Positions 1 to 64,000 of a stretch of DNA of 64,000 nt are shown here, one piece after another. Origin of the DNA: Escherichia phage vB_EcoM-UFV13; the sequence record NC_031103.1; one strand, written 5' to 3'. The notes under the pieces are model-generated. The model was not told the DNA's origin. It made no database searches and worked only from the letters and a program-made list of their open reading frames with translations. The position numbers were made by a program, and so were the translations under genes. How positions within the stretch are numbered: position 1 is the first letter of the stretch; every line of letters starts with the position of its first letter.

Positions 1-45
1 TCTGCTGAGTATGTTCCAGTATCTCATGGTATGTCAATGGTATAA
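1..45 (+). CDS. 17: 3' end of upstream gene (partial), probably terminase large subunit gp17 by synteny
   Basis: Open frame from window edge to TAA at 43-45, directly upstream of gene 18 as in T4 order; too short to confirm by sequence. Confidence 0.35.
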   Translation, partial: SAEYVPVSHGMSMV

Positions 46-48
46 ATA
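41..48 (+). promoter_or_regulatory. T4-type late promoter core TATAAATA for gene 18
   Basis: Exact TATAAATA about 29 nt upstream of the gene 18 ATG. Confidence 0.7.
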
Positions 49-76
49 TATTAAAGCATATTAAAGAGGATTAAAA

Positions 77-2056
77 ATGACTTTATTATCTCCGGGCATT
101 GAGCTCAAAGAAACTACGGTTCAAAGCACCGTGGTTAATAACTCTACTGGTACAGCAGCTTTGGCCGGTAAATTCCAGTGGGGTCCTGCTTTTCAAATTA
201 AACAGGTTACAAATGAAGTAGATTTAGTTAATACTTTTGGTCAACCAACCGCTGAAACTGCTGACTATTTTATGTCTGCGATGAATTTCTTGCAGTACGG
301 AAATGACTTACGAGTAGTTCGTGCTGTTGATAGAGATACCGCTAAAAACTCATCGCCAATTGCTGGTAATATTGAATACACAATTTCTACCCCAGGTAGT
401 AACTACGCGGTTGGAGATAAAATCACGGTCAAATATGTTTCAGATGATATTGAAACTGAAGGTAAAATTACTGAAGTAGACGCAGATGGAAAAATTAAGA
501 AAATTAATATTCCTACTGCAAAAATTATCGCTAAAGCGAAAGAAGTCGGTGAATATCCAACACTAGGTTCTAACTGGACTGCGGAAATTTCTTCATCTTC
601 CTCTGGTTTAGCCGCAGTAATAACTCTTGGAAAAATTATTACTGATTCTGGTATTTTATTAGCTGAAATTGAAAATGCTGAAGCTGCTATGACAGCGGTT
701 GACTTTCAAGCAAATCTCGAAAAATACGGAATTCCAGGAGTAGTAGCTCTTTATCCAGGTGAGTTGGGCGATAAAATTGAAATTGAAATCGTATCTAAAG
801 CTGACTATGCAAAAGGAGCTTCTGCATTACTCCCAATTTATCCAGGCGGTGGTACTCGTGCATCTACTGCCAAAGCAGTGTTTGGATATGGACCGCAAAC
901 TGATTCACAGTACGCTATTATAGTTCGTCGTAATGATGCTATTGTTCAAAGCGTTGTTCTTTCAACTAAGCGTGGCGAAAAAGATATTTACGATAGTAAC
1001 ATCTATATCGATGACTTTTTCGCAAAAGGCGGCTCAGAATATATTTTTGCAACTGCACAAAACTGGCCAGAAGGCTTCTCTGGAATTTTAACTCTGTCTG
1101 GTGGATTATCATCAAATGCTGAAGTAACAGCAGGAGATTTGATGGAAGCTTGGGACTTCTTTGCTGACCGTGAATCTGTTGACGTTCAACTGTTTATTGC
1201 GGGTTCTTGTGCTGGTGAATCTTTAGAAACAGCATCTACTGTCCAAAAACATGTTGTTTCAATCGGGGATGCTCGCCAGGATTGCTTAGTATTGTGCTCA
1301 CCACCGCGCGAAACTGTAGTTGGAATTCCTGTAACTCGCGCTGTTGACAACTTAGTCAATTGGAGAACCGCAACAGGTTCATATACTGATAATAACTTTA
1401 ATATTAGTTCAACCTATGCAGCAATTGATGGTAACTACAAATATCAGTATGACAAATATAATGATGTGAATCGTTGGGTCCCATTAGCAGCTGATATTGC
1501 TGGATTGTGTGCAAGAACTGATAACGTATCTCAGACTTGGATGTCTCCAGCTGGTTATAATCGTGGCCAAATTTTGAACGTTATTAAACTGGCTATTGAA
1601 ACTCGCCAGGCTCAGCGCGACCGTTTATACCAAGAAGCTATCAACCCGGTAACTGGTACAGGTGGTGATGGTTACGTATTGTATGGTGATAAAACAGCTA
1701 CTTCTGTTCCTTCTCCGTTTGATCGTATTAACGTTCGTCGTCTGTTTAATATGTTGAAAACGAATATCGGACGTAGTTCAAAATATCGTTTGTTCGAATT
1801 AAACAATGCGTTTACTCGTTCATCATTCCGCACAGAAACTGCCCAGTACTTACAGGGAATTAAAGCTCTCGGTGGAATTTATGAATATCGTGTAGTTTGC
1901 GATACAACAAATAACACTCCGTCAGTAATTGATAGAAATGAGTTTGTTGCAACATTCTACATCCAACCGGCTAGAAGCATTAACTACATTACCTTAAACT
2001 TCGTAGCAACTGCTACTGGTGCAGACTTCGATGAGTTAACTGGTCTTGCAGGTTAA
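77..2056 (+). CDS. 18: Tail sheath protein gp18
   Basis: 659 aa, same length as T4 gp18; N-terminus MTLLSPGIELKETTVQSTVVNNSTGTAALAGKFQWGP recalled as T4 gp18; ATG start. Confidence 0.95.
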   Translation: MTLLSPGIELKETTVQSTVVNNSTGTAALAGKFQWGPAFQIKQVTNEVDLVNTFGQPTAETADYFMSAMNFLQYGNDLRVVRAVDRDTAKNSSPIAGNIEYTISTPGSNYAVGDKITVKYVSDDIETEGKITEVDADGKIKKINIPTAKIIAKAKEVGEYPTLGSNWTAEISSSSSGLAAVITLGKIITDSGILLAEIENAEAAMTAVDFQANLEKYGIPGVVALYPGELGDKIEIEIVSKADYAKGASALLPIYPGGGTRASTAKAVFGYGPQTDSQYAIIVRRNDAIVQSVVLSTKRGEKDIYDSNIYIDDFFAKGGSEYIFATAQNWPEGFSGILTLSGGLSSNAEVTAGDLMEAWDFFADRESVDVQLFIAGSCAGESLETASTVQKHVVSIGDARQDCLVLCSPPRETVVGIPVTRAVDNLVNWRTATGSYTDNNFNISSTYAAIDGNYKYQYDKYNDVNRWVPLAADIAGLCARTDNVSQTWMSPAGYNRGQILNVIKLAIETRQAQRDRLYQEAINPVTGTGGDGYVLYGDKTATSVPSPFDRINVRRLFNMLKTNIGRSSKYRLFELNNAFTRSSFRTETAQYLQGIKALGGIYEYRVVCDTTNNTPSVIDRNEFVATFYIQPARSINYITLNFVATATGADFDELTGLAG

Positions 2057-2072
2057 TACGGTGCATTCTAAA

Positions 2073-2090
2073 GGCCTGTTTCGGCAGGCC
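2073..2090 (+). terminator. Stem-loop downstream of gene 18 (GGCCTG-N6-CAGGCC)
   Basis: Perfect 6-bp GC-rich inverted repeat 17 nt after the gene 18 stop; no clear U-tract, so it may be an attenuator or RNA-stability hairpin. Confidence 0.45.
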
Positions 2091-2091
2091 A

Positions 2092-2099
2092 TATAAATA
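2092..2099 (+). promoter_or_regulatory. T4-type late promoter TATAAATA for gene 19
   Basis: Exact TATAAATA immediately after the hairpin, about 74 nt upstream of the gene 19 ATG. Confidence 0.65.
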
Positions 2100-2150
2100 C
2101 ACTATATCCTTAATTCTTTAATTCTATATGCCCTAGGTTAAACATAGGGA

Positions 2151-2158
2151 TATAAATA
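2151..2158 (+). promoter_or_regulatory. Second TATAAATA motif upstream of gene 19
   Basis: Exact TATAAATA 15 nt before the ATG; the predicted start would fall in the SD (GAGG), so function is uncertain. Confidence 0.35.
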
Positions 2159-2172
2159 CTACAGAGGCTAAT

Positions 2173-2664
2173 ATGTTTGTAGATGATGTAACACGAGCGT
2201 TTGAATCTGGTGATTTTGCTCGACCTAACTTATTCCAAGTAGAAATTTCTTATCTTGGACAAAATTTTACGTTTCAATGTAAAGCCACTGCTTTGCCAGC
2301 TGGTATTGTAGAAAAAATTCCAGTCGGATTTATGAACCGTAAAATTAACGTGGCAGGAGATCGTACATTCGATGACTGGACTGTTACAGTAATGAACGAT
2401 GAAGCTCATGATGCTCGTCAGAAGTTTGTTGATTGGCAAAGCATTGCTGCTGGTCAAGGAAACGAAATTACTGGTGGAAAACCTGCAGAGTATAAAAAGA
2501 GCGCTATCGTTCGTCAATATGCTCGTGACGCTAAAACAGTAACAAAAGAAATTGAAATTAAAGGTCTGTGGCCTACTAACGTGGGTGAACTTCAATTAGA
2601 TTGGGATTCAAACAATGAAATCCAAACCTTTGAAGTAACTCTTGCTCTCGATTATTGGGAATAA
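2173..2664 (+). CDS. 19: Tail tube protein gp19
   Basis: 163 aa as in T4 gp19; position after gene 18. Confidence 0.93.
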   Translation: MFVDDVTRAFESGDFARPNLFQVEISYLGQNFTFQCKATALPAGIVEKIPVGFMNRKINVAGDRTFDDWTVTVMNDEAHDARQKFVDWQSIAAGQGNEITGGKPAEYKKSAIVRQYARDAKTVTKEIEIKGLWPTNVGELQLDWDSNNEIQTFEVTLALDYWE

Positions 2665-2669
2665 AATGA

Positions 2670-2687
2670 ATGGGGAGAAATCCCCAT
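2670..2687 (+). terminator. Stem-loop after gene 19 (TGGGGA-GAAA-TCCCCA)
   Basis: 6-7 bp perfect stem with GAAA tetraloop 6 nt after the gene 19 stop. Confidence 0.5.
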
Positions 2688-2696
2688 CCTGCTTAA

Positions 2697-4321
<1,625 letters not shown>

Positions 4322-4322
<1 letters not shown>

Positions 4323-4561
4323 TGGAAGGTTTAATTGAAGCTATTAAATCAAACGACCTCGTAGCCGCTCGTAAATTATTTGCTGAAGCCATGGCTGCAA
4401 GAACGATTGATTTAATTAAAGAAGAAAAAATCGCTATCGCTCGTAATTTCTTAATCGAAGGTGAAGAACCTGAAAACGAGGATGAAGATGATGACGAAGA
4501 TAGTGATGATAAAGACGACAAAAAAGACAAAGACTCTGACGAAGACGAGGATGATGAATAA
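4322..4561 (+). CDS. 67: Prohead core protein gp67 with poly-acidic C-terminal tail
   Basis: 79 aa; position between 20 and 68; start overlaps the gene 20 stop; C-terminal D/E-rich tract. Confidence 0.8.
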
Positions 4562-4986
4562 TGCTTCTGATCCCTGAAACTCATGAATTAGTTCTCGAGA
4601 ATGTCGAAGCACTTATTCCTGAAGCACAGGGTCGCTTTGACGAATTGTCTTCTGCTTTAAATAAAGACGATATAAATACAATTGTCGAGAATATGCTTGA
4701 TGATGAAACTGATTTAGCGATTGCATTAGCTTCTATTAATGAAAACATGCCGTTAAATGAATTTATCGTTAAACATGTTTCTGCCCGTGGTGAAATTACT
4801 CGCACTAAAGATCGCAAAACCCGCGAACGAAATGCATTTCAAACCACTGGGCTGTCTAAAGCAAAACGTAGACAAATTGCTCGCAAAGCTACCAAAACGA
4901 AGATTGCCAATCCAGCAGGTCAATCTCGTGCTCAGCGTAAGCGTAAAAAAGCTCTTAAACGCCGTAAAGCATTAGGATTAAGCTAA
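4561..4986 (+). CDS. 68: Prohead core protein gp68
   Basis: 141 aa as in T4; TAATG overlap with 67; basic C-terminus. Confidence 0.8.
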
Positions 4987-5624
4987 TGAATGAACCCCAA
5001 TTACTAATTGAAACTTGGGGTCAACCTGGCGAAATTATTGATGGTGTGCCAATGCTCGAATCCCACGATGGAAAAGACTTAGGTTTAAAACCTGGTTTAT
5101 ACATCGAAGGAATATTCATGCAAGCAGAAGTCGTCAATAGAAATAAACGTCTTTATCCAAAACGCATATTAGAAAAAGCGGTAAAAGACTATATTAATGA
5201 GCAAGTTTTAACTAAACAAGCTCTCGGAGAATTAAATCATCCTCCACGCGCTAATGTTGACCCAATGCAAGCCGCTATCATTATAGAAGATATGTGGTGG
5301 AAAGGAAATGACGTATACGGACGAGCTCGTGTTATTGAAGGTGACCATGGTCCTGGAGATAAATTAGCAGCTAATATTCGTGCCGGATGGATTCCAGGAG
5401 TTTCTTCTCGTGGATTAGGTTCATTGACTGACACAAATAAAGGTTATCGTATCGTAAACGAAGGATTCAAATTAACTGTAGGTGTTGATGCAGTATGGGG
5501 TCCAAGTGCTCCAGATGCATGGGTAACTCCTAAGGAAATTACCGAATCACAGACGGCGGAAGCCGATACAAGTGCCGATGACGCCTATATGGCTCTCGCA
5601 GAGGCCATGAAAAAAGCGTTATAA
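4986..5624 (+). CDS. 21: Prohead core protease gp21
   Basis: 212 aa as in T4 gp21; position. Confidence 0.93.
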   Translation: MNEPQLLIETWGQPGEIIDGVPMLESHDGKDLGLKPGLYIEGIFMQAEVVNRNKRLYPKRILEKAVKDYINEQVLTKQALGELNHPPRANVDPMQAAIIIEDMWWKGNDVYGRARVIEGDHGPGDKLAANIRAGWIPGVSSRGLGSLTDTNKGYRIVNEGFKLTVGVDAVWGPSAPDAWVTPKEITESQTAEADTSADDAYMALAEAMKKAL

Positions 5625-5627
5625 ATA
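5620..5627 (+). promoter_or_regulatory. T4-type late promoter TATAAATA for gene 22
   Basis: Exact TATAAATA overlapping the gene 21 stop, about 28 nt upstream of the gene 22 ATG. Confidence 0.7.
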
Positions 5628-5654
5628 TTATTATCTAAACAACAGGACTACAAA

Positions 5655-6464
5655 ATGCTTAAAGAACAACTGATTGCCGAAGCGCAGAAAATTGATGCTT
5701 CCGTTGCTCTTGATAGTATTTTCGAATCAGTTAATATTTCTCCGGAAGCAAAAGAAACTTTCGGCACTGTATTCGAAGCTACCGTCAAGCAGCACGCCGT
5801 TAAATTAGCTGAATCTCATATCGCTAAAATTGCTGAAAAAGCAGAAGAAGAAGTAGAAAAAAATAAAGAAGAAGCAGAAGAAAAAGCTGAGAAGAAAATC
5901 GCTGAGCAAGCTTCTAAATTCATTGACCATCTTGCGAAAGAATGGCTCGCTGAAAATAAATTAGCAGTTGATAAAGGCATCAAAGCCGAACTGTTTGAAT
6001 CCATGCTTGGTGGATTAAAAGAGCTCTTTGTTGAACACAACGTTGTTGTTCCAGAAGAATCAGTTGATGTTGTAGCTGAAATGGAAGAAGAGCTGCAAGA
6101 ACATAAAGAAGAATCAGCTCGTCTGTTCGAAGAACTCAATATGCGCGACGCATATATCAATTATGTGCAGCGTGAAGTGGCATTGAGCGAAAGTACTAAA
6201 GATCTGACTGAGTCTCAAAAAGAAAAAGTCTCTGCTCTGGTCGAAGGTATGGATTATTCAGATGAATTCTCAAGTAAATTGAGTGCCATCGTAGAAATGG
6301 TGAAGAAGTCTAATAAAGATGAAAGCACTATTACTGAGGGTATAAATACTCCTGATACTGAAGCAGCCGGACTGAATTTCGTCACTGAAGCTGTAGAAGA
6401 TAAATCTGCATCTGGTGCAGAAGATATTGTAAGTGTATATGCGAAAGTCGCATCTCGTTTCTAA
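5655..6464 (+). CDS. 22: Prohead core scaffold protein gp22
   Basis: 269 aa as in T4; acidic, coiled-coil-rich; position. Confidence 0.9.
   Translation: MLKEQLIAEAQKIDASVALDSIFESVNISPEAKETFGTVFEATVKQHAVKLAESHIAKIAEKAEEEVEKNKEEAEEKAEKKIAEQASKFIDHLAKEWLAENKLAVDKGIKAELFESMLGGLKELFVEHNVVVPEESVDVVAEMEEELQEHKEESARLFEELNMRDAYINYVQREVALSESTKDLTESQKEKVSALVEGMDYSDEFSSKLSAIVEMVKKSNKDESTITEGINTPDTEAAGLNFVTEAVEDKSASGAEDIVSVYAKVASRF
6341..6348 (+). promoter_or_regulatory. T4-type late promoter TATAAATA inside the 3' part of gene 22, candidate gene 23 promoter
   Basis: Exact TATAAATA about 135 nt upstream of the gene 23 ATG; no exact motif in the short 22-23 spacer. Confidence 0.45.
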
Positions 6465-6482
6465 TTTTAAAGGTTAACACAA

Positions 6483-8048
6483 ATGACTATCAAAACTAAA
6501 GCTGAACTTTTGAACAAATGGAAGCCATTACTGGAAGGTGAAGGTTTACCGGAAATTGCTAATAGCAAACAAGCGATTATCGCTAAAATCTTTGAAAACC
6601 AGGAAAAAGATTTCCAGACAGCTCCGGAATATAAAGACGAAAAAATTGCTCAGGCATTCGGTTCTTTCTTAACAGAAGCTGAAATCGGTGGTGACCACGG
6701 TTACAATGCTACCAACATCGCTGCAGGTCAGACTTCTGGCGCAGTAACTCAGATTGGCCCAGCTGTTATGGGTATGGTACGTCGTGCTATTCCTAACCTG
6801 ATTGCTTTCGATATTTGCGGTGTTCAGCCGATGAACAGCCCGACTGGCCAGGTATTCGCACTGCGCGCAGTATATGGTAAAGACCCAATCGCTTCCGGTG
6901 CTAAAGAAGCATTCCACCCAATGTATGGTCCAGATGCAATGTTCTCTGGTCAGGGTGCTGCTAAGAAATTCGCTGCTTTGGCTGCTAGCACACAAACTAC
7001 AGTAGGTGATATCTATACTCACTTCTTCCAGGACACTGGTACTGTGTATCTGCAAGCTTCTGTTCAAGTAACAATCGATGCTGGTGCGACTGATGCTGCT
7101 AAATTAGATGCTGAAATTAAGAAACAAATGGAAGCTGGTGCACTGGTAGAAATCGCTGAAGGTATGGCTACTTCTATCGCTGAACTCCAGGAAAGTTTCA
7201 ACGGTTCTACCGATAACCCATGGAATGAAATGGGCTTCCGTATCGATAAACAAGTTATCGAAGCTAAATCTCGCCAACTGAAAGCTGCTTACTCTATCGA
7301 ATTAGCACAAGACCTCCGTGCTGTTCACGGTATGGATGCTGATGCTGAACTGTCTGGTATTCTGGCTACAGAAATCATGCTGGAAATCAACCGTGAAGTT
7401 GTTGATTGGATTAACTACTCAGCTCAGGTTGGTAAATCTGGTATGACCCTGACTCCGGGTTCTAAAGCTGGTGTATTTGACTTCCAGGACCCAATCGATA
7501 TTCGTGGTGCTCGCTGGGCAGGTGAATCCTTTAAAGCTCTGTTGTTCCAGATTGACAAAGAAGCAGTTGAAATTGCTCGTCAGACCGGTCGTGGTGAAGG
7601 TAACTTCATTATCGCTTCCCGTAACGTAGTTAACGTTCTGGCTTCAGTTGATACCGGCATTTCTTATGCTGCACAAGGTCTGGCTACCGGCTTTAACACT
7701 GATACTACCAAGTCAGTATTTGCTGGTGTTCTGGGTGGTAAATACCGTGTATATATCGACCAGTATGCTAAACAGGATTATTTCACTGTAGGTTATAAAG
7801 GTCCGAACGAAATGGATGCTGGTATTTACTACGCTCCATATGTAGCTCTGACTCCGCTGCGTGGTTCCGATCCGAAGAACTTCCAACCAGTAATGGGATT
7901 CAAAACTCGTTACGGTATCGGTATCAACCCATTTGCAGAATCCGCTGCTCAGGCTCCGGCTTCTCGCATCCAGAGCGGTATGCCTTCTATTCTGAATAGC
8001 CTTGGTAAAAACGCTTACTTCCGCCGTGTATATGTTAAAGGTATCTAA
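6483..8048 (+). CDS. 23: Major capsid protein gp23
   Basis: 521 aa as in T4 gp23; strongly codon-biased, highly expressed-type sequence. Confidence 0.96.
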   Translation: MTIKTKAELLNKWKPLLEGEGLPEIANSKQAIIAKIFENQEKDFQTAPEYKDEKIAQAFGSFLTEAEIGGDHGYNATNIAAGQTSGAVTQIGPAVMGMVRRAIPNLIAFDICGVQPMNSPTGQVFALRAVYGKDPIASGAKEAFHPMYGPDAMFSGQGAAKKFAALAASTQTTVGDIYTHFFQDTGTVYLQASVQVTIDAGATDAAKLDAEIKKQMEAGALVEIAEGMATSIAELQESFNGSTDNPWNEMGFRIDKQVIEAKSRQLKAAYSIELAQDLRAVHGMDADAELSGILATEIMLEINREVVDWINYSAQVGKSGMTLTPGSKAGVFDFQDPIDIRGARWAGESFKALLFQIDKEAVEIARQTGRGEGNFIIASRNVVNVLASVDTGISYAAQGLATGFNTDTTKSVFAGVLGGKYRVYIDQYAKQDYFTVGYKGPNEMDAGIYYAPYVALTPLRGSDPKNFQPVMGFKTRYGIGINPFAESAAQAPASRIQSGMPSILNSLGKNAYFRRVYVKGI

Positions 8049-8063
8049 TCTTTGACGATTTAA

Positions 8064-8079
8064 GGGACCTTCGGGTCCC
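8064..8079 (+). terminator. Intrinsic terminator after gene 23 (GGGACC-TTCG-GGTCCC then T-run)
   Basis: Perfect 6-bp GC stem with UUCG tetraloop followed by TTTAGTTGTTTTT. Confidence 0.8.
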
Positions 8080-8096
8080 TTTAGTTGTTTTTATGG

Positions 8097-8104
8097 TATA
8101 AATA
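8097..8104 (+). promoter_or_regulatory. T4-type late promoter TATAAATA for gene 24
   Basis: Exact TATAAATA about 28 nt upstream of the gene 24 ATG. Confidence 0.7.
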
Positions 8105-8131
8105 AATCATATAAACCAAAAGGAAAGCGCA

Positions 8132-9415
8132 ATGGCTAAAATCAACGAACTTCTGCGCGAATCAACCACAACGAATAGCAACTCAATCGGTCGCCCAAAT
8201 CTCGTTGCTTTGACTCGCGCTACCACTAAATTAATATATTCTGACATTGTAGCAACGCAAAGAACTAATCAACCTGTTGCTGCTTTTTACGGTATCAAAT
8301 ACCTTAACCCAGATAACGAATTTACGTTTAAAACTGGTGCTACTTACGCTGGCGAAGCTGGATATGTAGACCGAGAACAAATCACAGAATTAACAGAAGA
8401 GTCTAAATTAACACTCAATAAAGGCGATTTATTCAAATATAATAATATCGTTTATAAAGTATTAGAAGATACTCCATTTGCTGATATTGAAGAAAGCGAC
8501 TTAGAGTTAGCTCTTCAGATTGCAATCGTTCTTTTAAAGGTTCGTCTATTTTCTGACGCAGCGTCAACAAGCAAATTTGAAAGCTCTGATAGCGAAATTG
8601 CGGATGCTAGATTCCAGATTAATAAATGGCAAACCGCCGTTAAATCTCGTAAACTTAAAACTGGTATCACAGTTGAATTAGCACAAGATTTAGAAGCAAA
8701 CGGATTCGACGCTCCTAATTTCCTGGAAGATTTGCTTGCAACTGAAATGGCAGATGAAATCAATAAAGATATTCTACAGTCTTTGATTACAGTATCAAAA
8801 CGTTATAAAGTTACAGGAATTACTGATACTGGATTCATTGATTTGAGTTATGCATCTGCTCCTGAAGCAGGTCGTTCATTATACCGAATGGTATGTGAAA
8901 TGGTTTCACATATCCAAAAAGAATCAACTTATACAGCAACGTTCTGTGTTGCTTCAGCTCGTGCCGCTGCGATTCTTGCTGCATCAGGTTGGTTAAAACA
9001 TAAACCAGAAGATGACAAATATCTTTCACAAAATGCCTACGGGTTCTTAGCTAATGGTTTACCGCTTTATTGCGATACTAACAGCCCATTAGATTATGTA
9101 ATCGTTGGTGTAGTAGAAAATATCGGTGAAAAAGAAATTGTTGGATCAATTTTCTATGCTCCGTATACAGAAGGTCTCGACTTAGATGACCCTGAACATG
9201 TAGGTGCATTTAAAGTTGTGGTTGATCCAGAAAGCTTACAACCGTCTATCGGTTTATTAGTTAGATATGCTTTATCAGCAAATCCTTATACCGTAGCAAA
9301 AGATGAAAAAGAAGCAAGAATAATTGACGGTGGAGACATGGATAAAATGGCAGGTCGTTCAGATTTGTCTGTTTTATTAGGTGTTAAGCTACCAAAAATT
9401 ATTGTTGATGAATAA
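8132..9415 (+). CDS. 24: Capsid vertex protein gp24
   Basis: 427 aa as in T4 gp24; gp23-like fold region (compare ...YYAPYV... in gp23 with ...FYAPYT... here). Confidence 0.93.
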   Translation: MAKINELLRESTTTNSNSIGRPNLVALTRATTKLIYSDIVATQRTNQPVAAFYGIKYLNPDNEFTFKTGATYAGEAGYVDREQITELTEESKLTLNKGDLFKYNNIVYKVLEDTPFADIEESDLELALQIAIVLLKVRLFSDAASTSKFESSDSEIADARFQINKWQTAVKSRKLKTGITVELAQDLEANGFDAPNFLEDLLATEMADEINKDILQSLITVSKRYKVTGITDTGFIDLSYASAPEAGRSLYRMVCEMVSHIQKESTYTATFCVASARAAAILAASGWLKHKPEDDKYLSQNAYGFLANGLPLYCDTNSPLDYVIVGVVENIGEKEIVGSIFYAPYTEGLDLDDPEHVGAFKVVVDPESLQPSIGLLVRYALSANPYTVAKDEKEARIIDGGDMDKMAGRSDLSVLLGVKLPKIIVDE

Positions 9416-9418
9416 AAC

Positions 9419-9440
9419 AAAGGGACCTTTCGGTCCCTTT
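9419..9440. terminator. Bidirectional terminator between gene 24 (+) and rnlB (-)
   Basis: AAGGGACC-TTTC-GGTCCCTT hairpin with A/T-rich runs on both sides, between convergent genes. Confidence 0.8.
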
Positions 9441-9444
9441 TTAT

Positions 9445-10449
9445 TTAACTTACCAATTCAATCCAAGCCGGACGAAGTACATCTTGTACCATTTTAACTA
9501 ATTCCTTTTTAATCAAAGAAGGATTATCCGCTTGAGTTAGAGTAATACCTTCACGAGAAGTTTCTTCCAAAATATCTTGAACAGTTAGTCCCATCACCTT
9601 TCCAAAATCTTTAGGACCAATTTCGCCAATTTTAGAAATAACGTTATTTACTCGGTTCAGTGTAACGTAACAAGCTAAAATTCCCACCAATTTGTTATCA
9701 GCTTCTGATAGTTCAACTTTAGCTTTAATAGGCTTATCAGACTTTTTCTTTTCACTAAATTTGGAATTCTTGCATTTAATAGCTACACGATTGCGATTAG
9801 GCAGCCAAGAAGGATAACAAGGTTTCAATACATATCCTTCAGCGGTAAATACTTCGCCTTTAGCTTCGGCATTCCAAACGCATTTATTTGCATCAACTAA
9901 TCCAGCATGGTCTACTGTAAAATTATAATCTTGGACAACAGAATCTAAATCATTTGGCAATTTAATAAGCTCTTCAAATTTACCGCGGCCTAAAAGTGGA
10001 GCCATTTTAAATTTAAATGTATTACAGAATGATTCCATCATATAATCGTCGACATAAGTCACATCACCACTTTCTGTAGTGACAATAATGTCAAATACAT
10101 AAAAATCTTTATCACCATAATCAACATTCTTCTGAATGCCAGGTCCAGCGAATTCGCCAAAGACTTGATAAGATACAACCGCTGAGGTTTCCATAATATC
10201 TTGTACTGCTTTAATGGAATCAGCGTAATTCTTTAAAATAATTTCATACCCAAAGAAATCTTCAGCAGGAAGAATCGGTCCAGTACGTTTAGCGCAAGTT
10301 ACTTTATCACGCTCAATAATCAATGAGAAATTTGTACCATGAATCTTTTCACGAGCTACCCACTCCCCACCAGTCAATCCCAAGCTGTAAAGTTTTTCAA
10401 TAAATTTAGAGTTGTAATGATTTTCAAGACTGCTATACTTTTTAAACAT
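9445..10449 (-). CDS. rnlB: RNA ligase 2 (Rnl2)
   Basis: 334 aa as in T4 Rnl2; nucleotidyltransferase motif I around [10 protein letters not shown] (KxHG); position after gene 24. Confidence 0.9.
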
Positions 10450-10458
10450 AATTAATCC

Positions 10459-10737
10459 TCAAAATGTAATTTCTAACCAATCACCATCACGCTGATCACT
10501 ATTGACTTTAAAGCTGAATCCTTCTTTTCTCAGCCAATCACCAATTTCTTCAGTAATCAATTTATCGCGAGCAGTACAATAATAACTAAAATATGTTTTA
10601 CCTTGTTCAGCTGCTTTATTAGCAAGTTCTGAAAAATCTTTAATAAAACACTCTAGCTTAAACTGTTTACTTTTTAATGCTTTTTCACGTAATTGATTAG
10701 CAAAAGATTCATTTTCATAAAGATCATACTGTTCCAT
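10459..10737 (-). CDS. Hypothetical protein (positional equivalent of T4 24.2)
   Basis: 92-aa ORF in series with rnlB. Confidence 0.55.
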   Translation of the reverse strand: MEQYDLYENESFANQLREKALKSKQFKLECFIKDFSELANKAAEQGKTYFSYYCTARDKLITEEIGDWLRKEGFSFKVNSDQRDGDWLEITF

Positions 10738-10939
10738 TTTTCACCTTTTTATTGATATGTCTTTTTCTATAGACAACTTTTTCTCGAGTTTCAAATTTAT
10801 TCTTAGCAGTCATAGCTCGAGCCCATAATACAGCCACTTCTTTTGCCTGTAAGTTCAATTCACGAGCAATTTCAATGAATGACTTTCCAGACTCATGAAG
10901 AGTAAACACCACAACCTCAGTTCTCATAATCAATCTCAT
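10724..10939 (-). CDS. Hypothetical small basic protein with possible helix-turn-helix (positional equivalent of T4 24.3)
   Basis: 71 aa, ATG start; segment SGKSFIEIARELNLQAKEVAVLW resembles an HTH. Confidence 0.5.
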   Translation of the reverse strand: MRLIMRTEVVVFTLHESGKSFIEIARELNLQAKEVAVLWARAMTAKNKFETREKVVYRKRHINKKVKNGTV

Positions 10940-11006
10940 GTTATCGAGTTAGTGCCATTATATACATCATTTTCTGATTGTGTTTTGTGTGCTTTCAAAA
11001 TGAAGA

Positions 11007-11024
11007 AAGGGGCCGAAGCCCCTT
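11007..11024 (-). terminator. Stem-loop downstream of hoc (GGGGC-CGAA-GCCCC)
   Basis: Perfect GC stem 5 nt after the hoc stop. Confidence 0.6.
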
Positions 11025-11028
11025 ATGA

Positions 11029-12159
11029 TTATGGATAGGTATAGATGATACCAGTTTCTAAAGCAGTTTTATGAATGATGTATCCATTACGTGATTCTTG
11101 AACATCAACTTCTGGATAGTCTTTCATCATCTTCTGAAGAGTGTAACGATGCAGGTAATATTTACTATCTGGATCGTCAGTTTTCCAATCTTTACCTTCT
11201 TCAGTCATTTTTTGGATTTCATCCATAACCCACCAACCGCACCAGATGTAAGCTGAAGTACGATGTGGAAGAGGATGAACATAAGGTAATTCACCTTCTG
11301 GTTCTGGAGCAACTTTATCAGTTACCTGAACTTGACCTTCTGCTGTAATAGTTTTACTATCATAATCAGTAGCAGTAACAGTTGCAGTAACTTCAATAGT
11401 TTGACTTCCAATAGATGAGGTATCAACGGTATATACATTAGTTGACCCTTCTACAGGAGAAGAATCTTTCTTCCATGAATATTCAATTTGCGCTTCTTCT
11501 GGAGCATCCGTAACATTAGCCGTAAATGTAGCCGAAGCATCTTGCTGAACGTTAATAGAAGGAGGAGTCAATGTAACCTGTGGATTCATTGTCTTCTTAT
11601 TAACAGTCAGTGATACTTCATTAGAAGTAACTTCCTTTGCATCATAATCTGCCGCGGTTACTTGAGCTACACACTTGATTTTTTTAACTCCGCTTGTAGT
11701 AGGAGTGTAATTGAATGTAGCAGAAGTTGCTTCGCCCACAGGAGAACCGTCAACGTGCCATTGATACGTAGCAGATGCACCTGATGGCTGCGAAGCTAAA
11801 GCAGCAGTAAATTCAACTGGGGTTCCGATTACTCCAGCGGCGGGGCTATCAGGAGTTACAGCCAATGTAGTCGTCTGTGTCTTATTTTGAACTGTGATAG
11901 TTGTAGTAGCTTCTGCTGTTTCAGGTTCAGATTCTGCAACTTGATTGGTTGCAACTACTTTAATAGTCTTTTGACCGGCAGGTCCTTTTAGTACATAACT
12001 AAAAGTTGCTGACGTTTCTTCCTGTGGAGCATCGTCTACAGTCCAAGCATATGTAATAGGTCCATCTCCAGTTTGACCACTGGGTGTAGCAGTAAACTGC
12101 TTAGTTTCATCAATAACCCCTGTCGGTGTTTTAGGAGTTATATCAACTGTAAAAGCCAT
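11029..12159 (-). CDS. hoc: Head outer capsid protein Hoc (Ig-like domains)
   Basis: 376 aa as in T4 Hoc; T/S/V-rich repeated beta-strand (Ig-like) segments; position. Confidence 0.88.
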   Translation of the reverse strand: MAFTVDITPKTPTGVIDETKQFTATPSGQTGDGPITYAWTVDDAPQEETSATFSYVLKGPAGQKTIKVVATNQVAESEPETAEATTTITVQNKTQTTTLAVTPDSPAAGVIGTPVEFTAALASQPSGASATYQWHVDGSPVGEATSATFNYTPTTSGVKKIKCVAQVTAADYDAKEVTSNEVSLTVNKKTMNPQVTLTPPSINVQQDASATFTANVTDAPEEAQIEYSWKKDSSPVEGSTNVYTVDTSSIGSQTIEVTATVTATDYDSKTITAEGQVQVTDKVAPEPEGELPYVHPLPHRTSAYIWCGWWVMDEIQKMTEEGKDWKTDDPDSKYYLHRYTLQKMMKDYPEVDVQESRNGYIIHKTALETGIIYTYP

Positions 12160-12168
12160 AAGTTATCC

Positions 12169-12849
12169 TTATTTTAATGTTACGAAAGAAGAATTGCGTG
12201 TTTCACGAATTAAAACTGATCCGTCACGGTTAATGTAATAAATTAAGCTAAATAAAGTTTGGTGTGCTGACGCATGCTCAAAACTTGTTGGGTGAGATTT
12301 CCAATCAGGAGTTTCAGCTATCCATTGATAAATCCACCAAGGAACAGTGCAGAATCCTGGATTTTTTCCAATCAGCTGAAGATTCGGACTAAAGTTTTCC
12401 GGAAGAGTAAATACAGACGGCTTTTCAGATTCAATAATCTCAGCTACAGCCTGTTCGAATTTTTCTTCAACAAAAGGAGTATCTTCAATCAAAACATCGG
12501 TATTTTCAGGAATTTTATCCGTTTCTACTACTTCAATTTTAATGTCAGATTTAACTGGAGAATCAATCAAAAGTGCTGCTTCTGGATTGACTTCTTCATC
12601 GTCATATTTTAATCCCTCTGCAGCATCAGCAGCATCAATTAAGTCTTTAATAGATAACCCATCAGTCTCTGGCATAGGTTCACTAGCGAGCTTCTGGAGG
12701 GCTTCTTCAATATCAACAACGATATTATCAAAAGATTTATTCTTTTTGACCTTTATACCAAACTGTTCAGCATATTCAGCTAATTTAGCTTTAGCTTCTT
12801 TATTATCATCAAGAGCCTTCAGCTCTGCAATATAATCTTTATCTATCAT
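12169..12849 (-). CDS. inh: Inh-like protein (inhibitor of prohead protease), acidic
   Basis: 226 aa, position next to hoc as in T4; GAGGA SD; identity by synteny and recalled length. Confidence 0.65.
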   Translation of the reverse strand: MIDKDYIAELKALDDNKEAKAKLAEYAEQFGIKVKKNKSFDNIVVDIEEALQKLASEPMPETDGLSIKDLIDAADAAEGLKYDDEEVNPEAALLIDSPVKSDIKIEVVETDKIPENTDVLIEDTPFVEEKFEQAVAEIIESEKPSVFTLPENFSPNLQLIGKNPGFCTVPWWIYQWIAETPDWKSHPTSFEHASAHQTLFSLIYYINRDGSVLIRETRNSSFVTLK

Positions 12850-12862
12850 AATATTTCCTCAG

Positions 12863-12870
12863 TATAAATA
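12863..12870 (+). promoter_or_regulatory. T4-type late promoter TATAAATA for uvsW
   Basis: Exact TATAAATA about 30 nt upstream of the uvsW ATG. Confidence 0.65.
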
Positions 12871-12899
12871 TAGATATATTTATTACATGGTATTTAGAC

Positions 12900-14411
12900 A
12901 TGACTGACATTAAAGTACATTTTTATGATTTTAGTCACGTGAGAATTGATTGTGAAGAAAGTACATTTCATGAACTCCGTGATTTCTTTAGCTTTGAAGC
13001 TGATGGGTATCGTTTTAATCCGAAGTACAGATATGGCCACTGGGATGGACGAATCCGTCTTTTAGATTATAATCGTCTTCTTCCATTCGGCTTAGTCGGG
13101 CAAATTAAAAAGTTCTGTGATAACTTTGGCTATAAAGCCTGGATTGACCCACAAATTAACGAAAAAGAAGAATTATCAAGAAAAGATTTTGATGAATGGC
13201 TTTCTAAATTAGAAATCTATTCAGGAAATAAAAGAATTGAACCACACTGGTATCAAAAAGATGCAGTGTTCGAAGGATTAGTTAATCGTCGTAGAATTCT
13301 TAATCTTCCAACATCCGCTGGTAAATCTTTAATTCAAGCTTTGCTTGCGCGATATTATTTGGAAAATTATGAAGGTAAAATTCTTATCATTGTTCCAACA
13401 ACTGCTCTGACAACTCAGATGGCTGATGACTTCGTTGACTATCGTTTATTCAGTCATGCAATGATAAAGAAAATTGGCGGCGGAGCATCAAAAGATGATA
13501 AATATAAAAATGATGCACCAGTCGTTGTTGGTACATGGCAAACTGTAGTTAAACAACCAAAAGAATGGTTCTCACAGTTTGGAATGATGATGAATGATGA
13601 ATGCCATCTTGCTACAGGAAAAAGTATTTCATCTATCATATCAGGTTTAAATAACTGTATGTTTAAATTTGGTCTATCAGGTTCATTACGTGATGGCAAA
13701 GCCAATATCATGCAGTATGTTGGAATGTTTGGTGAAATATTTAAGCCAGTAACGACTTCTAAATTAATGGAAGATGGGCAAGTAACTGAGCTAAAAATTA
13801 ATAGTATTTTTCTTCGCTATCCCGATGAGTTCACTACTAAATTAAAGGGGAAAACTTATCAAGAAGAAATAAAAATTATTACTGGGCTCAGTAAAAGAAA
13901 TAAATGGATCGCTAAATTAGCTATTAAGCTTGCGCAAAAAGATGAAAACGCTTTTGTCATGTTTAAACATGTATCACATGGTAAAGCTATTTTTGATTTA
14001 ATTAAAAATGAATACGATAAAGTTTATTACGTATCAGGGGAAGTTGATACCGAAACCCGCAATATAATGAAAACCTTAGCTGAAAACGGTAAAGGAATAA
14101 TTATAGTAGCTAGTTATGGTGTATTTTCTACTGGTATTTCAGTTAAAAATCTACATCACGTTGTTTTAGCGCACGGTGTTAAATCAAAAATCATTGTATT
14201 ACAAACAATCGGTCGTGTATTACGTAAGCACGGTTCTAAGACAATAGCAACAGTCTGGGACCTCATAGATGATTGTGGTGTTAAGCCAAAATCTGCTAAT
14301 ACGAAAAAGAAATATGTTCATTTGAACTATCTTTTAAAACACGGCATTGATCGTATTCAGCGCTACGCAGATGAAAAATTTAATTACGTAATGAAAACAG
14401 TTAATTTATAA
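12900..14411 (+). CDS. uvsW: UvsW DNA helicase (SF2, recombination/repair)
   Basis: 503 aa; Walker A LPTSAGKS; DECH box (MNDECH); helicase motif VI-like QTIGRVLRK. Confidence 0.92.
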   Translation: MTDIKVHFYDFSHVRIDCEESTFHELRDFFSFEADGYRFNPKYRYGHWDGRIRLLDYNRLLPFGLVGQIKKFCDNFGYKAWIDPQINEKEELSRKDFDEWLSKLEIYSGNKRIEPHWYQKDAVFEGLVNRRRILNLPTSAGKSLIQALLARYYLENYEGKILIIVPTTALTTQMADDFVDYRLFSHAMIKKIGGGASKDDKYKNDAPVVVGTWQTVVKQPKEWFSQFGMMMNDECHLATGKSISSIISGLNNCMFKFGLSGSLRDGKANIMQYVGMFGEIFKPVTTSKLMEDGQVTELKINSIFLRYPDEFTTKLKGKTYQEEIKIITGLSKRNKWIAKLAIKLAQKDENAFVMFKHVSHGKAIFDLIKNEYDKVYYVSGEVDTETRNIMKTLAENGKGIIIVASYGVFSTGISVKNLHHVVLAHGVKSKIIVLQTIGRVLRKHGSKTIATVWDLIDDCGVKPKSANTKKKYVHLNYLLKHGIDRIQRYADEKFNYVMKTVNL

Positions 14412-14424
14412 GGGCTTCGGCCCT
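14411..14424 (+). other. Stem-loop at the uvsW stop (AGGGC-TTCG-GCCCT)
   Basis: Perfect 5-bp stem with UUCG loop overlapping the TAA; followed by the uvsW.1 SD rather than a U-tract. Confidence 0.5.
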
Positions 14425-14436
14425 TTGGAGAAAAAG

Positions 14437-14667
14437 ATGTTACTAGAATTTAAACAATTTCTTTATGAAGCTTCTATTGATGAATTTATGGGTAAAATTG
14501 CCTCTTGTCAAACATTAGAAGGTTTAGAAGAACTTGAAGCTTATTATAAGAAAAGAGTTAAAGAAACTGAATTAAAAGATACTGATGACATCTCTGTGAG
14601 AGATGCTTTGGCAGGAAAAAGAGCTGAATTAGAAGATTCAGACGATGAAGTAGAAGAAAGCTTTTAA
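14437..14667 (+). CDS. uvsW.1: UvsW.1-like small acidic protein
   Basis: 76 aa from the ATG at 14437 (GGAG SD 6 nt upstream), matching T4 UvsW.1 length; the track start at 14425 is TTG. Confidence 0.7.
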   Translation: MLLEFKQFLYEASIDEFMGKIASCQTLEGLEELEAYYKKRVKETELKDTDDISVRDALAGKRAELEDSDDEVEESF

Positions 14668-14676
14668 ATTAAAAAA

Positions 14677-14699
14677 GGCCCAACCGAAAAGGAAGGGCC
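14677..14699 (-). terminator. Stem-loop between uvsW.1 and the minus-strand uvsY operon
   Basis: GGCCC...GGGCC inverted repeat; U-rich 3' side when read on the minus strand. Confidence 0.45.
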
Positions 14700-14722
14700 A
14701 AAACTATAGACTAAAGGTCACA

Positions 14723-14890
14723 CTATAGCAAAAGTTGTGTTTCATTTAATTGTTCTTCCGAACTTTCTGAAACTGGTAGTTCTTTAATGTAATTATAGCA
14801 AGGCCCAGGATGTACAGGACCTTTGTCTGTTTCAACAACCAATGCAGAATCGATTGGAGTTTTACAGACAACACAAATCTTATCTGACAT
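14723..14890 (-). CDS. Small 55-aa protein with CxxC(20)C spacing, absent from the ORF track (possible uvsY.-1 equivalent)
   Basis: ATG at 14890 with GAGGAG SD 6 nt upstream and a late-promoter motif 26 nt upstream; translation MSDKICVVCKTPIDSALVVETDKGPVHPGPCYNYIKELPVSESSEEQLNETQLLL. Confidence 0.45.
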   Translation of the reverse strand: MSDKICVVCKTPIDSALVVETDKGPVHPGPCYNYIKELPVSESSEEQLNETQLLL

Positions 14891-14915
14891 GATTGTCTCC
14901 TCTGAATTATATATC

Positions 14916-14923
14916 TATTTATA
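14916..14923 (-). promoter_or_regulatory. T4-type late promoter (TATAAATA on the minus strand)
   Basis: TATTTATA on the + strand overlapping the stop of the 74-aa ORF, upstream of the 55-aa ORF. Confidence 0.55.
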
Positions 14924-15143
14924 CAACTCTCATATGCATATCAATGCCCATATCTTTAGAATAAAAATATTCATCAAGATATCCGGCAAATTTTCCTTTA
15001 ATATAAAGGACATCTTCACCACATGGATGATCAGCCAGGATACGAATATCCTGACGCTTAAGATTATGCTTTTTCATTAAGAATTGAATTTCCGTTTCAA
15101 ATTCTTCTTCATAATTAAAAGCATCATCAATGTTATATCTCAT
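14919..15143 (-). CDS. Hypothetical protein (positional equivalent of T4 uvsY.-2)
   Basis: 74 aa, immediately downstream of uvsY. Confidence 0.55.
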   Translation of the reverse strand: MRYNIDDAFNYEEEFETEIQFLMKKHNLKRQDIRILADHPCGEDVLYIKGKFAGYLDEYFYSKDMGIDMHMRVV

Positions 15144-15556
15144 TATTTTCCAGCCTCAAATGCTCGCATGTCTTGAATATGCTTAATAGCAAATCCACGT
15201 GATTTGATAGCATCAAGAGCTCCGCTACAGAAATCTAATAAAATTCCCCAATATTGTAATGAAGTATCAACCTTTAAAACATCCTTATCAGCTGATAGAA
15301 CTGTCTTCATTTCTGATTTCTCGTAACGATCCATACTAAATTCATCACCATCTCCTCGTCCCGAGTAGTAGTCTAATTTAGCTTTAAGAGCAACTTTTTT
15401 CTGTGCATCAATTCTAAGCATTTCCTTTTTAATACTTGAATGCTTATTAAGCCATTTACTATATAACATCACATTATTAGCTGCTTCATACTGCAATTTA
15501 GTCGAATCTATAAACACATCTTTCTTCAATTCTTCTTGAAGATCTTCTAATCTCAT
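15143..15556 (-). CDS. uvsY: UvsY recombination mediator
   Basis: 137 aa as in T4 UvsY; position. Confidence 0.9.
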   Translation of the reverse strand: MRLEDLQEELKKDVFIDSTKLQYEAANNVMLYSKWLNKHSSIKKEMLRIDAQKKVALKAKLDYYSGRGDGDEFSMDRYEKSEMKTVLSADKDVLKVDTSLQYWGILLDFCSGALDAIKSRGFAIKHIQDMRAFEAGK

Positions 15557-15596
15557 ATTGTTCTCTATTCAATTGTTATTGGATGGACTTAGATTC

Positions 15597-15622
15597 ATTA
15601 TACCACGTTTATACGTGAAGCA
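15597..15622 (-). promoter_or_regulatory. MotA-dependent middle promoter for uvsY
   Basis: Minus strand reads TGCTTCA (MotA box) - 13 nt - TATAAT, about 40 nt upstream of the uvsY ATG. Confidence 0.55.
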
Positions 15623-16021
15623 TTATACTCTATTACTGGAAGCCAGTTGCAGTTTTATCTGCTCAATATCATCAGGATTATCGATGACCGAAAAGCGTAT
15701 TTCTACTATCAGAGTATAATCATCATAAACCGGTATCACATTAACTGATAATTTATCAATACGTGGCTCATAGTTTCTTACCGCGCTTTCGATGTTACGC
15801 TCAACTGTGTCAGCAGTAAGAGGAGTCATATTTTCAAAAAGCTGGTCTGATAAATCACATCCAAATTCAGGGTCAAACGGTCTTGAACCTTTTCTTGTTG
15901 TAATAATTCCCAAAAGACTGTTTTTAATTGACCTTAATCCAAGAGATCTAGAAACGTCTTTGTCCCAGTCCATTTTCATTTCTGGGTCAATGTCAGAATA
16001 AAGCTTATTAATATTTGCCAT
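15623..16021 (-). CDS. 25: Baseplate wedge protein gp25
   Basis: 132 aa as in T4 gp25; position. Confidence 0.9.
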   Translation of the reverse strand: MANINKLYSDIDPEMKMDWDKDVSRSLGLRSIKNSLLGIITTRKGSRPFDPEFGCDLSDQLFENMTPLTADTVERNIESAVRNYEPRIDKLSVNVIPVYDDYTLIVEIRFSVIDNPDDIEQIKLQLASSNRV

Positions 16022-16647
16022 TACAATAGCTCAAAGAATTCTTTGAGTCCTCTTATTACATGAGCGTGAGTTTTTCCACACTCTGGACACTTAATTGGAA
16101 CAGCCAAATAAACAGTAGGCTTTAAAAGCATATCTTTTATAGCTACAATATCTGACTCTGTGATGATAGAATATAAATCTTCCAGTTCTTTTTCATTTAA
16201 GTCTTCAACTGGAATGCTTTCCCCGTTAGCATGAATCGTTTCTATACATGATACTATCATGTGGGCTATATTTTTATCATCAAAAATTTTAGGGTAATGG
16301 AACTTAATTTTAATGTCACCCAGTGTATACCAGAGGTCTTCTGGTGCATCTATTTGTGTATGTAATAGATTTATATGGGTTGGTATTTCAGTTCCACAGG
16401 TGCACTTCCAGGAGTTTTCGTGATTAACTTCACCAAGAGAATGTGCCCATAAATGAATCAACAATAGTTCTGATTCTTGGCGGTTTAAATCTTTTGCATT
16501 TGTGCAGTCTTTGATTAGCTTTTTAACAATTACTTCTACGGAACCATTATTTTTGGCAGTAATAAGTTCTAGATATTCTTTAAGCGTGAATGCGCGACAA
16601 TTGATTATTTTAGAACCAACTCTCACGTCAAATTTGTATTCATACAT
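16021..16647 (-). CDS. 26: Baseplate hub protein gp26
   Basis: 208 aa as in T4 gp26; position. Confidence 0.85.
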
Positions 16648-16668
16648 ATTTAGCTCCTTTATTTATCA

Positions 16669-16676
16669 TATTTATA
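16669..16676 (-). promoter_or_regulatory. T4-type late promoter for genes 26-25 (TATAAATA on the minus strand)
   Basis: TATTTATA on the + strand, 22 nt upstream of the gene 26 ATG. Confidence 0.65.
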
Positions 16677-16680
16677 AATA
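16673..16680 (+). promoter_or_regulatory. T4-type late promoter TATAAATA for gene 51
   Basis: Exact TATAAATA 18 nt upstream of the gene 51 ATG; overlaps the minus-strand motif in the palindrome TATTTATAAATA. Confidence 0.6.
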
Positions 16681-16697
16681 GAATAAAAGGAGCATCT

Positions 16698-17447
16698 ATG
16701 GCAAACATTATTCGTTGTAAATTACCAGATGGTGTTCATCGTTTTAAACCATTTACGGTAGAAGATTATCGAGATTTTTTGTTAGTTCGAAACGATATAG
16801 AACATCGGTCACCACAAGAACAAAAAGAAGTAATTGCTGATTTAATTGCTGATTATTTTGGAGACTATCCAAAGACTTGGCAACCATTTATATTTTTGCA
16901 GGTATTTGTAGGGTCAATAGGTAAAACTAAAGTACCAGTCACATTTGTGTGTCCAAAATGTAAAAAAGAAAAGACGGTTCCATTTGAAATATATCAAAAA
17001 GAATTAAAGGAACCTGTTTTTGATGTAGCTAATGTTAAAATTAAATTAAAGTTTCCTTCTGAGTTTTATGAAAATAAAGCAAAGATGATTACTGAAAATA
17101 TTCATTCTGTTCAAGTAGATGAAATATGGTATGATTGGAAGGAAATTAGCGAGTCCAGTCAAATAGAACTAGTTGACGCCATCGAGATAGAAACATTAGA
17201 AAAAATTCTCGATGCAATGAATCCTATTAATTTAACATTGCACATGTCGTGTTGTAATAAGTATGTAAAAAAATACACTGATATAGTAGATGTGTTTAAG
17301 CTATTAGTTAACCCAGATGAAATATTTACTTTTTATCAAATTAATCACACACTCGTAAAAAGTAATTATAGCTTAAATTCAATAATGAAAATGATTCCTG
17401 CCGAGCGCGGATTCGTATTAAAACTGATTGAGAAGGATAAACAATAA
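16698..17447 (+). CDS. 51: Baseplate hub assembly catalyst gp51
   Basis: 249 aa as in T4 gp51; position. Confidence 0.85.
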
Positions 17448-18622
17448 TGAGTATGTTGCAACGCCCCGGATATCCAAATCTCAGCGTTAAATTATTTGAT
17501 AGCTACGACGCTTGGAGTAATAATAGATTTGTTGAATTAGCTGCTACTATTACCACATTAACTATGCGGGATTCTCTTTATGGCCGAAATGAAGGAATGC
17601 TGCAGTTTTATGATTCTAAAAATATCCACACAAAAATGGATGGGAATGAAATAATTCAGATTTCTGTAGCTAATGCAAATGATATTAATAATGTTAAAAC
17701 ACGAATTTATGGATGTAAGCATTTTTCCGTGTCAGTAGATTCAAAAGGTGATAACATCATTGCTATTGAATTGGGAACTATTCATTCTATAGAAAATCTT
17801 AAATTTGGTAGACCATTTTTCCCTGATGCAGGTGAATCTATAAAAGAAATGCTTGGCGTCATTTATCAGGATCGCACATTATTAACTCCAGCAATAAATG
17901 CCATAAATGCCTATGTTCCTGATATTCCATGGACTAGCACATTTGAAAACTATTTGTCATATGTAAGAGAAGTTGGTCTAGCTGTAGGAAGCGACAAATT
18001 TGTATTTGTGTGGCAAGACATCATGGGAGTTAACATGATGGACTATGATATGATGATAAATCAAGAACCATATCCAATGATTGTCGGTGAGCCATCTTTA
18101 ATAGGTCAATTCATCCAAGAATTAAAATACCCATTAGCATATGATTTCGTTTGGTTAACTAAATCGAATCCTCACAAACGTGACCCAATGAAAAATGCTA
18201 CTATCTATGCGCATTCATTTTTAGATTCTTCATTGCCAATGATTACTACGGGAAAGGGCGAAAACTCTATTGTAGTGTCAAGGTCAGGTGCTTATTCTGA
18301 AATGACTTATAGGAACGGATATGAAGAAGCTATTCGTCTTCAAACTATGGCACAATATGACGGATATGCTAAATGTTCTACTGTCGGCAATTTTAACTTG
18401 ACTCCTGGTGTTAAAATTATTTTTAATGATAGTAAAAACCAATTTAAAACAGAATTTTACGTTGATGAAGTTATCCATGAATTATCCAATAATAATTCAG
18501 TAACTCATCTATATATGTTCACTAATGCAACGAAACTGGAAACAATAGACCCAGTTAAGGTTAAAAATGAATTTAAATCTGATACTACCACTGAAGAAAG
18601 TAGTTCTTCCAATAAGCAATAA
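17447..18622 (+). CDS. 27: Baseplate hub protein gp27
   Basis: 391 aa as in T4 gp27; TAATG overlap with 51. Confidence 0.9.
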
Positions 18623-19100
18623 AGAAGTTTCTATTCCTAAAATGGGTCTTAAACATTATAACATTTTAAAAGATGTTAAAGGCCCCGATGAAAATTTAAA
18701 ACTTCTTATTGATTCTATTTGTCCGAATTTGTCACCGGCAGAAGTTGATTTCGTTTCTATTCATTTATTGGAATTTAATGGAAAGATTAAATCTCGTAAA
18801 GAAATAGATGGCTATACTTATGACATTAATGATGTTTATGTGTGCCAAAGATTAGAATTTCAATACCAAGGAAATACATTTTATTTTAGACCTCCTGGAA
18901 AATTTGAACAATTTTTAACGGTGAGCGATATGTTATCTAAATGCTTGCTTAAGGTCAACGATGAAGTTAAAGAAATTAATTTTCTTGAGATGCCAGCATT
19001 CGTTTTAAAATGGGCAAATGATATTTTTACAACTTTAGCAATTCCTGGCCCTAATGGTCCAATAACCGGAATTGGCAATATTATTGGATTATTTGAATGA
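18567..19100 (+). CDS. 28: Baseplate hub distal protein gp28
   Basis: 177 aa as in T4 gp28; overlaps the gene 27 3' end. Confidence 0.8.
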
Positions 19101-20869
19101 AAAAGCCACAAGAAATGCAAACGATGCGTAGAAAAGTTATTTCAGATAATAAACCAACACAGGAAGCGGCTAAATCCGCTTCCAACACTTTATCTGGACT
19201 TAACGATATATCTACGAAATTGGATGATGCTCAAGCTGCCTCTGAATTAATAGCTCAAACTGTCGAAGAAAAATCGAATGAAATAGTTGGAGCAATTGAC
19301 AACGTTGAAAGCGCAGTGAGTGATACTACCGCAGGTTCTGAGTTAATTGCCGAGACTGTTGAAATTGGCAATAATATCAATAAAGAAATCGGTGAATCAC
19401 TCGGGAGCAAATTAGATAAATTAACGAGTTTATTAGAACAAAAAATTCAGACAGCTGGAATTCAACAGACGGGAACGAGTTTAGCCACGGTTGAAAGCGC
19501 TATTCCTGTTAAAGTCGTTGAGGATGATACTGCTGAATCTGTAGGTCCTTTATTACCGGCTCCTGAAGCAGTTAATAATGATCCTGACGCTGATTTTTTC
19601 CCTACCCCTCAGCCAGTTGAACCCAAACAAGAATCACCAGAAGAAAAACAGAAAAAAGAAGCATTTAACTTAAAATTATCTCAAGCTTTAGATAAATTAA
19701 CAAAGACAGTTGATTTTGGATTTAAGAAATCTATTTCAATTACTGATAAAATATCAAGCATGCTATTTAAGTACACCGTCAGTGCTGCTATTGAAGCTGC
19801 TAAAATGACTGCAATGATACTGGCTGTTGTTGTTGGAATAGACCTTTTGATGGTTCACTTTAAATACTGGTCAGGTAAATTTTCACAAGCCTGGGACTTG
19901 TTTAGTGCAAACTTTACTAAATTCTCTAGCGAAACCGGAACATGGGGTCCTTTATTACAGAGCATCTTTGGTTCTATTGATAAAATTCAACAATTTTGGG
20001 AAAATGGAGATTGGGGCGGATTGACGGCAGCTATCATAGAAGGACTCGGAAGTGTTCTTTTTAATTTAGGAGAGCTTATTCAATTAGGCATGGCTAAATT
20101 ATCTGCTGCAATTCTTCGAGTCATTCCTGGCATGAAGGATACTGCTGATGAAGTAGAAGGAAGAGCACTGGAAAATTTCCAAAATACTACTGGAGCATCT
20201 CTCAATAAAGAAGACCAGGAAAAAGTTGCAAATTATCAGTACAAAAGAATGAATGGAGACCTTGGTCCAATAGCAAAAGGATTAGACAAAATTGCGAACT
20301 GGAAAACTCGTGCATCTAACTGGATTCGTGGTGTAGATAATAAAGAAGCACTAACATCTGATGAAGAGAGAGCAGAGGAAGAAGAAAAATTAAAGCAGCT
20401 TTCTCCAGAGGAAGCTAAAATTGCTTTAATGAAAGCTAATGAAGCTCGTGCTGCTATGAATCGTTTTGAAAAATATGCTGATTCAGCTGATATGAGTAAA
20501 GACTCAACGGTTAAATCAGTTGAATCTGCCTATGAAGACCTTAAAAAACGGATGGATGACCCGGATTTAAATAATTCAACGGCAGTTAAAAAGGAACTTG
20601 CTGCTAGATTTTCTAAAATTGATGCTACTTATCAAGAGCTCAAGAAAAATCAGCCTAATGCCAAACCTGAAACTTCTGCTAAATCGCCAGAAGCGAAACA
20701 GGTCCAGGTTATTGAAAAGAACAAAGCACAGCAAGCTCCTGTTCAGCAAGCATCTCCTTCAATCAATAATACTAATAATGTTATTAAGAAAAATACTGTC
20801 GTTCATAATATGACACCTGTCACAAGCACAACTGCTCCTGGTGTATTTGATGCGACTGGAGTTAATTAA
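19097..20869 (+). CDS. 29: Tail tape-measure / baseplate hub protein gp29
   Basis: 590 aa as in T4 gp29; position. Confidence 0.9.
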   Translation: MKKPQEMQTMRRKVISDNKPTQEAAKSASNTLSGLNDISTKLDDAQAASELIAQTVEEKSNEIVGAIDNVESAVSDTTAGSELIAETVEIGNNINKEIGESLGSKLDKLTSLLEQKIQTAGIQQTGTSLATVESAIPVKVVEDDTAESVGPLLPAPEAVNNDPDADFFPTPQPVEPKQESPEEKQKKEAFNLKLSQALDKLTKTVDFGFKKSISITDKISSMLFKYTVSAAIEAAKMTAMILAVVVGIDLLMVHFKYWSGKFSQAWDLFSANFTKFSSETGTWGPLLQSIFGSIDKIQQFWENGDWGGLTAAIIEGLGSVLFNLGELIQLGMAKLSAAILRVIPGMKDTADEVEGRALENFQNTTGASLNKEDQEKVANYQYKRMNGDLGPIAKGLDKIANWKTRASNWIRGVDNKEALTSDEERAEEEEKLKQLSPEEAKIALMKANEARAAMNRFEKYADSADMSKDSTVKSVESAYEDLKKRMDDPDLNNSTAVKKELAARFSKIDATYQELKKNQPNAKPETSAKSPEAKQVQVIEKNKAQQAPVQQASPSINNTNNVIKKNTVVHNMTPVTSTTAPGVFDATGVN

Positions 20870-20877
20870 GGAATAAT

Positions 20878-21972
20878 ATGGCAATTGTTAAAGAAATAAC
20901 TACTGATTTAATTAAAAAGTCCGGTGAGAAAATTTCAGCCGGACAGAGCACTAAATCAGAAGTAGTAACTAAAACATACACTGCCCAGTTTCCAACTGGG
21001 CGTGCTAGTGGTAATGACACTACAGGGGACTTCCAGGTAACAGATCTATATAAGAATGGATTATTATTTACTGCATACAATATGTCATCTAGGGATTCTG
21101 GAAGTCTTAGATCGATGAGATCTAACTACTCTTCTTCATCTTCGAGTATTTTAAGTACAGCTAGAAACACTATTAGTAGTACAGTATCAAAACTATCAAA
21201 TGGATTAATATCAAACAATAATTCAGGAACAATAAGTAAAGCTCCTGTGGCAAATATTCTTTTGCCGAGATCTAAATCTGATGTTGATACATCATCACAC
21301 CGATTTAATGATGTTCAAGAAAGTCTTATCAGCAGAGGCGGAGGTACTGCTACTGGTGTGCTAAGTAATATTGCTTCAACTGCAGTATTTGGAGCACTGG
21401 AAAGTATAACACAAGGTATAATGGCTGATAATAATGAACAGATTTATACGACAGCCAGAAGTATGTATGGCGGGGCTGAAAATAGAACTAAAGTGTTCAC
21501 TTGGGATTTGACTCCACGTTCAACAGAAGATTTAATGGCTATTATTAATATCTATCAGTATTTTAACTATTTTTCTTATGGTGAAACAGGTAAATCTCAA
21601 TATGCTGCTGAAATAAAGGGGTATTTAGATGATTGGTATCGTTCTACGTTAATTGAACCTTTATCTCCGGAAGACGCAGCTAAAAATAAAACACTATTTG
21701 AGAAAATGACAGCAAGTTTAACGAACGTTCTTGTAGTTTCAAACCCGACAATTTGGATGGTGAAAAACTTTGGTGCAACATCTAAGTTTGATGGAAAAAC
21801 GGAAATATTTGGTCCATGCCAAATACAGAGCATTAGATTTGATAAAACGCCTAATGGTAACTTTAACGGATTAGCTATTGCTCCAAACCTCCCTAGTACA
21901 TTTACTCTCGAGATTACTATGAGAGAAATTATCACGTTAAACCGTGCTTCTTTATATGCGGGGACTTTTTAA
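20878..21972 (+). CDS. 48: Baseplate tail tube cap protein gp48
   Basis: 364 aa as in T4 gp48. Confidence 0.9.
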   Translation: MAIVKEITTDLIKKSGEKISAGQSTKSEVVTKTYTAQFPTGRASGNDTTGDFQVTDLYKNGLLFTAYNMSSRDSGSLRSMRSNYSSSSSSILSTARNTISSTVSKLSNGLISNNNSGTISKAPVANILLPRSKSDVDTSSHRFNDVQESLISRGGGTATGVLSNIASTAVFGALESITQGIMADNNEQIYTTARSMYGGAENRTKVFTWDLTPRSTEDLMAIINIYQYFNYFSYGETGKSQYAAEIKGYLDDWYRSTLIEPLSPEDAAKNKTLFEKMTASLTNVLVVSNPTIWMVKNFGATSKFDGKTEIFGPCQIQSIRFDKTPNGNFNGLAIAPNLPSTFTLEITMREIITLNRASLYAGTF

Positions 21973-22937
21973 TGTATTCTTTAGAGGAATTTAATAATCA
22001 AGCAATAAACGCAGATTTCCAACGTAATAATATGTTTAGCTGCGTTTTTGCGACAACTCCATCAACTAAAAGCTCTTCGTTGATAAGTTCAATTAGCAAC
22101 TTTTCTTATAATAACTTGGGCCTAAATTCAGATTGGTTAGGATTAACTCAAGGCGATATTAATCAGGGAATTACCACGCTAATTACTGCTGGTACACAAA
22201 AACTAATAAGAAAATCAGGAGTCAGTAAATATCTTATTGGTGCCATGAGTCAACGTACTGTCCAGAGTTTATTAGGCTCATTTACAGTCGGTACATATTT
22301 AATCGATTTCTTTAATATGGCGTATAATTCATCTGGATTGATGATATATTCTGTAAAAATGCCAGAGAATAGATTATCCTATGAAACTGACTGGAACTAT
22401 AATTCTCCTAATATTCGTATAACTGGGAGAGAATTAGACCCTTTGGTTATTTCATTTAGAATGGATTCAGAAGCTTGTAACTATCGTGCAATGCAAGACT
22501 GGGTTAACGCTGTTCAAGACCCAGTAACTGGATTACGTGCTTTGCCACAAGATGTCGAGGCAGATATTCAGGTTAATCTTCATGCTCGTAATGGATTACC
22601 TCATACTGCGGTGATGTTCACCGGATGCATTCCAATATCAGTGAGCGCTCCTGAGTTATCATATGATGGAGATAACCAAATAACTACATTTGACGTTACT
22701 TTTGCGTATAGAGTGATGCAGGCTGGAGCAGTTGATAGGCAAGCTGCGCTTGAATGGCTTGAATCTGCTGCTATAAATGGTATTCAAAGCGTTCTCGGAA
22801 ATAGTGGAGGTGTTACTGGACTATCTAATTCGCTTTCACGACTTAGTAGATTAGGAGGAACTGCAGGAAGCATTTCAAACATTAATACTATGACAGGGAT
22901 TGTCAATTCGCAAAGTAAAATATTAGGAGCAATATAA
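21972..22937 (+). CDS. 54: Baseplate tail tube initiator gp54
   Basis: 321 aa; TAATG overlap with 48. Confidence 0.9.
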   Translation: MYSLEEFNNQAINADFQRNNMFSCVFATTPSTKSSSLISSISNFSYNNLGLNSDWLGLTQGDINQGITTLITAGTQKLIRKSGVSKYLIGAMSQRTVQSLLGSFTVGTYLIDFFNMAYNSSGLMIYSVKMPENRLSYETDWNYNSPNIRITGRELDPLVISFRMDSEACNYRAMQDWVNAVQDPVTGLRALPQDVEADIQVNLHARNGLPHTAVMFTGCIPISVSAPELSYDGDNQITTFDVTFAYRVMQAGAVDRQAALEWLESAAINGIQSVLGNSGGVTGLSNSLSRLSRLGGTAGSISNINTMTGIVNSQSKILGAI

Positions 22938-22940
22938 CAA

Positions 22941-22960
22941 TGGGGACCGAAAGGTCCCCA
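22941..22960. terminator. Bidirectional terminator between gene 54 (+) and the minus-strand early block
   Basis: TGGGGACC-GAAA-GGTCCCCA hairpin with T-runs, between convergent genes. Confidence 0.8.
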
Positions 22961-22965
22961 TATTT

Positions 22966-23256
22966 TTATTTACGGAATGAAATAAAAGCAGCAACTGAAG
23001 CAACTAAACTGTCTTCAATATAAACTTCAATTTTTACCGGAGCTTCTGACTCAAATTTACCTGTTACTACACCTTGAAAAATACTTTCAGTCTGTTCTGG
23101 CTTTGAAAAATTTTCAGAAGGAAAAATTCCGAACTTTTTATCCGTTCCAAAAATTTTGATAAATTCATCGTAAACTGCTTCATTAAAAGCATTATCAGCA
23201 GGAATAACGCCTTCAACTACAAGTTCTTGACCTAAAAAGCGCAAAGAAGATTTCAT
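22966..23256 (-). CDS. Hypothetical protein, 96 aa
   Basis: ATG start with GAGGA SD 7 nt upstream; own early-type promoter; no recognisable domain. Confidence 0.55.
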   Translation of the reverse strand: MKSSLRFLGQELVVEGVIPADNAFNEAVYDEFIKIFGTDKKFGIFPSENFSKPEQTESIFQGVVTGKFESEAPVKIEVYIEDSLVASVAAFISFRK

Positions 23257-23287
23257 TTTGTGTTCCTCATGTTATGTCAGTAAGACT

Positions 23288-23317
23288 ACTATAACACAAC
23301 ATAAGGAACTTGTAAAC
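23288..23317 (-). promoter_or_regulatory. T4 early-type promoter (GTTTACA - 17 nt - TATAGT) inside a conserved leader element, copy 1
   Basis: Minus strand GTTTACA overlapping the alt-paralogue stop, 17-nt spacer, TGTTATAGT; about 90% identical to the element at 38261-38316. Confidence 0.55.
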
Positions 23318-25374
23318 TACATTTTGAACTTTTTAGACATTCCGTTGATGTTAACCAAAGAAGCTAAGATTTGAGAAACTTCGTTTTCCTCTTCTTTTGA
23401 TTCTTCTACAAGGAATTGATTAAATCCAGTCATTGGACGAACTTCACCAGTTTCCATCAGATGGTCGCCATCATATACTGATTCTTCTAATTGTTCAGAA
23501 GGAGGAACGATTGTACCTTCGATTAGATACTTGTTATAAGCAGTTTCTTTCATAAAGTAAGTACTTACTTTATTAATCTTCAGTAAAATTCCACGCGGTA
23601 GAATAACTTCAGCTTCTGATGGAAATCCTGATAAATGACCTGGAACGATAACTTTGATTCGCTCAGCTCCTTTAATTACCATACCCACGCTAGTTTCAGC
23701 ATCTTCATTAGCATATGTAGAATGACTACCCATATGCATTAAATCTTCGGCATCAACGGAACCTTCTCCTTCACCAGAAAATACTGCGCCGGAATCATCT
23801 AGAGCCATATAGTTTTTACCATGCTCACCGAAGATATTTGGTTTAAGCGATGTGGATACGAAGTTCTTGAAATAGAACATTTTATTTTCAATGTTATGAC
23901 GCAAAGTTTTAAAGGTAACTTCTTGTCCACGGTAAAGTGTAGTTCCTGGAGGAAGAACTGATCCTTTGGCAAAGGCAGAATCCAACGTCTCGATGTGCTT
24001 AATAGCTCGTTCCATGTATTCTTCACGGGTAGAATCTGGTTTACCCAAAAGGAACGAGTTCATTTCAACATATGAATCTGCACAATAATCTTCAATTACA
24101 TCAGATTCAGCTTGGGTTAGTCCTTTTGGAGTTACTTCGGTGCTTGCGTATTCATATGCCTGAGCAGCAGATTCATTAATCAATTTATAAATGCCATTCA
24201 TTACAAATTGAATAATAGCTGTCTTTTCATCTGGTGTAGCTTTAGAACCTTTAACTAAATCATTGATAATTTTCTTAATAACATCAAAGCTATTAGAAAT
24301 ATTAATGTCAGCAAGATCACTTAAAATTTTATCAGTTTTATAATCAAAGAATTCTTTATTCTTTAAATATTCTTGAGAACCTTGATATGTTATATCGCTC
24401 TGCAGCTTGATAGATGGATCGCGTAAACGTGCATGGGCCAATGCAATATGATTTCGGAAGCTTTCTAGTTCATAATCGTTAGATTTAAAACGAGAAGCAC
24501 TTCTCATACCACCGATAGCTCCTTTGCTGAAGTTTGAACCAATCTGAATAACGCCAGAGTTCATTGGTCCTTCTGCTTTATATACCGGAACCTTAGATTC
24601 AAACTCTTGATATTTCTTAGCAGCGAAGCTATCACCCTGAAGTGAAGCGTCAACAGTAGAATATTGAGCTTGTGCTGCTAATCGACGACTAATTTTAGTT
24701 TTCTGAATAACAGCTTGGTCAGTACGTTTATCATTTTCTAAAGCAATAGAAGCAGCAACAGCGACAGCTTTAGGAACAGCATTACCTGTTTTAACGTCTA
24801 CATAAACATCACCAACCTTTGATTCAACTTTTGTGAATAACTCAGTTGAAATAGGAGGTACACCTGGAATGTCTTCTAAATTGGCATTTTTACGGTAAAC
24901 CATAATATATGCATATTTCTTATCATAGTCCCAGATTTCCTTTAAGAGAACATATCGACCTGCTCCTTTAGTACGTACTAAACGGTCAGCAATAACTTGC
25001 ATTTGACGAGCAGCGCCATTTGTTTTACTTTTTAGTACGCGGAATAGGCATGCATCAATTTTATACTGCTTCATTGTTTGAAGAGCAGTATCAAAAACAG
25101 CATTAATGACACCAATTGGATTTCCACCCAAGTTTCTAAGCTTAACCAGCGATAATTTCTCGTTGACACCTATCATTACGATATGCATCATTTTATCGCC
25201 TGGCTTAACGTTTTTATTTGTATCACCGCCAGAGGTGTATGTACAAAATCTAAATCCAGGAAGCACACTTTCTTCACCGGCTTGAATAGCAAAAATTTGA
25301 GGTATTTTATGCTTAGGATTTAAGTTAACAACCGGCGCCGAAGCGCCGTCAAATAATTCTGTAATAAGTTCCAT
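23317..25374 (-). CDS. Alt-family ADP-ribosyltransferase paralogue (head-packaged Alt-like protein)
   Basis: 685 aa; N-terminal about 230 aa and C-terminal ART region align with the adjacent Alt; central region diverged. Confidence 0.85.
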   Translation of the reverse strand: MELITELFDGASAPVVNLNPKHKIPQIFAIQAGEESVLPGFRFCTYTSGGDTNKNVKPGDKMMHIVMIGVNEKLSLVKLRNLGGNPIGVINAVFDTALQTMKQYKIDACLFRVLKSKTNGAARQMQVIADRLVRTKGAGRYVLLKEIWDYDKKYAYIMVYRKNANLEDIPGVPPISTELFTKVESKVGDVYVDVKTGNAVPKAVAVAASIALENDKRTDQAVIQKTKISRRLAAQAQYSTVDASLQGDSFAAKKYQEFESKVPVYKAEGPMNSGVIQIGSNFSKGAIGGMRSASRFKSNDYELESFRNHIALAHARLRDPSIKLQSDITYQGSQEYLKNKEFFDYKTDKILSDLADINISNSFDVIKKIINDLVKGSKATPDEKTAIIQFVMNGIYKLINESAAQAYEYASTEVTPKGLTQAESDVIEDYCADSYVEMNSFLLGKPDSTREEYMERAIKHIETLDSAFAKGSVLPPGTTLYRGQEVTFKTLRHNIENKMFYFKNFVSTSLKPNIFGEHGKNYMALDDSGAVFSGEGEGSVDAEDLMHMGSHSTYANEDAETSVGMVIKGAERIKVIVPGHLSGFPSEAEVILPRGILLKINKVSTYFMKETAYNKYLIEGTIVPPSEQLEESVYDGDHLMETGEVRPMTGFNQFLVEESKEEENEVSQILASLVNINGMSKKFKM

Positions 25375-25377
25375 GAT

Positions 25378-27474
25378 TTATCCTTGAACGAACTTGTAAG
25401 GCATGTTTGTAATATCTATGCAAGACGCAATAATTCCAAGAGATGATTCTACTTTCTGTTTAACATTTGATGAAACAAATGATGCAAAGTCAACTCTGTC
25501 TTCTACTTCAATATCACCTGTCATTGCAACTACTTCACCGGTTTCCATTAAATGGTCTCCGTCATAGATTACCGATTCGGTGAGCTCTTCCGTAGTCATA
25601 ACTTCAGCTTGAATGAGTTTTGTATTATTAGATGTTGTTCCGTCATTATTAGAAGCATCAGTTATTTTATTAACTTTGACCATCAATCCGCGCGGTAGAA
25701 TAACTTCAGCTTCTGTTGCTATTCCGAGACTTCCTGGATATACAACATTAACTTTATGAGCTCCATCAATTGCCCATCCTATTTGAACTTTAACGTATTC
25801 AGGATTTTCTTTATACGCTCTTATTTCGTTTGGATTAATAGTTATTCCTTCTTCATTTTTATCAACTGTTAATTCATTGCGAGCTTCTGGTTCTAAAAGA
25901 CCAATACCAGCATGTGTAATTCCAAAACGTCCAAAAATGATAGGAGTTAAAGAAGTAGATACAAAATTTCTGAAATAGAACACTTTATTTTTAACTAGTG
26001 CTTCGTATATAGGAGCAGTCATACTTTGAGCACGATAAACTGTAATGCCTTCCGGTATGCGGTCACCATTTTCAAAAGCTGAATCTAAATTATTTATAGC
26101 AGATTCAATTTCTTTTTCACTCATTACATCATATCGTTCTGGATTGTAACGACCTAAAAGAAGATTATTAATGTCTGTATATCCTGAACCACAATATTCT
26201 CTAATACCTCGCTTTTGTGATGGAGTATATTTAGAACCATCACGGGCGATAGTAATATCAATCATTGGACCAGCGCCAATTCCGGAAAAGCTATAAATCA
26301 TTCGTTTGAGGAATTTAGTTTTTGCCGCATTCCAGGCATTTTTAGTTATTTCTCCCCAGACTTCATCTGACTGCCCTTTACGAGTTTTATTATGTTTATC
26401 AAGCCAATTATCTTTGTATTCTTCAAAGAATTTATTAACAGCTGCTGCGTATTTCTCTAAACATTTTATTGAAGTAGTTGGTTCATTTTTGATTGCGTTA
26501 AAAATTACATCTTTAATTTTTTCTGAAACTTCATCAACCTCACTTTTTGAAAAGAATTTATAGTCATAGTGAAGTTCATTCGCAGTTCCTTCGGCAATAA
26601 TTTTTGCTGCCTTAGTTTTAGAAGCTAATGAATTAATTCCAAGCTTCATTTCTTCTGCTTCGGGAATTAAAGGAGCGGTAGCAGGTTTATTGAAATTAGC
26701 TGCGGTAGATTCATACTTCTGGAATAATTCACTTTCAAATCTAGAAGATTCCAATGATTGACTTTGCGCAATTGCTCTACGGGAAATTTTAACTTTAACG
26801 ATTACAGCTTGGTCAGAACGCTTATCATTTTCTTGCGCAATAGATGCTGCAATTGCCTCATTTTTAGTTACTTGGGCTCCAGTATCTTTATTGATATAAA
26901 CATCACCGACCTTCGATTCAACTTTAGTAAAGAGCTCGGTACTAATTTCCGGAACTCCTGGAATGTCTTCTAGCGATACATTTTTGCGATGTATAAGAAT
27001 ATATGCATACTTTTTATCGTAATCCCAGAGTTCCTTAAGAAGGACGTATCTGCCACCTGAACGACTACGGATAAGTCTATCAGCAATAACTTGAATTTGT
27101 CGAGCTTGACCAGCAGTTTTAGACTTAAGAATACGAAGCATACAAGCATCAATTTTATATTGACGCATAGTTTGCATTGCAACAGTAAAAACTGAATTGA
27201 TATAATTAATTGGGCTTGGACCAAGACCTTTTAATTTAGCAATTGAACCTTTAGCAGTTAATGTAAAAGGAACAATATGCATCATTTTATCGCCCATCTT
27301 TAAATCGCGATTAGTATCACCTCCAGATGTATAGGTACATAAACGAAAGCCTGGTTGTTCAATTGCATCATCAACATGAACTGAAAAAATTTGTGGTATT
27401 TTCTTCTTTGGATTTAAGTTTGTAATCGGAAGAGTAGTATCTTCGTCAAATAATTCTGTAATAAGTTCCATCAT
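25378..27474 (-). CDS. alt: Alt ADP-ribosyltransferase
   Basis: 698 aa; N-terminus MELITELFDEDTTLPITNL and C-terminus IASCIDITNMPYKFVQG recalled as T4 Alt; ART motifs (YRxQ-like, STSL, EAEVILPRG). Confidence 0.9.
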   Translation of the reverse strand: MMELITELFDEDTTLPITNLNPKKKIPQIFSVHVDDAIEQPGFRLCTYTSGGDTNRDLKMGDKMMHIVPFTLTAKGSIAKLKGLGPSPINYINSVFTVAMQTMRQYKIDACMLRILKSKTAGQARQIQVIADRLIRSRSGGRYVLLKELWDYDKKYAYILIHRKNVSLEDIPGVPEISTELFTKVESKVGDVYINKDTGAQVTKNEAIAASIAQENDKRSDQAVIVKVKISRRAIAQSQSLESSRFESELFQKYESTAANFNKPATAPLIPEAEEMKLGINSLASKTKAAKIIAEGTANELHYDYKFFSKSEVDEVSEKIKDVIFNAIKNEPTTSIKCLEKYAAAVNKFFEEYKDNWLDKHNKTRKGQSDEVWGEITKNAWNAAKTKFLKRMIYSFSGIGAGPMIDITIARDGSKYTPSQKRGIREYCGSGYTDINNLLLGRYNPERYDVMSEKEIESAINNLDSAFENGDRIPEGITVYRAQSMTAPIYEALVKNKVFYFRNFVSTSLTPIIFGRFGITHAGIGLLEPEARNELTVDKNEEGITINPNEIRAYKENPEYVKVQIGWAIDGAHKVNVVYPGSLGIATEAEVILPRGLMVKVNKITDASNNDGTTSNNTKLIQAEVMTTEELTESVIYDGDHLMETGEVVAMTGDIEVEDRVDFASFVSSNVKQKVESSLGIIASCIDITNMPYKFVQG

Positions 27475-27494
27475 AGCCTCTCTAGTGTTTATTC

Positions 27495-27502
27495 TATTTA
27501 TA
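27495..27502 (-). promoter_or_regulatory. T4-type late promoter for the alt tandem (TATAAATA on the minus strand)
   Basis: TATTTATA on the + strand, 21 nt upstream of the alt ATG; Alt is a late, head-packaged protein in T4. Confidence 0.6.
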
Positions 27503-27507
27503 AAATT

Positions 27508-27525
27508 AAAGGCCCGAAGGCCTTT
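27508..27525 (-). terminator. Stem-loop (AAAGGCC-CGAA-GGCCTTT) overlapping the stop of the 62-aa ORF
   Basis: Palindromic 7-bp stem with tetraloop between the ligase operon and the alt late promoter. Confidence 0.55.
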
Positions 27526-27712
27526 AGTAATCTAGTGGTAAGAGAGTACGATATATTTCAAACTTTGGTCCTTTTTCATAGGCATCAAATGTTTCTGTAA
27601 ATTTATTATAAGCGTATGCATCTACAAATTCGAGAATGACTTGTGATACAGAAGTAGAAACATCTCCACCTTCTTTTTGAGCAATGACAATTGTTTCTAA
27701 GTAAGCTTTCAT
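27524..27712 (-). CDS. Hypothetical protein, 62 aa, translationally coupled to DNA ligase
   Basis: ATG overlaps the ligase stop (ATGA). Confidence 0.5.
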   Translation of the reverse strand: MKAYLETIVIAQKEGGDVSTSVSQVILEFVDAYAYNKFTETFDAYEKGPKFEIYRTLLPLDY

Positions 27713-29172
27713 AGACCAGTTACCTCATGAAAATCGCCAAATACATCTTCGAACGTATTAGCTTTAGTTTTATCTTCGCGTAAACGAATCGCAATTGGAA
27801 GAAATAATTTAACGTAATCAGTGCGGCCATCAGATTTTAACCAACCGTTGCATTCGCACTCTAGAATTTTTCCAATATAATAATTTTGGTTTTCCATAAT
27901 GCGAGTACGGTCAAGTTCATGCGATTTTACGCCGGCTTTATCTTTTAAGCCTGAACCAGCATTTACTTTAATTTTTCCACACTCTGACTCAAGAATAAAT
28001 CCACCTGCTTTAGTAGGGTCTTTACGGTGAGGATAAATTCCTACAATTTTTAAATCAACATCAATTACTTCTTTAAATTTATAAAGATTTTTTGAACGAG
28101 CATTTTCCCATAATCCATCGATATTTTTGAGAATAATACCTTCAAGACCTTGGTCAATATACTTTTTATAAATTACCTTAGCTTCATCTAGGTTATTTAC
28201 TACCTGGTTTTCAATTAAAATTACTTTATCATAACCTGATGTCATTTGTTCTAGTTTAGAAAAACGTACATCATATTTCAAACGAAATGCAGGAAGACCG
28301 TATATTTCTACCAACGGGACATAATCCCAGACCTGAAACTTCATGCATTGAGCTTCTTTTTCAGAAATGGTTCCCTTTAAAGATTTATTAGCGATTCCAT
28401 TAGAAGCAGTACGTGATTCAGCTACTTCGGCGAATTCTTTAGCTTTACTAATTTCAGGATAAGCATCAAAAAGAAAATCTAGGCCTTCTGGCTCCTTTTT
28501 AACTTGCTCATGGTATACCAATTCGCCATCAATTAACACACCTTCTGGATGAATCTGGCGGGCTTCAGCGGTCATTTTGATTAACTCTTCTTTGAGAAGG
28601 TCTAATCCTAGATATTCATTACCAGCTCGTGATAAAAGACGAACATCATCTAATTCATCACCTCTGACTTCAGCAAAGCACCGAGCCCCATCAGCTTTTA
28701 ACTGGGCAAAGGCTGGAAATTTGATATTCTTATTAATGCCTTTTTCATCATAAGAACTTGCCAGCATTTGAGGTTGTTCAGGAATTAAACCTGGCCAAAC
28801 TTTGTTTGCAATAGATACTGAAGCACCGCATTCAAGGTCTCGCATCATCACCCGACGCAAAACTTCAACATCATCTTTTTTACCGTCAGTAATATATCCA
28901 GTTAATTCCTCAATTGCCGCATTTCCAGTCAATTTCCGAGTAGCTAACGTGAATTCAATGAAGTCGAGCATATCGGTAAGAGTCAACATTCCAAAACTCT
29001 GGGTAGCAATACCCGGTTTAGGCCATTTCTTGATATAATACTGTAACCCACGAGAATAAGTCAGACGATATACTCGTTTAAGCAATTCATTATCTTTATT
29101 CTTTTCAAGAATTGCTTGCTTCTGCTTAGTTGAACCAATAGATGCTATTTCGTTCAGAATTTTAAGAATCAT
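27709..29172 (-). CDS. 30: ATP-dependent DNA ligase gp30
   Basis: 487 aa as in T4 DNA ligase; N-terminus MILKILNEIASIGSTKQKQAILEKNKDNELLKRVY recalled as T4 ligase; adenylation lysine motif region. Confidence 0.96.
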   Translation of the reverse strand: MILKILNEIASIGSTKQKQAILEKNKDNELLKRVYRLTYSRGLQYYIKKWPKPGIATQSFGMLTLTDMLDFIEFTLATRKLTGNAAIEELTGYITDGKKDDVEVLRRVMMRDLECGASVSIANKVWPGLIPEQPQMLASSYDEKGINKNIKFPAFAQLKADGARCFAEVRGDELDDVRLLSRAGNEYLGLDLLKEELIKMTAEARQIHPEGVLIDGELVYHEQVKKEPEGLDFLFDAYPEISKAKEFAEVAESRTASNGIANKSLKGTISEKEAQCMKFQVWDYVPLVEIYGLPAFRLKYDVRFSKLEQMTSGYDKVILIENQVVNNLDEAKVIYKKYIDQGLEGIILKNIDGLWENARSKNLYKFKEVIDVDLKIVGIYPHRKDPTKAGGFILESECGKIKVNAGSGLKDKAGVKSHELDRTRIMENQNYYIGKILECECNGWLKSDGRTDYVKLFLPIAIRLREDKTKANTFEDVFGDFHEVTGL

Positions 29173-29438
29173 TGTTCATCCTTTAGAGTTTGGTTTACAG
29201 CTCTATTATAAATCAATTCATCATTAAGCTCAGTCAAAGACCTGTGGTATGTGGTTCTAACTTTATTTCCTTGCATCCAGTGCTTGACGTAAATGAAACC
29301 TTGCTCTACACATTTTTTAAAAATTCGTTCGTCTTTTTGAGCTCGGAATTCTGGATTGCATCTAAAAAATTGATTTACGTGACCGTAATCACGTGTAGTA
29401 TTACCTTCATTTTCATAAATAGTGTGAACGACAAACAT
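29169..29438 (-). CDS. Hypothetical protein, 89 aa (T4 30.1 position)
   Basis: ATG start; stop overlaps the ligase start (ATGA). Confidence 0.55.
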   Translation of the reverse strand: MFVVHTIYENEGNTTRDYGHVNQFFRCNPEFRAQKDERIFKKCVEQGFIYVKHWMQGNKVRTTYHRSLTELNDELIYNRAVNQTLKDEQ

Positions 29439-30277
29439 TAGAATGCTCCTTGGAAAATATTATCACCACTAGTAGGTCTATTATACAAATACTCTATGCC
29501 ACCAGGTTTAATATAGTTCCATGTCTGAAACGGATGTGTCTGATATGGATGATATAGATGATTATAAGGATTAAATCCAGGAGTTCTCCAGGTAGTGTTC
29601 CAAGGAAAAGAATCGTTTTTGATCATCTTCTCAATTACATCTTTTATAACTTTTTCACTATCAAAACTTTCTTTATTTTCCTTCGATGGAAAAAGCTTAT
29701 TCTCTACATCATTCCATGTATAAACTCGCTGTGCAGTTTTTGGAATACTGTCACGCTCTCCTCGAGCCATCCAATAAACAGGAACACTTAATATTTCACT
29801 CGCATGATCGCAGTGGTGAGCGAGATCGTCAATATAACAAATTACGTTATATTTCTCTTTTGCCTTTTTGAACAACTCTTCTTTTGAAGAATCATGACCA
29901 CACATCAATACTTCTGAGAAGGCACCAGGAAAAAGAGCATTCAAATTAAATTGACGATTCAGCAGAGCGTCAATAGAATCACCCAGTGCTGTAACAGCTA
30001 CAAAATTATAATCTTCTTTTAATTTGTTAATTACACACAGGGCATCTTTATATGGCGACAAGTAACGAATAAAATCTGAACGATTGTATTTTTCAATTAG
30101 CTTAACGCCAAGTTCTTCATCACAATTAAAAAGTTTACCAGGAGAAATAAATTTCTCATCCTGGATCATTTTTAAAATATGTTCTAACGGAAGATTATAT
30201 TTCTGAGCAAAATAAGGAAGGCCTGATTGCCAGCTTAAACATACACCATCAATATCAGTCAAAATAGTAGGCTTCAT
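29438..30277 (-). CDS. HAD-superfamily hydrolase-like protein (T4 30.2 position)
   Basis: 279 aa; N-terminal LTDIDGV matches HAD motif I (DxDG[TV]); His-rich C-terminus. Confidence 0.6.
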   Translation of the reverse strand: MKPTILTDIDGVCLSWQSGLPYFAQKYNLPLEHILKMIQDEKFISPGKLFNCDEELGVKLIEKYNRSDFIRYLSPYKDALCVINKLKEDYNFVAVTALGDSIDALLNRQFNLNALFPGAFSEVLMCGHDSSKEELFKKAKEKYNVICYIDDLAHHCDHASEILSVPVYWMARGERDSIPKTAQRVYTWNDVENKLFPSKENKESFDSEKVIKDVIEKMIKNDSFPWNTTWRTPGFNPYNHLYHPYQTHPFQTWNYIKPGGIEYLYNRPTSGDNIFQGAF

Positions 30278-30732
30278 AGAGAGTCTCTTAATAGGTTTAA
30301 CACATCAATAAATTCAGCTTCGGTTAGTATTGTATCATCTTTTGTTAGACCACTAGCCATGCTGTGCTTCAAAACTTTTCCTTTCGAGGCTAGTAATGCA
30401 TCACGAAAGCCCTTGTTTTGGATCGCTGCTTCAAAATATGCATTTGTGTATAATTCTTTCCACGCTGGGGAGTATCTTGAAAACGGAACTCCCAGCCAGA
30501 AGAGGGTCCCACGGTCCTGAGCTCTTGCATAAGACCTTCCAGCTTGTTGGGCGGCCAATCCGGAGAGCCTAAATATACGTTTTTGTTGTTCAACATTTTT
30601 CACCTTGCATCCTTGGAGGAATCCTTCAAGACCTCCAAATTGGATACCATCCATAACAAAAGGCCATTGGGCGAAATTACTTAATGCGCATGATGGCCAT
30701 CTAAAATTACTTCTTATCTCTAACTCAGACAT
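30274..30732 (-). CDS. NADAR (YbiA/DUF1768)-like protein (T4 30.3 position)
   Basis: 152 aa; segment LSNFAQWPFVMDG...F mirrors the E. coli YbiA signature FSNFAAWPIKVDG...W as I recall it. Confidence 0.55.
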   Translation of the reverse strand: MSELEIRSNFRWPSCALSNFAQWPFVMDGIQFGGLEGFLQGCKVKNVEQQKRIFRLSGLAAQQAGRSYARAQDRGTLFWLGVPFSRYSPAWKELYTNAYFEAAIQNKGFRDALLASKGKVLKHSMASGLTKDDTILTEAEFIDVLNLLRDSL

Positions 30733-30940
30733 CTTTAATACTTATAATTTCAACATCAGCCCAATGACCATAACTTGGCAGACGGTCTTCAATAGATAAT
30801 CCGCCATCATATTTAAGCATTTTAATTGTCATAATATATGGCTCTAAATGGTCTTCTGTGAGCGGAGAAACGTCAGTCACACGATAAGTAACTTCAACCA
30901 TTTCCGTACCTAATAATTTCTGAATTAATTTCTTAAACAT
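30725..30940 (-). CDS. Hypothetical protein, 71 aa
   Basis: ORF in operon series. Confidence 0.45.
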   Translation of the reverse strand: MFKKLIQKLLGTEMVEVTYRVTDVSPLTEDHLEPYIMTIKMLKYDGGLSIEDRLPSYGHWADVEIISIKDV

Positions 30941-30944
30941 ATTA

Positions 30945-31232
30945 TCAGAACCTCATCTGAAAACCGTGTGATTTAACATTACCGCCACCAATATCAGAGA
31001 TATTAATTTCGCGCGCAATTGAAGGGTCAATGTCAATTTCATGATTAAGTTTAGTGATAGCTAAAGTATCACGCCCATTTACTGTACGGAATTCTAAAGG
31101 ACAAACCACATCAACGTAATTTTTAATCGATTCACTTGTAGGTTGCAAATGTACAGGAAGGTCTTTGGGCGCCTTTGAGAAAACAACTTCACAGAAATTT
31201 TTGCGGGTGTCAAAATAAGTAGTCATAAACAT
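30945..31232 (-). CDS. Hypothetical protein, 95 aa
   Basis: ATG start, GAGGA SD. Confidence 0.5.
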   Translation of the reverse strand: MFMTTYFDTRKNFCEVVFSKAPKDLPVHLQPTSESIKNYVDVVCPLEFRTVNGRDTLAITKLNHEIDIDPSIAREINISDIGGGNVKSHGFQMRF

Positions 31233-31248
31233 AATGTTTTCCTCAGTA

Positions 31249-31264
31249 AGGGGCCGAAGCCCCT
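31249..31264 (-). other. Intercistronic stem-loop (GGGGC-CGAA-GCCCC)
   Basis: Perfect GC hairpin between two minus-strand ORFs, followed by an SD rather than a U-tract. Confidence 0.5.
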
Positions 31265-31273
31265 CATTTTATT

Positions 31274-31639
31274 TTAAATATCAAATTCGTTAAGAACTAC
31301 ATCAAAGATTGCTTCAAGATGCTCAGGTTTAGCTCTGTTACTCAGAATATGACGAATCCAAGTTTTAACAAGAAGCTTGCGATTAACGCCATTCCAGCAA
31401 GGATGAGTACCTAAATCACGTTGACGAAAATCATCATCCAGAGCGATTTTAAAGTTGGAACCTTCCATCGTGATTGAAACCGTGATACCGTTTTCAAATC
31501 GCATATAAACGTAGTTAGGAGTCATATACTGCTCAATTTCGCATACTGATCCATTTTGATGTTTCCAAAGGCAAATAGTATCAATAGAACCTGCAATACC
31601 ATTAGAAACATATTTACGTTCAAAGTTAATGTAGTTCAT
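31274..31639 (-). CDS. Hypothetical protein, 121 aa
   Basis: ATG at 31639 with GGAG SD; the track start at 31651 is TTG. Confidence 0.5.
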   Translation of the reverse strand: MNYINFERKYVSNGIAGSIDTICLWKHQNGSVCEIEQYMTPNYVYMRFENGITVSITMEGSNFKIALDDDFRQRDLGTHPCWNGVNRKLLVKTWIRHILSNRAKPEHLEAIFDVVLNEFDI

Positions 31640-31664
31640 TTTATTCTCCAAGATGTTTAATTGT

Positions 31665-31704
31665 GGTACAGGTGTATAATATCATATCCTGTACCAAAGT
31701 AAAC
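31665..31704 (-). promoter_or_regulatory. Early-type promoter (GTTTAC - 16 nt - TGATATTAT) with the -10 inside a hairpin loop
   Basis: GTAAAC at 31699-31704 (+), -10 at 31676-31681; inverted repeat GGTACAGG/CCTGTACC at 31665-31672 and 31688-31695. Confidence 0.55.
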
Positions 31705-31706
31705 AA

Positions 31707-32039
31707 TTATTTTACTACTTTCCAATGCTTCATGTCAAGTTTACCAACTTTTTTCATCTTCTCAATTAAGCGTTCGGCACGTTGGCGAGCTGTAACATAA
31801 TACCATTCACCTAATTCATTTTGTTCAATTTTTCCAACGATTACTGTATTCAATTCATAAATCCAACCAGTAAAGAAATTATGAACTTGAATTGTAAAGG
31901 TGAAATCTGTTCCCATACCTTCTGTTGTTTCTACTTCAATAATATCACCTTCAACTGCCATTAAGAACCACATAGTTTCATCATATGCACCGTTGAAGCA
32001 TTTAGTTTTAACAGCAGCGTTCAGATTAATCGTTTTCAT
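31707..32039 (-). CDS. Hypothetical protein, 110 aa
   Basis: ATG start with AAGGAG SD. Confidence 0.5.
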   Translation of the reverse strand: MKTINLNAAVKTKCFNGAYDETMWFLMAVEGDIIEVETTEGMGTDFTFTIQVHNFFTGWIYELNTVIVGKIEQNELGEWYYVTARQRAERLIEKMKKVGKLDMKHWKVVK

Positions 32040-32066
32040 TTTATTCTCCTTTGTTTGTGTAAGATA

Positions 32067-32096
32067 ATACTATCACAAAGGAACCATACTGTAAAC
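32067..32096 (-). promoter_or_regulatory. Early-type promoter (GTTTACA - 17 nt - TAGTAT)
   Basis: GTAAAC at 32091-32096 (+), TGTGATAGTAT -10 region. Confidence 0.5.
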
Positions 32097-32125
32097 AACT
32101 TTATGCAATCTTTGGAAAATAAAAA

Positions 32126-32145
32126 AGGACTCCCGAAGGAGTCCT
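32126..32145 (-). terminator. Intrinsic terminator (AGGACTC-CCGAAG-GAGTCCT then U-run) after the small basic ORF
   Basis: Perfect 7-bp stem, followed on the minus strand by TTTTTTATTTTCC. Confidence 0.7.
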
Positions 32146-32149
32146 CAAC

Positions 32150-32326
32150 TTATGCTTTCTGCTTACCAAAACGAGAAGCATCATCTCGAAGAACCGCACG
32201 TGCTCGGCGCATGATCTTCTCAACAGTTTGATTGATACGAGAGTTCGACCCACGCTTGTAGCCAGCGCGTTTAGAATCACCAACTTTCTTTTCAACTGCT
32301 TTCTTTGCTTTAACTTGTTTTGCCAT
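32150..32326 (-). CDS. Small basic protein, 58 aa (MAKQVKAKKAVEKK...)
   Basis: Internal ATG at 32326 preferred over the longer track ORF; lysine/arginine-rich. Confidence 0.4.
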   Translation of the reverse strand: MAKQVKAKKAVEKKVGDSKRAGYKRGSNSRINQTVEKIMRRARAVLRDDASRFGKQKA

Positions 32327-32446
32327 TATAAATTCTCTTTTAAATGAAAATGCAGGACTTATTGGCATTGCCTGCGCAAGCCCTCAAAGGGGTACTTAGG
32401 TTTTGAATATTTACCGACAGGATAACCATAAACCTCGTCAACATAA

Positions 32447-32695
32447 TTACTTCAATGTTACCACAAAGTGACGAACTGCTTTTCGTGCAGCAGAAGCCAG
32501 AGGCTTAGCATATTTAAGTTCATCTTTTTCCTGAAGCTCAGCAGCTAATGCAGTTTGAGCAGGATTTAGATGTTTGAAATAACGCAGGATTTCAAGAGCT
32601 TCGGCTTCAACATCAATAGATGCGCCATAGTTTTCGTGACCATTATTCCATGCGTTTCGTTGCAGTTCAAGAGCGTGTTGTAATTGTTTAATCAT
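32447..32695 (-). CDS. rIII: rIII lysis-inhibition accessory protein
   Basis: 82 aa as in T4 rIII; immediately downstream of gene 31 as in T4. Confidence 0.7.
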   Translation of the reverse strand: MIKQLQHALELQRNAWNNGHENYGASIDVEAEALEILRYFKHLNPAQTALAAELQEKDELKYAKPLASAARKAVRHFVVTLK

Positions 32696-32834
32696 TTAAA
32701 AATTCTCGTTAGAGATTAAAACTCGGTAGTCACGTTCTTCTGAATTTCATCTTCTTTCGACAGATCTCTCAGTTGTAGACTACCACATAGAATTGTTCGG
32801 TTAACTTATTATTCCGACACCCAATTCATATTAT

Positions 32835-32842
32835 TATTTATA
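32835..32842 (-). promoter_or_regulatory. Late-promoter motif (TATAAATA on the minus strand) at the gene 31 stop, facing rIII
   Basis: TATTTATA on the + strand adjoining the gene 31 stop. Confidence 0.4.
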
Positions 32843-33178
32843 TCACTTATAAAGACACGGAATAGCTTTATAGTGACAAGTAACGAATTTTTGTTTAATT
32901 TCTTTTGGTTGCTTAAGACCCAGAGCTACAAAAGGATGCGGAACATTTCGAATTTGACCAACTGGAAGAGAAGTCAAATCACCAACTTCGCAGAAACCTT
33001 CAGGAACATCAGGACCAACAGAGTGAACTACACACAGTTCAGGAACTTCACCTTGAACACGTTTACCGATAATAAGTCCTGATTCTGTAACTTCTTCATC
33101 ACCGGCTTGTGCAGGTTCAGAAACTAAAATAACATATTCACCGACAGCACGAATTGGTAGCTGTTGTACTTCAGACAT
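32843..33178 (-). CDS. 31: Co-chaperonin gp31 (GroES analogue)
   Basis: 111 aa as in T4 gp31; position between rIII and cd. Confidence 0.88.
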
Positions 33179-33208
33179 CGTTTTTCCTTTTTGTTAACAG
33201 ATGAATTA

Positions 33209-33233
33209 ATAATAACAAATAATTCTTAAAGCA
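33209..33233 (-). promoter_or_regulatory. MotA-dependent middle promoter for gene 31
   Basis: Minus strand TGCTTTA (MotA box) - 12 nt - TATTAT, about 30 nt upstream of the gene 31 ATG. Confidence 0.6.
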
Positions 33234-33234
33234 T

Positions 33235-33543
33235 TTATTTACCAATAAATTGGAGTAAATGCTCAACTTTCATACCATTAACAGAAATCAATTTGTCAAT
33301 AGAAAAACCTCGCCACGCACCAAGTTCAACATCAAATACTGGAATCATGTCAGTAGATTCTTTCCGAGTAGATTCAGTCAATTTACCGGTTTGCATAGTT
33401 GGCATAAAGTCTGCATCACGAGTACCTTTCATGGTACGAATAGTACCATCAGACTTTTCAAAAACTACGTTTGAAACACCCATGGACAATTTAGTTTTCA
33501 AAATTTCACGAATTGCTACTTTCTGCTCAGTTGTCAGTTTCAT
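33235..33543 (-). CDS. Hypothetical protein (T4 31.1 position)
   Basis: 102-aa ORF. Confidence 0.55.
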   Translation of the reverse strand: MKLTTEQKVAIREILKTKLSMGVSNVVFEKSDGTIRTMKGTRDADFMPTMQTGKLTESTRKESTDMIPVFDVELGAWRGFSIDKLISVNGMKVEHLLQFIGK

Positions 33544-33780
33544 TTATTTACCTATCACAGTTTTAATATGAGTTGTTCCACGTTCTTTAAGGGTGGAAAG
33601 TAATTTTTGGCATTTTTCTAAATCAGATTTCCAACTATATGGTCTATCAATACTAGTCCAATCAGTTTTATAATACTGTTTCCATTTAGAGAAAAAATAT
33701 TTCTTATACTCTACAGCAAATGAGATGTTCTCGTTAGAATAAGAACTAATTGCTGTGAGCTTTACCAAACGAAATTTCAT
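33544..33780 (-). CDS. Hypothetical protein (T4 31.2 position)
   Basis: 78-aa ORF; stop abuts the 31.1-position start. Confidence 0.5.
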   Translation of the reverse strand: MKFRLVKLTAISSYSNENISFAVEYKKYFFSKWKQYYKTDWTSIDRPYSWKSDLEKCQKLLSTLKERGTTHIKTVIGK

Positions 33781-34361
33781 TATTCACCACAGAATTCGTT
33801 GATATTTTCCCAGTTTAACTTATTCAAGTTTTTCTTAGGAACATTAAACACTTCAATACCTGCATTTCGCAGAATATCATCCCAACCAGGTTTATTTTTG
33901 TCGTATGTTTCACAATAAACCAGCTTTTTAATACCAGATTGAGCTATTGCTTTTGCACAATCTGGACAGGGAGAAAGTGTTACATACATAGTAGCACCTT
34001 CAATAGAAGAACCATTTCGTGCAGCAAACAAAATTGCATTTAGTTCAGCATGAATTTCATTTTTAGACGACCATTCAGAGTGAGCGCTGCGGTGTTCTTT
34101 CGCCAAGACAAAACGATCAGTTGAACCAAATGATACGCATTCAGGCTTATGACCTTGAATGATAGTATGTTTAGGCTTATTCAACAACCAACCTTGCTCA
34201 GCAGCATAATCACAGCAGTTCACACCCCCTGCGGGTGAACCATTATACCCAGTAGAAATAATACGTCCATTCTTTTCAATTACTGCTCCTACCTTCCAGG
34301 AGCAACATTTTGATTCTTGTGATACTAAATATGCAATTTGAAGTACTGTACTCGCTTTCAT
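33780..34361 (-). CDS. cd: dCMP deaminase
   Basis: 193 aa as in T4 Cd; zinc-binding deaminase motifs (HAE...PCxxC). Confidence 0.95.
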   Translation of the reverse strand: MKASTVLQIAYLVSQESKCCSWKVGAVIEKNGRIISTGYNGSPAGGVNCCDYAAEQGWLLNKPKHTIIQGHKPECVSFGSTDRFVLAKEHRSAHSEWSSKNEIHAELNAILFAARNGSSIEGATMYVTLSPCPDCAKAIAQSGIKKLVYCETYDKNKPGWDDILRNAGIEVFNVPKKNLNKLNWENINEFCGE

Positions 34362-34696
34362 TTCATAATCACCAGATAAGCAGATTTAGCAGTTTCAACA
34401 CGATAAATTTCGTGACGAAGTTTAGTTATACTTTTAATAACAGAACTAATTATATTCTGCCCATCTTTAAAGCGGTTTTTCTTATCAATAAAAACTGCGC
34501 CAACCATCTTTTTGTGAAGCTCAACTGGATACTTCGTCACAATAATAGCATCATACACAGAAGGATGAATACTATTCACTAGAGTATCATTCATTAAAGT
34601 TATTCTAATGAACTGTGCTGTTTCAGAGTCAAGCGCTCTATGATCGCCAGTATCATTTTCAAGACAATTATCAATTATATCAGTTAAATTCATCAT
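34358..34696 (-). CDS. Hypothetical protein (cd.1 position)
   Basis: 112-aa ORF overlapping the cd start by 4 nt. Confidence 0.5.
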   Translation of the reverse strand: MMNLTDIIDNCLENDTGDHRALDSETAQFIRITLMNDTLVNSIHPSVYDAIIVTKYPVELHKKMVGAVFIDKKNRFKDGQNIISSVIKSITKLRHEIYRVETAKSAYLVIMK

Positions 34697-34932
34697 AGTA
34701 CGCCATACACCCTTTGTGCTTCAACTAATCCATCAAAATCTAATTTAAGATGCGATATTTGGTCACCATCACCTGGATTCACAATTACTAATACTGAACG
34801 AGGAGTTTCGGTAATAACACGAACCGATGTTTCAGGAAATCGTTCAGAAACCTTATTTACCAATTCCTGAGCAAATAGTTTAACTTTTTCTTGGAATTCT
34901 TTAACAGTAATTGGTTTTTCACTTAGCAGCAT
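34693..34932 (-). CDS. Hypothetical protein (cd.2 position)
   Basis: 79 aa, ATG start with GAGGA SD. Confidence 0.5.
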   Translation of the reverse strand: MLLSEKPITVKEFQEKVKLFAQELVNKVSERFPETSVRVITETPRSVLVIVNPGDGDQISHLKLDFDGLVEAQRVYGVL

Positions 34933-34952
34933 TTTGTTTTCCTCATTTGTTT

Positions 34953-34991
34953 GGTAGAGCTATAATATCACAACTCTACCGTAAAGTAAAC
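34953..34991 (-). promoter_or_regulatory. Early-type promoter (GTTTAC - 17 nt - TGTGATATTAT) with the -10 inside a hairpin loop
   Basis: GTAAAC at 34986-34991 (+), -10 at 34962-34967; inverted repeat GGTAGAG/CTCTACC at 34953-34959 and 34974-34980. Confidence 0.55.
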
Positions 34992-34993
34992 TA

Positions 34994-35269
34994 TTAAATC
35001 GCTTTGAATTCCGCAGTTTGAGATTCAAAGCGAATGTCGCCTTTGATGACTAGCTCAGCATCAAGACCGAATACAACAATGATATGCGCGGAACCTGGAT
35101 ACAGCGTAATGGCAACAGAATCCACCTGGTCTGGAAGCAAAGTGTTCAATACATGAGTCACTTGAGCATGGATTCGAAGTTCAGCTGCATTATCAAGCTT
35201 TTCAAACATATTATTAGCGATAATTTGACTAAACACTACTTCTACGATTTTAGAATAAGTCGGAAACAT
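34994..35269 (-). CDS. Hypothetical protein (cd.3 position)
   Basis: 91-aa ORF. Confidence 0.5.
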   Translation of the reverse strand: MFPTYSKIVEVVFSQIIANNMFEKLDNAAELRIHAQVTHVLNTLLPDQVDSVAITLYPGSAHIIVVFGLDAELVIKGDIRFESQTAEFKAI

Positions 35270-35271
35270 AT

Positions 35272-35464
35272 TTACCTCACATAATTTTCTTCAAGCCAAT
35301 CAATAACATCCAAAGCGTTATCAAAAATTGAACCATCTACTTTGTCTTCTGTTTCATAATCAAGAACATCTAAGCCTACTCTTCCGTCAACAATAGGCCA
35401 TAGACAAAATAGATATTTCTTTTCTTTTTCAATTTTATCACAAAGACGATAAATCTTTTCTAGA

Positions 35465-35472
<8 letters not shown>
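35272..35472 (-). CDS. Hypothetical protein (cd.4 position)
   Basis: 66-aa ORF. Confidence 0.45.
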
Positions 35473-36883
<1,411 letters not shown>

Positions 36884-36887
<4 letters not shown>

Positions 36888-37120
36888 TTATTTTTCTCAA
36901 CTAATGATTGAATATAATCATGCAGCTCTTTAGATGCTTTACCCCACTTATTTTGATATTCATTTTTAAGATTAGCACGTGATTGAGCTAATAAAACATC
37001 ATTAGTTGGAGGTAAAGATTCTAACCGTTGAATCTGGCGTCCATAAATCATTGCAGCCATCTCGGATTCATAAATCAATCCTTTGAGATGTTCAAATTGA
37101 TGCCATGAAATCATTTGCAT
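36884..37120 (-). CDS. Hypothetical protein, 78 aa
   Basis: ORF in series. Confidence 0.45.
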
Positions 37121-37410
37121 TTATCCTCTTTTAACTCTTGACGATAATAACATATCATAGTTTTCTGATCATGTACATATCGTTTTACATCATTAAGCCA
37201 AATGCGAAATTCCTGGGAATCTTCAAATGGCATACCGACCCAAGCTTTACCATCAATAACTTTAACTTGCCAAGATAGTTTAGCTTCATCATATGACTTT
37301 ATTTGTACAGGCCAATTAGGATGAACTGTTTCTTTCTTTACTTCTAGAGGCTTTGTCGAACAACCAACTAGAAGACCAATAGATAATATTACTGCTGATA
37401 GTTTAATCAT
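37111..37410 (-). CDS. Outer-membrane spanin lipoprotein (o-spanin; T4 PseT.2-type)
   Basis: 99 aa; lipobox signal MIKLSAVILSIGLLVGC; sits next to a TM plus coiled-coil partner, as for the T4 spanin pair pseT.3/pseT.2. Confidence 0.65.
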   Translation of the reverse strand: MIKLSAVILSIGLLVGCSTKPLEVKKETVHPNWPVQIKSYDEAKLSWQVKVIDGKAWVGMPFEDSQEFRIWLNDVKRYVHDQKTMICYYRQELKEDKCK

Positions 37411-37760
37411 TTAGAAAGGTCCTGGATGTCTTCTGCGAACTTGTTGAAGGAGTTGTTGATTTGTTTTTCAACCAATCCTGGCTTATGAGCCACCACATCC
37501 GCCTTCTTTGCGTCTTTGCGCAGTTTTTCATTTTCACGCTCAATAGCAGCAATTGCCTCACGATTTTTATTATTCATCGCATCAATATAATTATACTGAA
37601 TTCGCAAATTATTTAATGCTAAAGCGTTTTCATTGGCCGTTTTTGTAATTTCTACAACAGACGTTTCTAATCTTTCAATTTTATTTTTTAAAATTAAAGA
37701 AGTTCCGCCCAATGCAATTACAATTAATAGCAAGCCTGCTGTCGTATTACTTAATTGCAT
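37407..37760 (-). CDS. Inner-membrane spanin (i-spanin; T4 PseT.3-type)
   Basis: 117 aa; N-terminal TM helix LLLIVIALGGTSLIL followed by a coiled-coil periplasmic domain. Confidence 0.65.
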   Translation of the reverse strand: MQLSNTTAGLLLIVIALGGTSLILKNKIERLETSVVEITKTANENALALNNLRIQYNYIDAMNNKNREAIAAIERENEKLRKDAKKADVVAHKPGLVEKQINNSFNKFAEDIQDLSK

Positions 37761-38254
37761 AAAGTTTTAATAACCTCTATAATATCGTCTTGAGAAAGAC
37801 CGTTAATTAAAATATGATGTTCAGCAGGAGATTTAGAAATTTTAAAGCATGCCTCAACATCTTCTGCCATATCTGATGCGCTACGATTTGGATTACTAAT
37901 TCCAAGACGATGTTTTCCCGTCAAAGGATTAACGATGATATAGCATTTACAGTTGTTAATATGAACATTAGGTTGAGTCTGATTAATGAACACATCACAA
38001 TCATATTTCGCAAGCTGATTTTCTAAAAAGACTTTCATCTCCTCAACTGCATCAGGAAGCATATCACGGGCTTGCTCAAGACGACGATTTCGATATTCTT
38101 TAATGGTCGTTTTCCGCTTGACTTGCTTAGCTAAATCTTTCTTAAGATCGGTGATATATCCAACTCGACGATTTCCTTTAAATACAGAAATCCCATCTGT
38201 AGTATCACCGTATGCTTCAACGACCATTTCAGTAGTAATAAGCTGTAAATCCAT
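37751..38254 (-). CDS. alc: Alc (host transcription shut-off)
   Basis: 167 aa from the second ATG, as in T4 Alc; position between spanins and rnlA. Confidence 0.8.
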   Translation of the reverse strand: MDLQLITTEMVVEAYGDTTDGISVFKGNRRVGYITDLKKDLAKQVKRKTTIKEYRNRRLEQARDMLPDAVEEMKVFLENQLAKYDCDVFINQTQPNVHINNCKCYIIVNPLTGKHRLGISNPNRSASDMAEDVEACFKISKSPAEHHILINGLSQDDIIEVIKTLCN

Positions 38255-38260
38255 CATAAA

Positions 38261-38316
38261 GTCCTCATGTTATGTCAGTAAGACTACTGTAACACAACAC
38301 GAGGGACTTGTAAACA
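38261..38316 (-). promoter_or_regulatory. Early-type promoter (GTTTACA - 17 nt - TACAGT) plus conserved leader, copy 2, upstream of alc
   Basis: About 90% identical to 23262-23316; GTAAAC at 38310-38315 (+); the leader carries the GAGGA SD. Confidence 0.55.
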
Positions 38317-38318
38317 GC

Positions 38319-39906
<1,588 letters not shown>

Positions 39907-39913
39907 AATAAAA

Positions 39914-39927
39914 TGGGCCTTGCGGCC
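39914..39927 (-). terminator. Terminator after nrdB (GGGCC-GCAA-GGCCC then U-run, minus strand)
   Basis: Perfect GC hairpin 7 nt after the nrdB stop, followed by ATTTTATTATG. Confidence 0.65.
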
Positions 39928-39933
39928 CACTCC

Positions 39934-41103
39934 TTAAAAATATTTTTTAAAACTCATCATAACTTTATCATCAACATCATTATCAATCTGCGCAACAAGG
40001 TAAGATGACAGTTCTACTTCTTGCGGTGCAGATTGAACATTATCAGAATTAAGATATTCACGAATCCAAGGATACGGATGTTTAACCGGAGCATCAGTAA
40101 TTGGGCATGGAAGACCGCACTGTTTCATACGAGATACAGTTAAGTAATCAATAAAGCTCCACATGCTATTTGTATTTAATCCAGGAACATCGCCATCTTT
40201 AAATAAATGAACTGCCCAGTCTTTTTCTTGACGGTTAACTTCCATGAAAATATCAACTGCTTCTTGTTCACATTCTTGGGCAATTTTAACCCATTCATCA
40301 CCATCAGTGCCAAGTTGAAGTTGACGAATAATATATTGGGTGCCTTTAAGGTGAAGCTGCTCATCACGTGCAATGAACTTCATAATCTTGGCATTACCTT
40401 CCATAATTTCCATGTTCTTATGGAAGTTAAAGGTACATGCGAAAGATACATAAAAACGAATAGCTTCCAATGCGTTGATTACGTGCAGGCAGAGGTAAAG
40501 AGATTTCATTAGTGCTCGTTTAGTACATTCAACAACTTTGCCTAACTCTTCTTTACGAAATCCTTCTGATAAAATTCCTTCATAATCTTCAACCGCATTC
40601 TGATATTCACGAGTCTTAACTAGAACATCATCGTAATAGCGACCAATGGACTCGGCACGTTTCATAATAGCTTTATCTAATACAATCTCGTCAAATACTT
40701 TTGACGGATCAGTATAAAGATTTCGCATAATATGAGTATATGAACGGCTGTGAATAGTTTCGCTAAAAGTCCATGTAGCAACCCATGTATCAAGACTTGG
40801 GTCTGAAATTAACGACATAAGTACAGCAGACGGCGCACGACCCTGAATGCTATCCAAAAGTGATTGATACTTCAGGTTATTAGTAAAAATATCTTGCTGA
40901 TATTGAGGAAGCTTGTTAAATTGTGCAGCATCCATCATCAAGTTTACTTCTTCAGGACGCCAGAAAAATGATAATTGCTTTTCGGTTAAATCTTCAAAAA
41001 CTTTATGACGTTGAATATCGTAACGCGCAATACCGAGACCTGAACCGAAGAACATAGGTTCTTTTAAAACATCAACTGGATTTGTATTAAAAACTGTGCT
41101 CAT
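39934..41103 (-). CDS. nrdB: Ribonucleotide reductase small subunit (uninterrupted, no intron)
   Basis: 389 aa continuous ORF; di-iron ligand motifs; T4 nrdB carries a group I intron that is absent here. Confidence 0.95.
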   Translation of the reverse strand: MSTVFNTNPVDVLKEPMFFGSGLGIARYDIQRHKVFEDLTEKQLSFFWRPEEVNLMMDAAQFNKLPQYQQDIFTNNLKYQSLLDSIQGRAPSAVLMSLISDPSLDTWVATWTFSETIHSRSYTHIMRNLYTDPSKVFDEIVLDKAIMKRAESIGRYYDDVLVKTREYQNAVEDYEGILSEGFRKEELGKVVECTKRALMKSLYLCLHVINALEAIRFYVSFACTFNFHKNMEIMEGNAKIMKFIARDEQLHLKGTQYIIRQLQLGTDGDEWVKIAQECEQEAVDIFMEVNRQEKDWAVHLFKDGDVPGLNTNSMWSFIDYLTVSRMKQCGLPCPITDAPVKHPYPWIREYLNSDNVQSAPQEVELSSYLVAQIDNDVDDKVMMSFKKYF

Positions 41104-41154
41104 AAATTTTCCGCTTAGTTAATAGATAGTGACTCGTCCGTGAGTCAAATTATA

Positions 41155-43419
41155 TCATAATTTACAGGATGAACAATCTTCAGCTTTTGGAGTTTCTATT
41201 TCATAATCATCAGTACCAGAACCATCGCGGGTATTATGATAATAGAAATTTTTTCCGCCAAAATACCAAAAATACAAAAGGTCATCAATCATTATTGACA
41301 TTGGAACCTTTCCTTTTGGAAAAATCTGCGGGTCATAATATGTATTTGCTGAAGCTGATTGACATACCCATTTAAGCATAATAGCTACCTGCGTAAGATA
41401 AGGTTTATTACCTTTCTTAGCTAATTTCCACGTATAATCATAGAGGTCTATGTTATGCTCAATATTGGGCACGACTTGATTAAAGGAACCCTCTTTTGAT
41501 TCTTTAACAGAGACTGGTCCACGTGGAGGCTCGATACCGTTTGTACTGTTAGAAACTTGGGAAGATGACTCACATGGCATAAGTGCTGATAATGTGCTAT
41601 TACGGATGCCAAAGAGCTTAAGGTCTTCCCGCAGCGACGACCAGTCACAAACGTATTTTGGAGCTGCGATTTGGTCAATCTTTTTATTGTACCAGTCGAT
41701 AGGTAATTCGCCTCGAGACCAACGAGTGTCTGAATAATATTCGCAAGGTCCTTTTTCTTTGGCGAGCTTAATGGATGCTTTAATGAGTCCATACTGTAAT
41801 CTCTCAAATAGCTCATGTGTTAAATCGTTAGCGTCTTCATAAGAAGCAAAATTACTTGCCAGCCAAGCTGCATAGTTAGTAACACCTACACCGAGATTTC
41901 GACGCTTTTTAGCTTTTTCTGCTTCAGGAACTGGATATCCTTGGTAGTCCAAAAGATTATCAAGAGCACGAACTTGAACTTCTGCCAATTCATTAATTTT
42001 ATCTTGGTCTTGCCAATCAAAGTTATCTAACACAAATGCAGATAACGTACACAATCCAATTTCAGCATCAGGACTATTCACGTCATTTGTTGGAATAGCA
42101 ATTTCACAACACAAGTTGCTCTGACGAATAGGTGCCTTTTCACGAATAAATGGAGTATAGTTATTCGTATTATCAATGAACTGTACATAAATCCTTGCTG
42201 TTCCTGAGCGTTCAGTCATTAGCAATTCAAACAGTTCACGGGCTTTAATACGCTTTTTACGAATATTAGGGTCTTTTTCTGCGGCTTCATATAATTCACG
42301 GAAACGGTCTTGGTCTTTAAAATAAGAATAATAAAGCTCACCACCCATTTCATGTGGACTGAACAAAGTAATGTAGTCGTTCTTTCCAAAACGTTCCATC
42401 ATTAGGTCATTCAGTTGAACGCCATAATCCATATGACGAATACGGTTTTCTTCTACGCCTTTGTTATTTTTCAAAACGAGAAGATTTTCAACTTCCAAAT
42501 GCCAAATAGGATAATAAGCAGTAGCAGCGCCGCCACGAATTCCACCCTGTGAGCATGATTTAACAGCAGTCTGAAAATGTTTCCAAAAAGGAATAACACC
42601 AGTATGACGTACTTCACCTGTACCAATCTTAGAACCTTCGGCACGAATCATACCAACGTTAATACCAATTCCAGCGCGTTTGGAGATATATTCAACAATT
42701 GAAGCAGAAGCTTTGTTAATAGACTTCAGCGAATCACCTGCTTCAATAACAACGCATGAACTAAACTGCCGAGTTGGAGTACGACAACCAGCCATAATAG
42801 GAGTTGGTAATGAAATCTGTCGAGTAGATACCGCTTCATAAAAACGAATAACGTGTTTTAATCTATCAACAGGTTCATCTTGATGCAATGCCATTCCAAT
42901 AGTCATAAATGCAAACTGTGGAGTTTCATAAATTTGACCAGTGGTTTTATCTTTAACGAGATATTTTTCTTTTAATTGCATCGCCCCGGAATAAGTAAAT
43001 TCCATATCCCGCTCGTGCTTAATTTTTGATTCTAAAAATGTAATTTCTTCTGCTGAATATTTTGACAGCAGTTCAGGGTCATATTTACCTTCATTTACAC
43101 AGTAAGAAATATGGTCAATAAATGAACGTGGTTCATATTGTCCGTAAACATGCTTACGAAGAGCAAACATTAAACAGCGAGCGGCTACGTATTGATAATC
43201 AGGCTCTTCAACTGAAATAGAATTCGCAGCAGCCTTAATTACAATGGTTTGAATGTCATCAGTGGTCATTCCATCACGGAGATATGATTTAATATTTTCA
43301 TATAATTCATAAGGATCTACAGATGTTCCTTCGGCTGCCCAAGATAAAACTTTAATAATTTTTTGCGGGTCAAAGCTCTGAGAAACACCACTACTTTTGA
43401 TAACATTAATTAATTGCAT
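41155..43419 (-). CDS. nrdA: Ribonucleotide reductase large subunit
   Basis: 754 aa as in T4 NrdA; active-site cysteine motifs; C-terminal CSSCKL. Confidence 0.96.
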   Translation of the reverse strand: MQLINVIKSSGVSQSFDPQKIIKVLSWAAEGTSVDPYELYENIKSYLRDGMTTDDIQTIVIKAAANSISVEEPDYQYVAARCLMFALRKHVYGQYEPRSFIDHISYCVNEGKYDPELLSKYSAEEITFLESKIKHERDMEFTYSGAMQLKEKYLVKDKTTGQIYETPQFAFMTIGMALHQDEPVDRLKHVIRFYEAVSTRQISLPTPIMAGCRTPTRQFSSCVVIEAGDSLKSINKASASIVEYISKRAGIGINVGMIRAEGSKIGTGEVRHTGVIPFWKHFQTAVKSCSQGGIRGGAATAYYPIWHLEVENLLVLKNNKGVEENRIRHMDYGVQLNDLMMERFGKNDYITLFSPHEMGGELYYSYFKDQDRFRELYEAAEKDPNIRKKRIKARELFELLMTERSGTARIYVQFIDNTNNYTPFIREKAPIRQSNLCCEIAIPTNDVNSPDAEIGLCTLSAFVLDNFDWQDQDKINELAEVQVRALDNLLDYQGYPVPEAEKAKKRRNLGVGVTNYAAWLASNFASYEDANDLTHELFERLQYGLIKASIKLAKEKGPCEYYSDTRWSRGELPIDWYNKKIDQIAAPKYVCDWSSLREDLKLFGIRNSTLSALMPCESSSQVSNSTNGIEPPRGPVSVKESKEGSFNQVVPNIEHNIDLYDYTWKLAKKGNKPYLTQVAIMLKWVCQSASANTYYDPQIFPKGKVPMSIMIDDLLYFWYFGGKNFYYHNTRDGSGTDDYEIETPKAEDCSSCKL

Positions 43420-43736
43420 AAGTCCTCAACTTGAAAATCGTCTTTAAACAATCGGTTAACTATATGAGCTATTATATCACCATGACACGGCTTTGGTTTA
43501 CATGTGCATCCTAGCCTCATTCCACGTAAAGGCTCTAAATGTGCTTTAGTTATTTCTCCGGATTTAATTCGACGTATAAAATCTTTTTTGAATAATTCAA
43601 TGGCAGCCTCCCGGCTGCCAGCATCTTTACCGACGTAATTTCCCCAAAATGTACCACGGTGAATATTAACATCAAAGTCGGATTTATATTTATTCACTAC
43701 CTGGCATAGACGGCCCGCGCGGTGATAATTCGTCAT
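43410..43736 (-). CDS. Hypothetical protein (nrdA.1 position), Cys/His-containing
   Basis: 108 aa; [11 protein letters not shown] motif. Confidence 0.55.
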
Positions 43737-43965
43737 ATTGTTTTTCCGTTAAAACAGTAATATCATAGTAACAATCTGAAGAAGTTTTAACTGTAGAAAT
43801 TTTATTATCAAAATACTCACGAGTCATTTTATGAGTATAGTATTTTTTACCATAAATGGTAATAGGCTGTTCTGGTCCTGGAACTTCTAACTCGCTTGGG
43901 TTAGGAAGTGTAAAAAGAACGGCGCCAGAAGTATCTTTAAATCGTAAAATCATATATCCTCGCAA
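43690..43965 (-). CDS. Hypothetical protein (nrdA.2 position)
   Basis: 91-aa ORF. Confidence 0.5.
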
Positions 43966-43976
43966 TTAAATTAAAA

Positions 43977-44837
43977 TTATACCGCCATTTTTCCTTTCAA
44001 GACGCCGTGGGACTGATAATCTTTGAGAACGAAATCTTTAGGCCTGAGTTTAAGAATGTATTCCAATTGTTCTTTAGTAGAAAGATATCGGAATTTATAA
44101 GGCAATCCGCCTATTATCAGTTCACAAAGCTCTTTAGGTTCACGACACAAAATTTCTTTACATTGTTCTACGTGATTCATATAGATATGAGTATTACCGC
44201 CAGAAAATATCAAATCTCCAGGAATAAGATTACACATCTTAGCTACAATATGAACTAACGCAGCATATGATGCAATGTTGAATGGCAAGCCCAAGAACAC
44301 GTCAACACTTCTTTGATACCACTGCAAATCTAAATAGCCATTACGCACATTAAACTGATAGAACATATGACAAGGTGGTAATGCCATATATTTAAGTTCA
44401 GCTGGATTCCACGCAGAAACAATTTGACGCCTATCACTTGGTAGTTTTTTAATACGATCAATAACTTTTACAATTTGGTCTACACCGCCAAAATCACGCC
44501 ATTGTTTTCCATAAATTGGACCAAGTTCACCGCTATGGTATCCTAAATCTTTTGCTTGATTTTCGTAATTTTCATCCCAGACTGTTTTGCCTTGAATTAA
44601 TGAATCATGCTGAATTAATCGTAAATCATTGACATTTGTGCTTCCTGATAAAAACCAAAGCAGCTCAGCAATGCAAGCTTTCCAGGCGAGCTTCTTGGTT
44701 GTTACCGCAGGAAAACCTTTAGTTAAATCCCAACGTAATTTAGTACCGAACAAAGCAATTGTTCCTGTGCCTGTTCGATCATCGGTTTCATAGCCATTTT
44801 CAAAAATATCTTTAATTAAATCTTGGTATTGTTTCAT
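43977..44837 (-). CDS. td: Thymidylate synthase (uninterrupted, no intron)
   Basis: 286 aa continuous; N-terminus MKQYQDLIKDIFENGYETDDRTGTGT and active-site PPCH recalled as T4 Td; the T4 td intron/I-TevI is absent. Confidence 0.96.
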   Translation of the reverse strand: MKQYQDLIKDIFENGYETDDRTGTGTIALFGTKLRWDLTKGFPAVTTKKLAWKACIAELLWFLSGSTNVNDLRLIQHDSLIQGKTVWDENYENQAKDLGYHSGELGPIYGKQWRDFGGVDQIVKVIDRIKKLPSDRRQIVSAWNPAELKYMALPPCHMFYQFNVRNGYLDLQWYQRSVDVFLGLPFNIASYAALVHIVAKMCNLIPGDLIFSGGNTHIYMNHVEQCKEILCREPKELCELIIGGLPYKFRYLSTKEQLEYILKLRPKDFVLKDYQSHGVLKGKMAV

Positions 44838-44853
44838 TTAGTACCTTATATAA

Positions 44854-44877
44854 ATTATAATACATTTTATGAAGCTA
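44854..44877 (-). promoter_or_regulatory. Possible middle promoter for td (AGCTTCA box-like - 10 nt - TATAAT)
   Basis: Imperfect MotA-box-like motif and TATAAT in the 45-nt spacer before td. Confidence 0.3.
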
Positions 44878-44882
44878 AATAA

Positions 44883-45230
44883 TCAATACGGTTTAGCATC
44901 AAATTTTCTCTCAATTTCAGGTGTGAAATATAATTCTTTACCACGTTTGGAAAAGCGACCAATAATATGATAATTATTCTCATCAAACGTGATATTACCA
45001 ATATCCATAGCTTTCAACCAAATATCGATATTTCTATCCAGCTTTATGTCAAAATTCCAATACAGAGAACTATTACCGAAAATACTGCAAGCGGATTCAG
45101 TGAAACAACTGCTATAAATCTTGTCTTTAGGAACTACTAATTGATAGACACCTTTAATAAACTGAGGACCCTGCCACTTTGGCTGTTTCTCATCTTTTTC
45201 TAATAGAATAGGGTAATAATTAAAATTCAT
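44883..45230 (-). CDS. Hypothetical 115-aa protein in the frd-td junction (not present at this junction in T4)
   Basis: ATG-initiated ORF filling a roughly 410-bp gap between frd and td; no recognisable motif. Confidence 0.6.
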   Translation of the reverse strand: MNFNYYPILLEKDEKQPKWQGPQFIKGVYQLVVPKDKIYSSCFTESACSIFGNSSLYWNFDIKLDRNIDIWLKAMDIGNITFDENNYHIIGRFSKRGKELYFTPEIERKFDAKPY

Positions 45231-45249
45231 ATTTCCGCCACGCGTTATT

Positions 45250-46076
<827 letters not shown>

Positions 46077-46086
46077 ATTATTTTCC

Positions 46087-46329
46087 TTAAACAGACTTTT
46101 TCACAATTTTCCAATCAGCTTTAAACTGATTGACGTCAGAATGGTAAATCCAGAATCCTGCGCTTTCTCCATCCTCATAAAGAGGGCATCCATCGCATTC
46201 ATCTTCCCATCCCATATCACGTAAAAGTTGTTCAGCTTTTTCAACAAGTTCAGAATCTTTACCGATGATATTAAAATACCATTTACCTCTAACTTCCGAA
46301 TCTTTGATGCTCTGGCGTTGTAATCTCAT
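46087..46329 (-). CDS. Hypothetical protein (frd.2 position)
   Basis: 80 aa; CDGC motif. Confidence 0.5.
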   Translation of the reverse strand: MRLQRQSIKDSEVRGKWYFNIIGKDSELVEKAEQLLRDMGWEDECDGCPLYEDGESAGFWIYHSDVNQFKADWKIVKKSV

Positions 46330-46347
46330 TTTATTCTCCTTAGTTGA

Positions 46348-46384
46348 TAGGGTAATAGTATCACACTACTACCCTACTGTAAAC
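46348..46384 (-). promoter_or_regulatory. Early-type promoter (GTTTACA - 17 nt - TGTGATACTAT) with the -10 inside a hairpin loop
   Basis: GTAAAC at 46379-46384 (+), -10 at 46355-46360; inverted repeat TAGGGTA/TACCCTA at 46348-46354 and 46370-46376. Confidence 0.55.
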
Positions 46385-46749
46385 TACTTTTTGAAAGTTT
46401 TTCGCAAAAGTTCAATGATTTCGTCTACATTGTTTTCATCTACAATGCAGTGAATTTTTGTTACGCCAGAAACCTTGTCTTCGACTTCATCTTCTTCAAA
46501 AGTCGGTTCTTTATACTCACGAAAACAATGAAATTCGTCTTCGCAAACGTTAAAATAAAAATGCTTTCCATTTGTGCATTCAATGTGTTTTATTACTCTA
46601 AATCCATCAACAAAGAAAGCTTCTTTAACTTCAAACCATCCGCCATTTTCTTGAATAATTTTAACTATTGCTGAATTAGAACGTGGACGATAATTAATAA
46701 ATGTATCAATAAGTCTTGGAACAAGTTCATACTTTTTACCGATATACAT
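46384..46749 (-). CDS. Hypothetical protein (frd.3 position)
   Basis: 121-aa ORF. Confidence 0.5.
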   Translation of the reverse strand: MYIGKKYELVPRLIDTFINYRPRSNSAIVKIIQENGGWFEVKEAFFVDGFRVIKHIECTNGKHFYFNVCEDEFHCFREYKEPTFEEDEVEDKVSGVTKIHCIVDENNVDEIIELLRKTFKK

Positions 46750-46770
46750 TTTCTTTTCCTCATTTTAATA

Positions 46771-46786
46771 GGGGCTTGATAGCCCC
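46771..46786 (-). other. Intercistronic stem-loop (GGGGCT-TGAT-AGCCCC)
   Basis: Perfect 6-bp stem between two minus-strand ORFs; not followed by a U-tract. Confidence 0.45.
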
Positions 46787-46793
46787 TTGATAA

Positions 46794-47021
46794 TTACTGT
46801 TCAATAAATCCTGTGTAAAATTCTACATCTTCAGCATCCATACCGTCGCAGTATTCATTAACCATAAACTGTTTAAGACGATCTAAAGGACCTTCAATAA
46901 CAACTGAAACATTACAATTAGGATCATCTAATGCGCTTATGATACTAAGTTCAGGATAACGATTACGAATAATTTCTTCAATATATTCAAAATCAACAAC
47001 ATCAATATCAATTTTAGCCAT
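46794..47021 (-). CDS. Hypothetical acidic protein, 75 aa, downstream of gene 32
   Basis: ATG start with AAGAGGA SD; own early-type promoter. Confidence 0.5.
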
Positions 47022-47064
47022 ATTATTTTCCTCTTTAATTATCAGCAGTATTGCCGATAGTTGT

Positions 47065-47094
47065 ATAGTACTATAAAGCTTTGTGCTTGTAAAC
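47065..47094 (-). promoter_or_regulatory. Early-type promoter (GTTTACA - 17 nt - TACTAT)
   Basis: GTAAAC at 47089-47094 (+); -10 lies in the 12-bp palindrome TATAGTACTATA. Confidence 0.5.
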
Positions 47095-47124
47095 CACTTT
47101 GTGAAAAATTTTTGAAATAAAAAA

Positions 47125-47143
47125 GGGGACCCTAGAGGTCCCC
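47125..47143 (-). terminator. Intrinsic terminator downstream of gene 32 (GGGGACC-CTAGA-GGTCCCC then U-run)
   Basis: 7-bp perfect stem followed on the minus strand by TTTTTTATTTCAAAAATTTTT. Confidence 0.8.
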
Positions 47144-47165
47144 AATTAATTAATAATATAATCTA

Positions 47166-48074
47166 TTAAAGGTCATTCAAAAGGTCATCCAGGTCCGTGT
47201 CATCAGCACTAGATGAACTGCCAGAGCTTGAGCTCATAAAATCATCTTCAGTTTTTGTTTTGAAGTCATCAACATTGAATGCATCCAAATCATCAGCAAC
47301 TTTATCAGCTTTCTTAGCAGCAATTGCAGCGGCACCACCCATCACAGCAGTTCCCATGACTTGACTGAACTTAGTGCTCAGTTCTTCAAATGATTTGAAT
47401 TTATCTTTAGAAGTCATTTCAGAAAGGTCAACCATTTGTTCGAACAGTTCTTTCTGGAAAGATTCATCATCAATGTTTGGAATCGCAGATTGATTCAGGA
47501 ATTTAGATTCATCGTAGTTACTAAATCCAGAAACTTGTTTAACTTTCAGTACAAAGTTAGCACCTTCCCACGGACAAGTTACATCAACCGGAGTTTCACC
47601 CATTTCAACATCAACTGCAATCATTGCGTTGATTTTATCCCAGATTTTCTTACCGAAACGGTATTTAAATACTTTACCTTCATTTTCTGGAGCAGCCGGG
47701 TCTTTTACAACAAGAATGTTAGCCCAGTAAGAAGTTTTACGTTTAACAAGACTGTACTCTTTATTGTCAGTGTTGTACAAATCATTTTTACTGATGTACT
47801 GACATACTGGGCAAGAATCGTAATCACCGTGGGTAGATGAGCAATTTTCGATATACCATTTACCGTTTTTCTTGAAACCGTGATTTACAAGAATTGCGAA
47901 TGGTGCTTGTTCATCATTTTTAGACGGAAGAAAACGAATTACTGCTTGACCGTTACCCGCATTGTCGAGTTTCAGTTTCCACTCGCCTTTATCTTCAGAA
48001 GAAAAACCACCTTTATTTCCAGCCAGTTTAGCCATTTGTGCAGCGAGTTCAGCAGTAGATTTACGTTTAAACAT
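47166..48074 (-). CDS. 32: Single-stranded DNA-binding protein gp32
   Basis: 302 aa; N-terminus [52 protein letters not shown] recalled as T4 gp32; Zn site C..H..C..C; acidic C-terminus. Confidence 0.96.
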
Positions 48075-48145
48075 TTTTATTTCCTTTTTAATTTAATTAA
48101 CAGTTGGTGCTATGACGATGTATGACCTCATAGCTGGTCAGTGAG
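48075..48145 (-). promoter_or_regulatory. Gene 32 translational operator: 5'-leader pseudoknot plus A/U-rich unstructured region (autoregulation site)
   Basis: Leader RNA ...UGACC-A-GCUAUGA-GGUCA-UACAUCG-UCAUAGC... gives interleaved pairings UGACC/GGUCA and GCUAUGA/UCAUAGC, followed by a U/A-rich stretch to the AUG. Confidence 0.7.
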
Positions 48146-48157
48146 ATAATTATAATC

Positions 48158-48165
48158 TATTTATA
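48158..48165 (-). promoter_or_regulatory. T4-type late promoter for gene 32 (TATAAATA on the minus strand)
   Basis: TATTTATA on the + strand about 85 nt upstream of the gene 32 ATG, upstream of the operator leader. Confidence 0.55.
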
Positions 48166-48173
48166 ATAAGCAA

Positions 48174-48827
48174 TTAATACTTACAAGATTTCACAGTTTC
48201 AATGAAAACATTTTTAGCTTTCTGTGAATCAATATTTAAAATTTTTCTATAAGCCTTTAACTTTATAGAATAATTATTCCAGACTAAATTATCAGTCTGT
48301 TCATCATGTTTATCAATTATATTTAAAAATGAATCAAGCAAGATAAACGTCTCAAACGAAATTATGTTCGACTGAAGCAGTTTAAAAATATAACTCGATT
48401 GAACCTTTGGATTATATTCAAAGATTTCTTTAAAAGCAGAAACTTCAACTTTTTTACTAAAATAATAAATGTTGCGAATATCTTCTTCAAACTTAAATTT
48501 AATTTGCTTTAAGCGTCCGATATATTCACGATAAAACACAAGTGCATCAGCGTCAGAGATGTCACCAATCCAAGCATCTTGGTTAGCAACCAGATTGCTT
48601 ATAAAGATTAAAGCAAGTTCCTTTAATTTATATTTTTCTGATAACTTCTGGAAAAAATACTTATCCCTTCGCTTTTGATAAGCGGCATCAGACACCCGCA
48701 TGCACCAATTATACTTAATTACATCATACTTTCCGTTCATATGTTGTTTTATCATTAAGTATAATTTATAAACTGATTTACCATCAATGTATCTTTCACC
48801 ACAAGCAGGCATGCGGAGTTTAATCAT
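48174..48827 (-). CDS. 59: gp59 helicase loader
   Basis: 217 aa as in T4 gp59; position between 33 and 32. Confidence 0.88.
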   Translation of the reverse strand: MIKLRMPACGERYIDGKSVYKLYLMIKQHMNGKYDVIKYNWCMRVSDAAYQKRRDKYFFQKLSEKYKLKELALIFISNLVANQDAWIGDISDADALVFYREYIGRLKQIKFKFEEDIRNIYYFSKKVEVSAFKEIFEYNPKVQSSYIFKLLQSNIISFETFILLDSFLNIIDKHDEQTDNLVWNNYSIKLKAYRKILNIDSQKAKNVFIETVKSCKY

Positions 48828-49162
48828 AGCAGAAAATCTAATGTATTAGTTTTTTCACAACGAACAACAGAAGGACGTAAAAGATTTTCGTCAATGGCTT
48901 CTGACTGAATTTTTTCAATTATACCCGAAGGAATAAATTTAGCAAATTGAGTTTCAGGAATAGAATTTTCTTCTAAGAATGCTGTTGTAGCTTCAAGATA
49001 ACTCATTCCAAACTCTTCTACCATTTTTTCAATAATAAATCCATTTTCTTGACGATCAAGAAGCTTTGCGATTTCATCTTTTTCCTTTTTAAGGGAAAGT
49101 TCTTTTTCTGAAAGCCCGGCCTCATCGACCGGGCGAATATCATTTAGAGAAAACTGTGTCAT
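48824..49162 (-). CDS. 33: gp33 late-transcription co-activator
   Basis: 112 aa from the ATG at 49162; the track start is TTG; position. Confidence 0.82.
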   Translation of the reverse strand: MTQFSLNDIRPVDEAGLSEKELSLKKEKDEIAKLLDRQENGFIIEKMVEEFGMSYLEATTAFLEENSIPETQFAKFIPSGIIEKIQSEAIDENLLRPSVVRCEKTNTLDFLL

Positions 49163-49409
49163 AAAGTTCAACTACCTCTTCAGTTTCAGCTTCAAACACA
49201 TCACGATTATCTTTATGATACAAAGCTAATAGACGATTAAACATCTTACCATCAACGCCAAGTTCATCTTTAGCACGAATTCGAATATCTTTAATCAGTT
49301 CATTATAACCGGAAATTTTCAGTTTATGATCAGATGCTTCTTTAATAAATTTAGCCAAGTCTTCGCCGTGGATAGCTTCATCAAATTCAACCATTTCTTT
49401 TTTAGCCAT
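49140..49409 (-). CDS. dsbA: DsbA double-stranded DNA-binding protein
   Basis: 89 aa as in T4 DsbA; position between rnh and 33. Confidence 0.75.
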   Translation of the reverse strand: MAKKEMVEFDEAIHGEDLAKFIKEASDHKLKISGYNELIKDIRIRAKDELGVDGKMFNRLLALYHKDNRDVFEAETEEVVELYDTVFSK

Positions 49410-49417
49410 TATTCACC

Positions 49418-50335
49418 TCAAAATTCATTAATGCTATTAGTTAATTTAGAAAGACCCGCTTTTACAAAATATGAATAAATTTTGCCACGCGGTGGTAATT
49501 TATATGAATTATAGTAATTCACAATGTTTGAAGCAATATTATCAGGAATATAATCAAAATCAATTAGAACTAAATTTTCTTTATAACGATTATATTCAGA
49601 TTCTGTGAGAAGCACCTTAGCTTGCTCACGGTCATTAGCAATAGCTTCAACGATTGAAGTTTTCATTGAAGGAGTTCGTTCACCTTCAACTTTGGTAAAC
49701 CAAAAGTCAGATCGTACTTTAACTGAAGCAACGTTATCCTTTTTGTCACCTTTAAGGATTTTAGTCATACAGTCAATTTCAGCAGAACCGCTTTTAATTT
49801 TAACCCATTTCTTATGCATCGGTGACCATTGCTTAACATTTGGGTATTTGTGAAGCTGTGTAAAGTCACCATCCGACGAAATGATTAAAATCTTATGTCC
49901 TTCTAAAGAGAACTTTTTAACAAGAACAGCAATGTGGTCATCTGCTTCATACTTATCAATATCCATAACAATGTATGGCATATAAGCTTTCAATTCATCT
50001 ATAACTTTATGGCTGGATTCAAAATAACCTTCCCAGTCCCAAGTAGATTCTTCTCGTGCTTTTCCACGGTTTTTCTTATAATAATAAGCGAAATCACGAC
50101 GCCAGTATCCAGATTTCGCGTTATCAATACACAGTACAATTTTAGTGTATCCAAGCGTTTTTGCTTTTTTGACATTAAACTTAATTGAGTTCAATATCAA
50201 ATGACGAACCATTGATAAATTAATTTTTTCTTTATCTGGGAAGTTTACTAAAGCAGTTGAAAGCGCAATTTGACTAAAGTCAATTAAGCAAATTCCTTCT
50301 TTGTAATCTTCATCCAGCATCATTTCTAAATCCAT
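49418..50335 (-). CDS. rnh: RNase H (5'-3' exonuclease / flap endonuclease)
   Basis: 305 aa from the ATG at 50335 (MDLEMMLDEDYKEGICLIDF as in T4 RNase H); the track start is TTG. Confidence 0.93.
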   Translation of the reverse strand: MDLEMMLDEDYKEGICLIDFSQIALSTALVNFPDKEKINLSMVRHLILNSIKFNVKKAKTLGYTKIVLCIDNAKSGYWRRDFAYYYKKNRGKAREESTWDWEGYFESSHKVIDELKAYMPYIVMDIDKYEADDHIAVLVKKFSLEGHKILIISSDGDFTQLHKYPNVKQWSPMHKKWVKIKSGSAEIDCMTKILKGDKKDNVASVKVRSDFWFTKVEGERTPSMKTSIVEAIANDREQAKVLLTESEYNRYKENLVLIDFDYIPDNIASNIVNYYNSYKLPPRGKIYSYFVKAGLSKLTNSINEF

Positions 50336-50364
50336 ATGAACCTCGTTCAATTAGTGAGATTTCT

Positions 50365-50394
50365 ATTATATACTATCCAAATCTTAAAGTAAAC
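50365..50394 (-). promoter_or_regulatory. Early-type promoter for rnh (GTTTAC - 17 nt - TATAAT)
   Basis: GTAAAC at 50389-50394 (+), TATAAT revcomp at 50365-50370. Confidence 0.5.
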
Positions 50395-50397
50395 AAG

Positions 50398-50405
50398 TAT
50401 AAATA
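50398..50405 (+). promoter_or_regulatory. T4-type late promoter TATAAATA for gene 34
   Basis: Exact TATAAATA 35 nt upstream of the gene 34 ATG, back-to-back with the rnh promoter. Confidence 0.7.
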
Positions 50406-50439
50406 CTTATTATTGAAAACACAATAGGAGCCCGGGAGA

Positions 50440-53400
50440 ATGGCCGAGATTAAAAGAAAGTTCAGAGCAGAAGATGGTCTGGACGCAGGTGGTGATAAAA
50501 TAATCAACGTAGCTTTAGCTGATCGTACCGTAGGAACTGACGGTGTTAACGTTGATTATCTAATTCAAGAAAACACAGTTCAACAATATGATCCAACTCG
50601 TGGATATTTAAAAGATTTTGTAATCATTTATGATAACCGCTTTTGGGCTGCTATAAATGATATTCCAAAACCAGCAGGAGCTTTTAATAGCGGACGCTGG
50701 AGAGCATTACGTACCGATGCTAACTGGATTACGGTTTCATCTGGTTCATATCAATTAAAATCCGGTGAAGCAATTTCGGTTAACACTGCAGCTGGTAATG
50801 ATATTACATTTACTTTACCATCTACCCCAATTGATGGTGATACTATCGTTCTCCAAGATATTGGAGGAAAACCTGGAGTTAACCAAGTTTTAATTGTAGC
50901 TCCGGTGCAAAGTATTGTAAACTTCAGAGGTCAACAAGTACGTTCAGTACTAATGACTCATCCAAAGTCACAGCTAGTTTTAATTTTTAGTAATCGTCTG
51001 TGGCAAATGTATGTTGCTGATTATAGTAGAGAAGCTGTAGTTGTAACACCAGCGAATACTTATCAAGCACAGTCTAACGATTTTATCGTACGTAGATTTA
51101 CTTCTGCTGCACCAATTAATATTAAACTTCCGAGATTTGCTAATCACGGAGATATTATTAATTTCGTTGATTTGGATAAATTAAATCCACTTTATCATAC
51201 AATTGTTACTACATACGATGAAACTACTTCAATACAAGAAGATGGAACTCATTCTATTGAAGGCCGTACATCGATTGACGGTTTCTTGATGTTTGATGAT
51301 AATGAGAAATTGTGGAGATTGTTTGACGGAGACAGTAAAGCACGTTTACGTATCATAACGACTAATTCAAACATTCGTCCAAATGAAGAAGTTATGGTAT
51401 TTGGTGCGAATAACGGAACAACTCAAACAATTGAGCTTCAGCTTCCAACTAATATTTCTGTTGGTGATACTGTTAAAATTTCCATGAATTACATGAGAAA
51501 AGGACAAACAGTTAAAATCAAAGCTGCCGGTGAAGATAAAATTGCTTCTTCAGTTCAATTGCTGCAATTCCCAAAACGCTCAGAATATCCGCCTGAAGCT
51601 GAATGGGTTACAGTTCAAGAATTAGTTTTTAATGGTGAAACTAATTATGTTCCAGTTTTAGAGCTTGCTTATATAGAAGATTCTGATGGAAAATACTGGG
51701 TTGTACAGCAAAACGTTCCAACTGTAGAAAGAGTTGATTCTTTAAATGATTCTACTAGAGCAAGATTAGGCGTAATTGCTTTAGCTACACAAGCTCAAGC
51801 TAATGTCGATTTAGAAAATTCTCCACAAAAAGAATTAGCAATTACTCCAGAAACGTTAGCTAATCGTACTGCTACAGAAACTCGTAGAGGTATCGCAAGA
51901 ATAGCAACTACTGCTCAAGTGAATCAGAACTCCACATTCTCTTTTGCTGATGATATTATCATCACTCCTAAAAAGCTGAATGAAAGAACTGCTACAGAAA
52001 CTCGTAGAGGCGTTGCTGAAATTGCTACGCAACAGGAAACTAATGCAGGTACTGATGACACTACAATCATCACTCCTAAAAAGCTTCAAGCTCGTCAAGG
52101 TTCTGAATCATTATCTGGTATTGTAACTTTTGTATCTACTGCAGGTGCTACTCCAGCTTCTAGCCGTGAATTAAATGGTACCAACGTTTATAATAAAAAC
52201 ACTAATAATTTAGTTGTTTCACCTAAAGCTTTGGATCAGTATAAAGCTACGCCTACTCAACAGGGTGCAGTAATTTTAGCAGTTGAAAGTGAAGTAATTG
52301 CTGGACAAAGTCAGCAAGGATGGGCAAATGCTGTTGTAACTCCAGAAACGTTACACAAAAAGACATCAACTGATGGAAGAATTGGTTTAATTGAAATTGC
52401 TACGCAAAGTGAAGTTAATACAGGAACTGATTATACTCGTGCAGTCACTCCTAAAACTTTAAATGACCGTAGAGCAACTGAAAGTTTAAGTGGTATAGCT
52501 GAAATTGCTACACAAGTTGAATTCGACGCAGGCGTCGACGATACTCGTATCTCTACACCATTAAAAATTAAAACCAGATTTAATAGTACTGATCGTACTT
52601 CTGTTGTTGCTCTATCTGGATTAGTTGAATCAGGAACTCTCTGGGACCATTATACCCTTAATATTCTTGAAGCAAATGAGACACAGCGTGGTACACTTCG
52701 TGTAGCTACACAAGTTGAAGCTGCTGCAGGAAAATTAGATAATGTTTTAATAACTCCTAAAAAGCTTTTAGGTACTAAATCTACCGAATCGCAAGAAGGT
52801 GTTATTAAAGTTGCAACTCAGTCTGAAACTGTGGCTGGAACGTCAGCAAATACTGCTGTATCTCCAAAAAATTTAAAATGGATTGTGCAGAGTGAACCTA
52901 CCTGGGCAGCTACTACTGCGATAAGAGGTTTTGTTAAAACTTCATCTGGTTCAATTACATTCGTTGGTAATGATACAGTCGGTTCTACCCAAGATTTAGA
53001 ACTGTATGAGAAAAATAGCTATGCGGTATCACCATATGAATTAAACCGTGTATTAGCAAATTATTTGCCGTTAAAAGCAAAAGCTGCTGATACAAATTTA
53101 TTAGATGGTCTAGATTCATCTCAGTTCATTCGTAGGGATATTGCACAGACGGTTAATGGTTCACTAACCTTAGCCCAACAAACGAATCTGAGTGCCCCTC
53201 TTGTATCATCTAGTACTGCTACGTTTGGTGGTTCAGTTTCGGCAAATAGTACATTAACTATTTCTAATACTGGAACGGCAACTCGTCTGATTTTTGAGAA
53301 AGGACCTCAGACTGGAACTAACCCAGCACAGACGATGACTATCAGAGTTTGGGGAAATCAGTTTGGCGGCGGATCAGATACAACGCGTTCTACTGTATTT

Positions 53401-54309
53401 GAAGTTGGTGATGAAACATCTAATCACTTTTATTCTCAACGTAATAAAGCTGGGAATATAACGTTTAGTATCAATGGTACTGTGATGCCAATAAATGTTA
53501 ACGCTTCAGGCACGTTAAATGCGAATGGCGTTGCAACATTTGGTCGTTCAGTTACAGCCAATGGTGAATTCATTAGCAAGTCTGCAAATGCTTTCAGAGC
53601 AATTAGTGGTGATTACGGATTCTTTATTCGTAATGATGGCGGCAGCACATATTTTATGCTCACTGCATCCGGTGATCAGACTGGCGGATTTAATGGATTA
53701 CGTCCTTTGGCTATTAATAATGCATCTGGCCAAGTAACGATTGGTGAAGGCTTAATCATTGCCAAAGGTGCTACTATAAATTCAGGTGGTTTGACTGTTA
53801 ACTCGAGAATTCGTTCTCAGGGCAATAAAACATCTGATTTATATACTCGTGCTCCTACTGCTGATACAGTCGGATTCTGGTCAATTGATATTAATGATTC
53901 AGCCACTTATAACCAGTTCCCGGGTTATTTTAAAATGGTTGAAAAAACTAATGAAGTGACTGGGCTTCCATACTTAGAACGTGGCGAAGAAGTTAAATCT
54001 CCTGGTACACTGACACAGTTTGGTAACACACTTGATTCGCTTTACCAAGATTGGATTACTTATCCAACAACTCCAGAAGCGCGTACCACTCGTTGGACCC
54101 GCACATGGCAGAAAACCAAAAACTCTTGGTCAAGTTTTGTTCAGGTATTTGACGGAGGTAACCCTCCTCAGCCGTCTGATATCGGTGCTTTACCATCTGA
54201 TAATGCTACAATGGGGAATCTTACTATTCGTGATTTCTTACGAATTGGTAATGTTCGCATTATTCCTGACCCAGTGAATAAAACGGTTAAATTTGAATGG
54301 GTTGAATAA
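50440..54309 (+). CDS. 34: Long tail fibre proximal subunit gp34
   Basis: 1289 aa as in T4 gp34; internal fibre repeat motifs. Confidence 0.95.
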   Translation: MAEIKRKFRAEDGLDAGGDKIINVALADRTVGTDGVNVDYLIQENTVQQYDPTRGYLKDFVIIYDNRFWAAINDIPKPAGAFNSGRWRALRTDANWITVSSGSYQLKSGEAISVNTAAGNDITFTLPSTPIDGDTIVLQDIGGKPGVNQVLIVAPVQSIVNFRGQQVRSVLMTHPKSQLVLIFSNRLWQMYVADYSREAVVVTPANTYQAQSNDFIVRRFTSAAPINIKLPRFANHGDIINFVDLDKLNPLYHTIVTTYDETTSIQEDGTHSIEGRTSIDGFLMFDDNEKLWRLFDGDSKARLRIITTNSNIRPNEEVMVFGANNGTTQTIELQLPTNISVGDTVKISMNYMRKGQTVKIKAAGEDKIASSVQLLQFPKRSEYPPEAEWVTVQELVFNGETNYVPVLELAYIEDSDGKYWVVQQNVPTVERVDSLNDSTRARLGVIALATQAQANVDLENSPQKELAITPETLANRTATETRRGIARIATTAQVNQNSTFSFADDIIITPKKLNERTATETRRGVAEIATQQETNAGTDDTTIITPKKLQARQGSESLSGIVTFVSTAGATPASSRELNGTNVYNKNTNNLVVSPKALDQYKATPTQQGAVILAVESEVIAGQSQQGWANAVVTPETLHKKTSTDGRIGLIEIATQSEVNTGTDYTRAVTPKTLNDRRATESLSGIAEIATQVEFDAGVDDTRISTPLKIKTRFNSTDRTSVVALSGLVESGTLWDHYTLNILEANETQRGTLRVATQVEAAAGKLDNVLITPKKLLGTKSTESQEGVIKVATQSETVAGTSANTAVSPKNLKWIVQSEPTWAATTAIRGFVKTSSGSITFVGNDTVGSTQDLELYEKNSYAVSPYELNRVLANYLPLKAKAADTNLLDGLDSSQFIRRDIAQTVNGSLTLAQQTNLSAPLVSSSTATFGGSVSANSTLTISNTGTATRLIFEKGPQTGTNPAQTMTIRVWGNQFGGGSDTTRSTVFEVGDETSNHFYSQRNKAGNITFSINGTVMPINVNASGTLNANGVATFGRSVTANGEFISKSANAFRAISGDYGFFIRNDGGSTYFMLTASGDQTGGFNGLRPLAINNASGQVTIGEGLIIAKGATINSGGLTVNSRIRSQGNKTSDLYTRAPTADTVGFWSIDINDSATYNQFPGYFKMVEKTNEVTGLPYLERGEEVKSPGTLTQFGNTLDSLYQDWITYPTTPEARTTRWTRTWQKTKNSWSSFVQVFDGGNPPQPSDIGALPSDNATMGNLTIRDFLRIGNVRIIPDPVNKTVKFEWVE

Positions 54310-54317
54310 GAGGTATT

Positions 54318-55433
54318 ATGGAAAAATTTATGGCAGAGTTTGGACAAGGATATGTCCAAACGCCATTTTTATCGGAAAGCAATTCAGTAAGATATAAAAT
54401 AAGCATAGCGGGTTCTTGCCAGCTTTCTACAGCAGGACCATACGTTAAATTTCAGGATAATCCTATCGGAAATCAAACATTTAGCGCAGGCCTTCATTTA
54501 AGAGTTTTTGACCCTTCCACCGGAGCATTAGTTGATAGTAAGTCATATGCTTTTTCTACTTCAAATGATACTACATCAGCTGCTTTTGTTAGTTTCATGA
54601 ATTCTTTGGCGAATAATAGACTTGTTGCTATATTAACTAACGGAAAGGTTAATTTTCCTCCTGAAGTAGTATCTTGGTTAAGAACCGCAGGAACGTCTGC
54701 TTTTCCATCTGATTCTATATTGTCAAGATTCGACGTATCATATGCTGCTTTTTATACTTCTTCTAAAAGAGCTATTGCATTAGAGCATGTTAAACTGAGT
54801 AATAGAAAAAGCACAGATGATTATCAAACTATTTTAGATGTAGTATTTGACAGTTTAGAAGATGTAGGAGCTACCGGGTTTCCAAGAAGAACGTATGAAA
54901 GCGTTGAGCAATTCATGTCAGCGGTTGGTGGAACTAATAATGAAATTGCGAGATTGCCAACTTCAGCTGCTATAAGTAAACTCTCTGATTATAATTTAAT
55001 TCCTGGTGATGTTCTTTATCTTAAAGCTCAGTTATATGCTGATGCTGATTTACTTGCGCTTGGAACTACAAATATATCTATCCGTTTTTATAATGCATCA
55101 AATGGATATATTTCTTCAACACAAGCTGAGTTCACCGGACAAGCTGGGTCTTGGGAATTAAAGGAAGACTATGTAGTTGTTCCAGAAAACGCTGTCGGAT
55201 TTACGATATATGCACAAAGAACTGCACAAGCCGGTCAAGGCGGCATGAGAAATTTAAGCTTTTCTGAAGTGTCAAGAAATGGAGGTATTTCGAAACCTGC
55301 TGAATTTGGCGTCAACGGCATTCGTGTTAATTATATCTGTGAATCTGCTTCACCTCCGGATATAATGGTACTTCCTACGCAAGCATCGTCTAAAACTGGT
55401 AAAGTGTTTGGGCAAGAATTTAGAGAAGTATAA
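54318..55433 (+). CDS. 35: Long tail fibre hinge protein gp35
   Basis: 371 aa; position. Confidence 0.9.
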   Translation: MEKFMAEFGQGYVQTPFLSESNSVRYKISIAGSCQLSTAGPYVKFQDNPIGNQTFSAGLHLRVFDPSTGALVDSKSYAFSTSNDTTSAAFVSFMNSLANNRLVAILTNGKVNFPPEVVSWLRTAGTSAFPSDSILSRFDVSYAAFYTSSKRAIALEHVKLSNRKSTDDYQTILDVVFDSLEDVGATGFPRRTYESVEQFMSAVGGTNNEIARLPTSAAISKLSDYNLIPGDVLYLKAQLYADADLLALGTTNISIRFYNASNGYISSTQAEFTGQAGSWELKEDYVVVPENAVGFTIYAQRTAQAGQGGMRNLSFSEVSRNGGISKPAEFGVNGIRVNYICESASPPDIMVLPTQASSKTGKVFGQEFREV

Positions 55434-55438
55434 ATTGA

Positions 55439-55456
55439 GGGAGCCTTCGGGTTCCC
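55439..55456 (+). terminator. Stem-loop after gene 35 (GGGAGCC-TTCG-GGTTCCC then T-run)
   Basis: 7-bp stem (one G.U pair) with UUCG loop followed by TTTTTCTTT. Confidence 0.65.
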
Positions 55457-55464
55457 TTTTTCTT

Positions 55465-55472
55465 TATAAATA
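55465..55472 (+). promoter_or_regulatory. T4-type late promoter TATAAATA for gene 36
   Basis: Exact TATAAATA 24 nt upstream of the gene 36 ATG. Confidence 0.7.
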
Positions 55473-55495
55473 CTATTAAAATAAAGGGGCATACA

Positions 55496-56158
55496 ATGGC
55501 TGATTTAAAAGTAGGTTCAACAACTGGAGGCTCTGTCATTTGGCATCAAGGAAATTTTCCATTGAATCCAGCCGGTGACGATGTACTCTATAAATCATTT
55601 AAAATATATTCAGAATACAATAAACCACAAGCTGCTGATAACGATTTCGTTTCTAAAGCTAATGGTGGTACTTACGCCGCGACTGTTCGATTTAATGGAG
55701 GAGTACATGTTCCTACTATAGGTAGTAGTCAACAGTGTGGTGTTTATCCAGGTAACGGTGATGCAGCTACTTTTGCTATGGCAAATATTGACATCGTTTC
55801 GTGGAATGGTATTGGTTTTAAATCATCACAAGGTTCAGCAGACCGAACTGTTGTAATTAATGCACGTAATGGTGATATTAGTACAAAAGGCGTTGTGACA
55901 GCAGTAGGTCAAATAAGAAGTAATGCAGTTACTCCTATAGCAGCGAATGACCTTACTAGAAAGGACTATGTTGATGGAGCAATAAATACTGTTACAGCAA
56001 ATGCGAACTCTAGAGTGTTGCGTTCTGGCGATACTATGACAGGGAACTTAACCGCACCAAACTTTTTTTCGCAGAATCCTGCATCTCAACCTTCACATGT
56101 TCCACGATTTGACCAAATCGTAATTAAGGATTCTGTTCAAGATTTCGGCTATTATTAA
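55496..56158 (+). CDS. 36: Long tail fibre distal connector gp36
   Basis: 220 aa; position. Confidence 0.9.
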   Translation: MADLKVGSTTGGSVIWHQGNFPLNPAGDDVLYKSFKIYSEYNKPQAADNDFVSKANGGTYAATVRFNGGVHVPTIGSSQQCGVYPGNGDAATFAMANIDIVSWNGIGFKSSQGSADRTVVINARNGDISTKGVVTAVGQIRSNAVTPIAANDLTRKDYVDGAINTVTANANSRVLRSGDTMTGNLTAPNFFSQNPASQPSHVPRFDQIVIKDSVQDFGYY

Positions 56159-56166
56159 GAGGACTT

Positions 56167-59100
56167 ATGGCTACTTTAAAACAGATACAATTTAAAAGAA
56201 GCAAAACCGCAGGTGCACGTCCTGCTGCTTCAGTATTAGCCGAAGGTGAATTGGCTATAAACTTAAAAGATAGAACAATTTTTACTAAAGATGATTCGGG
56301 AAATATCATTGATCTAGGTATTGCTAAAGGCGGTCAAATTGATGGAAATGTGACTATCAATGGTCTTTTAAGATTAAATGGGGATTATACACAAACTGGT
56401 GGAATGACCGTAAATGGACCTATTGGTTCTACTGAAGGCGTATCCGCCTTAGTTTTTAGATCTATGCGAGGGTCATTTTACGCAAGAGCAACAAATGATA
56501 CTTCCAATGCCCATCTTTGGTTTGAAAATACAAATGGATCAGAGAGAGGTGTTTTATATTCAAAACCGCAGTCTGAAAATGAAGGCGTAATTACAATGCG
56601 CGTTCGTCAAGGAACCGCAGCAGGGGCTCAAAATTCAGAATTTCATTTCATTTCTACTGATGGCGGTATCTTCCAGGCACGCAAATTAACTGCTTTAACT
56701 TCTATTAGTACACCAACTATTAGTGTTAATTTAATTAATCACGATTCTAAAGCCTTTGGACAATATGATTCACAGTCATTAGTTCAGTATGTTTATCCTG
56801 GAACAGGTGAAACAAATGGCGTAAACTATCTTCGTAAAGTTCGTGCTAAATCAGGTGGTACAATTTATCATGAAATTTGTACAGCTCAGACTGGGCTGGC
56901 AGATGAAATGTCATGGTGGACTGGTAATACACCGTTATTTAAACTATACGGTATTCGTAACGACGGTAGAATGATTATCCGCAATAGCTTGGCCATTGGT
57001 ACTGTGACTGAAGGATACCCGTCAAGCGATTATGGAAATACCGGGGTAATGGGAGATAGGTATTTAGCTCTTGGCGATAATGCTTCTGGACTTAAATGGG
57101 TTCGTACTGGCGTTATTGACTTAATGGCTAACGGTATTTCTGCGGCGACTATTATTAATAATGGTATTAATAGTACTAAAAAATTGATGGTCGGTTATAG
57201 CCGCGATTCTGGTACTACATGGGATTTTCCAAATAACAACCAAGCAATGTTTACTGCGCGTACCGATATTGATGGTAATAATAACGGTGATGGGCAAACT
57301 CATATCGGTTATAACAGTAATTCTAAAATGTATCACTATTTCCGTGGTACAGGTCGTATGGCTGTTGGTATGTCCCAAGGTCTCCTTGTTGAACCAGGAA
57401 TTTTAGATATTAACACTGGTTCTAACAGAGTTGCTATTAGAGCAGATGGTACATTTGACTCAACCCAACGTATTTCTATGCGTACGGGCTTGTTTTTAAG
57501 CGGTGATGATAATACTAATGCTTTATTGTTTAAAGCGCCTTCCGGCGTAGATGGTACTAAACCCATTAGCTGGGCCGCAGGTACTCGTAACGGTCAGAAT
57601 AAAAATGACATTTCAATTAAAGTATGGGGTAATGCCTTTAACTCAGTTCCGGGTATTAGAGAAACTGTATTTGAAGTATATGATTCACAAGGTTATTATT
57701 TTTATTCACAACGCCAGCGCCCAGAAGGTTCTGAAACTGTTGGGCCTGTTGTAACTCAGTTCAGTGGTCAAGTTAATGCTAACGGCTCTATTAGCACTGC
57801 AGGAAATCTTAAAGTTGATGGTTTGAGTACTTTAAACGGTAATGTTACAATGAAGAACGGTTTGTTTGTTCAAGGTGGTTCTTCTATTACTGGACAAGTT
57901 AAAATCGGCGGAACAGCTGACGCATTAAGAATTTGGAATGCTGAATATGGTGCTATTTTCCGCCGTTCGGAAAGTAATCTTTATATTATCCCGACTCCTA
58001 AAGGTGCCGGAGAATCGGGCGGTATAAGTAATCTTAGACCATTGATAATAGAACTGAACACTGGTACAGTTAAAATGTCGCATGATGTTCATTTAGGAGA
58101 TTCTGGATCTGGTACAGGATTATTACAAGTAAGTAATAGTCTTAAAACTATTAAAATGATATGTCCAGTAACTATTAATGAACGCAATGCAGCGCTTACT
58201 TTAGATTCTCCTTCATCTTCTTCTGCTAATTATTTACAGGGTTCTAAAGCTGGAACTAGATCATGGTATGTTGGTCTTGGTGGCGCTGGAAATGATTTAT
58301 CGCTTTATAGCCAATCTTATGGACATGGTCTTGTTATAAGCGATAATTTCGTGTCAATCAGTAAACCTCTTAAAGTCGGAAATGCCCAATTAGGAACTGA
58401 CGGTAATATTACCAATGGTTCAGGAAACTTTGCCAACTTAAACACCACGTTAAATCGTAAAGTTAATTCTGGATTTATTACTTATGGAGCAACTGCTGGC
58501 TGGTATAAGTTTGCAACAGTAACAATGCCACAATCCACTTCTACGGTCTTCTTTAAAATAGCCGGTGGTTCTGGATTTAATAGCGGATTATTCACACAAT
58601 GCAATATTGCTGAAATTGTTTTACGTACTAGTAATGAAAGACCTGCTGACTTAAATGCTGTATTATATACAAGAACATCTGGACTGTATAGCGCAGCATT
58701 TAGAAATATTGCAGTTAACAATGTCTCTGGAAATACATATGACATTTATGTTTATGCCGGAACATATTGTAATCAACTAGCGTGTGAATGGTCATGTACC
58801 GAAAATGCTACTGTTAGCGTTATTGGTATTAACTCATCTACACAATCACCTGTAGATGCTCTTCCAGATACAGCAGTTAACGGTCAAGTTGCTAATGTTC
58901 TTAATAACTTGGTTGATCGTGGTAAAGCAAAACGTTATGTAGCAGAGTCGGAAATTGCTATTAATAACCAAACTGGTATTCGTATTACGAGTAATTCTGA
59001 TAGATCAGGTTCTAATTCCGTTTTATTTCGAAATGACGGTGGAAACTTCTATATTTTACTGACCGACAAAAACTCTTCGGACGGCGATAATAAAGCGACT

Positions 59101-60027
59101 GAAGGCGATTGGAATGGAAAACGACCGTTTTCCATTGATATGACTGCTGGTACTGTTCGTCTTGGCGAAAATACTTCTTTTGATAAAGATATTACTATTA
59201 ATGGAAACATTAATTCACGAGTTAAAGCTGCCGGACAATGGAGTGTTAGCTTTTCTGCTATTTCAGATGTGACTCGCGACAATTCTGCATTCTTAGCGAA
59301 TACGGGTGGCATTTCCAAGACAAGTCAAGCTTATTACCCGCTATTTTCTGGATACAGTTTTTTAACTGACGCGGGTTATCGACAATCGTTTGAATTTGGA
59401 TGGTTAGGTGTTTCTGGTACTTGGCGCCAAGGCATTATTCGCATGCGTGGTGACAACGCATCGGGGCAACAGGCTCGTTGGACTTTTGATATGGATGGAA
59501 CATTTTATGCTCCTATACTATCATGCGGATCTGCGAGAGCATTCGGTGTCAATACATCAAATGGTCTCGGTGGAAACAGTATAACATTTGGTGATAGCGA
59601 TACCGGTATTAAGCAAAATGGTGATGGATTATTAGACATATATGCGAACAACGCACAAGTATTCCGTTTCCAAAACGGCGATTTGTACTCATACAAAAAT
59701 ATAAATGCTCCAAACGTTTATATTCGTTCTGATATTCGTTTAAAATCCAACTTCAAACCTATCGAAAATGCACTTGATAAAGTTGAAAAACTTAACGGTG
59801 TCATTTACGATAAAGCTGAATACATCGGTGGAGAGGCAATTGAAACTGAAGCGGGTATTGTGGCTCAAACGTTGCAAGACGTTTTACCAGAAGCTGTCCG
59901 TGAAACAGAAGACAGTAAGGGTAATAAAATACTCACTGTTTCTTCTCAAGCCCAGATTGCTCTTCTAGTTGAAGCTGTGAAAACACTTTCTTCTCGTGTA
60001 AAAGAACTTGAATCTAAACTTATGTAA
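56167..60027 (+). CDS. 37: Long tail fibre distal subunit gp37 with C-terminal intramolecular chaperone (self-cleaving) domain; T2/T6-type
   Basis: 1286 aa (T4 gp37 is 1026 aa); N-terminus conserved with T4; C-terminal about 110 aa carries the SD-x-RLK autoproteolysis motif (RSDIRLKSN) and a coiled-coil tail. Confidence 0.9.
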   Translation: MATLKQIQFKRSKTAGARPAASVLAEGELAINLKDRTIFTKDDSGNIIDLGIAKGGQIDGNVTINGLLRLNGDYTQTGGMTVNGPIGSTEGVSALVFRSMRGSFYARATNDTSNAHLWFENTNGSERGVLYSKPQSENEGVITMRVRQGTAAGAQNSEFHFISTDGGIFQARKLTALTSISTPTISVNLINHDSKAFGQYDSQSLVQYVYPGTGETNGVNYLRKVRAKSGGTIYHEICTAQTGLADEMSWWTGNTPLFKLYGIRNDGRMIIRNSLAIGTVTEGYPSSDYGNTGVMGDRYLALGDNASGLKWVRTGVIDLMANGISAATIINNGINSTKKLMVGYSRDSGTTWDFPNNNQAMFTARTDIDGNNNGDGQTHIGYNSNSKMYHYFRGTGRMAVGMSQGLLVEPGILDINTGSNRVAIRADGTFDSTQRISMRTGLFLSGDDNTNALLFKAPSGVDGTKPISWAAGTRNGQNKNDISIKVWGNAFNSVPGIRETVFEVYDSQGYYFYSQRQRPEGSETVGPVVTQFSGQVNANGSISTAGNLKVDGLSTLNGNVTMKNGLFVQGGSSITGQVKIGGTADALRIWNAEYGAIFRRSESNLYIIPTPKGAGESGGISNLRPLIIELNTGTVKMSHDVHLGDSGSGTGLLQVSNSLKTIKMICPVTINERNAALTLDSPSSSSANYLQGSKAGTRSWYVGLGGAGNDLSLYSQSYGHGLVISDNFVSISKPLKVGNAQLGTDGNITNGSGNFANLNTTLNRKVNSGFITYGATAGWYKFATVTMPQSTSTVFFKIAGGSGFNSGLFTQCNIAEIVLRTSNERPADLNAVLYTRTSGLYSAAFRNIAVNNVSGNTYDIYVYAGTYCNQLACEWSCTENATVSVIGINSSTQSPVDALPDTAVNGQVANVLNNLVDRGKAKRYVAESEIAINNQTGIRITSNSDRSGSNSVLFRNDGGNFYILLTDKNSSDGDNKATEGDWNGKRPFSIDMTAGTVRLGENTSFDKDITINGNINSRVKAAGQWSVSFSAISDVTRDNSAFLANTGGISKTSQAYYPLFSGYSFLTDAGYRQSFEFGWLGVSGTWRQGIIRMRGDNASGQQARWTFDMDGTFYAPILSCGSARAFGVNTSNGLGGNSITFGDSDTGIKQNGDGLLDIYANNAQVFRFQNGDLYSYKNINAPNVYIRSDIRLKSNFKPIENALDKVEKLNGVIYDKAEYIGGEAIETEAGIVAQTLQDVLPEAVRETEDSKGNKILTVSSQAQIALLVEAVKTLSSRVKELESKLM

Positions 60028-60029
60028 AA

Positions 60030-60045
60030 GAGGGCTTCGGCCCTC
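60030..60045 (+). other. Stem-loop between genes 37 and 38 (GAGGGC-TTCG-GCCCTC)
   Basis: Perfect 6-bp GC stem with UUCG loop 3 nt after the gene 37 stop. Confidence 0.6.
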
Positions 60046-60057
60046 TAAGGATTTTTA

Positions 60058-60849
60058 ATGGCAATTGTAGGTGTTCCTGGCTGGATTGGCGAATCTGCCG
60101 TGAATGAAACTGGACAACGTTGGATGGATGCTGCGATGAAAGCTGTTCGTGTTTCAGTTCCCGGTTGGATGAGTTCAATGGCTGGGCAATCTAAAGAAGT
60201 ATATTATAGTGTTGGTGCTAGTAATTCTTATAATAAAGACACACTAATAAATTGGATAAAAGCTCAAGGAAGTACTCCTGTTGTTATTACTATTACAGGA
60301 AATATTGTTTCTCAATCTACTGGTGTTCCATGCTTAGATTTTCCTAGCTCATTAACTAATGCGTATGTTACCTTAAATATTAATAGCGGGGTTCATGTAT
60401 TAGGTCGGGGAGGAAATGGCGGAAGTAACTCTGCTGGTGGAGCAGGAGGAACTGCAATAAATAACGGAATTGGAACTCGTTTAAGAATAAACAATAATGG
60501 TATTATTGGTGGCGGTGGCGGTGGCGGCGCAGGTGCTAGATACAATCCTTTCCCTCAAATGGATATGAAATTTGGCGGCGGAGGAGGTCGTCCATTTGGT
60601 GCTGCCGGTGCAGCCGGTGGCGGCGCAGCGGCTGCATCTGCCGGTACAATTTCTGCTCCTGGTAAAGGCACTGTTTCTGGGGTTCACCATGGAGGAGATG
60701 GTGGAGATTTGGGAGCTGCTGGCAAATCTTCATATATTCAAGGTGGTACTGGAGGAACTGTTCACTCGGGTGGTGCTGCGGGTAAAGCTGTTACTGGTAA
60801 TGCTCCAACTTGGACTAAAGTTGGTACAATATATGGTGCAAGAGTATAA
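60058..60849 (+). CDS. 38: gp38 receptor-binding adhesin (glycine-rich-motif type, T2/T6-like)
   Basis: 263 aa (T4 gp38 chaperone is 183 aa); conserved N-terminal gp37-attachment region; C-terminal poly-Gly motifs (GGGGGGGAGA, GGGGRPFGAAGAAGGG) separated by variable segments. Confidence 0.85.
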   Translation: MAIVGVPGWIGESAVNETGQRWMDAAMKAVRVSVPGWMSSMAGQSKEVYYSVGASNSYNKDTLINWIKAQGSTPVVITITGNIVSQSTGVPCLDFPSSLTNAYVTLNINSGVHVLGRGGNGGSNSAGGAGGTAINNGIGTRLRINNNGIIGGGGGGGAGARYNPFPQMDMKFGGGGGRPFGAAGAAGGGAAAASAGTISAPGKGTVSGVHHGGDGGDLGAAGKSSYIQGGTGGTVHSGGAAGKAVTGNAPTWTKVGTIYGARV

Positions 60850-60880
60850 TTTTGAATAAATATCCTTAAAAGGAGGGTCT

Positions 60881-61537
60881 ATGGCAGCACCTAGAATATC
60901 ATTTTCGCCCTCTGATATTCTGTTGGGTGTTCTAGATCGCTTGTTCAAAGATAACGCTACCGGGAAAGTTCTTGCTTCCCGGGTAGCTGTCGTAATTCTT
61001 TTGTTTATAATGGCGATTGTTTGGTATAGGGGAGATAGTTTCTTTGAGTACTATAAGCAATCAAAGTATGAAACATACAGTGAAATTATTGAAAAGGAAA
61101 GAAATGCACGCTTTGAATCTGTCGCCCTGGAACAACTCCAGATAGTTCATATATCATCTGAGGCAGACTTTAGTGCGGTGTATTCTTTCCGCCCTAAAAA
61201 CTTAAACTATTTTGTTGATATTATAGCATATGAAGGAAAATTACCTTCAACAATAAGTGAAAAATCACTTGGAGGATATCCTGTTGATAAAACTATGGAT
61301 GAATATACAGTTCATTTAAATGGACGTCATTATTATTCCAACTCAAAATTTGCTTTTTTACCAACTAAAAAGCCTACTCCCGAAATAAACTACATGTACA
61401 GTTGTCCATATTTTAATTTGGATAATATCTATGCTGGAACGATAACCATGTACTGGTATAGAAATGATCATATAAGTAATGACCGCCTTGAATCAATATG
61501 TGCTCAGGCGGCCAGAATATTAGGAAGGGCTAAATAA
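60881..61537 (+). CDS. t: Holin T
   Basis: 218 aa as in T4 holin; single N-terminal TM (VVILLFIMAIVWY) and large periplasmic domain. Confidence 0.93.
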   Translation: MAAPRISFSPSDILLGVLDRLFKDNATGKVLASRVAVVILLFIMAIVWYRGDSFFEYYKQSKYETYSEIIEKERNARFESVALEQLQIVHISSEADFSAVYSFRPKNLNYFVDIIAYEGKLPSTISEKSLGGYPVDKTMDEYTVHLNGRHYYSNSKFAFLPTKKPTPEINYMYSCPYFNLDNIYAGTITMYWYRNDHISNDRLESICAQAARILGRAK

Positions 61538-61810
61538 TTATTTGTTCGTATACATCTCTAGATATCGATATACACCCTCAAAACCCTCGTTGAATTCGTC
61601 GATGAGGGTTTTCTTATCTTCCTGGGTTAATTCAGAAACAATTTTACGGAATGAATTCTGATTTAATTTTCTACCTTCATGCGTTACTCCAATCTCATTC
61701 AGAAATGCAATAAAATTAGCACGATTCTCAACAATATCTTCTCTGGAAAATTTAATCAAAATAGACGCAACAGTAATAATTTCACGAATTGTATCAATGT
61801 TTTTATTCAT
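61538..61810 (-). CDS. asiA: AsiA anti-sigma70 factor
   Basis: 90 aa; MNKNIDTIREIITVASILIKFSREDIVENRANFIAFLNEIGVTHEGRKL recalled as T4 AsiA. Confidence 0.95.
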   Translation of the reverse strand: MNKNIDTIREIITVASILIKFSREDIVENRANFIAFLNEIGVTHEGRKLNQNSFRKIVSELTQEDKKTLIDEFNEGFEGVYRYLEMYTNK

Positions 61811-61822
61811 TAACTATACCAC

Positions 61823-61975
61823 TCAATTAGTTGACTTTATTATAATATCATCAGACGCTTGATTTGTAAACTGGTCTGTGTTATTTTCTTCAAAAATTTT
61901 TTCTACGAATTCCTTGAACGACTTACGTTCCTGAGCTACATTATGCTCGATTACTTTTTCAAGATTATGACTCAT
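61823..61975 (-). CDS. Small 50-aa ORF between arn and asiA, absent from the ORF track
   Basis: ATG overlaps the arn stop (ATGA); translation MSHNLEKVIEHNVAQERKSFKEFVEKIFEENNTDQFTNQASDDIIIKSTN; the asiA promoter lies within its 3' end. Confidence 0.35.
   Translation of the reverse strand: MSHNLEKVIEHNVAQERKSFKEFVEKIFEENNTDQFTNQASDDIIIKSTN
61842..61871 (-). promoter_or_regulatory. Early-type promoter for asiA (GTTTACA - 17 nt - TGATATTAT)
   Basis: GTAAAC revcomp at 61865-61871 (+), -10 at 61842-61847, about 30 nt upstream of the asiA ATG. Confidence 0.55.
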
Positions 61976-62250
61976 TCGAAATAATCTTCAATTTCATAAT
62001 CATGGACATAAATCATTATAGTTTTTAATACATCATCAATACTTTTTCCTGGAGCTGGAATTACGTAAAAATATCCTGCTTTTGAGAGGTCTTTATAAGT
62101 TCCAATCAAGAAATCATTATTCTCAAGATGTAGTTCTTCAACTAATTCATTAACAATTGAATGGTATAAATTTGGTAGAAACTTATATAGCTTTTCTAGA
62201 ATATCAATTTTGATTGTGTATTGAACCACGGACTGAGAATCAATAATCAT
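61972..62250 (-). CDS. arn: Arn anti-restriction nuclease (DNA-mimic inhibitor of McrBC)
   Basis: 92 aa as in T4 Arn; highly acidic; position after asiA. Confidence 0.8.
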   Translation of the reverse strand: MIIDSQSVVQYTIKIDILEKLYKFLPNLYHSIVNELVEELHLENNDFLIGTYKDLSKAGYFYVIPAPGKSIDDVLKTIMIYVHDYEIEDYFE

Positions 62251-62333
62251 AGACCTTCCCCTTATGTTTCTGTTTGCGATTAGATTCTTTAAACGCTTTC
62301 TTCTTATCTTTATGGACAGAAGCTTTATTAAAA

Positions 62334-62552
62334 TTATGTTTTGCGACTAAATTGTTCATAGTGCTGAATTACCTCTCTCAAACATTTGCATGTGAATGAA
62401 AACTTTTTAGCTACACCACATTCAAATATATGTTCTCTTAAATCGCGTGTATCGGTATATCCCATCTCAACAATAAAATGCCGTATTAGATTTTTATCTT
62501 TATCATTGAGAGAATTAAAATAGTCAGATTTTGAATTAATTTCCCTGGCCAA
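62334..62552 (-). CDS. Hypothetical protein, 72 aa (arn.x position), Cys-containing
   Basis: ORF in series; CGVAKKFSFTCKC motif. Confidence 0.45.
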   Translation of the reverse strand: MAREINSKSDYFNSLNDKDKNLIRHFIVEMGYTDTRDLREHIFECGVAKKFSFTCKCLREVIQHYEQFSRKT

Positions 62553-62832
62553 ATTGAATCACCTTCAGTTGACGTTTTAACTCTTTTATCATTTCTTCGT
62601 TCATCGCAATATAAAGATCACGTAAAGCAGGTTTTAGCATTCCATTTACTGGAGAACTAAATGGACATACATAATCTTTTCCTACGAGCTTTTTAGTGAA
62701 TTCAATATTACAGAACTGAAATGCCGGCTCATTGGTATAAATTCCCCAATTAGTTGACATCATTTTATTAGCATATTCCAGTGCCTGGATTTGATTCATA
62801 ATTCCATCAATTTGAAACTTTTTAATATTCAT
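62536..62832 (-). CDS. Hypothetical protein, 98 aa
   Basis: ORF in series. Confidence 0.45.
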   Translation of the reverse strand: MNIKKFQIDGIMNQIQALEYANKMMSTNWGIYTNEPAFQFCNIEFTKKLVGKDYVCPFSSPVNGMLKPALRDLYIAMNEEMIKELKRQLKVIQFGQGN

Positions 62833-63293
62833 TAGTAAAGGTCCTCAGAGTAAAGTTCTTTTTCACTACCACCGCGTTCAATACGCACCTGCCCAGCGTA
62901 AGTTGCAATAATCATTGCTTCTTCACGTGTCCAATAATTACTATATTGGTCAATAAACCCTTGGTCATCATCACAAACTTGTTGAGTAACTAATTGAGGT
63001 TTAACTACATCTAAAACTTCTGCCATATCTTTAGAATAATGACGAGCACCTGGAATAATAAGAGTTCGTCCATCTTTTAATTTAAAACGGTTGGCTGCGC
63101 AGACAATTCGTCGTTGATACTTTTGGTTTTCATCCCAATACGCAGTCTGCCAACAGATTTCAGGAACTTCTTTCAGAATATCTTCTTCTGCGCATTTATA
63201 ACCATGCGCTTTAAATTTTTCAACAAGACTTTCTGGAGTTTCACGAGATAAAGGAACATTTAACATTTTTAAACGATTAATAAATGGGTTCAT
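62832..63293 (-). CDS. Hypothetical protein, 153 aa
   Basis: ORF in series, ATGA-type overlap with the upstream ORF. Confidence 0.5.
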
Positions 63294-63619
63294 TTAAACC
63301 ATCCTTTAATACGTTGCCACAAAGTTTTCTGCTGAGCTTTGTTAACACCAATTGAACGAATAACTGGTTGAGATTCCTGGAATTCTTTATAATCAGCAAG
63401 GTAAATTTCGTAAGCTGCATCCGTAAATGAACTTATCGCTGCCATAAAATTATTGCGAATACCTACTGGAGCATCTTTACTTTCACGAATAATCATGTAT
63501 TTACCAGTCTTAATCTTTACGATAGTTCCAAGATAAGCTCCATGATACCAGATGTCCCAACCCTCTTGAGTGGGTTCTGCGCAACGACGAAGTTCATTGA
63601 TAATTTCTAACTTGTTCAT
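63290..63619 (-). CDS. Hypothetical protein, 109 aa
   Basis: ORF in series. Confidence 0.5.
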
Positions 63620-63629
63620 TATTTATTCC

Positions 63630-64000
63630 TCACAGTTCAGATGCTACAGTGATTACAGCTTCAATGTTTTCTACCGAACGTTTAATGTCAAGATACACAT
63701 TACCGTTTTTAGCGATTTTACATGACATTCCGATGTCAGTAAATTTCTGAATATGATGTTCCATCATTTTGTATCCAAAAATTCGCATGTTTCCATTGTT
63801 GTTAATTTCAAAATTGCGAATTCCGTGAGTGCGTTTTTCTAAAATAGCGAGATAGTTACTGCGATAAGTTTCGACCTTTTTAAGAACAAATCCATTTTCA
63901 TCTAAAAGTTTTAACATGAGGTCTTTATCTTCTTCCATATCAGAAGTAATCTCACGAGCTTTACGAGTTGCTCGTTTTTTCAGCAGTTCAGGAGCATTTT
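63630..64000 (-). CDS. motA: MotA middle-transcription activator, C-terminal part (N-terminus lies beyond the window end)
   Basis: Frame stays open upstream of the track Met to the window edge (...NAPELLKKRATRKAREITSDMEEDKDLMLKLL...), matching the linker and DNA-binding domain of T4 MotA as recalled. Confidence 0.75.
   Translation of the reverse strand, partial: NAPELLKKRATRKAREITSDMEEDKDLMLKLLDENGFVLKKVETYRSNYLAILEKRTHGIRNFEINNNGNMRIFGYKMMEHHIQKFTDIGMSCKIAKNGNVYLDIKRSVENIEAVITVASEL

Follow-up and report, generated by a model that had tools for sequence, protein, structure and literature searches.

Genes 30.3 and 30.2 of a T4-like phage: an AdfN-type NADAR enzyme beside a HAD-superfamily phosphatase that is probably separate in function

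The closest described counterpart of the locus analysed here is gene 30.3 of phage T4, identified in 2024-2025 as AdfN, an enzyme that undoes the ADP-ribosylation of DNA by DarT1. T4 AdfN is both needed to counter DarTG1 and sufficient to do so, takes ADP-ribose off DNA in vitro and is impaired by the E36A and K43A substitutions (PMC11825919). It hydrolyses guanosine-ADPr and not thymidine-ADPr (PMC11125620; PMC12945103), and the purified protein de-ADP-ribosylates DNA alone (PMC11825919; PMC11125620). The Glu/Lys pair contacting ADP-ribose is E43/K50 in PnNADAR and E36/K43 in T4 AdfN (PMC11543638; PMC11825919), and a phage NADAR family has been defined that carries an H123-type residue (PMC11125620; PMC11543638). 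An intact C-terminal helix is required, this helix being lost in the inactive allele of RB69; for full activity T4 AdfN additionally requires a further T-even factor, and in uninfected cells it gives no rescue from DarT1 toxicity (PMC11825919).

The window, that is, the whole 64,000-nucleotide stretch of Escherichia phage vB_EcoM-UFV13 (NC_031103.1) analysed here, derives from a T4-like (Tequatrovirus) genome in which genes 30.3 and 30.2 lie just upstream of gene 30.1 and the DNA ligase gene, all on the minus strand. A sequence-only reading had proposed that two ORFs of this region, of 152 and 279 aa, form a pair dedicated to ADP-ribose reversal. Both ORFs are present in the ORF list: the first is gene 30.3 (adfN, 30274..30732) and the second gene 30.2 (29438..30277). 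The motif strings on which the proposal was built are also there: ALSNFAQWPFVMDGIQF occupies residues 16-32 in the 152-aa protein, and the 279-aa protein opens with MKPTILTDIDGV. Downstream of 30.2 follow gene 30.1 (29169..29438), encoding an 89-aa DUF3045 protein (PF11243, E = 2.9e-64), and gene 30 (27709..29172), encoding the ATP-dependent DNA ligase (PF01068, E = 1.2e-32). The two Alt ADP-ribosyltransferase genes noted in the vicinity are likewise real, a tandem pair at 25378-27474 (PF03496, E = 2.2e-37) and 23317-25374 (PF03496, E = 5.8e-20) that we treat as context only. On the other side, the 71-aa ORF of gene 30.4 (30725..30940) shares 8 nt with adfN through a stop/start overlap (ATGTCTGA).

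The block is tightly packed, the start/stop overlaps amounting to 8 nt for 30.4/30.3, 4 nt (ATGA) for 30.3/30.2, 1 nt for 30.2/30.1 and 4 nt for 30.1/30. A promoter and terminator scan showed the minus strand to be free of terminator-like sites from 30.7 through to the end of alt.1; promoter-like sites, at 26, did not exceed the 20.1 +/- 4.8 expected by chance, and only the terminator result is used here. Given the ATGA overlap and the lack of a terminator-like site from 30.7 to alt.1, it is very likely that 30.3 and 30.2 share a transcript. Co-transcription is the usual mark of linked function. These are most probably two separate early or middle T4-like phage genes.

The 152-aa ORF is a real gene and no chance reading frame: its protein has 114 database relatives, and its match to PF08010 (Phage_30_3) spans residues 11-150 and scores 234.6 bits (E = 3.6e-70), the cut-off being 36. 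It is identical to T4 gp30.3 at 148 of 152 positions (97%); the four differences, written as window residue, position and T4 residue, are K51R, R55G, L114Q and M125I, and none falls on a catalytic position. E36 (codon 30627-30625), K43 (30606-30604) and H123 (30366-30364) are all intact, as is the C-terminal helix, and in an alignment of 61 homologues E36 and H123 are invariant while K43 is at least 90% conserved. Links to the general NADAR family are weaker at the level of the single sequence (TIGR02464, E = 0.065; YbiA chain, E = 0.25). The comparison with E. coli YbiA made in the sequence-only reading holds, HMMER aligning residues 17-70 with PDB 2b3w (FSNFAAWPIKVDG against LSNFAQWPFVMDG), and the E value for this chain improves to 0.01 when the gp30.3 family profile is used. 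The general NADAR profile PF08719 is matched by 30 of the 61 homologues (best E = 1.5e-7).

As direct sequence searches against solved structures were borderline for both gp30.3 and gp30.2, we relied on structure prediction followed by fold search. The AlphaFold2 model of gp30.3 (pLDDT 93.3) has a YbiA-like alpha-helical core flanked by small beta sheets, and ends in a helix spanning residues 138-151. Foldseek against the PDB returned YbiA (2b3w, E = 1.7e-5), PnNADAR (8bau) and GlNADAR (8bat) as the top three hits; these NADAR structures are the only matches with a probability of at least 0.99, the next having E = 2.5. The window gp30.3 is thus placed among NADAR-family enzymes with its active-site residues present, and appears to be a functional copy of T4 AdfN, as judged from the 97% identity to the T4 protein and the intact catalytic residues. 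The anti-DarT role predicted for it agrees with the experiments on T4 gp30.3/AdfN (PMC11825919; PMC11125620), so that the gene is one already characterised and the finding is not new. In this reading, host DarT1 would ADP-ribosylate guanines in replicating phage DNA, and AdfN, a minimal NADAR-fold N-glycosidase, would hydrolyse the guanine-ADP-ribose bond by means of E36, K43 and the phage-specific H123, restoring a clean template on which replication could proceed. A Cas13b study of T4 that also mentions gp30.3 has no bearing on the matter.

The 279-aa product of gene 30.2 is encoded by a real gene, matching phrog_420 (E = 9e-93) with at least 100 relatives among the matches listed, and its family accounts for 1308 matched cluster representatives in a library of 1.84 billion proteins. 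A HAD-like character had been proposed for it, and the four catalytic motifs of the superfamily, DxDx(T/V), S/T, K/R and DD, agree: motif I, D8-I-D10-G-V12 (D8-x-D10-G-V, 30256-30242); motif II, T96; motif III, K132; and motif IV, D150-D151. Across 42 homologues D8, D10, G11 and K132 never vary, while conservation of T96, D150 and D151 is 90% or higher. The model, confident over residues 1-190 and folded to about residue 195 before a disordered C-terminal tail, has the Rossmann-like HAD core; directly after motif I it carries an insertion of about 65 residues that forms a helical cap (helices 16-86). Among its structural matches, capped small-molecule phosphatases and deoxyribonucleotidases are the better ones, the best E value against 5'(3')-deoxyribonucleotidases being 2.5e-8 (TM 0.64-0.70, normalised to target length).

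The Pfam search returned no match for gp30.2 at E <= 0.1, its only hit being a weak one to HAD_PNKP (E = 0.19), and since no curated Pfam HAD model reaches its cut-off, membership in the superfamily is carried by motifs and fold. The NT5C profile (PF06941) does not match gp30.2 itself, but it does match 8 of the 42 homologues weakly (best E = 1.2e-4), and one remote relative passes the NT5C cut-off (25.5 bits against 24.8). In longer, apparently fused relatives the extra regions match nothing in Pfam, and a literature search on gp30.2 or gene 30.2 found no discussion of either in the library searched. The model makes gp30.2 a HAD-superfamily phosphatase with a cap, its nearest relatives in fold being the 5'(3')-deoxyribonucleotidases. 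It would be a Mg-dependent phosphomonoesterase whose active site is covered by the helical cap, and fold and motifs suggest that it most likely acts on a small molecule, a (deoxy)nucleotide being the probable substrate.

Comparative genomics argues that the two genes are neighbours by virtue of the conserved cd-31-30 gene block and not through joint function, 30.3 being AdfN and 30.2 a separate phosphatase; we give this reading a probability of roughly 85%. The steady neighbour of 30.2 is the ligase gene, found within 2 kb downstream in 69 of 75 T4-like loci, while 36 of 77 loci have a NADAR gene no more than 1.5 kb upstream of 30.2, with the two genes abutting in 21 of the 77, and in several complete T4-like genomes the NADAR gene is 55-60 kb away. 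Where the adjacency exists it is old, occurring also in Acinetobacter- and Aeromonas-type T4-like phages. Beyond these, among 66 diverged NADAR loci (at most 46% identical) a 30.2-type gene is near NADAR in only 6, all T4-like; at one further locus, on the unrelated phage contig L058, an unrelated NT5C-like HAD ORF lies 4-9 nt upstream of NADAR. When the ORFs within 2.5 kb of the 66 distant NADARs were clustered, every family was limited to 8 loci at most, and the two clusters heading the list, ligase and 30.2, came from T4-like contigs only; the distant gp30.3-family loci thus have no conserved neighbour. Nor did distant NADARs show an excess of HAD-motif ORFs around them (1 of 301 nearby ORFs against 5 of 671 at greater distance) in a scan whose strict motif missed DxDGI variants of the 30.2 family, these having already been counted by profile search. 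A cognate DarT1 toxin gene is absent beside the window NADAR, its neighbours being 30.4 and 30.2, and the gene is an orphan antitoxin-like gene, as published.

Published T4 transposon sequencing leads to the same conclusion. Insertions in 30.3 were strongly depleted under DarTG1 (log2FC -7.25) and unaffected under DarTG2 (0.03) or in LB versus M9 (0.12), and on a host lacking DarTG the gene is dispensable, with 27 of 28 sites hit. For 30.2, insertions at 71 sites gave log2FC values of -0.12 under DarTG1 (p = 0.61), 0.00 under DarTG2 and -0.10 in LB versus M9; the gene can be lost in the laboratory and has no detectable role against either system, with the qualification that a small or redundant effect could escape a pooled competition. 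Gene 30.1 was neutral under DarTG1 (log2FC -0.01). The proximity of the Alt genes had also suggested a link between them and the NADAR protein. Such a link finds no echo in these data, and the idea that AdfN primarily reverses the phage's own Alt/ModA/ModB modifications was rejected, given that 30.3 is non-essential without DarTG and that under DarTG1 transposon hits in alt, modA and modB are neutral.

Genome-wide, 30.3 and 30.4 were the only two genes significantly affected under DarTG1, the latter with a log2FC of -1.79 (adjusted p = 0.014), and the flanking genes 30.6 and 30.7 were unaffected. It is conceivable, although we consider it rather improbable, that the true pair is 30.4 and 30.3 and that the 71-aa gp30.4 is the T-even-specific factor AdfN needs for full activity. 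The partial depletion suits a potentiator more than an absolute requirement, and the transposon carries no terminator. The 30.4 family is moreover restricted to T-even phages, RB69 included, and in 25 of 27 checked T4-type NADAR loci a 30.4-family ORF of at least 40 aa keeps the 8-nt overlap with the NADAR start; loci L004 and L083, which are on the same contig, have no 30.4-family ORF of that length, and a shorter 30.4-like ORF is seen there. Against this, a good Shine-Dalgarno sequence is missing at the start of 30.3 (AGTATTAAAGATG), 30.4 ends 8 nt into 30.3, and the authors of the screen report 30.3 alone. Because the transposon has stop codons in all three frames at its ends, insertions in 30.4 would uncouple translation and lower AdfN without any function of gp30.4 being involved. 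RNA folding around the 30.3 start, examined for a coupling structure, was no better than in shuffled sequences (z = 0.39). Gene 30.4 is probably translationally coupled to adfN, or possibly encodes an accessory factor.

Turning to gp30.2 itself, its position immediately upstream of ligase in the 69 of 75 loci could suggest a nucleic-acid end-healing 3'-phosphatase, a second Pnkp-like activity that readies nicks for the adjacent enzyme. Weak matches to the polynucleotide kinase family phrog_415 (E = 0.0033) and the HAD_PNKP hit mentioned above point the same way. As a rule, HAD members acting on macromolecules, such as Pnkp, lack a cap, whereas capped members take small substrates. The gp30.2 model is capped and so departs from the capless Pnkp-type core, its better structural matches are the capped small-molecule enzymes, and in T4 the non-essential 30.2 took insertions at 72 of 72 sites, unlike the ligase gene, which is essential. 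Synteny with ligase is in any case weak evidence because gene order in the block is largely inherited. We therefore regard an end-healing role as unlikely, more so than a contribution of gp30.4 to AdfN activity.

Least probable is the proposed pair read as a two-enzyme module, in which NADAR would free ADP-ribose from DNA and the HAD phosphatase would act on what is released or otherwise potentiate NADAR: the 4-nt overlap without an intervening terminator-like site, the presence of a NADAR gene up to 1.5 kb upstream of 30.2 at 36 of the 77 loci, distant T4-like phages among them, the HAD ORF directly upstream of NADAR on contig L058, and the T-even factor needed by T4 AdfN (PMC11825919), with 30.2 present in every T-even phage, are outweighed by the neutrality of 30.2 insertions under DarTG1 and DarTG2, the separation of the two genes by 55-60 kb in several T4-like genomes, the lack of HAD enrichment near distant NADARs and the ability of purified AdfN to act alone on ADP-ribosylated DNA, so that for DarTG1 it is already largely refuted.

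With 30.3 and 30.2 most probably joined only by an inherited gene block, the main content of this analysis is a re-discovery of AdfN, and its useful outcome is negative and specific: the operon-style inference that placed a HAD phosphatase in counter-defence is contradicted by comparative genomics together with existing Tn-seq data. The HAD phosphatase gp30.2 is widely conserved and ligase-linked, with more than 1300 family cluster representatives. The mild DarTG1 phenotype of 30.4 insertions may reflect polarity or may point to the T-even factor that AdfN needs; if the depletion is not a coupling artefact, gp30.4 would be that long-sought factor for an orphan antitoxin-like enzyme. In a weaker variant of this reading, gp30.2 might serve a defence related to ADP-ribose or nucleotide signals.

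Compared with known systems, the window protein is closest to T4 gp30.3/AdfN (PF08010), with the same 152-aa length, the same place between 30.4 and 30.2 and the same E36, K43, H123 and C-terminal helix, the four substitutions given above being the sole differences. DarG1, the antitoxin of DarTG1 (e.g. the Geobacter lovleyi NADAR, 8bat), shares the YbiA-like helical core (Foldseek probability 0.99) and the reaction, hydrolysis of guanine-linked ADP-ribose on DNA, which is known for T4 AdfN and would extend to the window protein. In contrast to the orphan 30.3, DarG1 is paired with a cognate toxin gene, has an N-terminal DNA-binding extension that gp30.3 lacks, and carries Asp as the last-strand catalytic residue where gp30.3 has H123; T4 AdfN also differs from DarG1 in failing to rescue DarT1 toxicity in uninfected cells. 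E. coli YbiA (2b3w), the best structural match to gp30.3 (TM 0.69, normalised to query length), shares the SNFA-WP---DG and E--FQ motifs at only 18% identity and has Glu at the H123 position, and its described role is that of an N-glycosidase on riboflavin intermediates, not counter-defence (PMC11125620; PMC11543638). For gp30.2, the counterparts are the 5'(3')-deoxyribonucleotidases of the NT5C family (cdN, 2jao/2i7d; mdN, 1q92; and 3bwv), with which the motif I region aligns as DxDGV---(W/F)-SGL and to which gp30.2 is 17-20% identical; unlike NT5C members, gp30.2 falls below the PF06941 threshold and ends in an additional, disordered tail some 80 residues long.

The window comes from a phage genome of the T4-like type. 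The region 29100-31000 matched 700 phage records in a megablast search (best identity 95.9%), nearly all from Escherichia, Shigella and related Tequatrovirus phages. Both ORFs paired by the sequence-only reading appear in the ORF list where it placed them, and the T4 record identifies them as genes 30.3 (30274-30732, minus strand; 148 of 152 residues identical to T4 gp30.3) and 30.2 (29438-30277, minus strand; 270 of 279 identical to T4 gp30.2). The neighbouring ligase and two Alt-type ADP-ribosyltransferases were likewise located as proposed. In the T4 record, the block runs cd-31.2-31.1-31-rIII-30.9 ... 30.4-30.3-30.2-30.1-30(ligase)-alt.1-alt; gene 30.5, which in T4 lies between 30.4 and 30.6, is absent from this phage (30940-31232). 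Where T4 retains only the remnants alt.-1 and alt.-2, this phage carries its second complete Alt paralogue (685 aa, PF03496; 23317-25374, minus strand).

The anti-DarT role predicted for gene 30.3, whose catalytic residues are kept here, matches the function published for T4 AdfN and is not new. DarTG1 resistance of T-even phages was mapped to gene 30.3, renamed adfN (Johannesman et al., Nat Commun 2025, PMC11825919), which proved both necessary and sufficient; purified AdfN strips ADP-ribose from DNA and is impaired by E36A, K43A or loss of the C-terminal helix (PMC11825919). Independent biochemistry found gp30.3 active on guanosine-ADPr, not on thymidine-ADPr (PMC11125620; PMC12945103). Since T4 AdfN did not rescue uninfected cells from DarT1 toxicity and rescued T5 or Bas25 weakly, the authors postulate an additional T-even factor (PMC11825919).

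Gene 30.2 had been proposed to form an ADP-ribose reversal module with 30.3. This proposal was not sustained, as the linkage is inconstant across loci and 30.2 insertions are neutral under DarTG1 and DarTG2. The comparison covered two sets of viral loci, 80 surrounding a gp30.3-family gene and 79 surrounding a gp30.2-family gene. Of 75 loci with sufficient flanking sequence, 69 have a same-strand ligase gene within 2 kb downstream of 30.2; upstream, a NADAR gene lies within 1.5 kb in 36/77 and abuts 30.2 in 21/77. Seven or more complete T4-like genomes of ~162-175 kb have both genes but 55-60 kb apart (NADAR loci L021, L029, L037, L038, L040, L052 and L069, with 30.2 loci L145, L098, L123, L158, L114, L101 and L113; the contigs of L029/L098, L052/L101 and L069/L113 are examples). 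There the NADAR gene sits outside the 31-30 interval, among variable small ORFs, indicating that it has moved within the family. Where the NADAR shares 46% identity or less with the window copy (66 loci), a 30.2-type gene is nearby in only six, all T4-like, and no other neighbour is common to more than a few. A HAD motif scan around distant NADARs located one HAD ORF near and five farther off, and thus no enrichment beside them. The near case, the sole HAD-upstream arrangement among the 66, is a phage contig (L058, IMGVR_UViG_3300044475_000188) in which a 162-aa NT5C-like HAD ORF (5506-5991, MAKRIFVDLDGVMFDF...) ends 4-9 nt before a distant gp30.3-family NADAR according to two scripts; neither a gp30.2-family gene nor a ligase gene was found within 2.5 kb of that NADAR. 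Judged by gene order, the NADAR gene behaves like a mobile accessory gene that stands on its own, and 30.2 keeps a stable place in the surroundings of the ligase.

Genome-wide transposon-insertion fitness data for T4 (HIDEN-SEQ preprint, 10.1101/2025.11.20.689424) bear on the same question. In a plain K-12 host, 30.2 (72/72 sites hit) and 30.3 (27/28) are non-essential. Exactly two genes were significant under DarTG1, 30.3 (log2FC -7.25, adjusted p 0) and 30.4 (-1.79, adjusted p 0.014). Gene 30.2 was not depleted (-0.12, p 0.61, 71 sites) and is therefore not a required AdfN partner, whose loss would show; it showed no fitness effect under DarTG2 (0.00) or in LB versus M9 (-0.10) either. The connection to Alt, drawn from proximity, found no support, with alt (-0.01), modA (+0.11) and modB (+0.13) neutral under DarTG1; values for 30.1 and nudE were -0.01 and -0.03 (10.1101/2025.11.20.689424).

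Start-to-stop overlaps amount to 8 nt for 30.4/30.3, 4 nt for 30.3/30.2, 1 nt for 30.2/30.1 and 4 nt for 30.1/30. The simplest reading of the DarTG1 depletion of gene 30.4 (71 aa; 30725-30940, minus strand), whose stop overlaps the adfN start, is lost translational coupling, which would lower AdfN. The HIDEN-SEQ transposon carries no terminator and has stops in all three frames at its end (10.1101/2025.11.20.689424). No good Shine-Dalgarno sequence precedes the 30.3 start; gene 30, in contrast, has AAGGA and tolerates insertions upstream (T4 HIDEN-SEQ data, plain K-12). RNA folding around the 30.3 start revealed nothing. It is unlikely that gp30.4 is instead a real accessory factor needed by AdfN. 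Members of the 30.4 family occur only in T-even phages, among them RB69, and most T4-type AdfN loci have a 30.4-family ORF of at least 40 aa terminating 8 nt beyond the NADAR start; at L004/L083, two loci on one contig, the script found no such ORF, and a shorter 30.4-like ORF was detected.

A sigma-70-like promoter match (11/12; 31738-31709, minus strand) lies directly upstream of 30.7, and strong terminator-like hairpins follow 30.9 (32146-32125, minus strand) and alt.1 (27526-27507, minus strand). The window scan detected no minus-strand terminator-like site between this promoter-like site and the hairpin after alt.1, and a 30.7-to-alt.1 transcription unit delimited by these elements is possible. 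Pattern-based T4 middle promoters are annotated inside 30.2 and 30.1 in a close relative's record.

Within adfN, a 68-aa ORF in another frame (30390-30596, minus strand) corresponds to T4 30.3', annotated there as 'internal translation in a different reading frame'. Natural T-even phages occur with adfN destroyed by deletions. In the resulting chimeras, the AdfN C-terminal half is joined to the N-terminus of gp30.7, gp30.8 or gp30.4, or to the 30.3' frame (P0016), with a recurrent junction at the peptide TLFWLGVPF; further copies have lost part of the N- or C-terminus. The damaged relatives are P0014, P0074, P0108, P0016, P0007, P0004 and P0013. From these homologues, the counter-defence gene seems often lost in T-even phages.

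The HAD assignment of gp30.2 was borne out. No Pfam model reached threshold on the protein itself; the 42-homologue alignment contains the full catalytic set, D8-x-D10-G-V (motif I), T96 (II), K132 (III) and D150-D151 (IV). The motif I region, DvDGv--kWqSgL, aligns with MDGVLADFESGL of mouse cdN; in both cdN and mdN, the Phe of this segment presumably stacks on the base. Pfam NT5C is weakly matched by 8/42 homologues, and one remote relative scores above the cut-off. We conclude that the protein is a capped HAD phosphatase, a Mg-dependent phosphomonoesterase with, by inference, a small substrate that is probably a nucleotide; its biology is ordinary-looking. As most of this large family (1308 representatives at E <=0.001) measures ~190-210 aa, the ~80-residue tail is lineage-specific. 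This C-terminal segment (29438-29690, minus strand), missing from many ~200-aa relatives, is predicted to be disordered (pLDDT <50) and is enriched in aromatic residues, Pro and Asn; a short motif near its end, G(T)GIEY--N-PT, is common to several homologues. The tail may be a docking peptide.

The NADAR assignment of the 152-aa protein was confirmed at the level of family, fold and active site. The protein belongs to PF08010 Phage_30_3 (E 3.6e-70); its direct matches to YbiA (E 0.25 as a single sequence, 0.01 with a 61-sequence profile) and to TIGR02464 (E 0.065) are weak. The NADAR link is firm for the family because 30/61 homologues match PF08719 (best E 1.5e-7); several JGI entries carry the name YbiA/DUF1768. 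An AlphaFold2 model (pLDDT 93.3) gave three credible PDB matches, all NADAR: YbiA 2b3w (E 1.7e-5), Phytophthora 8bau and Geobacter 8bat. The window protein retains E36, K43 and H123 together with a complete C-terminus, and E36 and H123 are invariant across the family alignment. What defines the phage NADAR family is a last-strand His, in contrast to Glu in YbiA and Asp in DarG1 (PMC11125620).

Follow-up and report, generated by a model that had tools for sequence, protein, structure and literature searches.

Hairpin-Embedded Early Promoters in a T4-Like Coliphage and Their Probable Folding in Read-Through RNA

Three Early Promoters in Short Gaps between Early Genes

The window (the whole stretch of 64,000 nucleotides analysed here, from Escherichia phage vB_EcoM-UFV13, NC_031103.1) belongs to a Tequatrovirus and is 95-98% identical to many T4-like coliphages, and its early genes lie on the minus strand. 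Alignment to T4 (AF158101), together with tblastn searches, placed three early promoters in the gaps between 30.8 and 30.7 (L1), cd.3 and cd.2 (L2), and frd.2 and frd.1 (L3); L2 is the early promoter Pe133295 of the T4 annotation. An earlier note had singled out these loci, with coordinates that proved exact once the promoters are read on the minus strand. All three have the spacing GTTTAC-N17/18-TAnnnT and a common layout, in which GTTTAC is followed by 2-5 nt, a 5' arm, 14-15 nt containing TGn and the -10 element, and a complementary 3' arm (table 1). The arms are perfect reverse complements of 7-9 bp. The stem of L1, of 9 bp (TGGTACAGG/CCTGTACCA), extends through small internal loops as far as a pairing of the -35 region. 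The stems had been described as different in sequence yet perfectly complementary, and the loop as the same at the three loci. The complementarity stands, but the stems are not wholly different, as all of them share GGTA/TACC, and the loop of L1 reads TATGATATTAT and not TGTGATATTAT.

Within 65-70 bp, each locus holds the upstream stop codon, an A/T-rich stretch, GTTTAC, TGn, TAnnnT, an SD and the ATG, and 2-8 nt separate the upstream stop codon from the hairpin's start. In this arrangement, which we call tight, the 3' arm covers approximately positions -6 to +5 and the SD is left free, 10-17 nt downstream of the main stem. Masking of the RBS by the main stems was not found at any of the three loci; at L2, a weak extra helix touches the SD. 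The SD of L1 and L3 contains GGAG. A search for Rfam families gave no match at any position of the window.

Two readings of the individual palindromes were considered and rejected. The first was a divergent promoter on the plus strand: at L1, the loop sequence TGTATAAT is preceded by GTTTAA, but at a spacing of 14 nt (16 nt to TAATAT), and neither L2 nor L3 offers a -35 partner. The second was a "flip-flop" promoter, switched by inversion of the loop. The T4 record carries a misc_feature at 133300-133313 ("inverted complement of previously reported sequence") that corresponds exactly to the L2 loop, and in the old partial T4 entry X03007 the loop is flipped, giving GTTTAC-N13-TATAAT, a dead promoter. 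When 50,697 phage records were queried with the L2 and L1 sequences with inverted loops, only X03007 was found to carry the inverted L2 loop, and none of the genome records covering the whole query matched the inverted loop better than expected for the native orientation. We accordingly regard the inversion as an old sequencing or cloning artefact, caused by the palindrome, rather than as a natural switch.

Table 1. Positions of the hairpin-embedded early promoters and intrinsic terminators discussed in the text
Feature	Position	Strand	Parts and remarks
L1, early promoter (31704) and hairpin, 30.8/30.7 gap	31654..31705	-	GTTTAC 31704-31699, TTT, GGTACAGG 31695-31688, ATATGATATTATACA, CCTGTACC 31672-31665; -10 TATTAT 31681-31676; outer helix TGTTTA with TAAACA
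L2, early promoter (34991) and hairpin, cd.3/cd.2 gap	34953..34991	-	GTTTAC 34991-34986, TTTAC, GGTAGAG 34980-34974, TTGTGATATTATAG, CTCTACC 34959-34953; -10 TATTAT 34967-34962
L3, early promoter (46384) and hairpin, frd.2/frd.1 gap	46347..46384	-	GTTTAC 46384-46379, AG, TAGGGTA 46376-46370, GTAGTGTGATACTAT, TACCCTA 46354-46348; -10 TACTAT 46360-46355
Sibling, promoter 32096 upstream of 30.8	32047..32082	-	8-bp stem TCCTTTGT/ACAAAGGA encloses -10; 3' arm is the SD
Sibling, promoter 23317 upstream of alt.-3 homologue	23262..23309	-	hairpin of ~21 bp; SD (GAGGAA) in 3' arm
Sibling, promoter 38315 upstream of alc	38259..38309	-	long hairpin over SD
Weak sibling (doubtful), promoter 50394	50357..50384	-	6-bp stem AGATTT/AAATCT around TATAAT
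Intrinsic terminator just upstream of promoter 32096	32125..32146	-	GC-rich stem, UUCG loop, U-run
Intrinsic terminator	47125..47143	-	downstream of gene 32, just upstream of early promoter 47094

A Genome-Wide Class of Hairpin-Embedded Promoters

We scanned the window and the whole T4 genome for every GTTTAC-N16-19-TAnnnT site and took as stem measure the longest perfect Watson-Crick stem having one arm before and the other after the -10 element. For the null distribution, the 5' half of each promoter was joined to the 3' half of every other promoter, a procedure that preserves the consensus positions and the base composition (5000 permutations). Perfect stems of at least 7 bp enclose the -10 element in 4 of the 10 promoters of the window, against 0.11 expected, and in 12 of the 42 minus-strand sites of T4, against 0.66 expected; no permutation matched the observed count, either for the window or for T4 (0/5000 each). 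Flanking inverted repeats are thus in excess far over chance in both sets; a genome-wide scan for them had been proposed in the earlier note as a check. The number of hairpin promoters in T4 is 12-19, depending on whether the stem threshold is set at 7 or 6 bp, and there are at least six in the window. Among the T4 stems are those at 73939 (10 bp) and 65799 (14 bp), both at internal-protein loci, and those at 57990 (13 bp) and 20612 (9 bp).

The family, initially thought to consist of three loci, is therefore larger, and in the window the promoters at 32096, 23317 and 38315, and weakly that at 50394, are also embedded in hairpins. The first three represent a wide variant, in which the 3' arm is the SD itself and which is also found in T4 at 65413, 62797 and 53943. 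The 23317 hairpin reaches -25.7 kcal/mol (z -5.1), with -24.2 for the sense against -14.5 for the antisense strand, and the corresponding strand values at 38315 are -25.1 and -16.8 kcal/mol. The 38315 cassette is a paralogue of the 23317 cassette, with 61 of 81 bases identical at a distance of 15 kb. The membership of 50394 is doubtful; its fold is no better than those of shuffled sequences (z +0.4). Several early promoters located right after an ORF, such as that at 61871, are without a hairpin, which indicates that the hairpin is not obligatory. L1-L3 are part of a genome-wide class of hairpin-embedded early promoters.

Conservation and Compensatory Changes among Orthologues

Syntenic regions were compared in Tequatrovirus BCH953P4, Mosigvirus (mogra, TH58), Dhakavirus CLBP2, LQ5, Gaprivervirus (PSD2001, TH55), Karamvirus fGh-Ecl04, Moonvirus Moon, Klebsiella phage K65_evo10 and Gelderlandvirus STML-198. 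These come from GenBank phage records, which were used in place of IMG/VR, where searches with the downstream proteins returned five near-identical loci each.

The three loci have different histories. No change is seen in the stem of L1 (TTGGTACAGG/CCTGTACCAA) across Tequatro-, Mosig-, Dhaka- and Gaprivervirus, while around it the downstream leader diverges and the upstream protein 30.8 is only ~37% identical. In Karam- and Moonvirus, an 11-bp hairpin of unrelated sequence (CUCCGUUGUAU/AUACAACGGAG) occupies the same gap, with the promoter inside it and the SD covered. L2 was found, among the lineages compared, only in Tequatro- and Mosigvirus; an A-to-G change in Mosigvirus (GGTgGAG) yields a G·U pair, and BCH953P4 has an A·C at the end of the stem, an example of the stem erosion seen in some genomes. 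The helix of L3 is kept in nine lineages (Tequatro-, Mosig-, Dhaka-, Gapriver-, Karam-, Moon- and Gelderlandvirus, LQ5 and the Klebsiella phage) with arm pairs that differ by lineage: TAGGGTA/TACCCTA, TAAGGCTATGGTA/TACTATAGCCTTA, GATAGGGCTAT/ATAGCCCTATC, ATGGGGCTAT/ATGGCCCCAT, TGGAGCTATGCT/AGTATAGCTCCA and GGGTTATGGT/ACTATAACCC.

RNAalifold detected no covarying pairs in an ungapped alignment of L3, a result explained by the 5' arm lying in different registers, from one genus to another, within a spacer fixed at 18 nt. Column-wise covariation was replaced by a pair table anchored on the -10 element and by a test of chimera energies. The pair table reveals pair-preserving two-sided changes at six positions; all one-sided changes within the helix are G·T, and A·C is confined to the frayed ends. 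The L3 orthologues fold at a mean of -17.5 kcal/mol from their own halves, against -10.7 kcal/mol for chimeras of different orthologues.

The co-variation cited in the earlier note had been read among three non-orthologous promoters that share GGTA/TACC, and hence is not evolutionary covariation. Between related genomes, the co-variation of the arms holds for L3, with its six compensatory positions, but not for L1, where the stem is conserved without covarying. The underlying proposal, that structure rather than sequence is selected, is supported by the permutation test and by the compensatory changes among L3 orthologues, and we conclude that the hairpin structure is under selection.

Folding as Sense RNA or as DNA

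As sense RNA, the three elements fold at -14.1 (L1, z -4.2), -16.3 (L2, z -6.5) and -17.8 kcal/mol (L3, z -4.5). The antisense strands of L2 and L3 reach -9.1 and -11.9 kcal/mol, and L1 is an exception in that its antisense strand folds slightly better than the sense strand (-15.3 kcal/mol). The helix is 12 bp long in L2 RNA, closed by an AUAU loop, and 14 bp long in L3 RNA, where it extends over 46377-46347 and is closed by a UGA loop. The -10 element had been thought to sit in an open loop; as RNA, this "loop" is mostly paired via G·U, and the -10 hexamer makes up the 3' strand of the upper stem. By standard sigma-70 geometry, the start site would be expected ~7 nt past the -10 element, that is, inside or before the 3' arm, so that the promoter's own transcript could not form the hairpin. 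Formation of the hairpin would then be limited to RNA arriving from upstream, or to single-stranded DNA.

In a cruciform both strands have to fold, whereas a structure formed by one strand can accommodate G·U, though only on that strand; single-stranded DNA of the same sense accepts G·T pairs as well. Across 52 unique hairpin promoters in 11 genomes, the isolated mismatches lying within helices are 14 G·T against 2 A·C (G·T share in register-shifted decoys 0.51, p = 0.003), counts that include orthologous sites and correspond to approximately 6-7 G·T against 1 A·C in independent families, a small effective sample. In 42 of the 50 unique hairpins in which the two differ, the sense RNA folds more stably than the antisense; on average, sense minus antisense amounts to -2.0 kcal/mol for hairpin promoters, against +0.2 kcal/mol for hairpin-less promoters. 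Folded as DNA, L1-L3 give hairpins of only -4.9 to -8.4 kcal/mol with loops of 12-15 nt, and the stability of both strands combined with a short loop that would characterize a DNA-hairpin or cruciform promoter was not found at these loci. The G·T bias, the predominance of the sense strand and the weak DNA folds therefore speak for the first of the two roles offered in the earlier note, a hairpin in upstream read-through RNA, rather than for the second, a DNA cruciform, and selection most likely acts on the structure formed by the sense read-through RNA.

The alternative that survives best is nevertheless one in which the repeats act in DNA, as a cruciform or single-strand hairpin that is either a hotspot of recombination or template switching, shuffling the cassettes, or a modulator of promoter opening. 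Gene traffic around the cassettes is in agreement with such a role: in BCH953P4, an inserted ORF of 175 aa separates the L2 promoter and its SD from cd.2, and a different gene lies upstream of L3; in T4, an ORF of 22 aa is inserted behind the L3 promoter; and the near-identical promoter-hairpin cassettes at 23317 and 38315 stand far apart in the window. Furthermore, recombination at promoter-early stem-loops (PeSLs) and the formation of mini-circles have been shown experimentally in phi1/RB49 (PMC2839356). However, shuffling requires only the shared homology of the promoters and not complementary arms, and the stems vary between loci, so that they do not provide a single site to be shared by a recombinase. 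Extrusion of a cruciform is unlikely for such weak hairpins with large loops, and the need for both strands to fold is at odds with the excess of G·T over A·C and with the poorer folding of the antisense strand. We thus regard a role in DNA as rather improbable.

Relation to Intrinsic Terminators and Other Explanations

The location of the hairpins directly behind an upstream stop codon could also suggest that early transcription from upstream ends at them by true intrinsic termination, in composite terminator-promoters as PeSLs have been described, and a GC-rich PeSL stem-loop of phi1 indeed lowered lacZ read-through as strongly as rrnB T1 (PMC2839356). At L1-L3, in contrast, no U-run follows any of the stems (tails ACAAUUAA, AAACAAAU and UCAACUAA), which makes real termination unlikely. 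A terminator scan of the same 18 kb passes over the three hairpins and calls two canonical terminators, with GC-rich stems and U7-8, which lie just upstream of the early promoters 32096 and 47094 (table 1); the latter promoter has no hairpin around its -10 element. In T4, six early promoters have a canonical terminator just upstream, which argues that a separate structure is used where termination is needed. Judged from their sequence, the L1-L3 hairpins are not canonical terminators, and we consider it unlikely that they are true terminators of upstream transcription.

The distribution of the two kinds of structure in T4 may be mentioned here. The hairpin is present in one of the six terminator-preceded promoters against 18 of the 36 others, a weak trend only (p = 0.2), of a kind that fits insulation.

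It may also be asked whether the hairpins are a non-adaptive by-product of the dyad symmetry of the promoter consensus (TGTGATA/TATTATA), combined with template-switch mutagenesis of T4 quasi-palindromes. Template-switch mutation in such sequences of T4 is established, the upper stem is built of consensus promoter bases (TGTGA with TAYTAT), and TACCCTA is a recurrent motif downstream of T4 early promoters that also occurs without a matching 5' arm (T4 166807). Nevertheless, the permutation test, in which every consensus position is retained, still shows an 18-fold excess, and the consensus does not extend to the lower stems. Moreover, template switching predicts perfect Watson-Crick repeats and not a strand-specific excess of G·T, and the stems are conserved or compensated across genera while their flanks diverge. 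An origin as a mere by-product is thus very unlikely. Lastly, although a dyad symmetry centred on the -10 element, together with a mechanism of early-promoter shut-off in T4 that is not fully understood (PMC3014915), might evoke operators at which a dimeric DNA-binding regulator turns early promoters off, this explanation is highly improbable because arm sequence, spacing (loops of 8-27 nt) and position vary from promoter to promoter and are compensated between orthologues, so that one protein could not read all arms, and because many early promoters have no repeat.

A Possible Role in the Fate of Read-Through RNA

We therefore return to the sense RNA. The reading that we prefer, and hold to be probably correct, is that these elements are PeSL cassettes of a T-even type whose hairpin, formed in read-through RNA, insulates neighbouring early transcription units. 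Its direct basis is the anatomy of the loci, the enrichment over chance, the conservation and covariation of the arms and the asymmetry between the two strands. Each cassette consists of a very strong sigma-70 early promoter, comprising an UP element, GTTTAC, TGn and TAnnnT, which together with the SD and the start codon fills an intergenic gap of 60-70 bp. RNA polymerase would leave only two stretches of such a promoter free to vary, one being the spacer between -35 and -10 and the other the discriminator and the bases transcribed first, and these would have evolved to be complementary. As two complementary arms would fit only in the stretches flanking the -10 element, the latter would end up inside the hairpin. 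Such an account by geometry needs no role of the hairpin in promoter function.

RNA initiated upstream and reading through the gap would hold both arms, and the promoter sequence within it would fold into a hairpin of 12-21 bp behind the upstream stop codon, whereas a locally started transcript would begin inside the 3' arm and stay unfolded. In the read-through RNA, the hairpin would bury the AU-rich promoter sequence and might constitute a pause or attenuation point for the polymerase. After a cut in the leader, by RegB at GGAG or by RNase E, it could block 3' exonucleases and so guard the upstream message, which would give it an insulating or 3'-end-protecting role. RNA structure is known to shield GGAG from RegB. 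In the wide siblings, the 3' arm lies over the SD, and the downstream gene would be translated only from the transcript of its own promoter. A search of the literature found no term-seq or 3'-end data set for T4, and no experiment on L1-L3 or on other tight hairpins of T-even phages.

More tentatively, the cassettes may represent a general device of the early regions of Tevenvirinae, in which a hairpin of the sense RNA marks each transcript by its origin and gives RNA from upstream a fate unlike that of RNA started locally. If so, read-through RNA would receive a protected 3' end and its AU-rich promoter sequence would be shielded from RNase E, and the wide variants would in addition hide the SD and make GGAG resistant to RegB. 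The hairpins would then be a designed answer to the packing of dozens of very strong promoters inside operons.

The early regions of T4 contain ~40 very strong promoters with single small genes between them, and the greater part of early RNA thus runs on through the promoter that follows. If the hairpins decide the fate of this RNA, they would be part of what sets the relative expression of early genes, and also part of the reason why promoter-gene cassettes can be exchanged among phages with no disturbance of what lies beside them. In phage engineering, such promoters should be moved together with both arms, and in genome annotation the hairpins should not be labelled as terminators.

Comparison with Known Systems

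The earlier note expressed doubt as to whether the arrangement had been described, and it has in fact been published, in the form of PeSLs (PMC2839356; PMC4122927). These were defined in phi1/RB49 by Arbiol et al. 2010 (PMC2839356), who found the stem-loops most commonly between -35 and -10 or overlapping -10, and in whose assays lacZ read-through was cut by the stem-loop of PeSL211/210 to about the same degree as by rrnB T1. PeSLs were later recognized in PST/T4 and nt-1/KVP40 by Comeau et al. 2014 (PMC4122927), who gave for the PST/T4 promoters the consensus TTTACW-N17-TAYWAT. L1-L3 match this consensus and, like PeSLs, are intergenic cassettes of a kind repeated many times in the genome, in which AT-rich sequence precedes a strong early promoter with its stem-loop, SD and start codon, and which are adjoined by gene insertions and replacements; an early promoter in an intergenic gap, a stable stem-loop and repetition in the genome beside insertions or replacements, by which PeSLs are recognized, are all present at the three loci. 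They differ from the phi1/RB49 PeSLs, whose stems are G/C-rich (GGGG...CCCC) and whose promoters are of the TTGACA/TATAAT type. They also differ from the PST/T4 PeSLs, in which, by a published figure legend, the stem-loop immediately precedes the promoter (PMC4122927), whereas here it encloses the -10 element. That description fits the terminator and promoter pairs 32146/32096 and 47143/47094 and not L1-L3. The hairpins that enclose the -10 element are thus a sub-type different from the PST/T4 PeSLs as published.

Elements still closer to ours come from the T-even internal-protein loci. According to Arbiol et al. (PMC2839356), who refer to Repoila 1994, PeSL-like elements occur at these loci, and they consist of T4 early promoters with weaker, AT-rich stem-loops. 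The elements that our scan recovers at the internal-protein loci of T4 (73939, 65799, 65413 and 66498) have the same anatomy as L1-L3. The abstract of Repoila et al. 1994 (EMBO J 13:4181) reportedly describes units of ~70 bp made of a T4 early promoter and an overlapping inverted repeat. These elements reportedly concern only the two internal-protein loci and were read as substrates of recombination, whereas L1-L3 lie elsewhere, beside ordinary early genes.

With respect to function, a parallel is provided by the T4 genes e, soc, 49, I-TevI and segB, in which a hairpin of the read-through RNA masks the RBS and a promoter lies internally (PMC2988022). In both cases the long upstream transcripts fold while the local transcript does not, or at L1-L3 is expected not to, and 32096, 23317 and 38315 mask the SD likewise. 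However, the promoters of e, soc and I-TevI are late or middle promoters and the hairpins serve temporal control of translation, whereas L1-L3 leave the SD free. An inverted repeat inside the promoter is also a feature of an E. coli promoter that is said to be regulated by a cruciform (Horwitz and Loeb 1988) and of the hairpin promoters of the N4 virion RNA polymerase, a different polymerase, which have stems of 5-7 bp and loops of 3 nt. Both act as DNA extruded by supercoiling, whereas the hairpins described here are weak and large-looped as DNA, and it is the sense RNA to which the evidence points. The loci of 30.7, cd.2 and frd.1 may be absent from earlier lists, and the evidence on the RNA strand appears to be new. 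As the arrangement was already published, the value of our analysis as a discovery is limited, and what it adds to the literature is statistical proof of the association between early promoters and hairpins, covariation between orthologues, and evidence that the hairpins act as sense RNA.

Paralogous cassettes and insertions behind the promoters

The alt.-3 and alc promoter-hairpin-SD (Shine-Dalgarno) cassettes of the window are paralogous; they lie 15 kb apart, are identical at 61 of 81 bases and show a compensatory difference in their outer stems (GTTCC/GGAAC vs AAGTCC/GGACTT). In Gelderlandvirus STML-198, one promoter-hairpin (GGGTTATGGT/ACTATAACCC) is present twice on the minus strand, at 2245 and 2934, ~700 bp apart, and the two copies, which precede two different small genes, represent a local cassette duplication.

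Cassettes and terminators in the window
Feature	Coordinates	Strand	Structure	Position
Promoter-hairpin-SD cassette	23250-23330	minus		upstream of alt.-3 homologue
Promoter-hairpin-SD cassette	38248-38328	minus		upstream of alc homologue
Textbook intrinsic terminator	32125-32146	minus	GC-rich stem, short loop, U7-8	30-50 nt upstream of early promoter 32096
Textbook intrinsic terminator	47125-47143	minus	GC-rich stem, short loop, U7-8	30-50 nt upstream of early promoter 47094

Genes are also inserted behind the hairpin-embedded promoters L2 (cd.3/cd.2) and L3 (frd.2/frd.1). In Tequatrovirus BCH953P4, a close relative, cd.2 is separated from the L2 promoter with its hairpin and SD by an ORF of ~175 aa (MSEWFEEDKVYRF...; region 13278-13860); the junction is immediately 3' of the L2 SD, and the L2 promoter cassette therefore drives a different first gene. 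In T4 (AF158101), ~110 bp are inserted directly behind the promoter-hairpin, in the region ~146030-146100, and separate frd.1 from the L3-type promoter at 146143; the insertion brings its own SD and an unannotated hydrophobic 22-codon ORF (MFAPYIMAAVMLVCLYLLIKAC). This insertion is absent from the window (46330-46347), in which frd.1 comes straight after the L3 hairpin.

Loop orientation and structures at L1

The GenBank note to T4 positions 133300-133313 reads 'inverted complement of previously reported sequence; corrects early promoter Pe133295'. This 14-bp stretch is precisely the loop between the L2 arms (34960-34973 in the window), and it is flipped in the 1980s entry X03007 (150-185), resulting in a non-functional GTTTAC-N13-TATAAT. 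An inverted-loop search of 50,697 phage records returned no genome record that spanned the full query and matched it better than the native orientation predicts.

In the region 31655-31684, the loop of L1, the 30.8/30.7 promoter, reads TGTATAAT on the plus strand. This is a perfect extended -10, preceded by GTTTAA at a spacing of just 14 nt, or of 16 nt if measured to TAATAT. The locus may hold a weak promoter directed antisense into 30.8. Among L1-L3, L1 is the sole locus whose antisense RNA folds slightly better than the sense RNA.

Upstream of the 30.7 homologue, the GGTACAGG stem is absent from Karamvirus (fGh-Ecl04, ~6860-6920) and Moonvirus (Moon, ~6845-6902), where an 11-bp hairpin, CUCCGUUGUAU...AUACAACGGAG, surrounds the whole promoter and has the SD paired: the position matches that of the L1 stem, but the structure differs.

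Comparison with published cassettes

The terminator and early promoter pairs of the window (47094 and 32096) correspond to the 'terminator then promoter' form of the promoter-early stem-loop (PeSL), as described for PST/T4 (PMC4122927).

Follow-up and report, generated by a model that had tools for sequence, protein, structure and literature searches.

Two leaders on the minus strand of Escherichia phage vB_EcoM-UFV13 (NC_031103.1; the stretch of 64,000 nucleotides analyzed here is referred to as the window) each place an early promoter inside a long hairpin, the 3′ arm of which carries the Shine–Dalgarno (SD) sequence of the downstream gene. This arrangement raises the question of whether the site at which transcription starts determines if the downstream gene, alc in one case and alt.-3 in the other, is translated. 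A preliminary description of this DNA had proposed that transcripts initiated at the embedded promoter lack the 5′ arm, so that the SD is free, and that read-through transcripts have it sequestered. Every prediction that this proposal makes at the level of sequence holds. For alc and alt.-3, we infer where transcription starts, whether and how much read-through RNA is made, and how translation is affected.

The window is 98 to 99.8% identical to Tequatrovirus genomes, with Shigella phage Shfl2 as the top match, and its source is a Tequatrovirus (T4-like). The minus-strand gene order nrdB, denA, rnlA, alc, pseT.3, pseT.2 is the same as in T4. The alc gene (37751–38257, −; phrog_1253, E = 3.6e-82), which encodes an inhibitor of host transcription, is separated from rnlA by 61 nt and has adjacent ATGs at 38257 and 38254, the second of which is the annotated start in T4. 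The rnlA ORF call extends to a GTG at 39479, probably a false start; an ATG is found at 39443. The second gene, a putative gene of 96 aa with no assigned function (22966–23256, −; phrog_1739), matches T4 alt.-3; its upstream neighbor is an alt gene of 685 aa, and the leader sits between the two. The window contains two full-length tandem alt paralogues of 698 and 685 aa (23317–27474, −); the T4 counterpart consists of a single alt plus alt.-1/alt.-2, annotated there as duplication remnants. Having two intact alt genes puts the promoter–hairpin cassette of the window directly 3′ of an intact alt gene.

Alignment shows that the two leaders, which lie about 15 kb apart in the window, are near identical across the roughly 55 nt that run from GTTTACA to GAGGA, with four to five differences and unrelated flanks. 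In the alc leader (38259–38315, −), the rnlA stop codon TAA (38319–38321) lies 4 nt upstream of the −35 hexamer, which is part of the GTTTACA (38309–38315) of a T4-type early promoter and is invariant in all alc leaders compared. The −10 hexamer TACAGT (38286–38291; TATAGT in T4) is located in the apical part of the hairpin and is preceded by an extended −10 TG (38293–38294). Based on promoter geometry, transcription is predicted to start within 38277–38281, on the CTTAC adenine at 38279, which follows the −10 by 7 nt; a CTTAC-like motif recurs at this position in most lineages compared. In the minimum free energy (MFE) structure, the 5′ arm (AAGUcCCUCGUGUUGUGUU plus apical CAGUA) spans 38285–38309 and the 3′ arm (UACUG ACAUAACAUGAGGACUU) spans 38259–38280, including the SD GAGGA (38262–38266).

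The alt.-3 leader (23262–23316, −) has the same layout. The stop codon TAG of the 685-aa alt (23317–23319) shares its G with the first base of the −35 GTTTACA (23311–23317), the −10 hexamer TATAGT with its extended −10 TG is found at 23288–23293, and transcription is predicted from promoter geometry to start at approximately 23281. The MFE structure pairs a 5′ arm of GUUCCUUAUGUUGUGUU plus apical UAGU (23287–23309) with a 3′ arm of ACUG ACAUAACAUGAGGAAC (23262–23282) that contains the SD GAGGA (23264–23268). Downstream of the gene, a terminator scan identified a bidirectional intrinsic terminator between alt.-3 and gene 54 (22940–22961), which is probably where alt/alt.-3 transcripts end. The promoters read TTTACA-17-TACAGT for alc and TTTACA-17-TATAGT for alt.-3, both with an extended −10 TG; the T4 GenBank records have no promoter features annotated at these leaders. 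The overlap between the upstream stop codon and the −35 (TAGTTTACA; 23311–23319, −), with the stop no more than 7 nt from the stem, recurs at many of the alc loci retrieved from other phages (e.g., loci L020, L026, and L052–L066, around position 338–345).

The preliminary description quoted, for one copy, a stem of 16 to 17 bp with 14 Watson–Crick and 3 G·U pairs, formed by GUUCCUUAUGUUGUGUU and GACAUAACAUGAGGAAC, and placed it at 38261–38316. The pairing stands, as a hand count gives 17 bp and matches the MFE structure; the location does not, since these arms lie at 23262–23309 (−), in the alt.-3 leader, and 38261–38316 (−) holds the second copy, GUCCCUCGUGUUGUGUU/GACAUAACAUGAGGAC. Folding of both RNAs yielded a stable hairpin in each case, and 0 of 200 dinucleotide-preserving shuffles folded equally well. 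The alt.-3 copy forms the 17-bp stem with a 4-bp apical extension (MFE −25.7 kcal/mol, z = −5.9). The alc copy shares this stem except for one bulged C, and its apical extension measures 5 bp (MFE −28.6 kcal/mol, z = −5.2; both z-scores relative to the 200 shuffles), and two to four additional pairs (AAGU/ACUU) are available at its base. A U–A pair of the alt.-3 copy corresponds to the bulged C of the alc copy, whose 3′ arm is one A shorter. The MFE folds place GAGGA in the 3′ arm of both copies, as had been claimed, and the substitutions between the copies indeed preserve pairing: a U·G pair in one copy is C–G in the other, and a neighboring A–U is replaced by G·U. Counting the extensions, Tequatrovirus stems comprise 21 to 22 bp. 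Because of the G·U pairs, the sense RNA of the Tequatrovirus copies is 8 to 10 kcal/mol more stable than the antisense RNA. Stems outside Tequatrovirus are purely Watson–Crick and fold equally on either strand, which means that the functional strand is not distinguishable there. Scanning the whole window against Rfam returned 0 families at the gathering score.

To what extent the hairpin would occlude the ribosome site was estimated from the energetic cost of unpairing positions −14 to +3, calculated in a context of −75 to +21 for 87 gene starts within the window. With values of 18.2 kcal/mol for alc and 17.1 kcal/mol for alt.-3, the two genes rank second and third of the 87, the median being 4.6 kcal/mol. 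Thus, by calculation, read-through RNA, which includes the promoter spacer, would bury the SD at an opening cost of 17 to 18 kcal/mol. The 5′ arm of the hairpin lies wholly within the promoter spacer and the −10 region, upstream of any plausible start, so promoter-started RNA lacks this arm. With the predicted start 7 nt after the −10, the leader of such RNA would be 22 to 25 nt long, its SD is predicted to be free, and the calculated opening cost is 3.4 to 3.6 kcal/mol. The difference extends beyond the window: in seven lineages, opening of the alc site costs 10.9 to 19.5 kcal/mol in read-through versus 0.7 to 3.9 kcal/mol in promoter-started RNA, and for alt.-3 in the window and in T4 the corresponding values are 14.8 to 17.1 and 3.3 to 3.6 kcal/mol.

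Start-site dependence presupposes two kinds of RNA. For alt.-3, the likely source of late read-through RNA, judged by its sequence, is a late-promoter consensus TATAAATA at 27495–27502 (−), about 20 nt upstream of the first tandem alt gene. A scan of 22700–23700 predicted no terminator upstream of the leader as far as 23700; the only one found is that at 22940–22961, after alt.-3. Given the late-promoter consensus upstream and no predicted terminator from 23700 to the leader, late RNA should enter the alt.-3 leader. For alc, no terminator is predicted at the rnlA–alc junction, and no convincing early promoter was found in the stretch from nrdA to rnlA; hence, RNA carrying rnlA probably continues into the alc leader. 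Read-through RNA of this kind would originate upstream of rnlA in the early or middle period, not late. A candidate MotA-dependent middle promoter (TGCTTCC, 13 nt, TG-preceded TACTAT) is present upstream of rnlA at 39455–39500 (−); the T4 middle-promoter table lists no documented middle or late promoter directly upstream of rnlA. Published T4 omics data class alt as late and alt.-3 and alc as early, each at both the RNA and the protein level, and rnlA as early RNA and late protein. These classes are compatible with start-site-dependent translation and are no proof of it.

We propose that each leader is a compact module of early promoter, hairpin, and ribosome site. A polymerase arriving from upstream would copy the promoter spacer and, with it, the 5′ arm of the hairpin, producing early or middle rnlA RNA in the case of alc and late alt RNA in the case of alt.-3. 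This arm would pair with the SD-bearing 3′ arm, and the downstream gene would be poorly translated from the read-through RNA. A polymerase initiating at the embedded sigma-70-type early promoter would begin its transcript some 7 nt beyond the −10, within the apical loop or on the 3′ strand of the hairpin, and the resulting RNA, devoid of the 5′ arm, would leave the SD accessible. Alc and Alt.-3 would then be produced essentially only while the early promoters fire, despite continuing transcription of the region. We put the probability of this explanation, in which translation of alc and alt.-3 depends on the start site and only promoter-started RNA is translated well, at roughly 0.58.

A well-characterized class of T4 genes is regulated in this manner. 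For e, soc, 49, and I-TevI (and also I-TevII/III, Aeh1 mobE, and segB), the SD and/or the AUG is contained in a helix whose 5′ strand lies upstream of an internal promoter (PMC3014915). In the e/soc/49/I-TevI class, RNA from the internal promoter, lacking the 5′ strand, is translated and the longer RNA is not (PMC3014915). The alc and alt.-3 leaders resemble this class in that the SD is paired in the longer RNA and the promoter, as judged from the predicted start, is inside the structure. They differ in the nature of the promoter: the internal promoters of the known class are late (late or middle for the endonuclease genes), and translation is delayed, whereas those of alc and alt.-3 are early and of the sigma-70 type. 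The late-promoter consensus TATAAATA is absent from both leaders. With an early internal promoter, synthesis would be restricted to the early period, the reverse of what holds for e, soc, 49, and I-TevI. Neither alc nor alt.-3 is in the list of the 2010 review of T4 post-transcriptional control (PMC3014915), and our literature searches found no prior description of the alc/alt.-3 hairpin; it may be mentioned in older T4 literature.

Conservation of the hairpin was assessed using alc loci of other genera, taken first from GenBank phage records and then from IMG/VR, where an Alc alignment yielded 41 loci; retrieval from IMG/VR by single proteins gave only near-identical phages. Both copies are present in T4, at rnlA/alc (136276–136339) and alt.-2/alt.-3 (near 123033–123090), and two leader-matching places occur in most Tequatrovirus records among the matches listed. 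The alt.-3 copy of T4 bears an alc-type 5′ arm, leading to one C·A mismatch, and three changes relative to T4 give the alt.-3 copy of the window its perfect 17-bp stem. Exchange from copy to copy, followed by repair of the pairing, would fit the difference between these arm sequences.

Across the loci compared, the rnlA–alc synteny and an intergenic space of about 60 nt are widely kept. An SD-burying alc hairpin was found in Tequatro-, Gelderland-, Karam-, Braga-, Dhaka-, and Winklervirus, in a Klebsiella T4-like lineage, and in several further lineages. The geometry is shared: GTTTACA is followed directly by a 5′ arm containing CUCC or CCUC, then by a loop with the −10 and the start zone, and finally by a 3′ arm that terminates in the SD, 5 to 9 nt before the ATG. 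The stem sequences themselves vary by lineage (UCUCCGUUU/AAACGGAGA, UCUCCAUUUGGUU/AACCAAAUGGAGA, AUCCUCAUCAG/CUGAUGAGGAU, AACCUCUCAUUUU/AAAAUGAGAGGUU, UCUCCUCAU/AUGAGGAGA, and CCCCGUUUUGUU/AACAAAAUGGGG), with segments such as CGUUU/AAACG, CAUUUGGUU/AACCAAAUG, CAUCAG/CUGAUG, and UCAUUUU/AAAAUGA covarying between genera, and outside Tequatrovirus the stems are 9 to 17 bp long.

When arms were swapped among seven lineages, the native pairing was the best of all 5,040 permutations (−144.7 kcal/mol, compared with a mean of −85.1 kcal/mol and −101.5 kcal/mol for the best derangement). Plain MAFFT alignments of the leaders left the 3′ arms out of register, and pair counts were taken from a covariance-model alignment instead. 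Antisense rows, which appear because the element is palindromic, were filtered out before counting. In the resulting alignment of 27 distinct sense leaders, 92% of the cells are paired and 12 of the 17 pairs show double changes, figures that are to be read in light of an alignment fitted to the structure and of sequences that are mutually related. One column pair, for example, is A–U in 12 leaders, G–C in five, and U–A in seven. In controls, sliding the partners gave 35 to 49% pairing and column shuffles gave 73%, with 0 of 1,000 reaching the observed value. The hairpin is genuine, with strong statistical support and conservation in evolution.

Burial of the SD is not universal, as several alc lineages form exceptions. 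In Mosigvirus, a small hairpin is confined to the spacer and the SD is free. In Providencia phage PSTCR6 and three IMG/VR lineages (L050, L067, and L056), a strong hairpin spans the −10 and stops 3 to 4 nt before the SD, and Gaprivervirus has an additional small ORF and a true terminator after rnlA. The arrangement was not found in the Acinetobacter, Aeromonas, and Cronobacter phages examined, one of each. At alt.-3, the leaders of Dhakavirus and Gaprivervirus carry spacer-only hairpins, and the SD-including form was seen only in Tequatrovirus; on these sequences, it seems to be a copy of the alc module confined to Tequatrovirus.

The variant loci have features of their own. In Mosigvirus PhAPEC2 (L018, 341–404), an ATG that overlaps the rnlA stop codon (TAATG) begins a frame that stays open through alc, and the GenBank record lists an N-terminally extended Alc of 187 aa; this could reflect coupling in place of gating or a mere annotation choice. 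In Gaprivervirus VR7 (L016, 60–175; also L030, L041, and L042), the extra ORF between rnlA and alc is 77 aa long and annotated as Alc-like. Ahead of it lie a clear terminator and an SD-pairing hairpin of another kind, which, being downstream of the putative promoter, would occur in all transcripts. In Mosigvirus F31 (L023, 580–645), a small unrelated gene near endonuclease IV has a leader whose 3′ half, AGTCCTACTGAAACATGAGGAACACAAAATG, is a close match to the alt.-3 leader and whose hairpin spans the −10 only. Judged from these sequences, early leaders seem to pass segments from one gene to another.

The arrangement also invites comparison with the PeSL, a composite of stop codon, early promoter, stem-loop between or overlapping the −35 and −10, SD, and ATG (Arbiol et al. 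2010, PMC2839356; Comeau et al. 2014, PMC4122927). PeSLs are repeated within genomes and have been reported in RB49/phi1, PST/T4, and nt-1/KVP40 (PMC2839356; PMC4122927). Both leaders studied here are likewise intergenic, with a sigma-70-like early promoter followed by SD and ATG, and with a stable stem-loop that overlaps the promoter boxes, its arms flanking the −10, in two genomic copies. If they are simply PeSLs, the stem-loop would attenuate or terminate upstream transcripts, the repeat would serve as a site of homologous recombination, and pairing of the SD would be incidental. One PeSL stem-loop lowered expression of a downstream lacZ about as much as rrnB T1, PeSLs are on record for T4/PST, and three other promoters of the window, at 46383, 34990, and 31703, have −10-spanning hairpins that spare the SD. 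In phage ASO78A (MZ726795; L073, 314–375), the depositors entered the alt.-3 hairpin as a WebGeSTer rho-independent terminator, which overlaps the T4-type early promoter that they also annotated, and the neighborhood of alt.-3 varies, with alt.-1/alt.-2 remnants in T4 and a second full alt here. However, terminator scans were negative at both leaders, and a U-tract after the stem is absent from the alt.-3 copy and from the six other alc lineages, the tails being A-rich and T4-type alc having only UUUAU (the tails 3′ of the stem are ACAAAAUG for alt.-3 and, for alc, UAUGAUGG after the full and UUUAUGAU after the shorter stem). A canonical intrinsic terminator is thereby ruled out. Moreover, termination does not need a 3′ arm that ends in the SD, yet most alc lineages have one despite full turnover of the stem sequence. 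In PeSLs, the SD is a separate 3′ component, whereas here the stem runs from the spacer over the start site to the SD, and PeSLs are scattered in variable regions, whereas the alc hairpin is conserved by covariation at one orthologous, syntenic core junction. We therefore consider it unlikely that attenuation and recombination account for these leaders. In RNA phage MS2, SD-occluding pairing enforces translational coupling between coat and replicase, and the downstream ribosome site in the alc and alt.-3 leaders is similarly buried by pairing with upstream sequence. Ribosomes ending at the upstream stop codon, 0 to 4 nt before GTTTACA, might open the base of the stem or arrive by the start codon, making output proportional to the upstream gene. 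In alt/alt.-3, as in many alc leaders, the −35 directly adjoins the stop codon or shares bases with it (TAGTTTACA); the stem thus begins 7 to 11 nt after the stop, and the hairpin draws stop and start codons together. Given the footprint of a ribosome, however, a terminating ribosome should reach only 0 to 3 bp of a stem of 9 to 21 bp; in T4, the alt.-2 stop is inside the loop of the alt.-3 hairpin, and hence this geometry is not conserved; and the Alt.-3 protein is classed as early but alt as late. Coupling of this kind thus appears distinctly improbable. Pairing of the MS2 type is opened by ribosomes on the upstream cistron, whereas an alternative start inside the hairpin is the most plausible release for alc and alt.-3.

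The hairpin could, in principle, act in RNA processing or stability, with the duplex being cut (e.g., by RNase III) or shielding the upstream 3′ end and so separating the rnlA or alt mRNA from the downstream message. The 21- to 22-bp Tequatrovirus stems are close to the length that RNase III requires, but those of other genera have just 9 to 17 bp, the constant inclusion of the SD is left unexplained, and no Rfam family matched, making such a role very improbable. RegB processing, which targets GGAG, was considered separately and set aside, as the T4-type SD is GAGGA and GGAG is absent. We give still less credence to the structure being a DNA-level palindrome (a cruciform or a protein site acting on the promoter) or arising by chance from the promoter and ribosome-site consensus. 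Outside Tequatrovirus, the stems are indeed fully Watson–Crick and equally stable on either strand, and early promoters and early ribosome sites have common consensus sequences. Against both stand the shuffle z-scores of −5 to −6, the covariation of stem sequences outside the consensus elements, and, in Tequatrovirus, the G·U pairs that favor the sense RNA.

To our knowledge, every established T4 case of start-site dependence delays the protein until late infection, and T4 is the textbook example. If start-site-dependent translation of alc is correct, the same device is reversed and keeps Alc, a host-shutoff protein, to the opening minutes of infection; an early rather than a late logic would be new for this hairpin class, and it is plausible. 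Compensatory evolution has kept the hairpin in several genera, which argues for selection to limit Alc. A broader version, put forward only tentatively, is that the alc promoter inside an SD-hiding hairpin may act in many T4-like phages as a conserved early-only gate, with Alc synthesis ending at early-promoter shut-off though transcription continues, that Tequatrovirus may have placed a copy of the gate at alt.-3 behind the late alt, and that some PeSL stem-loops may be translational gates, not terminators. This would offer a second, testable function for T4-type promoter-overlapping stem-loops, so far read as terminators or recombination sites. It would also carry a warning for annotation, in that such hairpins are not necessarily terminators, and provide a compact natural part, some 60 nt in length, through which the choice of promoter would govern a gene's translation.

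Other early promoters of the window are associated with hairpins. At 46329–46383, 34932–34990, and 31639–31703 (−), GTTTAC-type early promoters have inverted repeats of 7 to 10 bp with the −10 in the loop, which pair the −35/−10 spacer with the first transcribed bases and leave the SD free or nearly so. These leaders resemble classic PeSLs and precede small ORFs with no assigned function (phrogs 1254, 1504, and 1582). The early-promoter leader of a 110-aa ORF (32039–32096, −; phrog_1507) is different, since its spacer, UUCCUUUG, pairs with CAAAGGAG, SD included. With an opening energy of 11.7 kcal/mol and a weak score of 22.4 bits against the covariance model of the alc leader, it may be a third member of the alc/alt.-3 class. 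Identification of this ORF as gene 31 is unsupported, as it falls in a phrog without assigned function.

The highest opening energy among the 87 gene starts, 19.3 kcal/mol, belongs to denA and has another cause. Between its AAGGAG SD and its ATG lies a TGGGCC-GCAA-GGCCCA hairpin followed by TTTTATT (39906–39936, −). By its sequence, this hairpin looks like the nrdB terminator, and by analogy with T4 genes 38 and 25 it may also form a “split” ribosome site in which the hairpin joins SD and AUG.

Follow-up and report, generated by a model that had tools for sequence, protein, structure and literature searches.

The patchy distribution of introns and of seg and mob endonuclease genes among the T-even phages is textbook knowledge, and the present case matters mainly for annotation. 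T4 is an outlier with 15 endonuclease genes, while most of its relatives have few (PMC2988022). In T4, introns with I-TevI and I-TevIII are found in td and nrdB, segE lies between inh and uvsW, and segG lies between genes 32 and 59 (T4 annotation; Table 1 of PMC2988022); this arrangement was stated correctly in the preliminary description of the DNA studied here, from which all of these elements are absent. In crosses of T4 with T2, transfer occurs by gene conversion induced by a double-strand break or a nick (PMC2988022, PMC2790892, PMC2330249), and this mechanism applies to crosses with the present phage only if it operates in them.

The targets of several T4 enzymes have been described in related phages. 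Gene 32 of T2 is a documented SegG target and excluded marker (PMC2330249), and SegE cuts the inh (hoc.1)-uvsW intergenic region in RB30 and RB52 (PMC2330249). MobE nicks nrdB of T2 at nt 122-126 (Wilson & Edgell 2009; PMC2790892), and the target proposed for it is bipartite, made up of the polymorphic nt 114-131 and of the block that codes for FFWRPEE (PMC2790892). The I-TevIII of T4 is a defective deletion remnant (PMC1865063). Set against the T4 homing set of I-TevI, I-TevIII, MobE, SegD, SegE and SegG, the window analysed here (the whole 64-kb stretch of DNA) holds unoccupied alleles of the same six loci; it differs from that set in that no element is present and that the td target is recoded, and the I-TevIII of T4 is itself inactive.

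Intron and endonuclease sites in the window

The window is a Tequatrovirus (T4-like) segment that extends from gene 18 nearly to motA, and in blastn it is collinear with positions 98460-163000 of T4 (NC_000866). The closest records in the phage collection are approximately 95-96% identical to it. The segments that have no counterpart in T4 are a second Alt paralogue, the T2-type tip of gp37, gp38 (Pfam GP38 match, 1e-68; T2 adhesin family) and three small ORFs of PHROG families. The two Alt-type ADP-ribosyltransferase paralogues at 23317..27474 are arranged in tandem and are both of full length (685 and 698 aa), each with a Pfam ADPrib_exo_Tox match; their T4 counterpart is one alt gene with the remnants alt.-1 and alt.-2.

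The thymidylate synthase gene td (43977..44837, minus strand) is a continuous ORF of 286 aa, in which the CAT at 44835-44837 on the plus strand is the ATG start codon on the minus strand. The td locus is 861 nt long, versus 1878 nt for the T4 pre-mRNA, and T4 td without its annotated intron has the same length as the td of the window and is 91.3% identical to it. The intron junction of T4 maps to 44289/44288 in the alignment to NC_000866, as an exact, excision-like absence. In the same manner, nrdB (39934..41103, minus strand) is a continuous ORF of 389 aa from which the 598-nt intron of T4 is precisely missing, with the junction at 40437/40436. The continuity of the two genes that was reported earlier therefore stands, both being single ORFs that lack exactly the T4 introns.

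When the whole window is compared with T4 by blastn, six blocks specific to T4 prove to be precisely absent, namely segD, segE, the nrdB intron with I-TevIII, nrdB.1 with mobE, the td intron with I-TevI, and segG; the identity of these blocks was taken from the T4 annotation and from Table 1 of PMC2988022 (Edgell et al. 2010). Four of them leave empty intergenic sites, to which no strand applies. Between genes 23 and 24 (segD in T4; 8049..8131) there are 60 bp in the window versus 789 bp in T4, and between inh and uvsW (segE; 12850..12899) 635 bp of T4 correspond to a 19-bp alignment gap. The nrdA-nrdB interval (mobE and nrdB.1; 41104..41154) has 55 bp versus 700 bp in T4, and at the 59-32 interval (segG; 48075..48173) 623 bp of T4 face a 35-bp gap. 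The earlier statement that the hoc-uvsW interval and the neighborhood of gene 32 are devoid of free-standing GIY-YIG or HNH ORFs is borne out by the blastn gaps, by tblastn and by Pfam, and it extends to the segD and mobE sites, which had not been listed.

The window thus has the common endonuclease-poor Tequatrovirus layout of T2 and RB32, with intronless alleles of td and nrdB and four unoccupied intergenic sites. This state is ordinary for relatives of T4, and already known. In the phage collection, where approximately 490 records carry most of the region, the 5' end of the td intron is found in 252 records and that of the nrdB intron in 127, and approximately half of the sequenced relatives lack the former intron and three quarters the latter.

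Homing-endonuclease genes overlooked elsewhere in the window, which had been named as a condition that would overturn the preliminary description, were sought by tblastn and Pfam, and only DenA was found. Indeed, tblastn of T4 SegD, SegE, SegG, MobE, NrdB.1, I-TevI and I-TevIII against the whole window gave nothing better than E = 0.3. The sole GIY-YIG gene is denA (endonuclease II; 39496..39930, minus strand; Pfam GIY-YIG, E = 5e-6), the product of which is 99.3% identical to T4 DenA and is a housekeeping nuclease, not a homing endonuclease. Pfam and other profile searches of the ORFs that are absent from T4 revealed no GIY-YIG, HNH or other nuclease domain.

An Rfam scan of the window, which included the group I intron family RF00028, returned no RNA family. 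Given that the same scan misses the ORF-containing introns of T4 td and nrdB, while it does find that of N2 td, which has no ORF (72.6 bits), this null result counts for less as proof that introns are absent. The absence of introns rests instead on ORF continuity and on the alignment, because the scan sees only ORF-less introns. The T4 introns (T4 locus 9500..17500) are missed at the gathering threshold, presumably because the ORF insertions split the model, and this is a caveat for automated intron screens of phage genomes.

The blindness of Rfam to ORF-containing introns, together with three small T4-absent ORFs that have no assigned function (44883..45230, 45831..46076 and 36567..36887), leaves some room for introns or endonuclease genes that went unrecognised, for instance at a different site or as members of a new nuclease family. 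Against this, the whole window is collinear with genes of T4 or T2, every large ORF is continuous, tblastn and Pfam place a nuclease domain in DenA only, and T2 and RB32 also carry the three small ORFs, which belong to conserved PHROG families. Such hidden elements are therefore considered very improbable, and the layout is taken to be the intronless, endonuclease-poor one described above.

The largest of these small ORFs (115 aa; 44883..45230, minus strand) sits in the frd-td interval; T4 lacks it, and T2, T6 and RB32 all have it. It has no Pfam, NCBIfam or PDB match, and a PHROG family of unknown function is its only assignment. It is bracketed by a 9-bp direct repeat, TAAATGAAA, at 45248..45256 and 44832..44840, and it looks like a cassette that was gained or lost via recombination at this repeat. 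The stop codon of frd lies in one copy of the repeat and the start codon of td in the other, while T4 has a single copy, in which the TGA of frd overlaps the ATG of td; the same repeat was remarked on by the annotators of RB32. The insert creates a heterology with T4 approximately 0.5 kb upstream of the I-TevI cut position. The other two ORFs, of 106 aa (36567..36887; PHROG 2364) and 81 aa (45831..46076; PHROG 3183), are likewise absent from T4, and the same positions hold an ORF in T2 and RB32.

The backbone had been described as T2/T6-like, and this label holds in part. T2 (AP018813) resembles the window in its intronless td (861 nt) and nrdB, in the absence of mobE and segG, in the two optional ORFs that flank frd (115 aa on the td side, and 81 aa), and in the 5' region of gene 32 and the MobE target, which are identical or nearly so; a single collinear HSP of 20.7 kb without indels joins the two from 35629 to 56355 of the window. 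T2 departs from the window in its overall identity of 94%, in the I-TevI site of td, in the variable segment of nrdB, in the tip of gp37 and in the C-terminal half of gp38. RB32 (NC_008515) shares the gene order from gene 59 to denA, the absence of introns and endonuclease genes, and the same td target allele, but differs in the td flanks on both sides of nt 514-576. T6 (AP018814) has the T2-type optional ORFs around frd, no segG and an intronless nrdB; unlike the window, it carries a td intron with an I-TevI that is 100% identical to that of T4, and a full-length MobE of 213 aa between nrdA and nrdB. The T2 part of the label is therefore supported by the gene layout and by gp38, and the T6 part is contradicted by the td intron with I-TevI and by MobE; in nucleotide identity the window is about equally distant from T2 (94.2%) and T4 (93.2%).

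In T6 MobE (6585..7226 of the extracted AP018814 locus), the N-terminal part matches T4 MobE (65%) and the C-terminal 83 aa match T4 NrdB.1 (99%), so that mobE and nrdB.1 of T4 look, from their sequences, like two pieces of one ancestral gene.

The I-TevI target in td

That a site is empty does not by itself make it susceptible. The position equivalent to the 38-bp I-TevI homing site (-27..+11, as defined in PMC2988022) lies at 44278..44315 on the minus strand, where 13 of the 38 bases differ from T4, 7 of them among the 15 bases of the spacer and 6 among the 20 of the primary binding region. With a slash for the insertion point, the site reads CAACGCTCAGTAGATGTTTTCTTGGGT/CTACCGTTTAATATT in T4, CAACGATCAGTAGATGTTTTTCTTGGT/CTTCCATTTAATATT in T2 and CAAAGAAGTGTTGACGTGTTCTTGGGC/TTGCCATTCAACATT in the window. 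All 13 differences from T4 are synonymous, and the protein sequence YQRSVDVFLGLPFNIAS is unchanged. The CNNNG cleavage motif, which has to lie 23/25 nt upstream of the insertion site, is retained as CAAAG (44311..44315; CDS nt 523-527). Its C-27 and G-23 are unchanged because coding fixes them: C-27 opens a Gln codon, and G-23 is the middle base of an Arg codon.

The differences form a compact patch of the RB32 type (44277..44312, minus strand; CDS nt 526-561, or -24..+12), in which there are 15 differences from T2 within 36 nt, including the switches of an Arg codon from CGN to AGA and of a Ser codon from TCA to AGT. Outside the patch, td of the window and of T2 differ at no position in nt 562-690 and at 15 positions in nt 1-525. 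A 54-mer that spans the site is found with 100% identity in 26 records (approximately 21 distinct phages), among them RB32, RB33, HY01 and W143. The td genes of RB32 and of the window are identical over nt 514-576, which include the whole I-TevI target, while there are 22 differences in nt 1-513 and the 3' end after nt 690 is very divergent. The fact that this stretch is shared exactly and the flanks are not means that the patch sits in different td backgrounds. In the phage collection there is no intronless phage with an I-TevI site identical to that of T4, and all 23 exact matches to the exon 1 side end at the intron junction.

The 3' end of td (43977..44150; CDS nt approximately 690-861) is a second mosaic block, with dense differences from T2, T4 and especially RB32, and with amino-acid changes at residues 231-280.

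A functional readout is available for this allele. Kleinstiver et al. (2014) used motifs with 15-bp spacers from natural phage td genes, 53-87% identical to T4 (PMC4065259), and as Tev-mTALEN targets these natural substrates supported normal or better activity, with the exception of RB32 td, for which activity was reduced (PMC4065259). The spacer of the window, with 8 of 15 bases (53%) identical to T4, matches that RB32 substrate. The assay was performed in yeast with the nuclease-linker module of I-TevI alone, fused to a TALE (PMC4065259), and for the whole enzyme in vivo it suggests that cleavage of the td site of the window is likely to be reduced, not abolished. Nonetheless, full-length I-TevI is notably tolerant of substitutions (PMC2988022), and A/T-rich triplets such as AAA are preferred in its cleavage motif (PMC4065259). 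Given this tolerance and the CNNNG at the right distance, cutting may still be enough for homing. In sequence, the td target is not an intact I-TevI site, but the known RB32 allele with a published functional readout.

Targets in nrdB and gene 32 and the predicted outcome of a cross with T4

The proposed MobE target lies at 40948..40990 on the minus strand (CDS nt 114-156), and the positions nicked in T2, nt 122-126, correspond to 40978..40982. It reads GAA AAG CAA TTA TCA TTT TTC TGG CGT CCT GAA GAA. In all phages without mobE, codon 42 of nrdB is AAG (PMC2790892); this codon is AAG (Lys) in the window as well, and the FFWRPEE-coding sequence TTTTTCTGGCGTCCTGAAGAA is identical to T2. The only differences from T2 across the target are two silent ones, at nt 129 and 132. 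By the features published for MobE sensitivity (PMC2790892), the nrdB of the window is, as judged from its sequence, of the sensitive type.

If T4 excludes nrdB markers, the agent would be MobE, acting in trans (PMC2790892). Its nicks would lead to conversion of the nrdA-nrdB junction, and the nrdB intron could be carried along in trans. Given that the I-TevIII of T4 is defective, the intron would be transferred in a T4 cross only through conversion initiated by MobE. The target flank of this intron is identical to T4 over -30..-6 and +1..+23 and differs only at -5 and -2 (the latter shared with T2), and the positions cut by RB3 I-TevIII (-14/-16) are unchanged. The carry-in of the intron may be limited by a hypervariable nrdB stretch that separates the intron site from the position nicked by MobE. 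This indel-containing segment (CDS nt approximately 495-600; window approximately 40500..40610) differs among T4, T2 and the window, with approximately 50% identity versus 90-99% in the rest of the gene.

Gene 32 (47166..48074, minus strand) is of the T2 type in its 5' part. The 59-32 intergenic sequence and the first approximately 90 nt of the gene are identical to T2, a single difference is found in the first approximately 180 nt, and the gene remains T2-type through approximately nt 300; the 5' region also carries the 3-nt insertion that separates T2 from T4. By analogy to T2, exclusion driven by SegG would be expected at gene 32.

The preliminary description had treated the unoccupied sites as natural targets, which amounts to saying that all of them, td included, are intact, and that T4 would exclude td, nrdB and gene 32 to a comparable extent through I-TevI, I-TevIII and SegG. 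The sites are indeed unoccupied, CNNNG is kept at -27..-23 of td, I-TevI tolerates many substitutions (PMC2988022), and the nrdB and gene 32 targets are T2-like. The td target differs from T4 at more than a third of its bases, however, and RB32 td, which has the identical site, is the sole natural td substrate with reduced activity. Moreover, the T4 I-TevIII is defective (PMC1865063) and therefore unable to drive exclusion, which removes it as the agent of exclusion at nrdB, and on the side of exon 1 homology with T4 is restricted by the 405-bp insert that separates frd from td. That all sites are comparably intact consequently appears unlikely: the notion of intact targets is retained as plausible for the MobE block of nrdB and for the T2-like 5' region of gene 32, and is partly undermined for td, where 13 of the 38 bases are changed from T4 to the RB32 allele. 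The explanation that we regard as probable is that the window has the T2/RB32 layout, with plausibly sensitive targets in nrdB and gene 32 and with a td target that is recoded as in RB32 and likely to be less cleavable. In a cross with T4, strong exclusion would then be expected around nrdA-nrdB and gene 32, with td intron homing possibly weak; marker exclusion is plausible for both nrdB and gene 32, and for td it would be weaker or is uncertain.

Origin of the td patch

Short-patch gene conversion, and not a gradual accumulation of point mutations, most likely brought in the td block, because its codon choices, including the AGA and AGT switches, resemble those of td in other T4-like genera. 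Similar choices are indeed seen there, with 45/51 and 44/51 identical positions in two examples. An exact donor outside Tequatrovirus was not found, the best of 80 IMG/VR td loci being 44-45/51 identical. The thyA gene of the host was judged an unlikely donor, since AGA and AGT codons do not fit it.

Among six alleles that were not chosen for the patch, diversity in the site region of td is 0.10 versus a mean of 0.05, with the amino acids invariant, and the eight most diverse 39-nt windows of td nt 1-690 all lie in or beside this region (nt approximately 490-579). Over the whole of td, the site ranks 53 of 275, with the signal swamped by the hypervariable 3' end. The I-TevI site region is thus a diversity peak within nt 1-690 only and for six alleles, which is no more than suggestive.

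A further reading is that selection has favored the patch as an anti-homing allele, in which precisely the I-TevI target is recoded by silent changes and which spreads between otherwise different td backgrounds by short-patch conversion and protects intronless phages from I-TevI. More generally, the target would then be an arms-race hotspot of synonymous diversity in Tequatrovirus td. We put this forward tentatively and hold it to be rather doubtful. The patch may also have nothing to do with resistance and be a neutral footprint, either of mosaic exchange or of the minimal co-conversion tract of an intron from a divergent donor that was later lost precisely. Several observations agree with a neutral origin: in phages N2 and WL-3 the same exon 1 flank is followed by a td intron that has no ORF, the stretch -23..-1 is necessarily overwritten whenever the intron homes, the patch starts where cleavage occurs, as expected of a minimal co-conversion tract, and other dense mosaic clusters occur in td, at the 3' end, so that patchy mosaicism alone could place one here. 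The exon 2 flank of N2, however, is T2-type and not of the window type, and a functional effect has been measured on RB32 td. In addition, the td allele of the window is not simply an intron-deleted copy, because the C at -1 cannot form the G-U pair of the 5' splice site. A neutral footprint is on the whole possible rather than probable. The import of the block by short-patch conversion remains the preferred account of how the recoded target arose.

The silent recoding of the I-TevI target, which the window shares with RB32 and approximately 20 further phages, can be viewed as a natural case of target-site escape under coding constraint, and the recoded td allele would be a cheap system for asking if alleles of this type are under selection. 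As the td allele is known from RB32, the findings are of a familiar kind, and some novelty would arise only if the patch is a selected, transferable anti-homing allele.

The td genes of phage N2 (ON645936; extracted locus 1985..4088) and of WL-3 are each interrupted by a group I intron of approximately 250 nt that has no ORF. The N2 intron (RF00028, 72.6 bits) is homologous to the core of the T4 td intron and is flanked on the exon 1 side by sequence of the window/RB32 type. N2 also has a free-standing GIY-YIG gene, 46% identical to I-TevI, which is located on the opposite strand, approximately 0.3 kb downstream of td, an arrangement that is reminiscent of "collaborative homing".

Follow-up and report, generated by a model that had tools for sequence, protein, structure and literature searches.

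The C-terminal 99 residues of gp37, the long tail fibre distal subunit precursor encoded in the 64,000-nucleotide stretch analysed (the window), almost certainly form a folding-helper domain that is released by self-cleavage once the fibre is trimeric. Residues S1188–M1286 (59,728–60,024, plus strand), at the extreme C-terminus of the 1286-residue protein, were assigned to the Peptidase_S74 C-terminal intramolecular chaperones (IMCs). Under this reading, to which we give a probability of about 0.93, gp37 would trimerise, release the domain by self-cleavage and be capped by gp38. The present analysis established the domain with its catalytic residues and fold and showed that it nearly matches its T2 counterpart; cleavage, its mechanism and gp38 capping come from the literature on relatives. 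From both we infer in what order the steps occur and that the gp37 studied here behaves identically.

The chaperone domain of gp37

Gene 37 occupies positions 56,167–60,027 of the plus strand and encodes 1286 residues plus a stop codon in the open reading frame listing. The initial annotation had contrasted this length with the 1026 residues of T4 gp37, and both figures were confirmed; the 99-residue domain accounts for only part of the 260-residue excess. It had also placed the chaperone within the last 110 residues or so. The interval concerned, which starts at position 59,700 within codon 1178, does span the last 109 residues, but the domain itself, counted from the predicted scissile serine, is 99 residues long. 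The peptide quoted there, NINAPNVYIRSDIRLKSNFKPIENALDKVEKLNGVIYD, corresponds to residues 1178–1215 (59,698–59,811).

Downstream of gp37_trimer and Gp34_trimer fibre domains, the Pfam profile PF13884 (Peptidase_S74, "chaperone of endosialidase") was matched over its entire length (1–58 of 58) by residues 1188–1245 (59,728–59,901, plus strand), with an E-value of 3.6e-15 and a score of 56.4 bits, where the curated cutoff is 22 bits. The start of the profile coincides with S1188-D-I-R-L-K1193 (59,728–59,745, plus strand), the predicted Ser–Lys catalytic dyad motif; no other SDxRxK occurs in the window, whichever of the six frames is read. In an alignment of 39–40 homologues (28–85% identity), residues S1188, D1189, K1193, A1233, Q1234, L1240 and P1241 are invariant. 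The domain thus opens with a serine followed by a lysine five residues downstream, and this pair is equivalent to S587/K592 of MyRF, S911/K916 of endoNF and S1264/K1269 of T5. The serine further aligns with the cleavage-site serine of S16, with that of GA-1 and with the residue mutated in the S587A variant of MyRF. The S-D-x-R-L-K signature proposed from the first reading of the DNA therefore stands, with its serine and lysine invariant and aligned with known dyads.

Searches against the PDB led to solved relatives. With the single sequence as query, the S16 gp37 chain of the gp37–gp38 complex 6f45 (E 2.4e-13) and the MyRF ICA 7dc3 were retrieved; the homologue profile matched 6f45 (4.6e-20), the tail fibre 8jov (3.7e-14), 7dc3 (6e-13) and the GA-1 chaperone 3gud (4.5e-5). 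The IMC domain was present in 1651 phage records of the collection searched, and the gene beneath most of the matches listed bore the annotation long tail fibre distal subunit.

A model of residues 1144–1286 (143 residues) was computed as a monomer with AlphaFold from the alignment and reached a mean pLDDT of 90.3. Beyond the serine, a short helix leads into a beta-hairpin and a second helix into another short hairpin, and the chain closes with a terminal helix of 26 residues. This amphipathic helix (residues 1260–1285; 59,944–60,021, plus strand; model residues 117–142) has a local pLDDT of 92–97. Its hydrophobic core, as read from the sequence, consists of I1264, L1267, V1271, L1274, V1278, L1281 and L1285, in a 3-4-3-4-3-4 spacing with leucine at alternate core positions. 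These features support a predicted trimeric coiled coil, matching the triple coiled coil formed by the equivalent helix of MyRF (PMC8326128) and T5 (PMC4690869), and they give substance to the coiled-coil tail postulated earlier. The first Foldseek matches in the PDB were the MyRF ICA (7dc3), the endoNF chaperone (3gw6) and the GA-1 chaperone (3gud), and IMC structures alone occupied the top of the fold searches, so that the predicted fold is that of solved chaperone domains. Assignment to the Peptidase_S74 chaperone family, as the initial annotation had it, was accordingly borne out by the full-length Pfam match, by profile matches to solved structures and by the predicted fold.

That the resemblance might be a chance motif match in a compositionally repetitive fibre protein was considered in view of weak matches to influenza HA2 (E 0.01–0.2), which appeared when a 176-residue query containing the pre-cleavage segment was searched against the PDB. 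These matches align to that segment and were rejected as spurious, and they vanished when the 99-residue domain alone was used as query; none was found in the fold searches. Together with the Pfam match over the full profile, the profile matches to four solved relatives and a fold search headed by IMC structures only, this leaves coincidence with a vanishingly small probability, and we regard it as already refuted. No sequence evidence opposing the chaperone reading was found in gp37.

One database entry retrieved was anomalous. A 176-residue metagenomic protein from an 885-nucleotide ENA contig (P0015) matches part of the query at 96% identity (33% coverage), yet its precomputed Pfam match is PF01594 in place of PF13884, and the entry probably represents a chimera produced by assembly or gene calling.

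Predicted cleavage site and distal tip

The predicted scissile bond, Arg1187|Ser1188 (59,725–59,730, plus strand), was positioned by alignment with S16, with the related Yersinia phages (fPS) and with the start of 3gud. In PMC7917993, the S16 sequence DLNVS^SDRRIKK and the fPS sequence DVYIR^SDGRLKI are aligned at the cleaved bond (^), and the latter is nearly the same as the gp37 site R^SDIRLKS. The chain of 3gud, which is the chaperone freed from the GA-1 neck appendage, begins exactly at the aligned serine. Upstream of the bond, residues 1125–1187 (59,539–59,727, plus strand) would constitute the distal tip of the mature fibre; they are almost identical to T2 and homologous to the docking tip of S16. 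In endoNF and T5, an upstream arginine of the neighbouring chain (R897 and R1250, respectively) acts as folding sensor and forms the oxyanion hole. Its counterpart in gp37 was not mappable by sequence, and R1167 and R1187 are the candidates.

The S16 tip complex, PDB 6F45 (Dunne et al. 2018), also bears on the fate of the domain. Its gp37 construct has 204 residues, yet the solved chains hold only 68–72, consistent with chaperone loss. If the domain instead stayed on the virion fibre to hold the trimer together permanently, with gp38 bound elsewhere, this structure would not be expected to lack it. The catalytic residues of gp37 are intact, and 98 of the 99 residues of the domain are identical in T2, for which, as for T6, Trojet 2011 (PMC3157838, citing Drexler 1986) reports C-terminal cleavage of gp37 followed by capping with gp38. 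No support for retention was found, and we consider it very improbable.

The tip contains a motif, …SDTGIKQNGDGLLDIYANNAQ… (59,596–59,700; gp37 residues 1144–1178), that recurs in other settings. It is 56–77% identical to short fragments annotated as "phage tail protein" in genomes of Salmonella enterica that have no S74 domain (P0041–P0057), and 58% identical to the tail fibre of phage P1 (H65). Such a distribution suggests that this fibre-tip module is exchanged widely and independently of the chaperone domain.

Proposed processing and comparison with relatives

By analogy with these relatives, the C-terminal helices would associate into a parallel three-helix coiled coil and thereby hold three nascent gp37 chains in register. 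The small alpha/beta part of the domain would pack beneath the fibre tip, and folding of the trimer would be nucleated from the C-terminal end. Once the trimer is correctly folded, Lys1193 would activate Ser1188 as a Ser–Lys dyad, and the Arg1187–Ser1188 bond would be cut in each chain. The chaperone trimer, with 99 residues per chain, would depart, leaving a mature gp37 of residues 1–1187 that presents a new distal face, and the gp38 adhesin is predicted to cap this processed tip.

Relatives supply the mechanism. In T5 pb1, auto-proteolysis is abolished by the S1264A mutation, Lys1269 is proposed to activate Ser1264, whose hydroxyl is close by, and the receptor-binding tip is unmasked when the domain is removed (PMC4690869). 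Neither the S587A nor the K592A variant of MyRF shows any cleavage, which requires the trimer, and S587/K592 were equated with the Ser–Lys dyad S911/K916 of endoNF (PMC8326128). For S16, PMC7917993 describes autocleavage of a 113-residue C-terminal segment of gp37 once the protein has trimerised, whereby the docking surface for gp38 becomes exposed. From that account of the S16 structure, we infer that cleavage comes first and gp38 binding second; we keep this order conditional because PMC8309999 words the role of T2-type gp38 as "helping gp37 trimerisation", after which it stays on the tip.

That wording is also one of two points in favour of an alternative in which the chaperone is genuine and is removed, but cleavage needs gp38, gp57A or another protease in trans and gp38 engages before or during processing. 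The other is that functional T2-type and S16 fibres are usually made by co-expression with gp38 and gp57A. The serine and lysine of the self-cleaving dyad, however, are invariant in the gp37 homologues. Moreover, T5 pb1 (PMC4690869) and MyRF (PMC8326128) need no co-expressed partner to cleave themselves in E. coli, and the S16 docking surface is described in PMC7917993 as exposed only after IMC release. We therefore judge cleavage in trans to be unlikely and prefer self-cleavage before gp38 capping.

Among the known systems, the S16 gp37–gp38 pair (PDB 6F45) shares the overall layout of a fibre tip, a scissile serine and an IMC, followed by a glycine-rich gp38 adhesin. It differs in the length of the IMC (113 residues versus 99), in the residue preceding the serine (Ser instead of Arg) and in an identity of about 30%. 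The endoNF chaperone of phage K1F (PDB 3GW6) is more distant, with chains of 252–257 residues and 13–17% identity, and it follows a tailspike stalk, whereas the domain described here follows a T-even fibre. IMCs of the endoNF group carry extended "tentacles" (PMC9608196). In T5, a 133-residue domain embraces the tip with 50-Å beta-hairpin tentacles, whereas the present model has two short hairpins within 99 residues; the unmasked T5 tip itself binds the receptor, whereas the partner predicted for the gp37 tip is a separate adhesin. In size and shape, the compact 99-residue domain most resembles the MyRF ICA (7DC3) and the GA-1 neck appendage chaperone (3GUD), although MyRF belongs to the membrane-bound transcription factors of eukaryotes, GA-1 provides a podovirus appendage, and neither is followed by an adhesin.

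A self-cleaving chaperone tail is the textbook arrangement of T2 and its relatives and is already known for T2 and S16. C-terminal processing of T2 gp37 was reportedly described by Drexler et al. in 1986. The self-cleaving chaperone mechanism was worked out later in endosialidases, T5, S16 and MyRF. The value of the assignment lies mainly in correct annotation and fibre engineering, and it opens no new question. For annotation, virion gp37 should be taken as residues 1–1187, with the true distal end for gp38 docking predicted to be the ...NVYIR terminus. Constructs for recombinant fibres or host-range swaps must retain the 99-residue chaperone domain for folding.

The fibre locus and its T2-type tip

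The window is a Tequatrovirus (T-even) segment; across 24 kb it shares about 96% identity with Shigella phage Shfl2 and its relatives. Its long tail fibre genes follow the canonical order 34-35-36-37-38-t, which is the same in T4, T2 and T6. In the open reading frame listing, gene 34 (50,440–54,309), gene 35 (54,318–55,433) and gene 36 (55,496–56,158) precede gene 37, and gene t, encoding the holin, lies at 60,881–61,537. Gene 38 (60,058–60,849, plus strand) encodes an adhesin of 263 residues. Megablast matches of gene 37 lay in Tequatrovirus genomes and carried the annotation long tail fibre distal subunit, and no record in the phage collection searched exceeded 92.5% identity over 90% of the gp37–gp38 region. 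Two open reading frames overlapping gene 37 (59,505–59,696, minus strand, and 59,768–59,968, plus strand) were rejected, as they are short, unsupported and contained within this strongly supported gene. Records of the Kha5h phage carry an "attP; prophage attachment site" feature beneath the match to genes 37-38-t, which is odd in a virulent T-even phage and probably reflects an artefact of automatic annotation.

The gp38 product is a T2/T6-type glycine-rich adhesin with an N-terminal attachment domain (Pfam GP38, E 1.2e-68; Gp38_N, E 7.3e-18). It aligns over its full length, glycine-rich motifs included, with gp38 of T2 and T6, and its first 26 residues are identical to those of T2. Combined with the C-terminal cleavable segment predicted on gp37 and the gene order, this identifies a tip of the T2/T6 type. 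In the T4 type, gp37 itself is the adhesin and gp38 a non-structural chaperone, an arrangement to which the present gp37 does not conform. The 1026-residue T4 gp37 has Collar and Phage_fiber needle domains (PF07484, PF03335) and no PF13884 match, the reverse of what was found here; its gp38 is unrelated to the one described, and the last 285 or so residues of gp37, from residue 1001, have essentially no T4 counterpart. The contention that the tip is of T2 and not of T4 type was therefore upheld by gp38, by the T4 gp37 devoid of S74 and by the T2-like IMC.

PF13884 is found at the C-terminus of gp37 from both T2 and T6. In T2 (AP018813; gp37 of 1341 residues), the IMC (T2 S1243–M1341) is identical at 98 of 99 residues and at 296 of 300 nucleotides, and the 63 pre-cleavage residues (1125–1187), the intercistronic hairpin and the N-terminus of gp38 are also nearly or fully identical. 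The present gp37 is 55 residues shorter than that of T2, and its remainder is only 31–70% identical to T2 per 100-residue bin. With a near-identical tip and IMC on an otherwise diverged protein, the shaft is a different mosaic that carries the T2 tip cassette. Along the chain, the N-terminal 100 residues share 89% identity with T4, the middle no more than about 30–50% with T2, T4 or T6, and identity to T2 rises to 85% in the bin from residue 1101 and to 99% in that from residue 1201.

The T6 gp37 is shorter (994 residues), and its chaperone domain is 41% identical over the last 86 residues. An extra 17-residue tail, TPFFTKIARKISNYFKF, follows its coiled-coil helix (AP018814, locus L004, 13640–13687) and is absent from the T2 type and from the gp37 studied here. 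A 1998 T6 record of genes 36–38 (AF052605, locus L002), which contains an ambiguous residue (X), reads SDSRLN, with asparagine for the catalytic lysine. A naturally inactive T6 chaperone was rejected, however, since the complete T6 genome (AP018814, L004, 13262–13690) has SDSRLK and a PF13884 match; the earlier reading is most likely an old sequencing error.

A T2-identical cassette of tip, IMC, hairpin and gp38 N-terminus on a shaft that is 31–70% identical fits cassette exchange, which has already been described for T-even fibres (PMC3157838). The released chaperone trimer might conceivably have a further role, for instance as a timer of gp38 loading or as a conserved homology anchor for exchange of the tip-plus-adhesin cassette, or else cleavage might be gated by gp38 or gp57A; we give these extensions, taken together, only slim odds.

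The hairpin shared with T2 begins two bases past the stop codon of gene 37 (60,029–60,046, plus strand). This GC-rich element, AGAGGGC-UUCG-GCCCUCU, has a 7-bp stem and a UUCG tetraloop, with a folding energy of -13.4 kcal/mol and a z-score of -2.3. It is directly followed by AAGGATTTTTAATG, which likely comprises the ribosome-binding site and the start of gene 38. The 36-nucleotide intergenic stretch is identical in T2 (hairpin at L003, 14055–14072), and the hairpin could have a stabilising or an attenuating function at the junction of genes 37 and 38.
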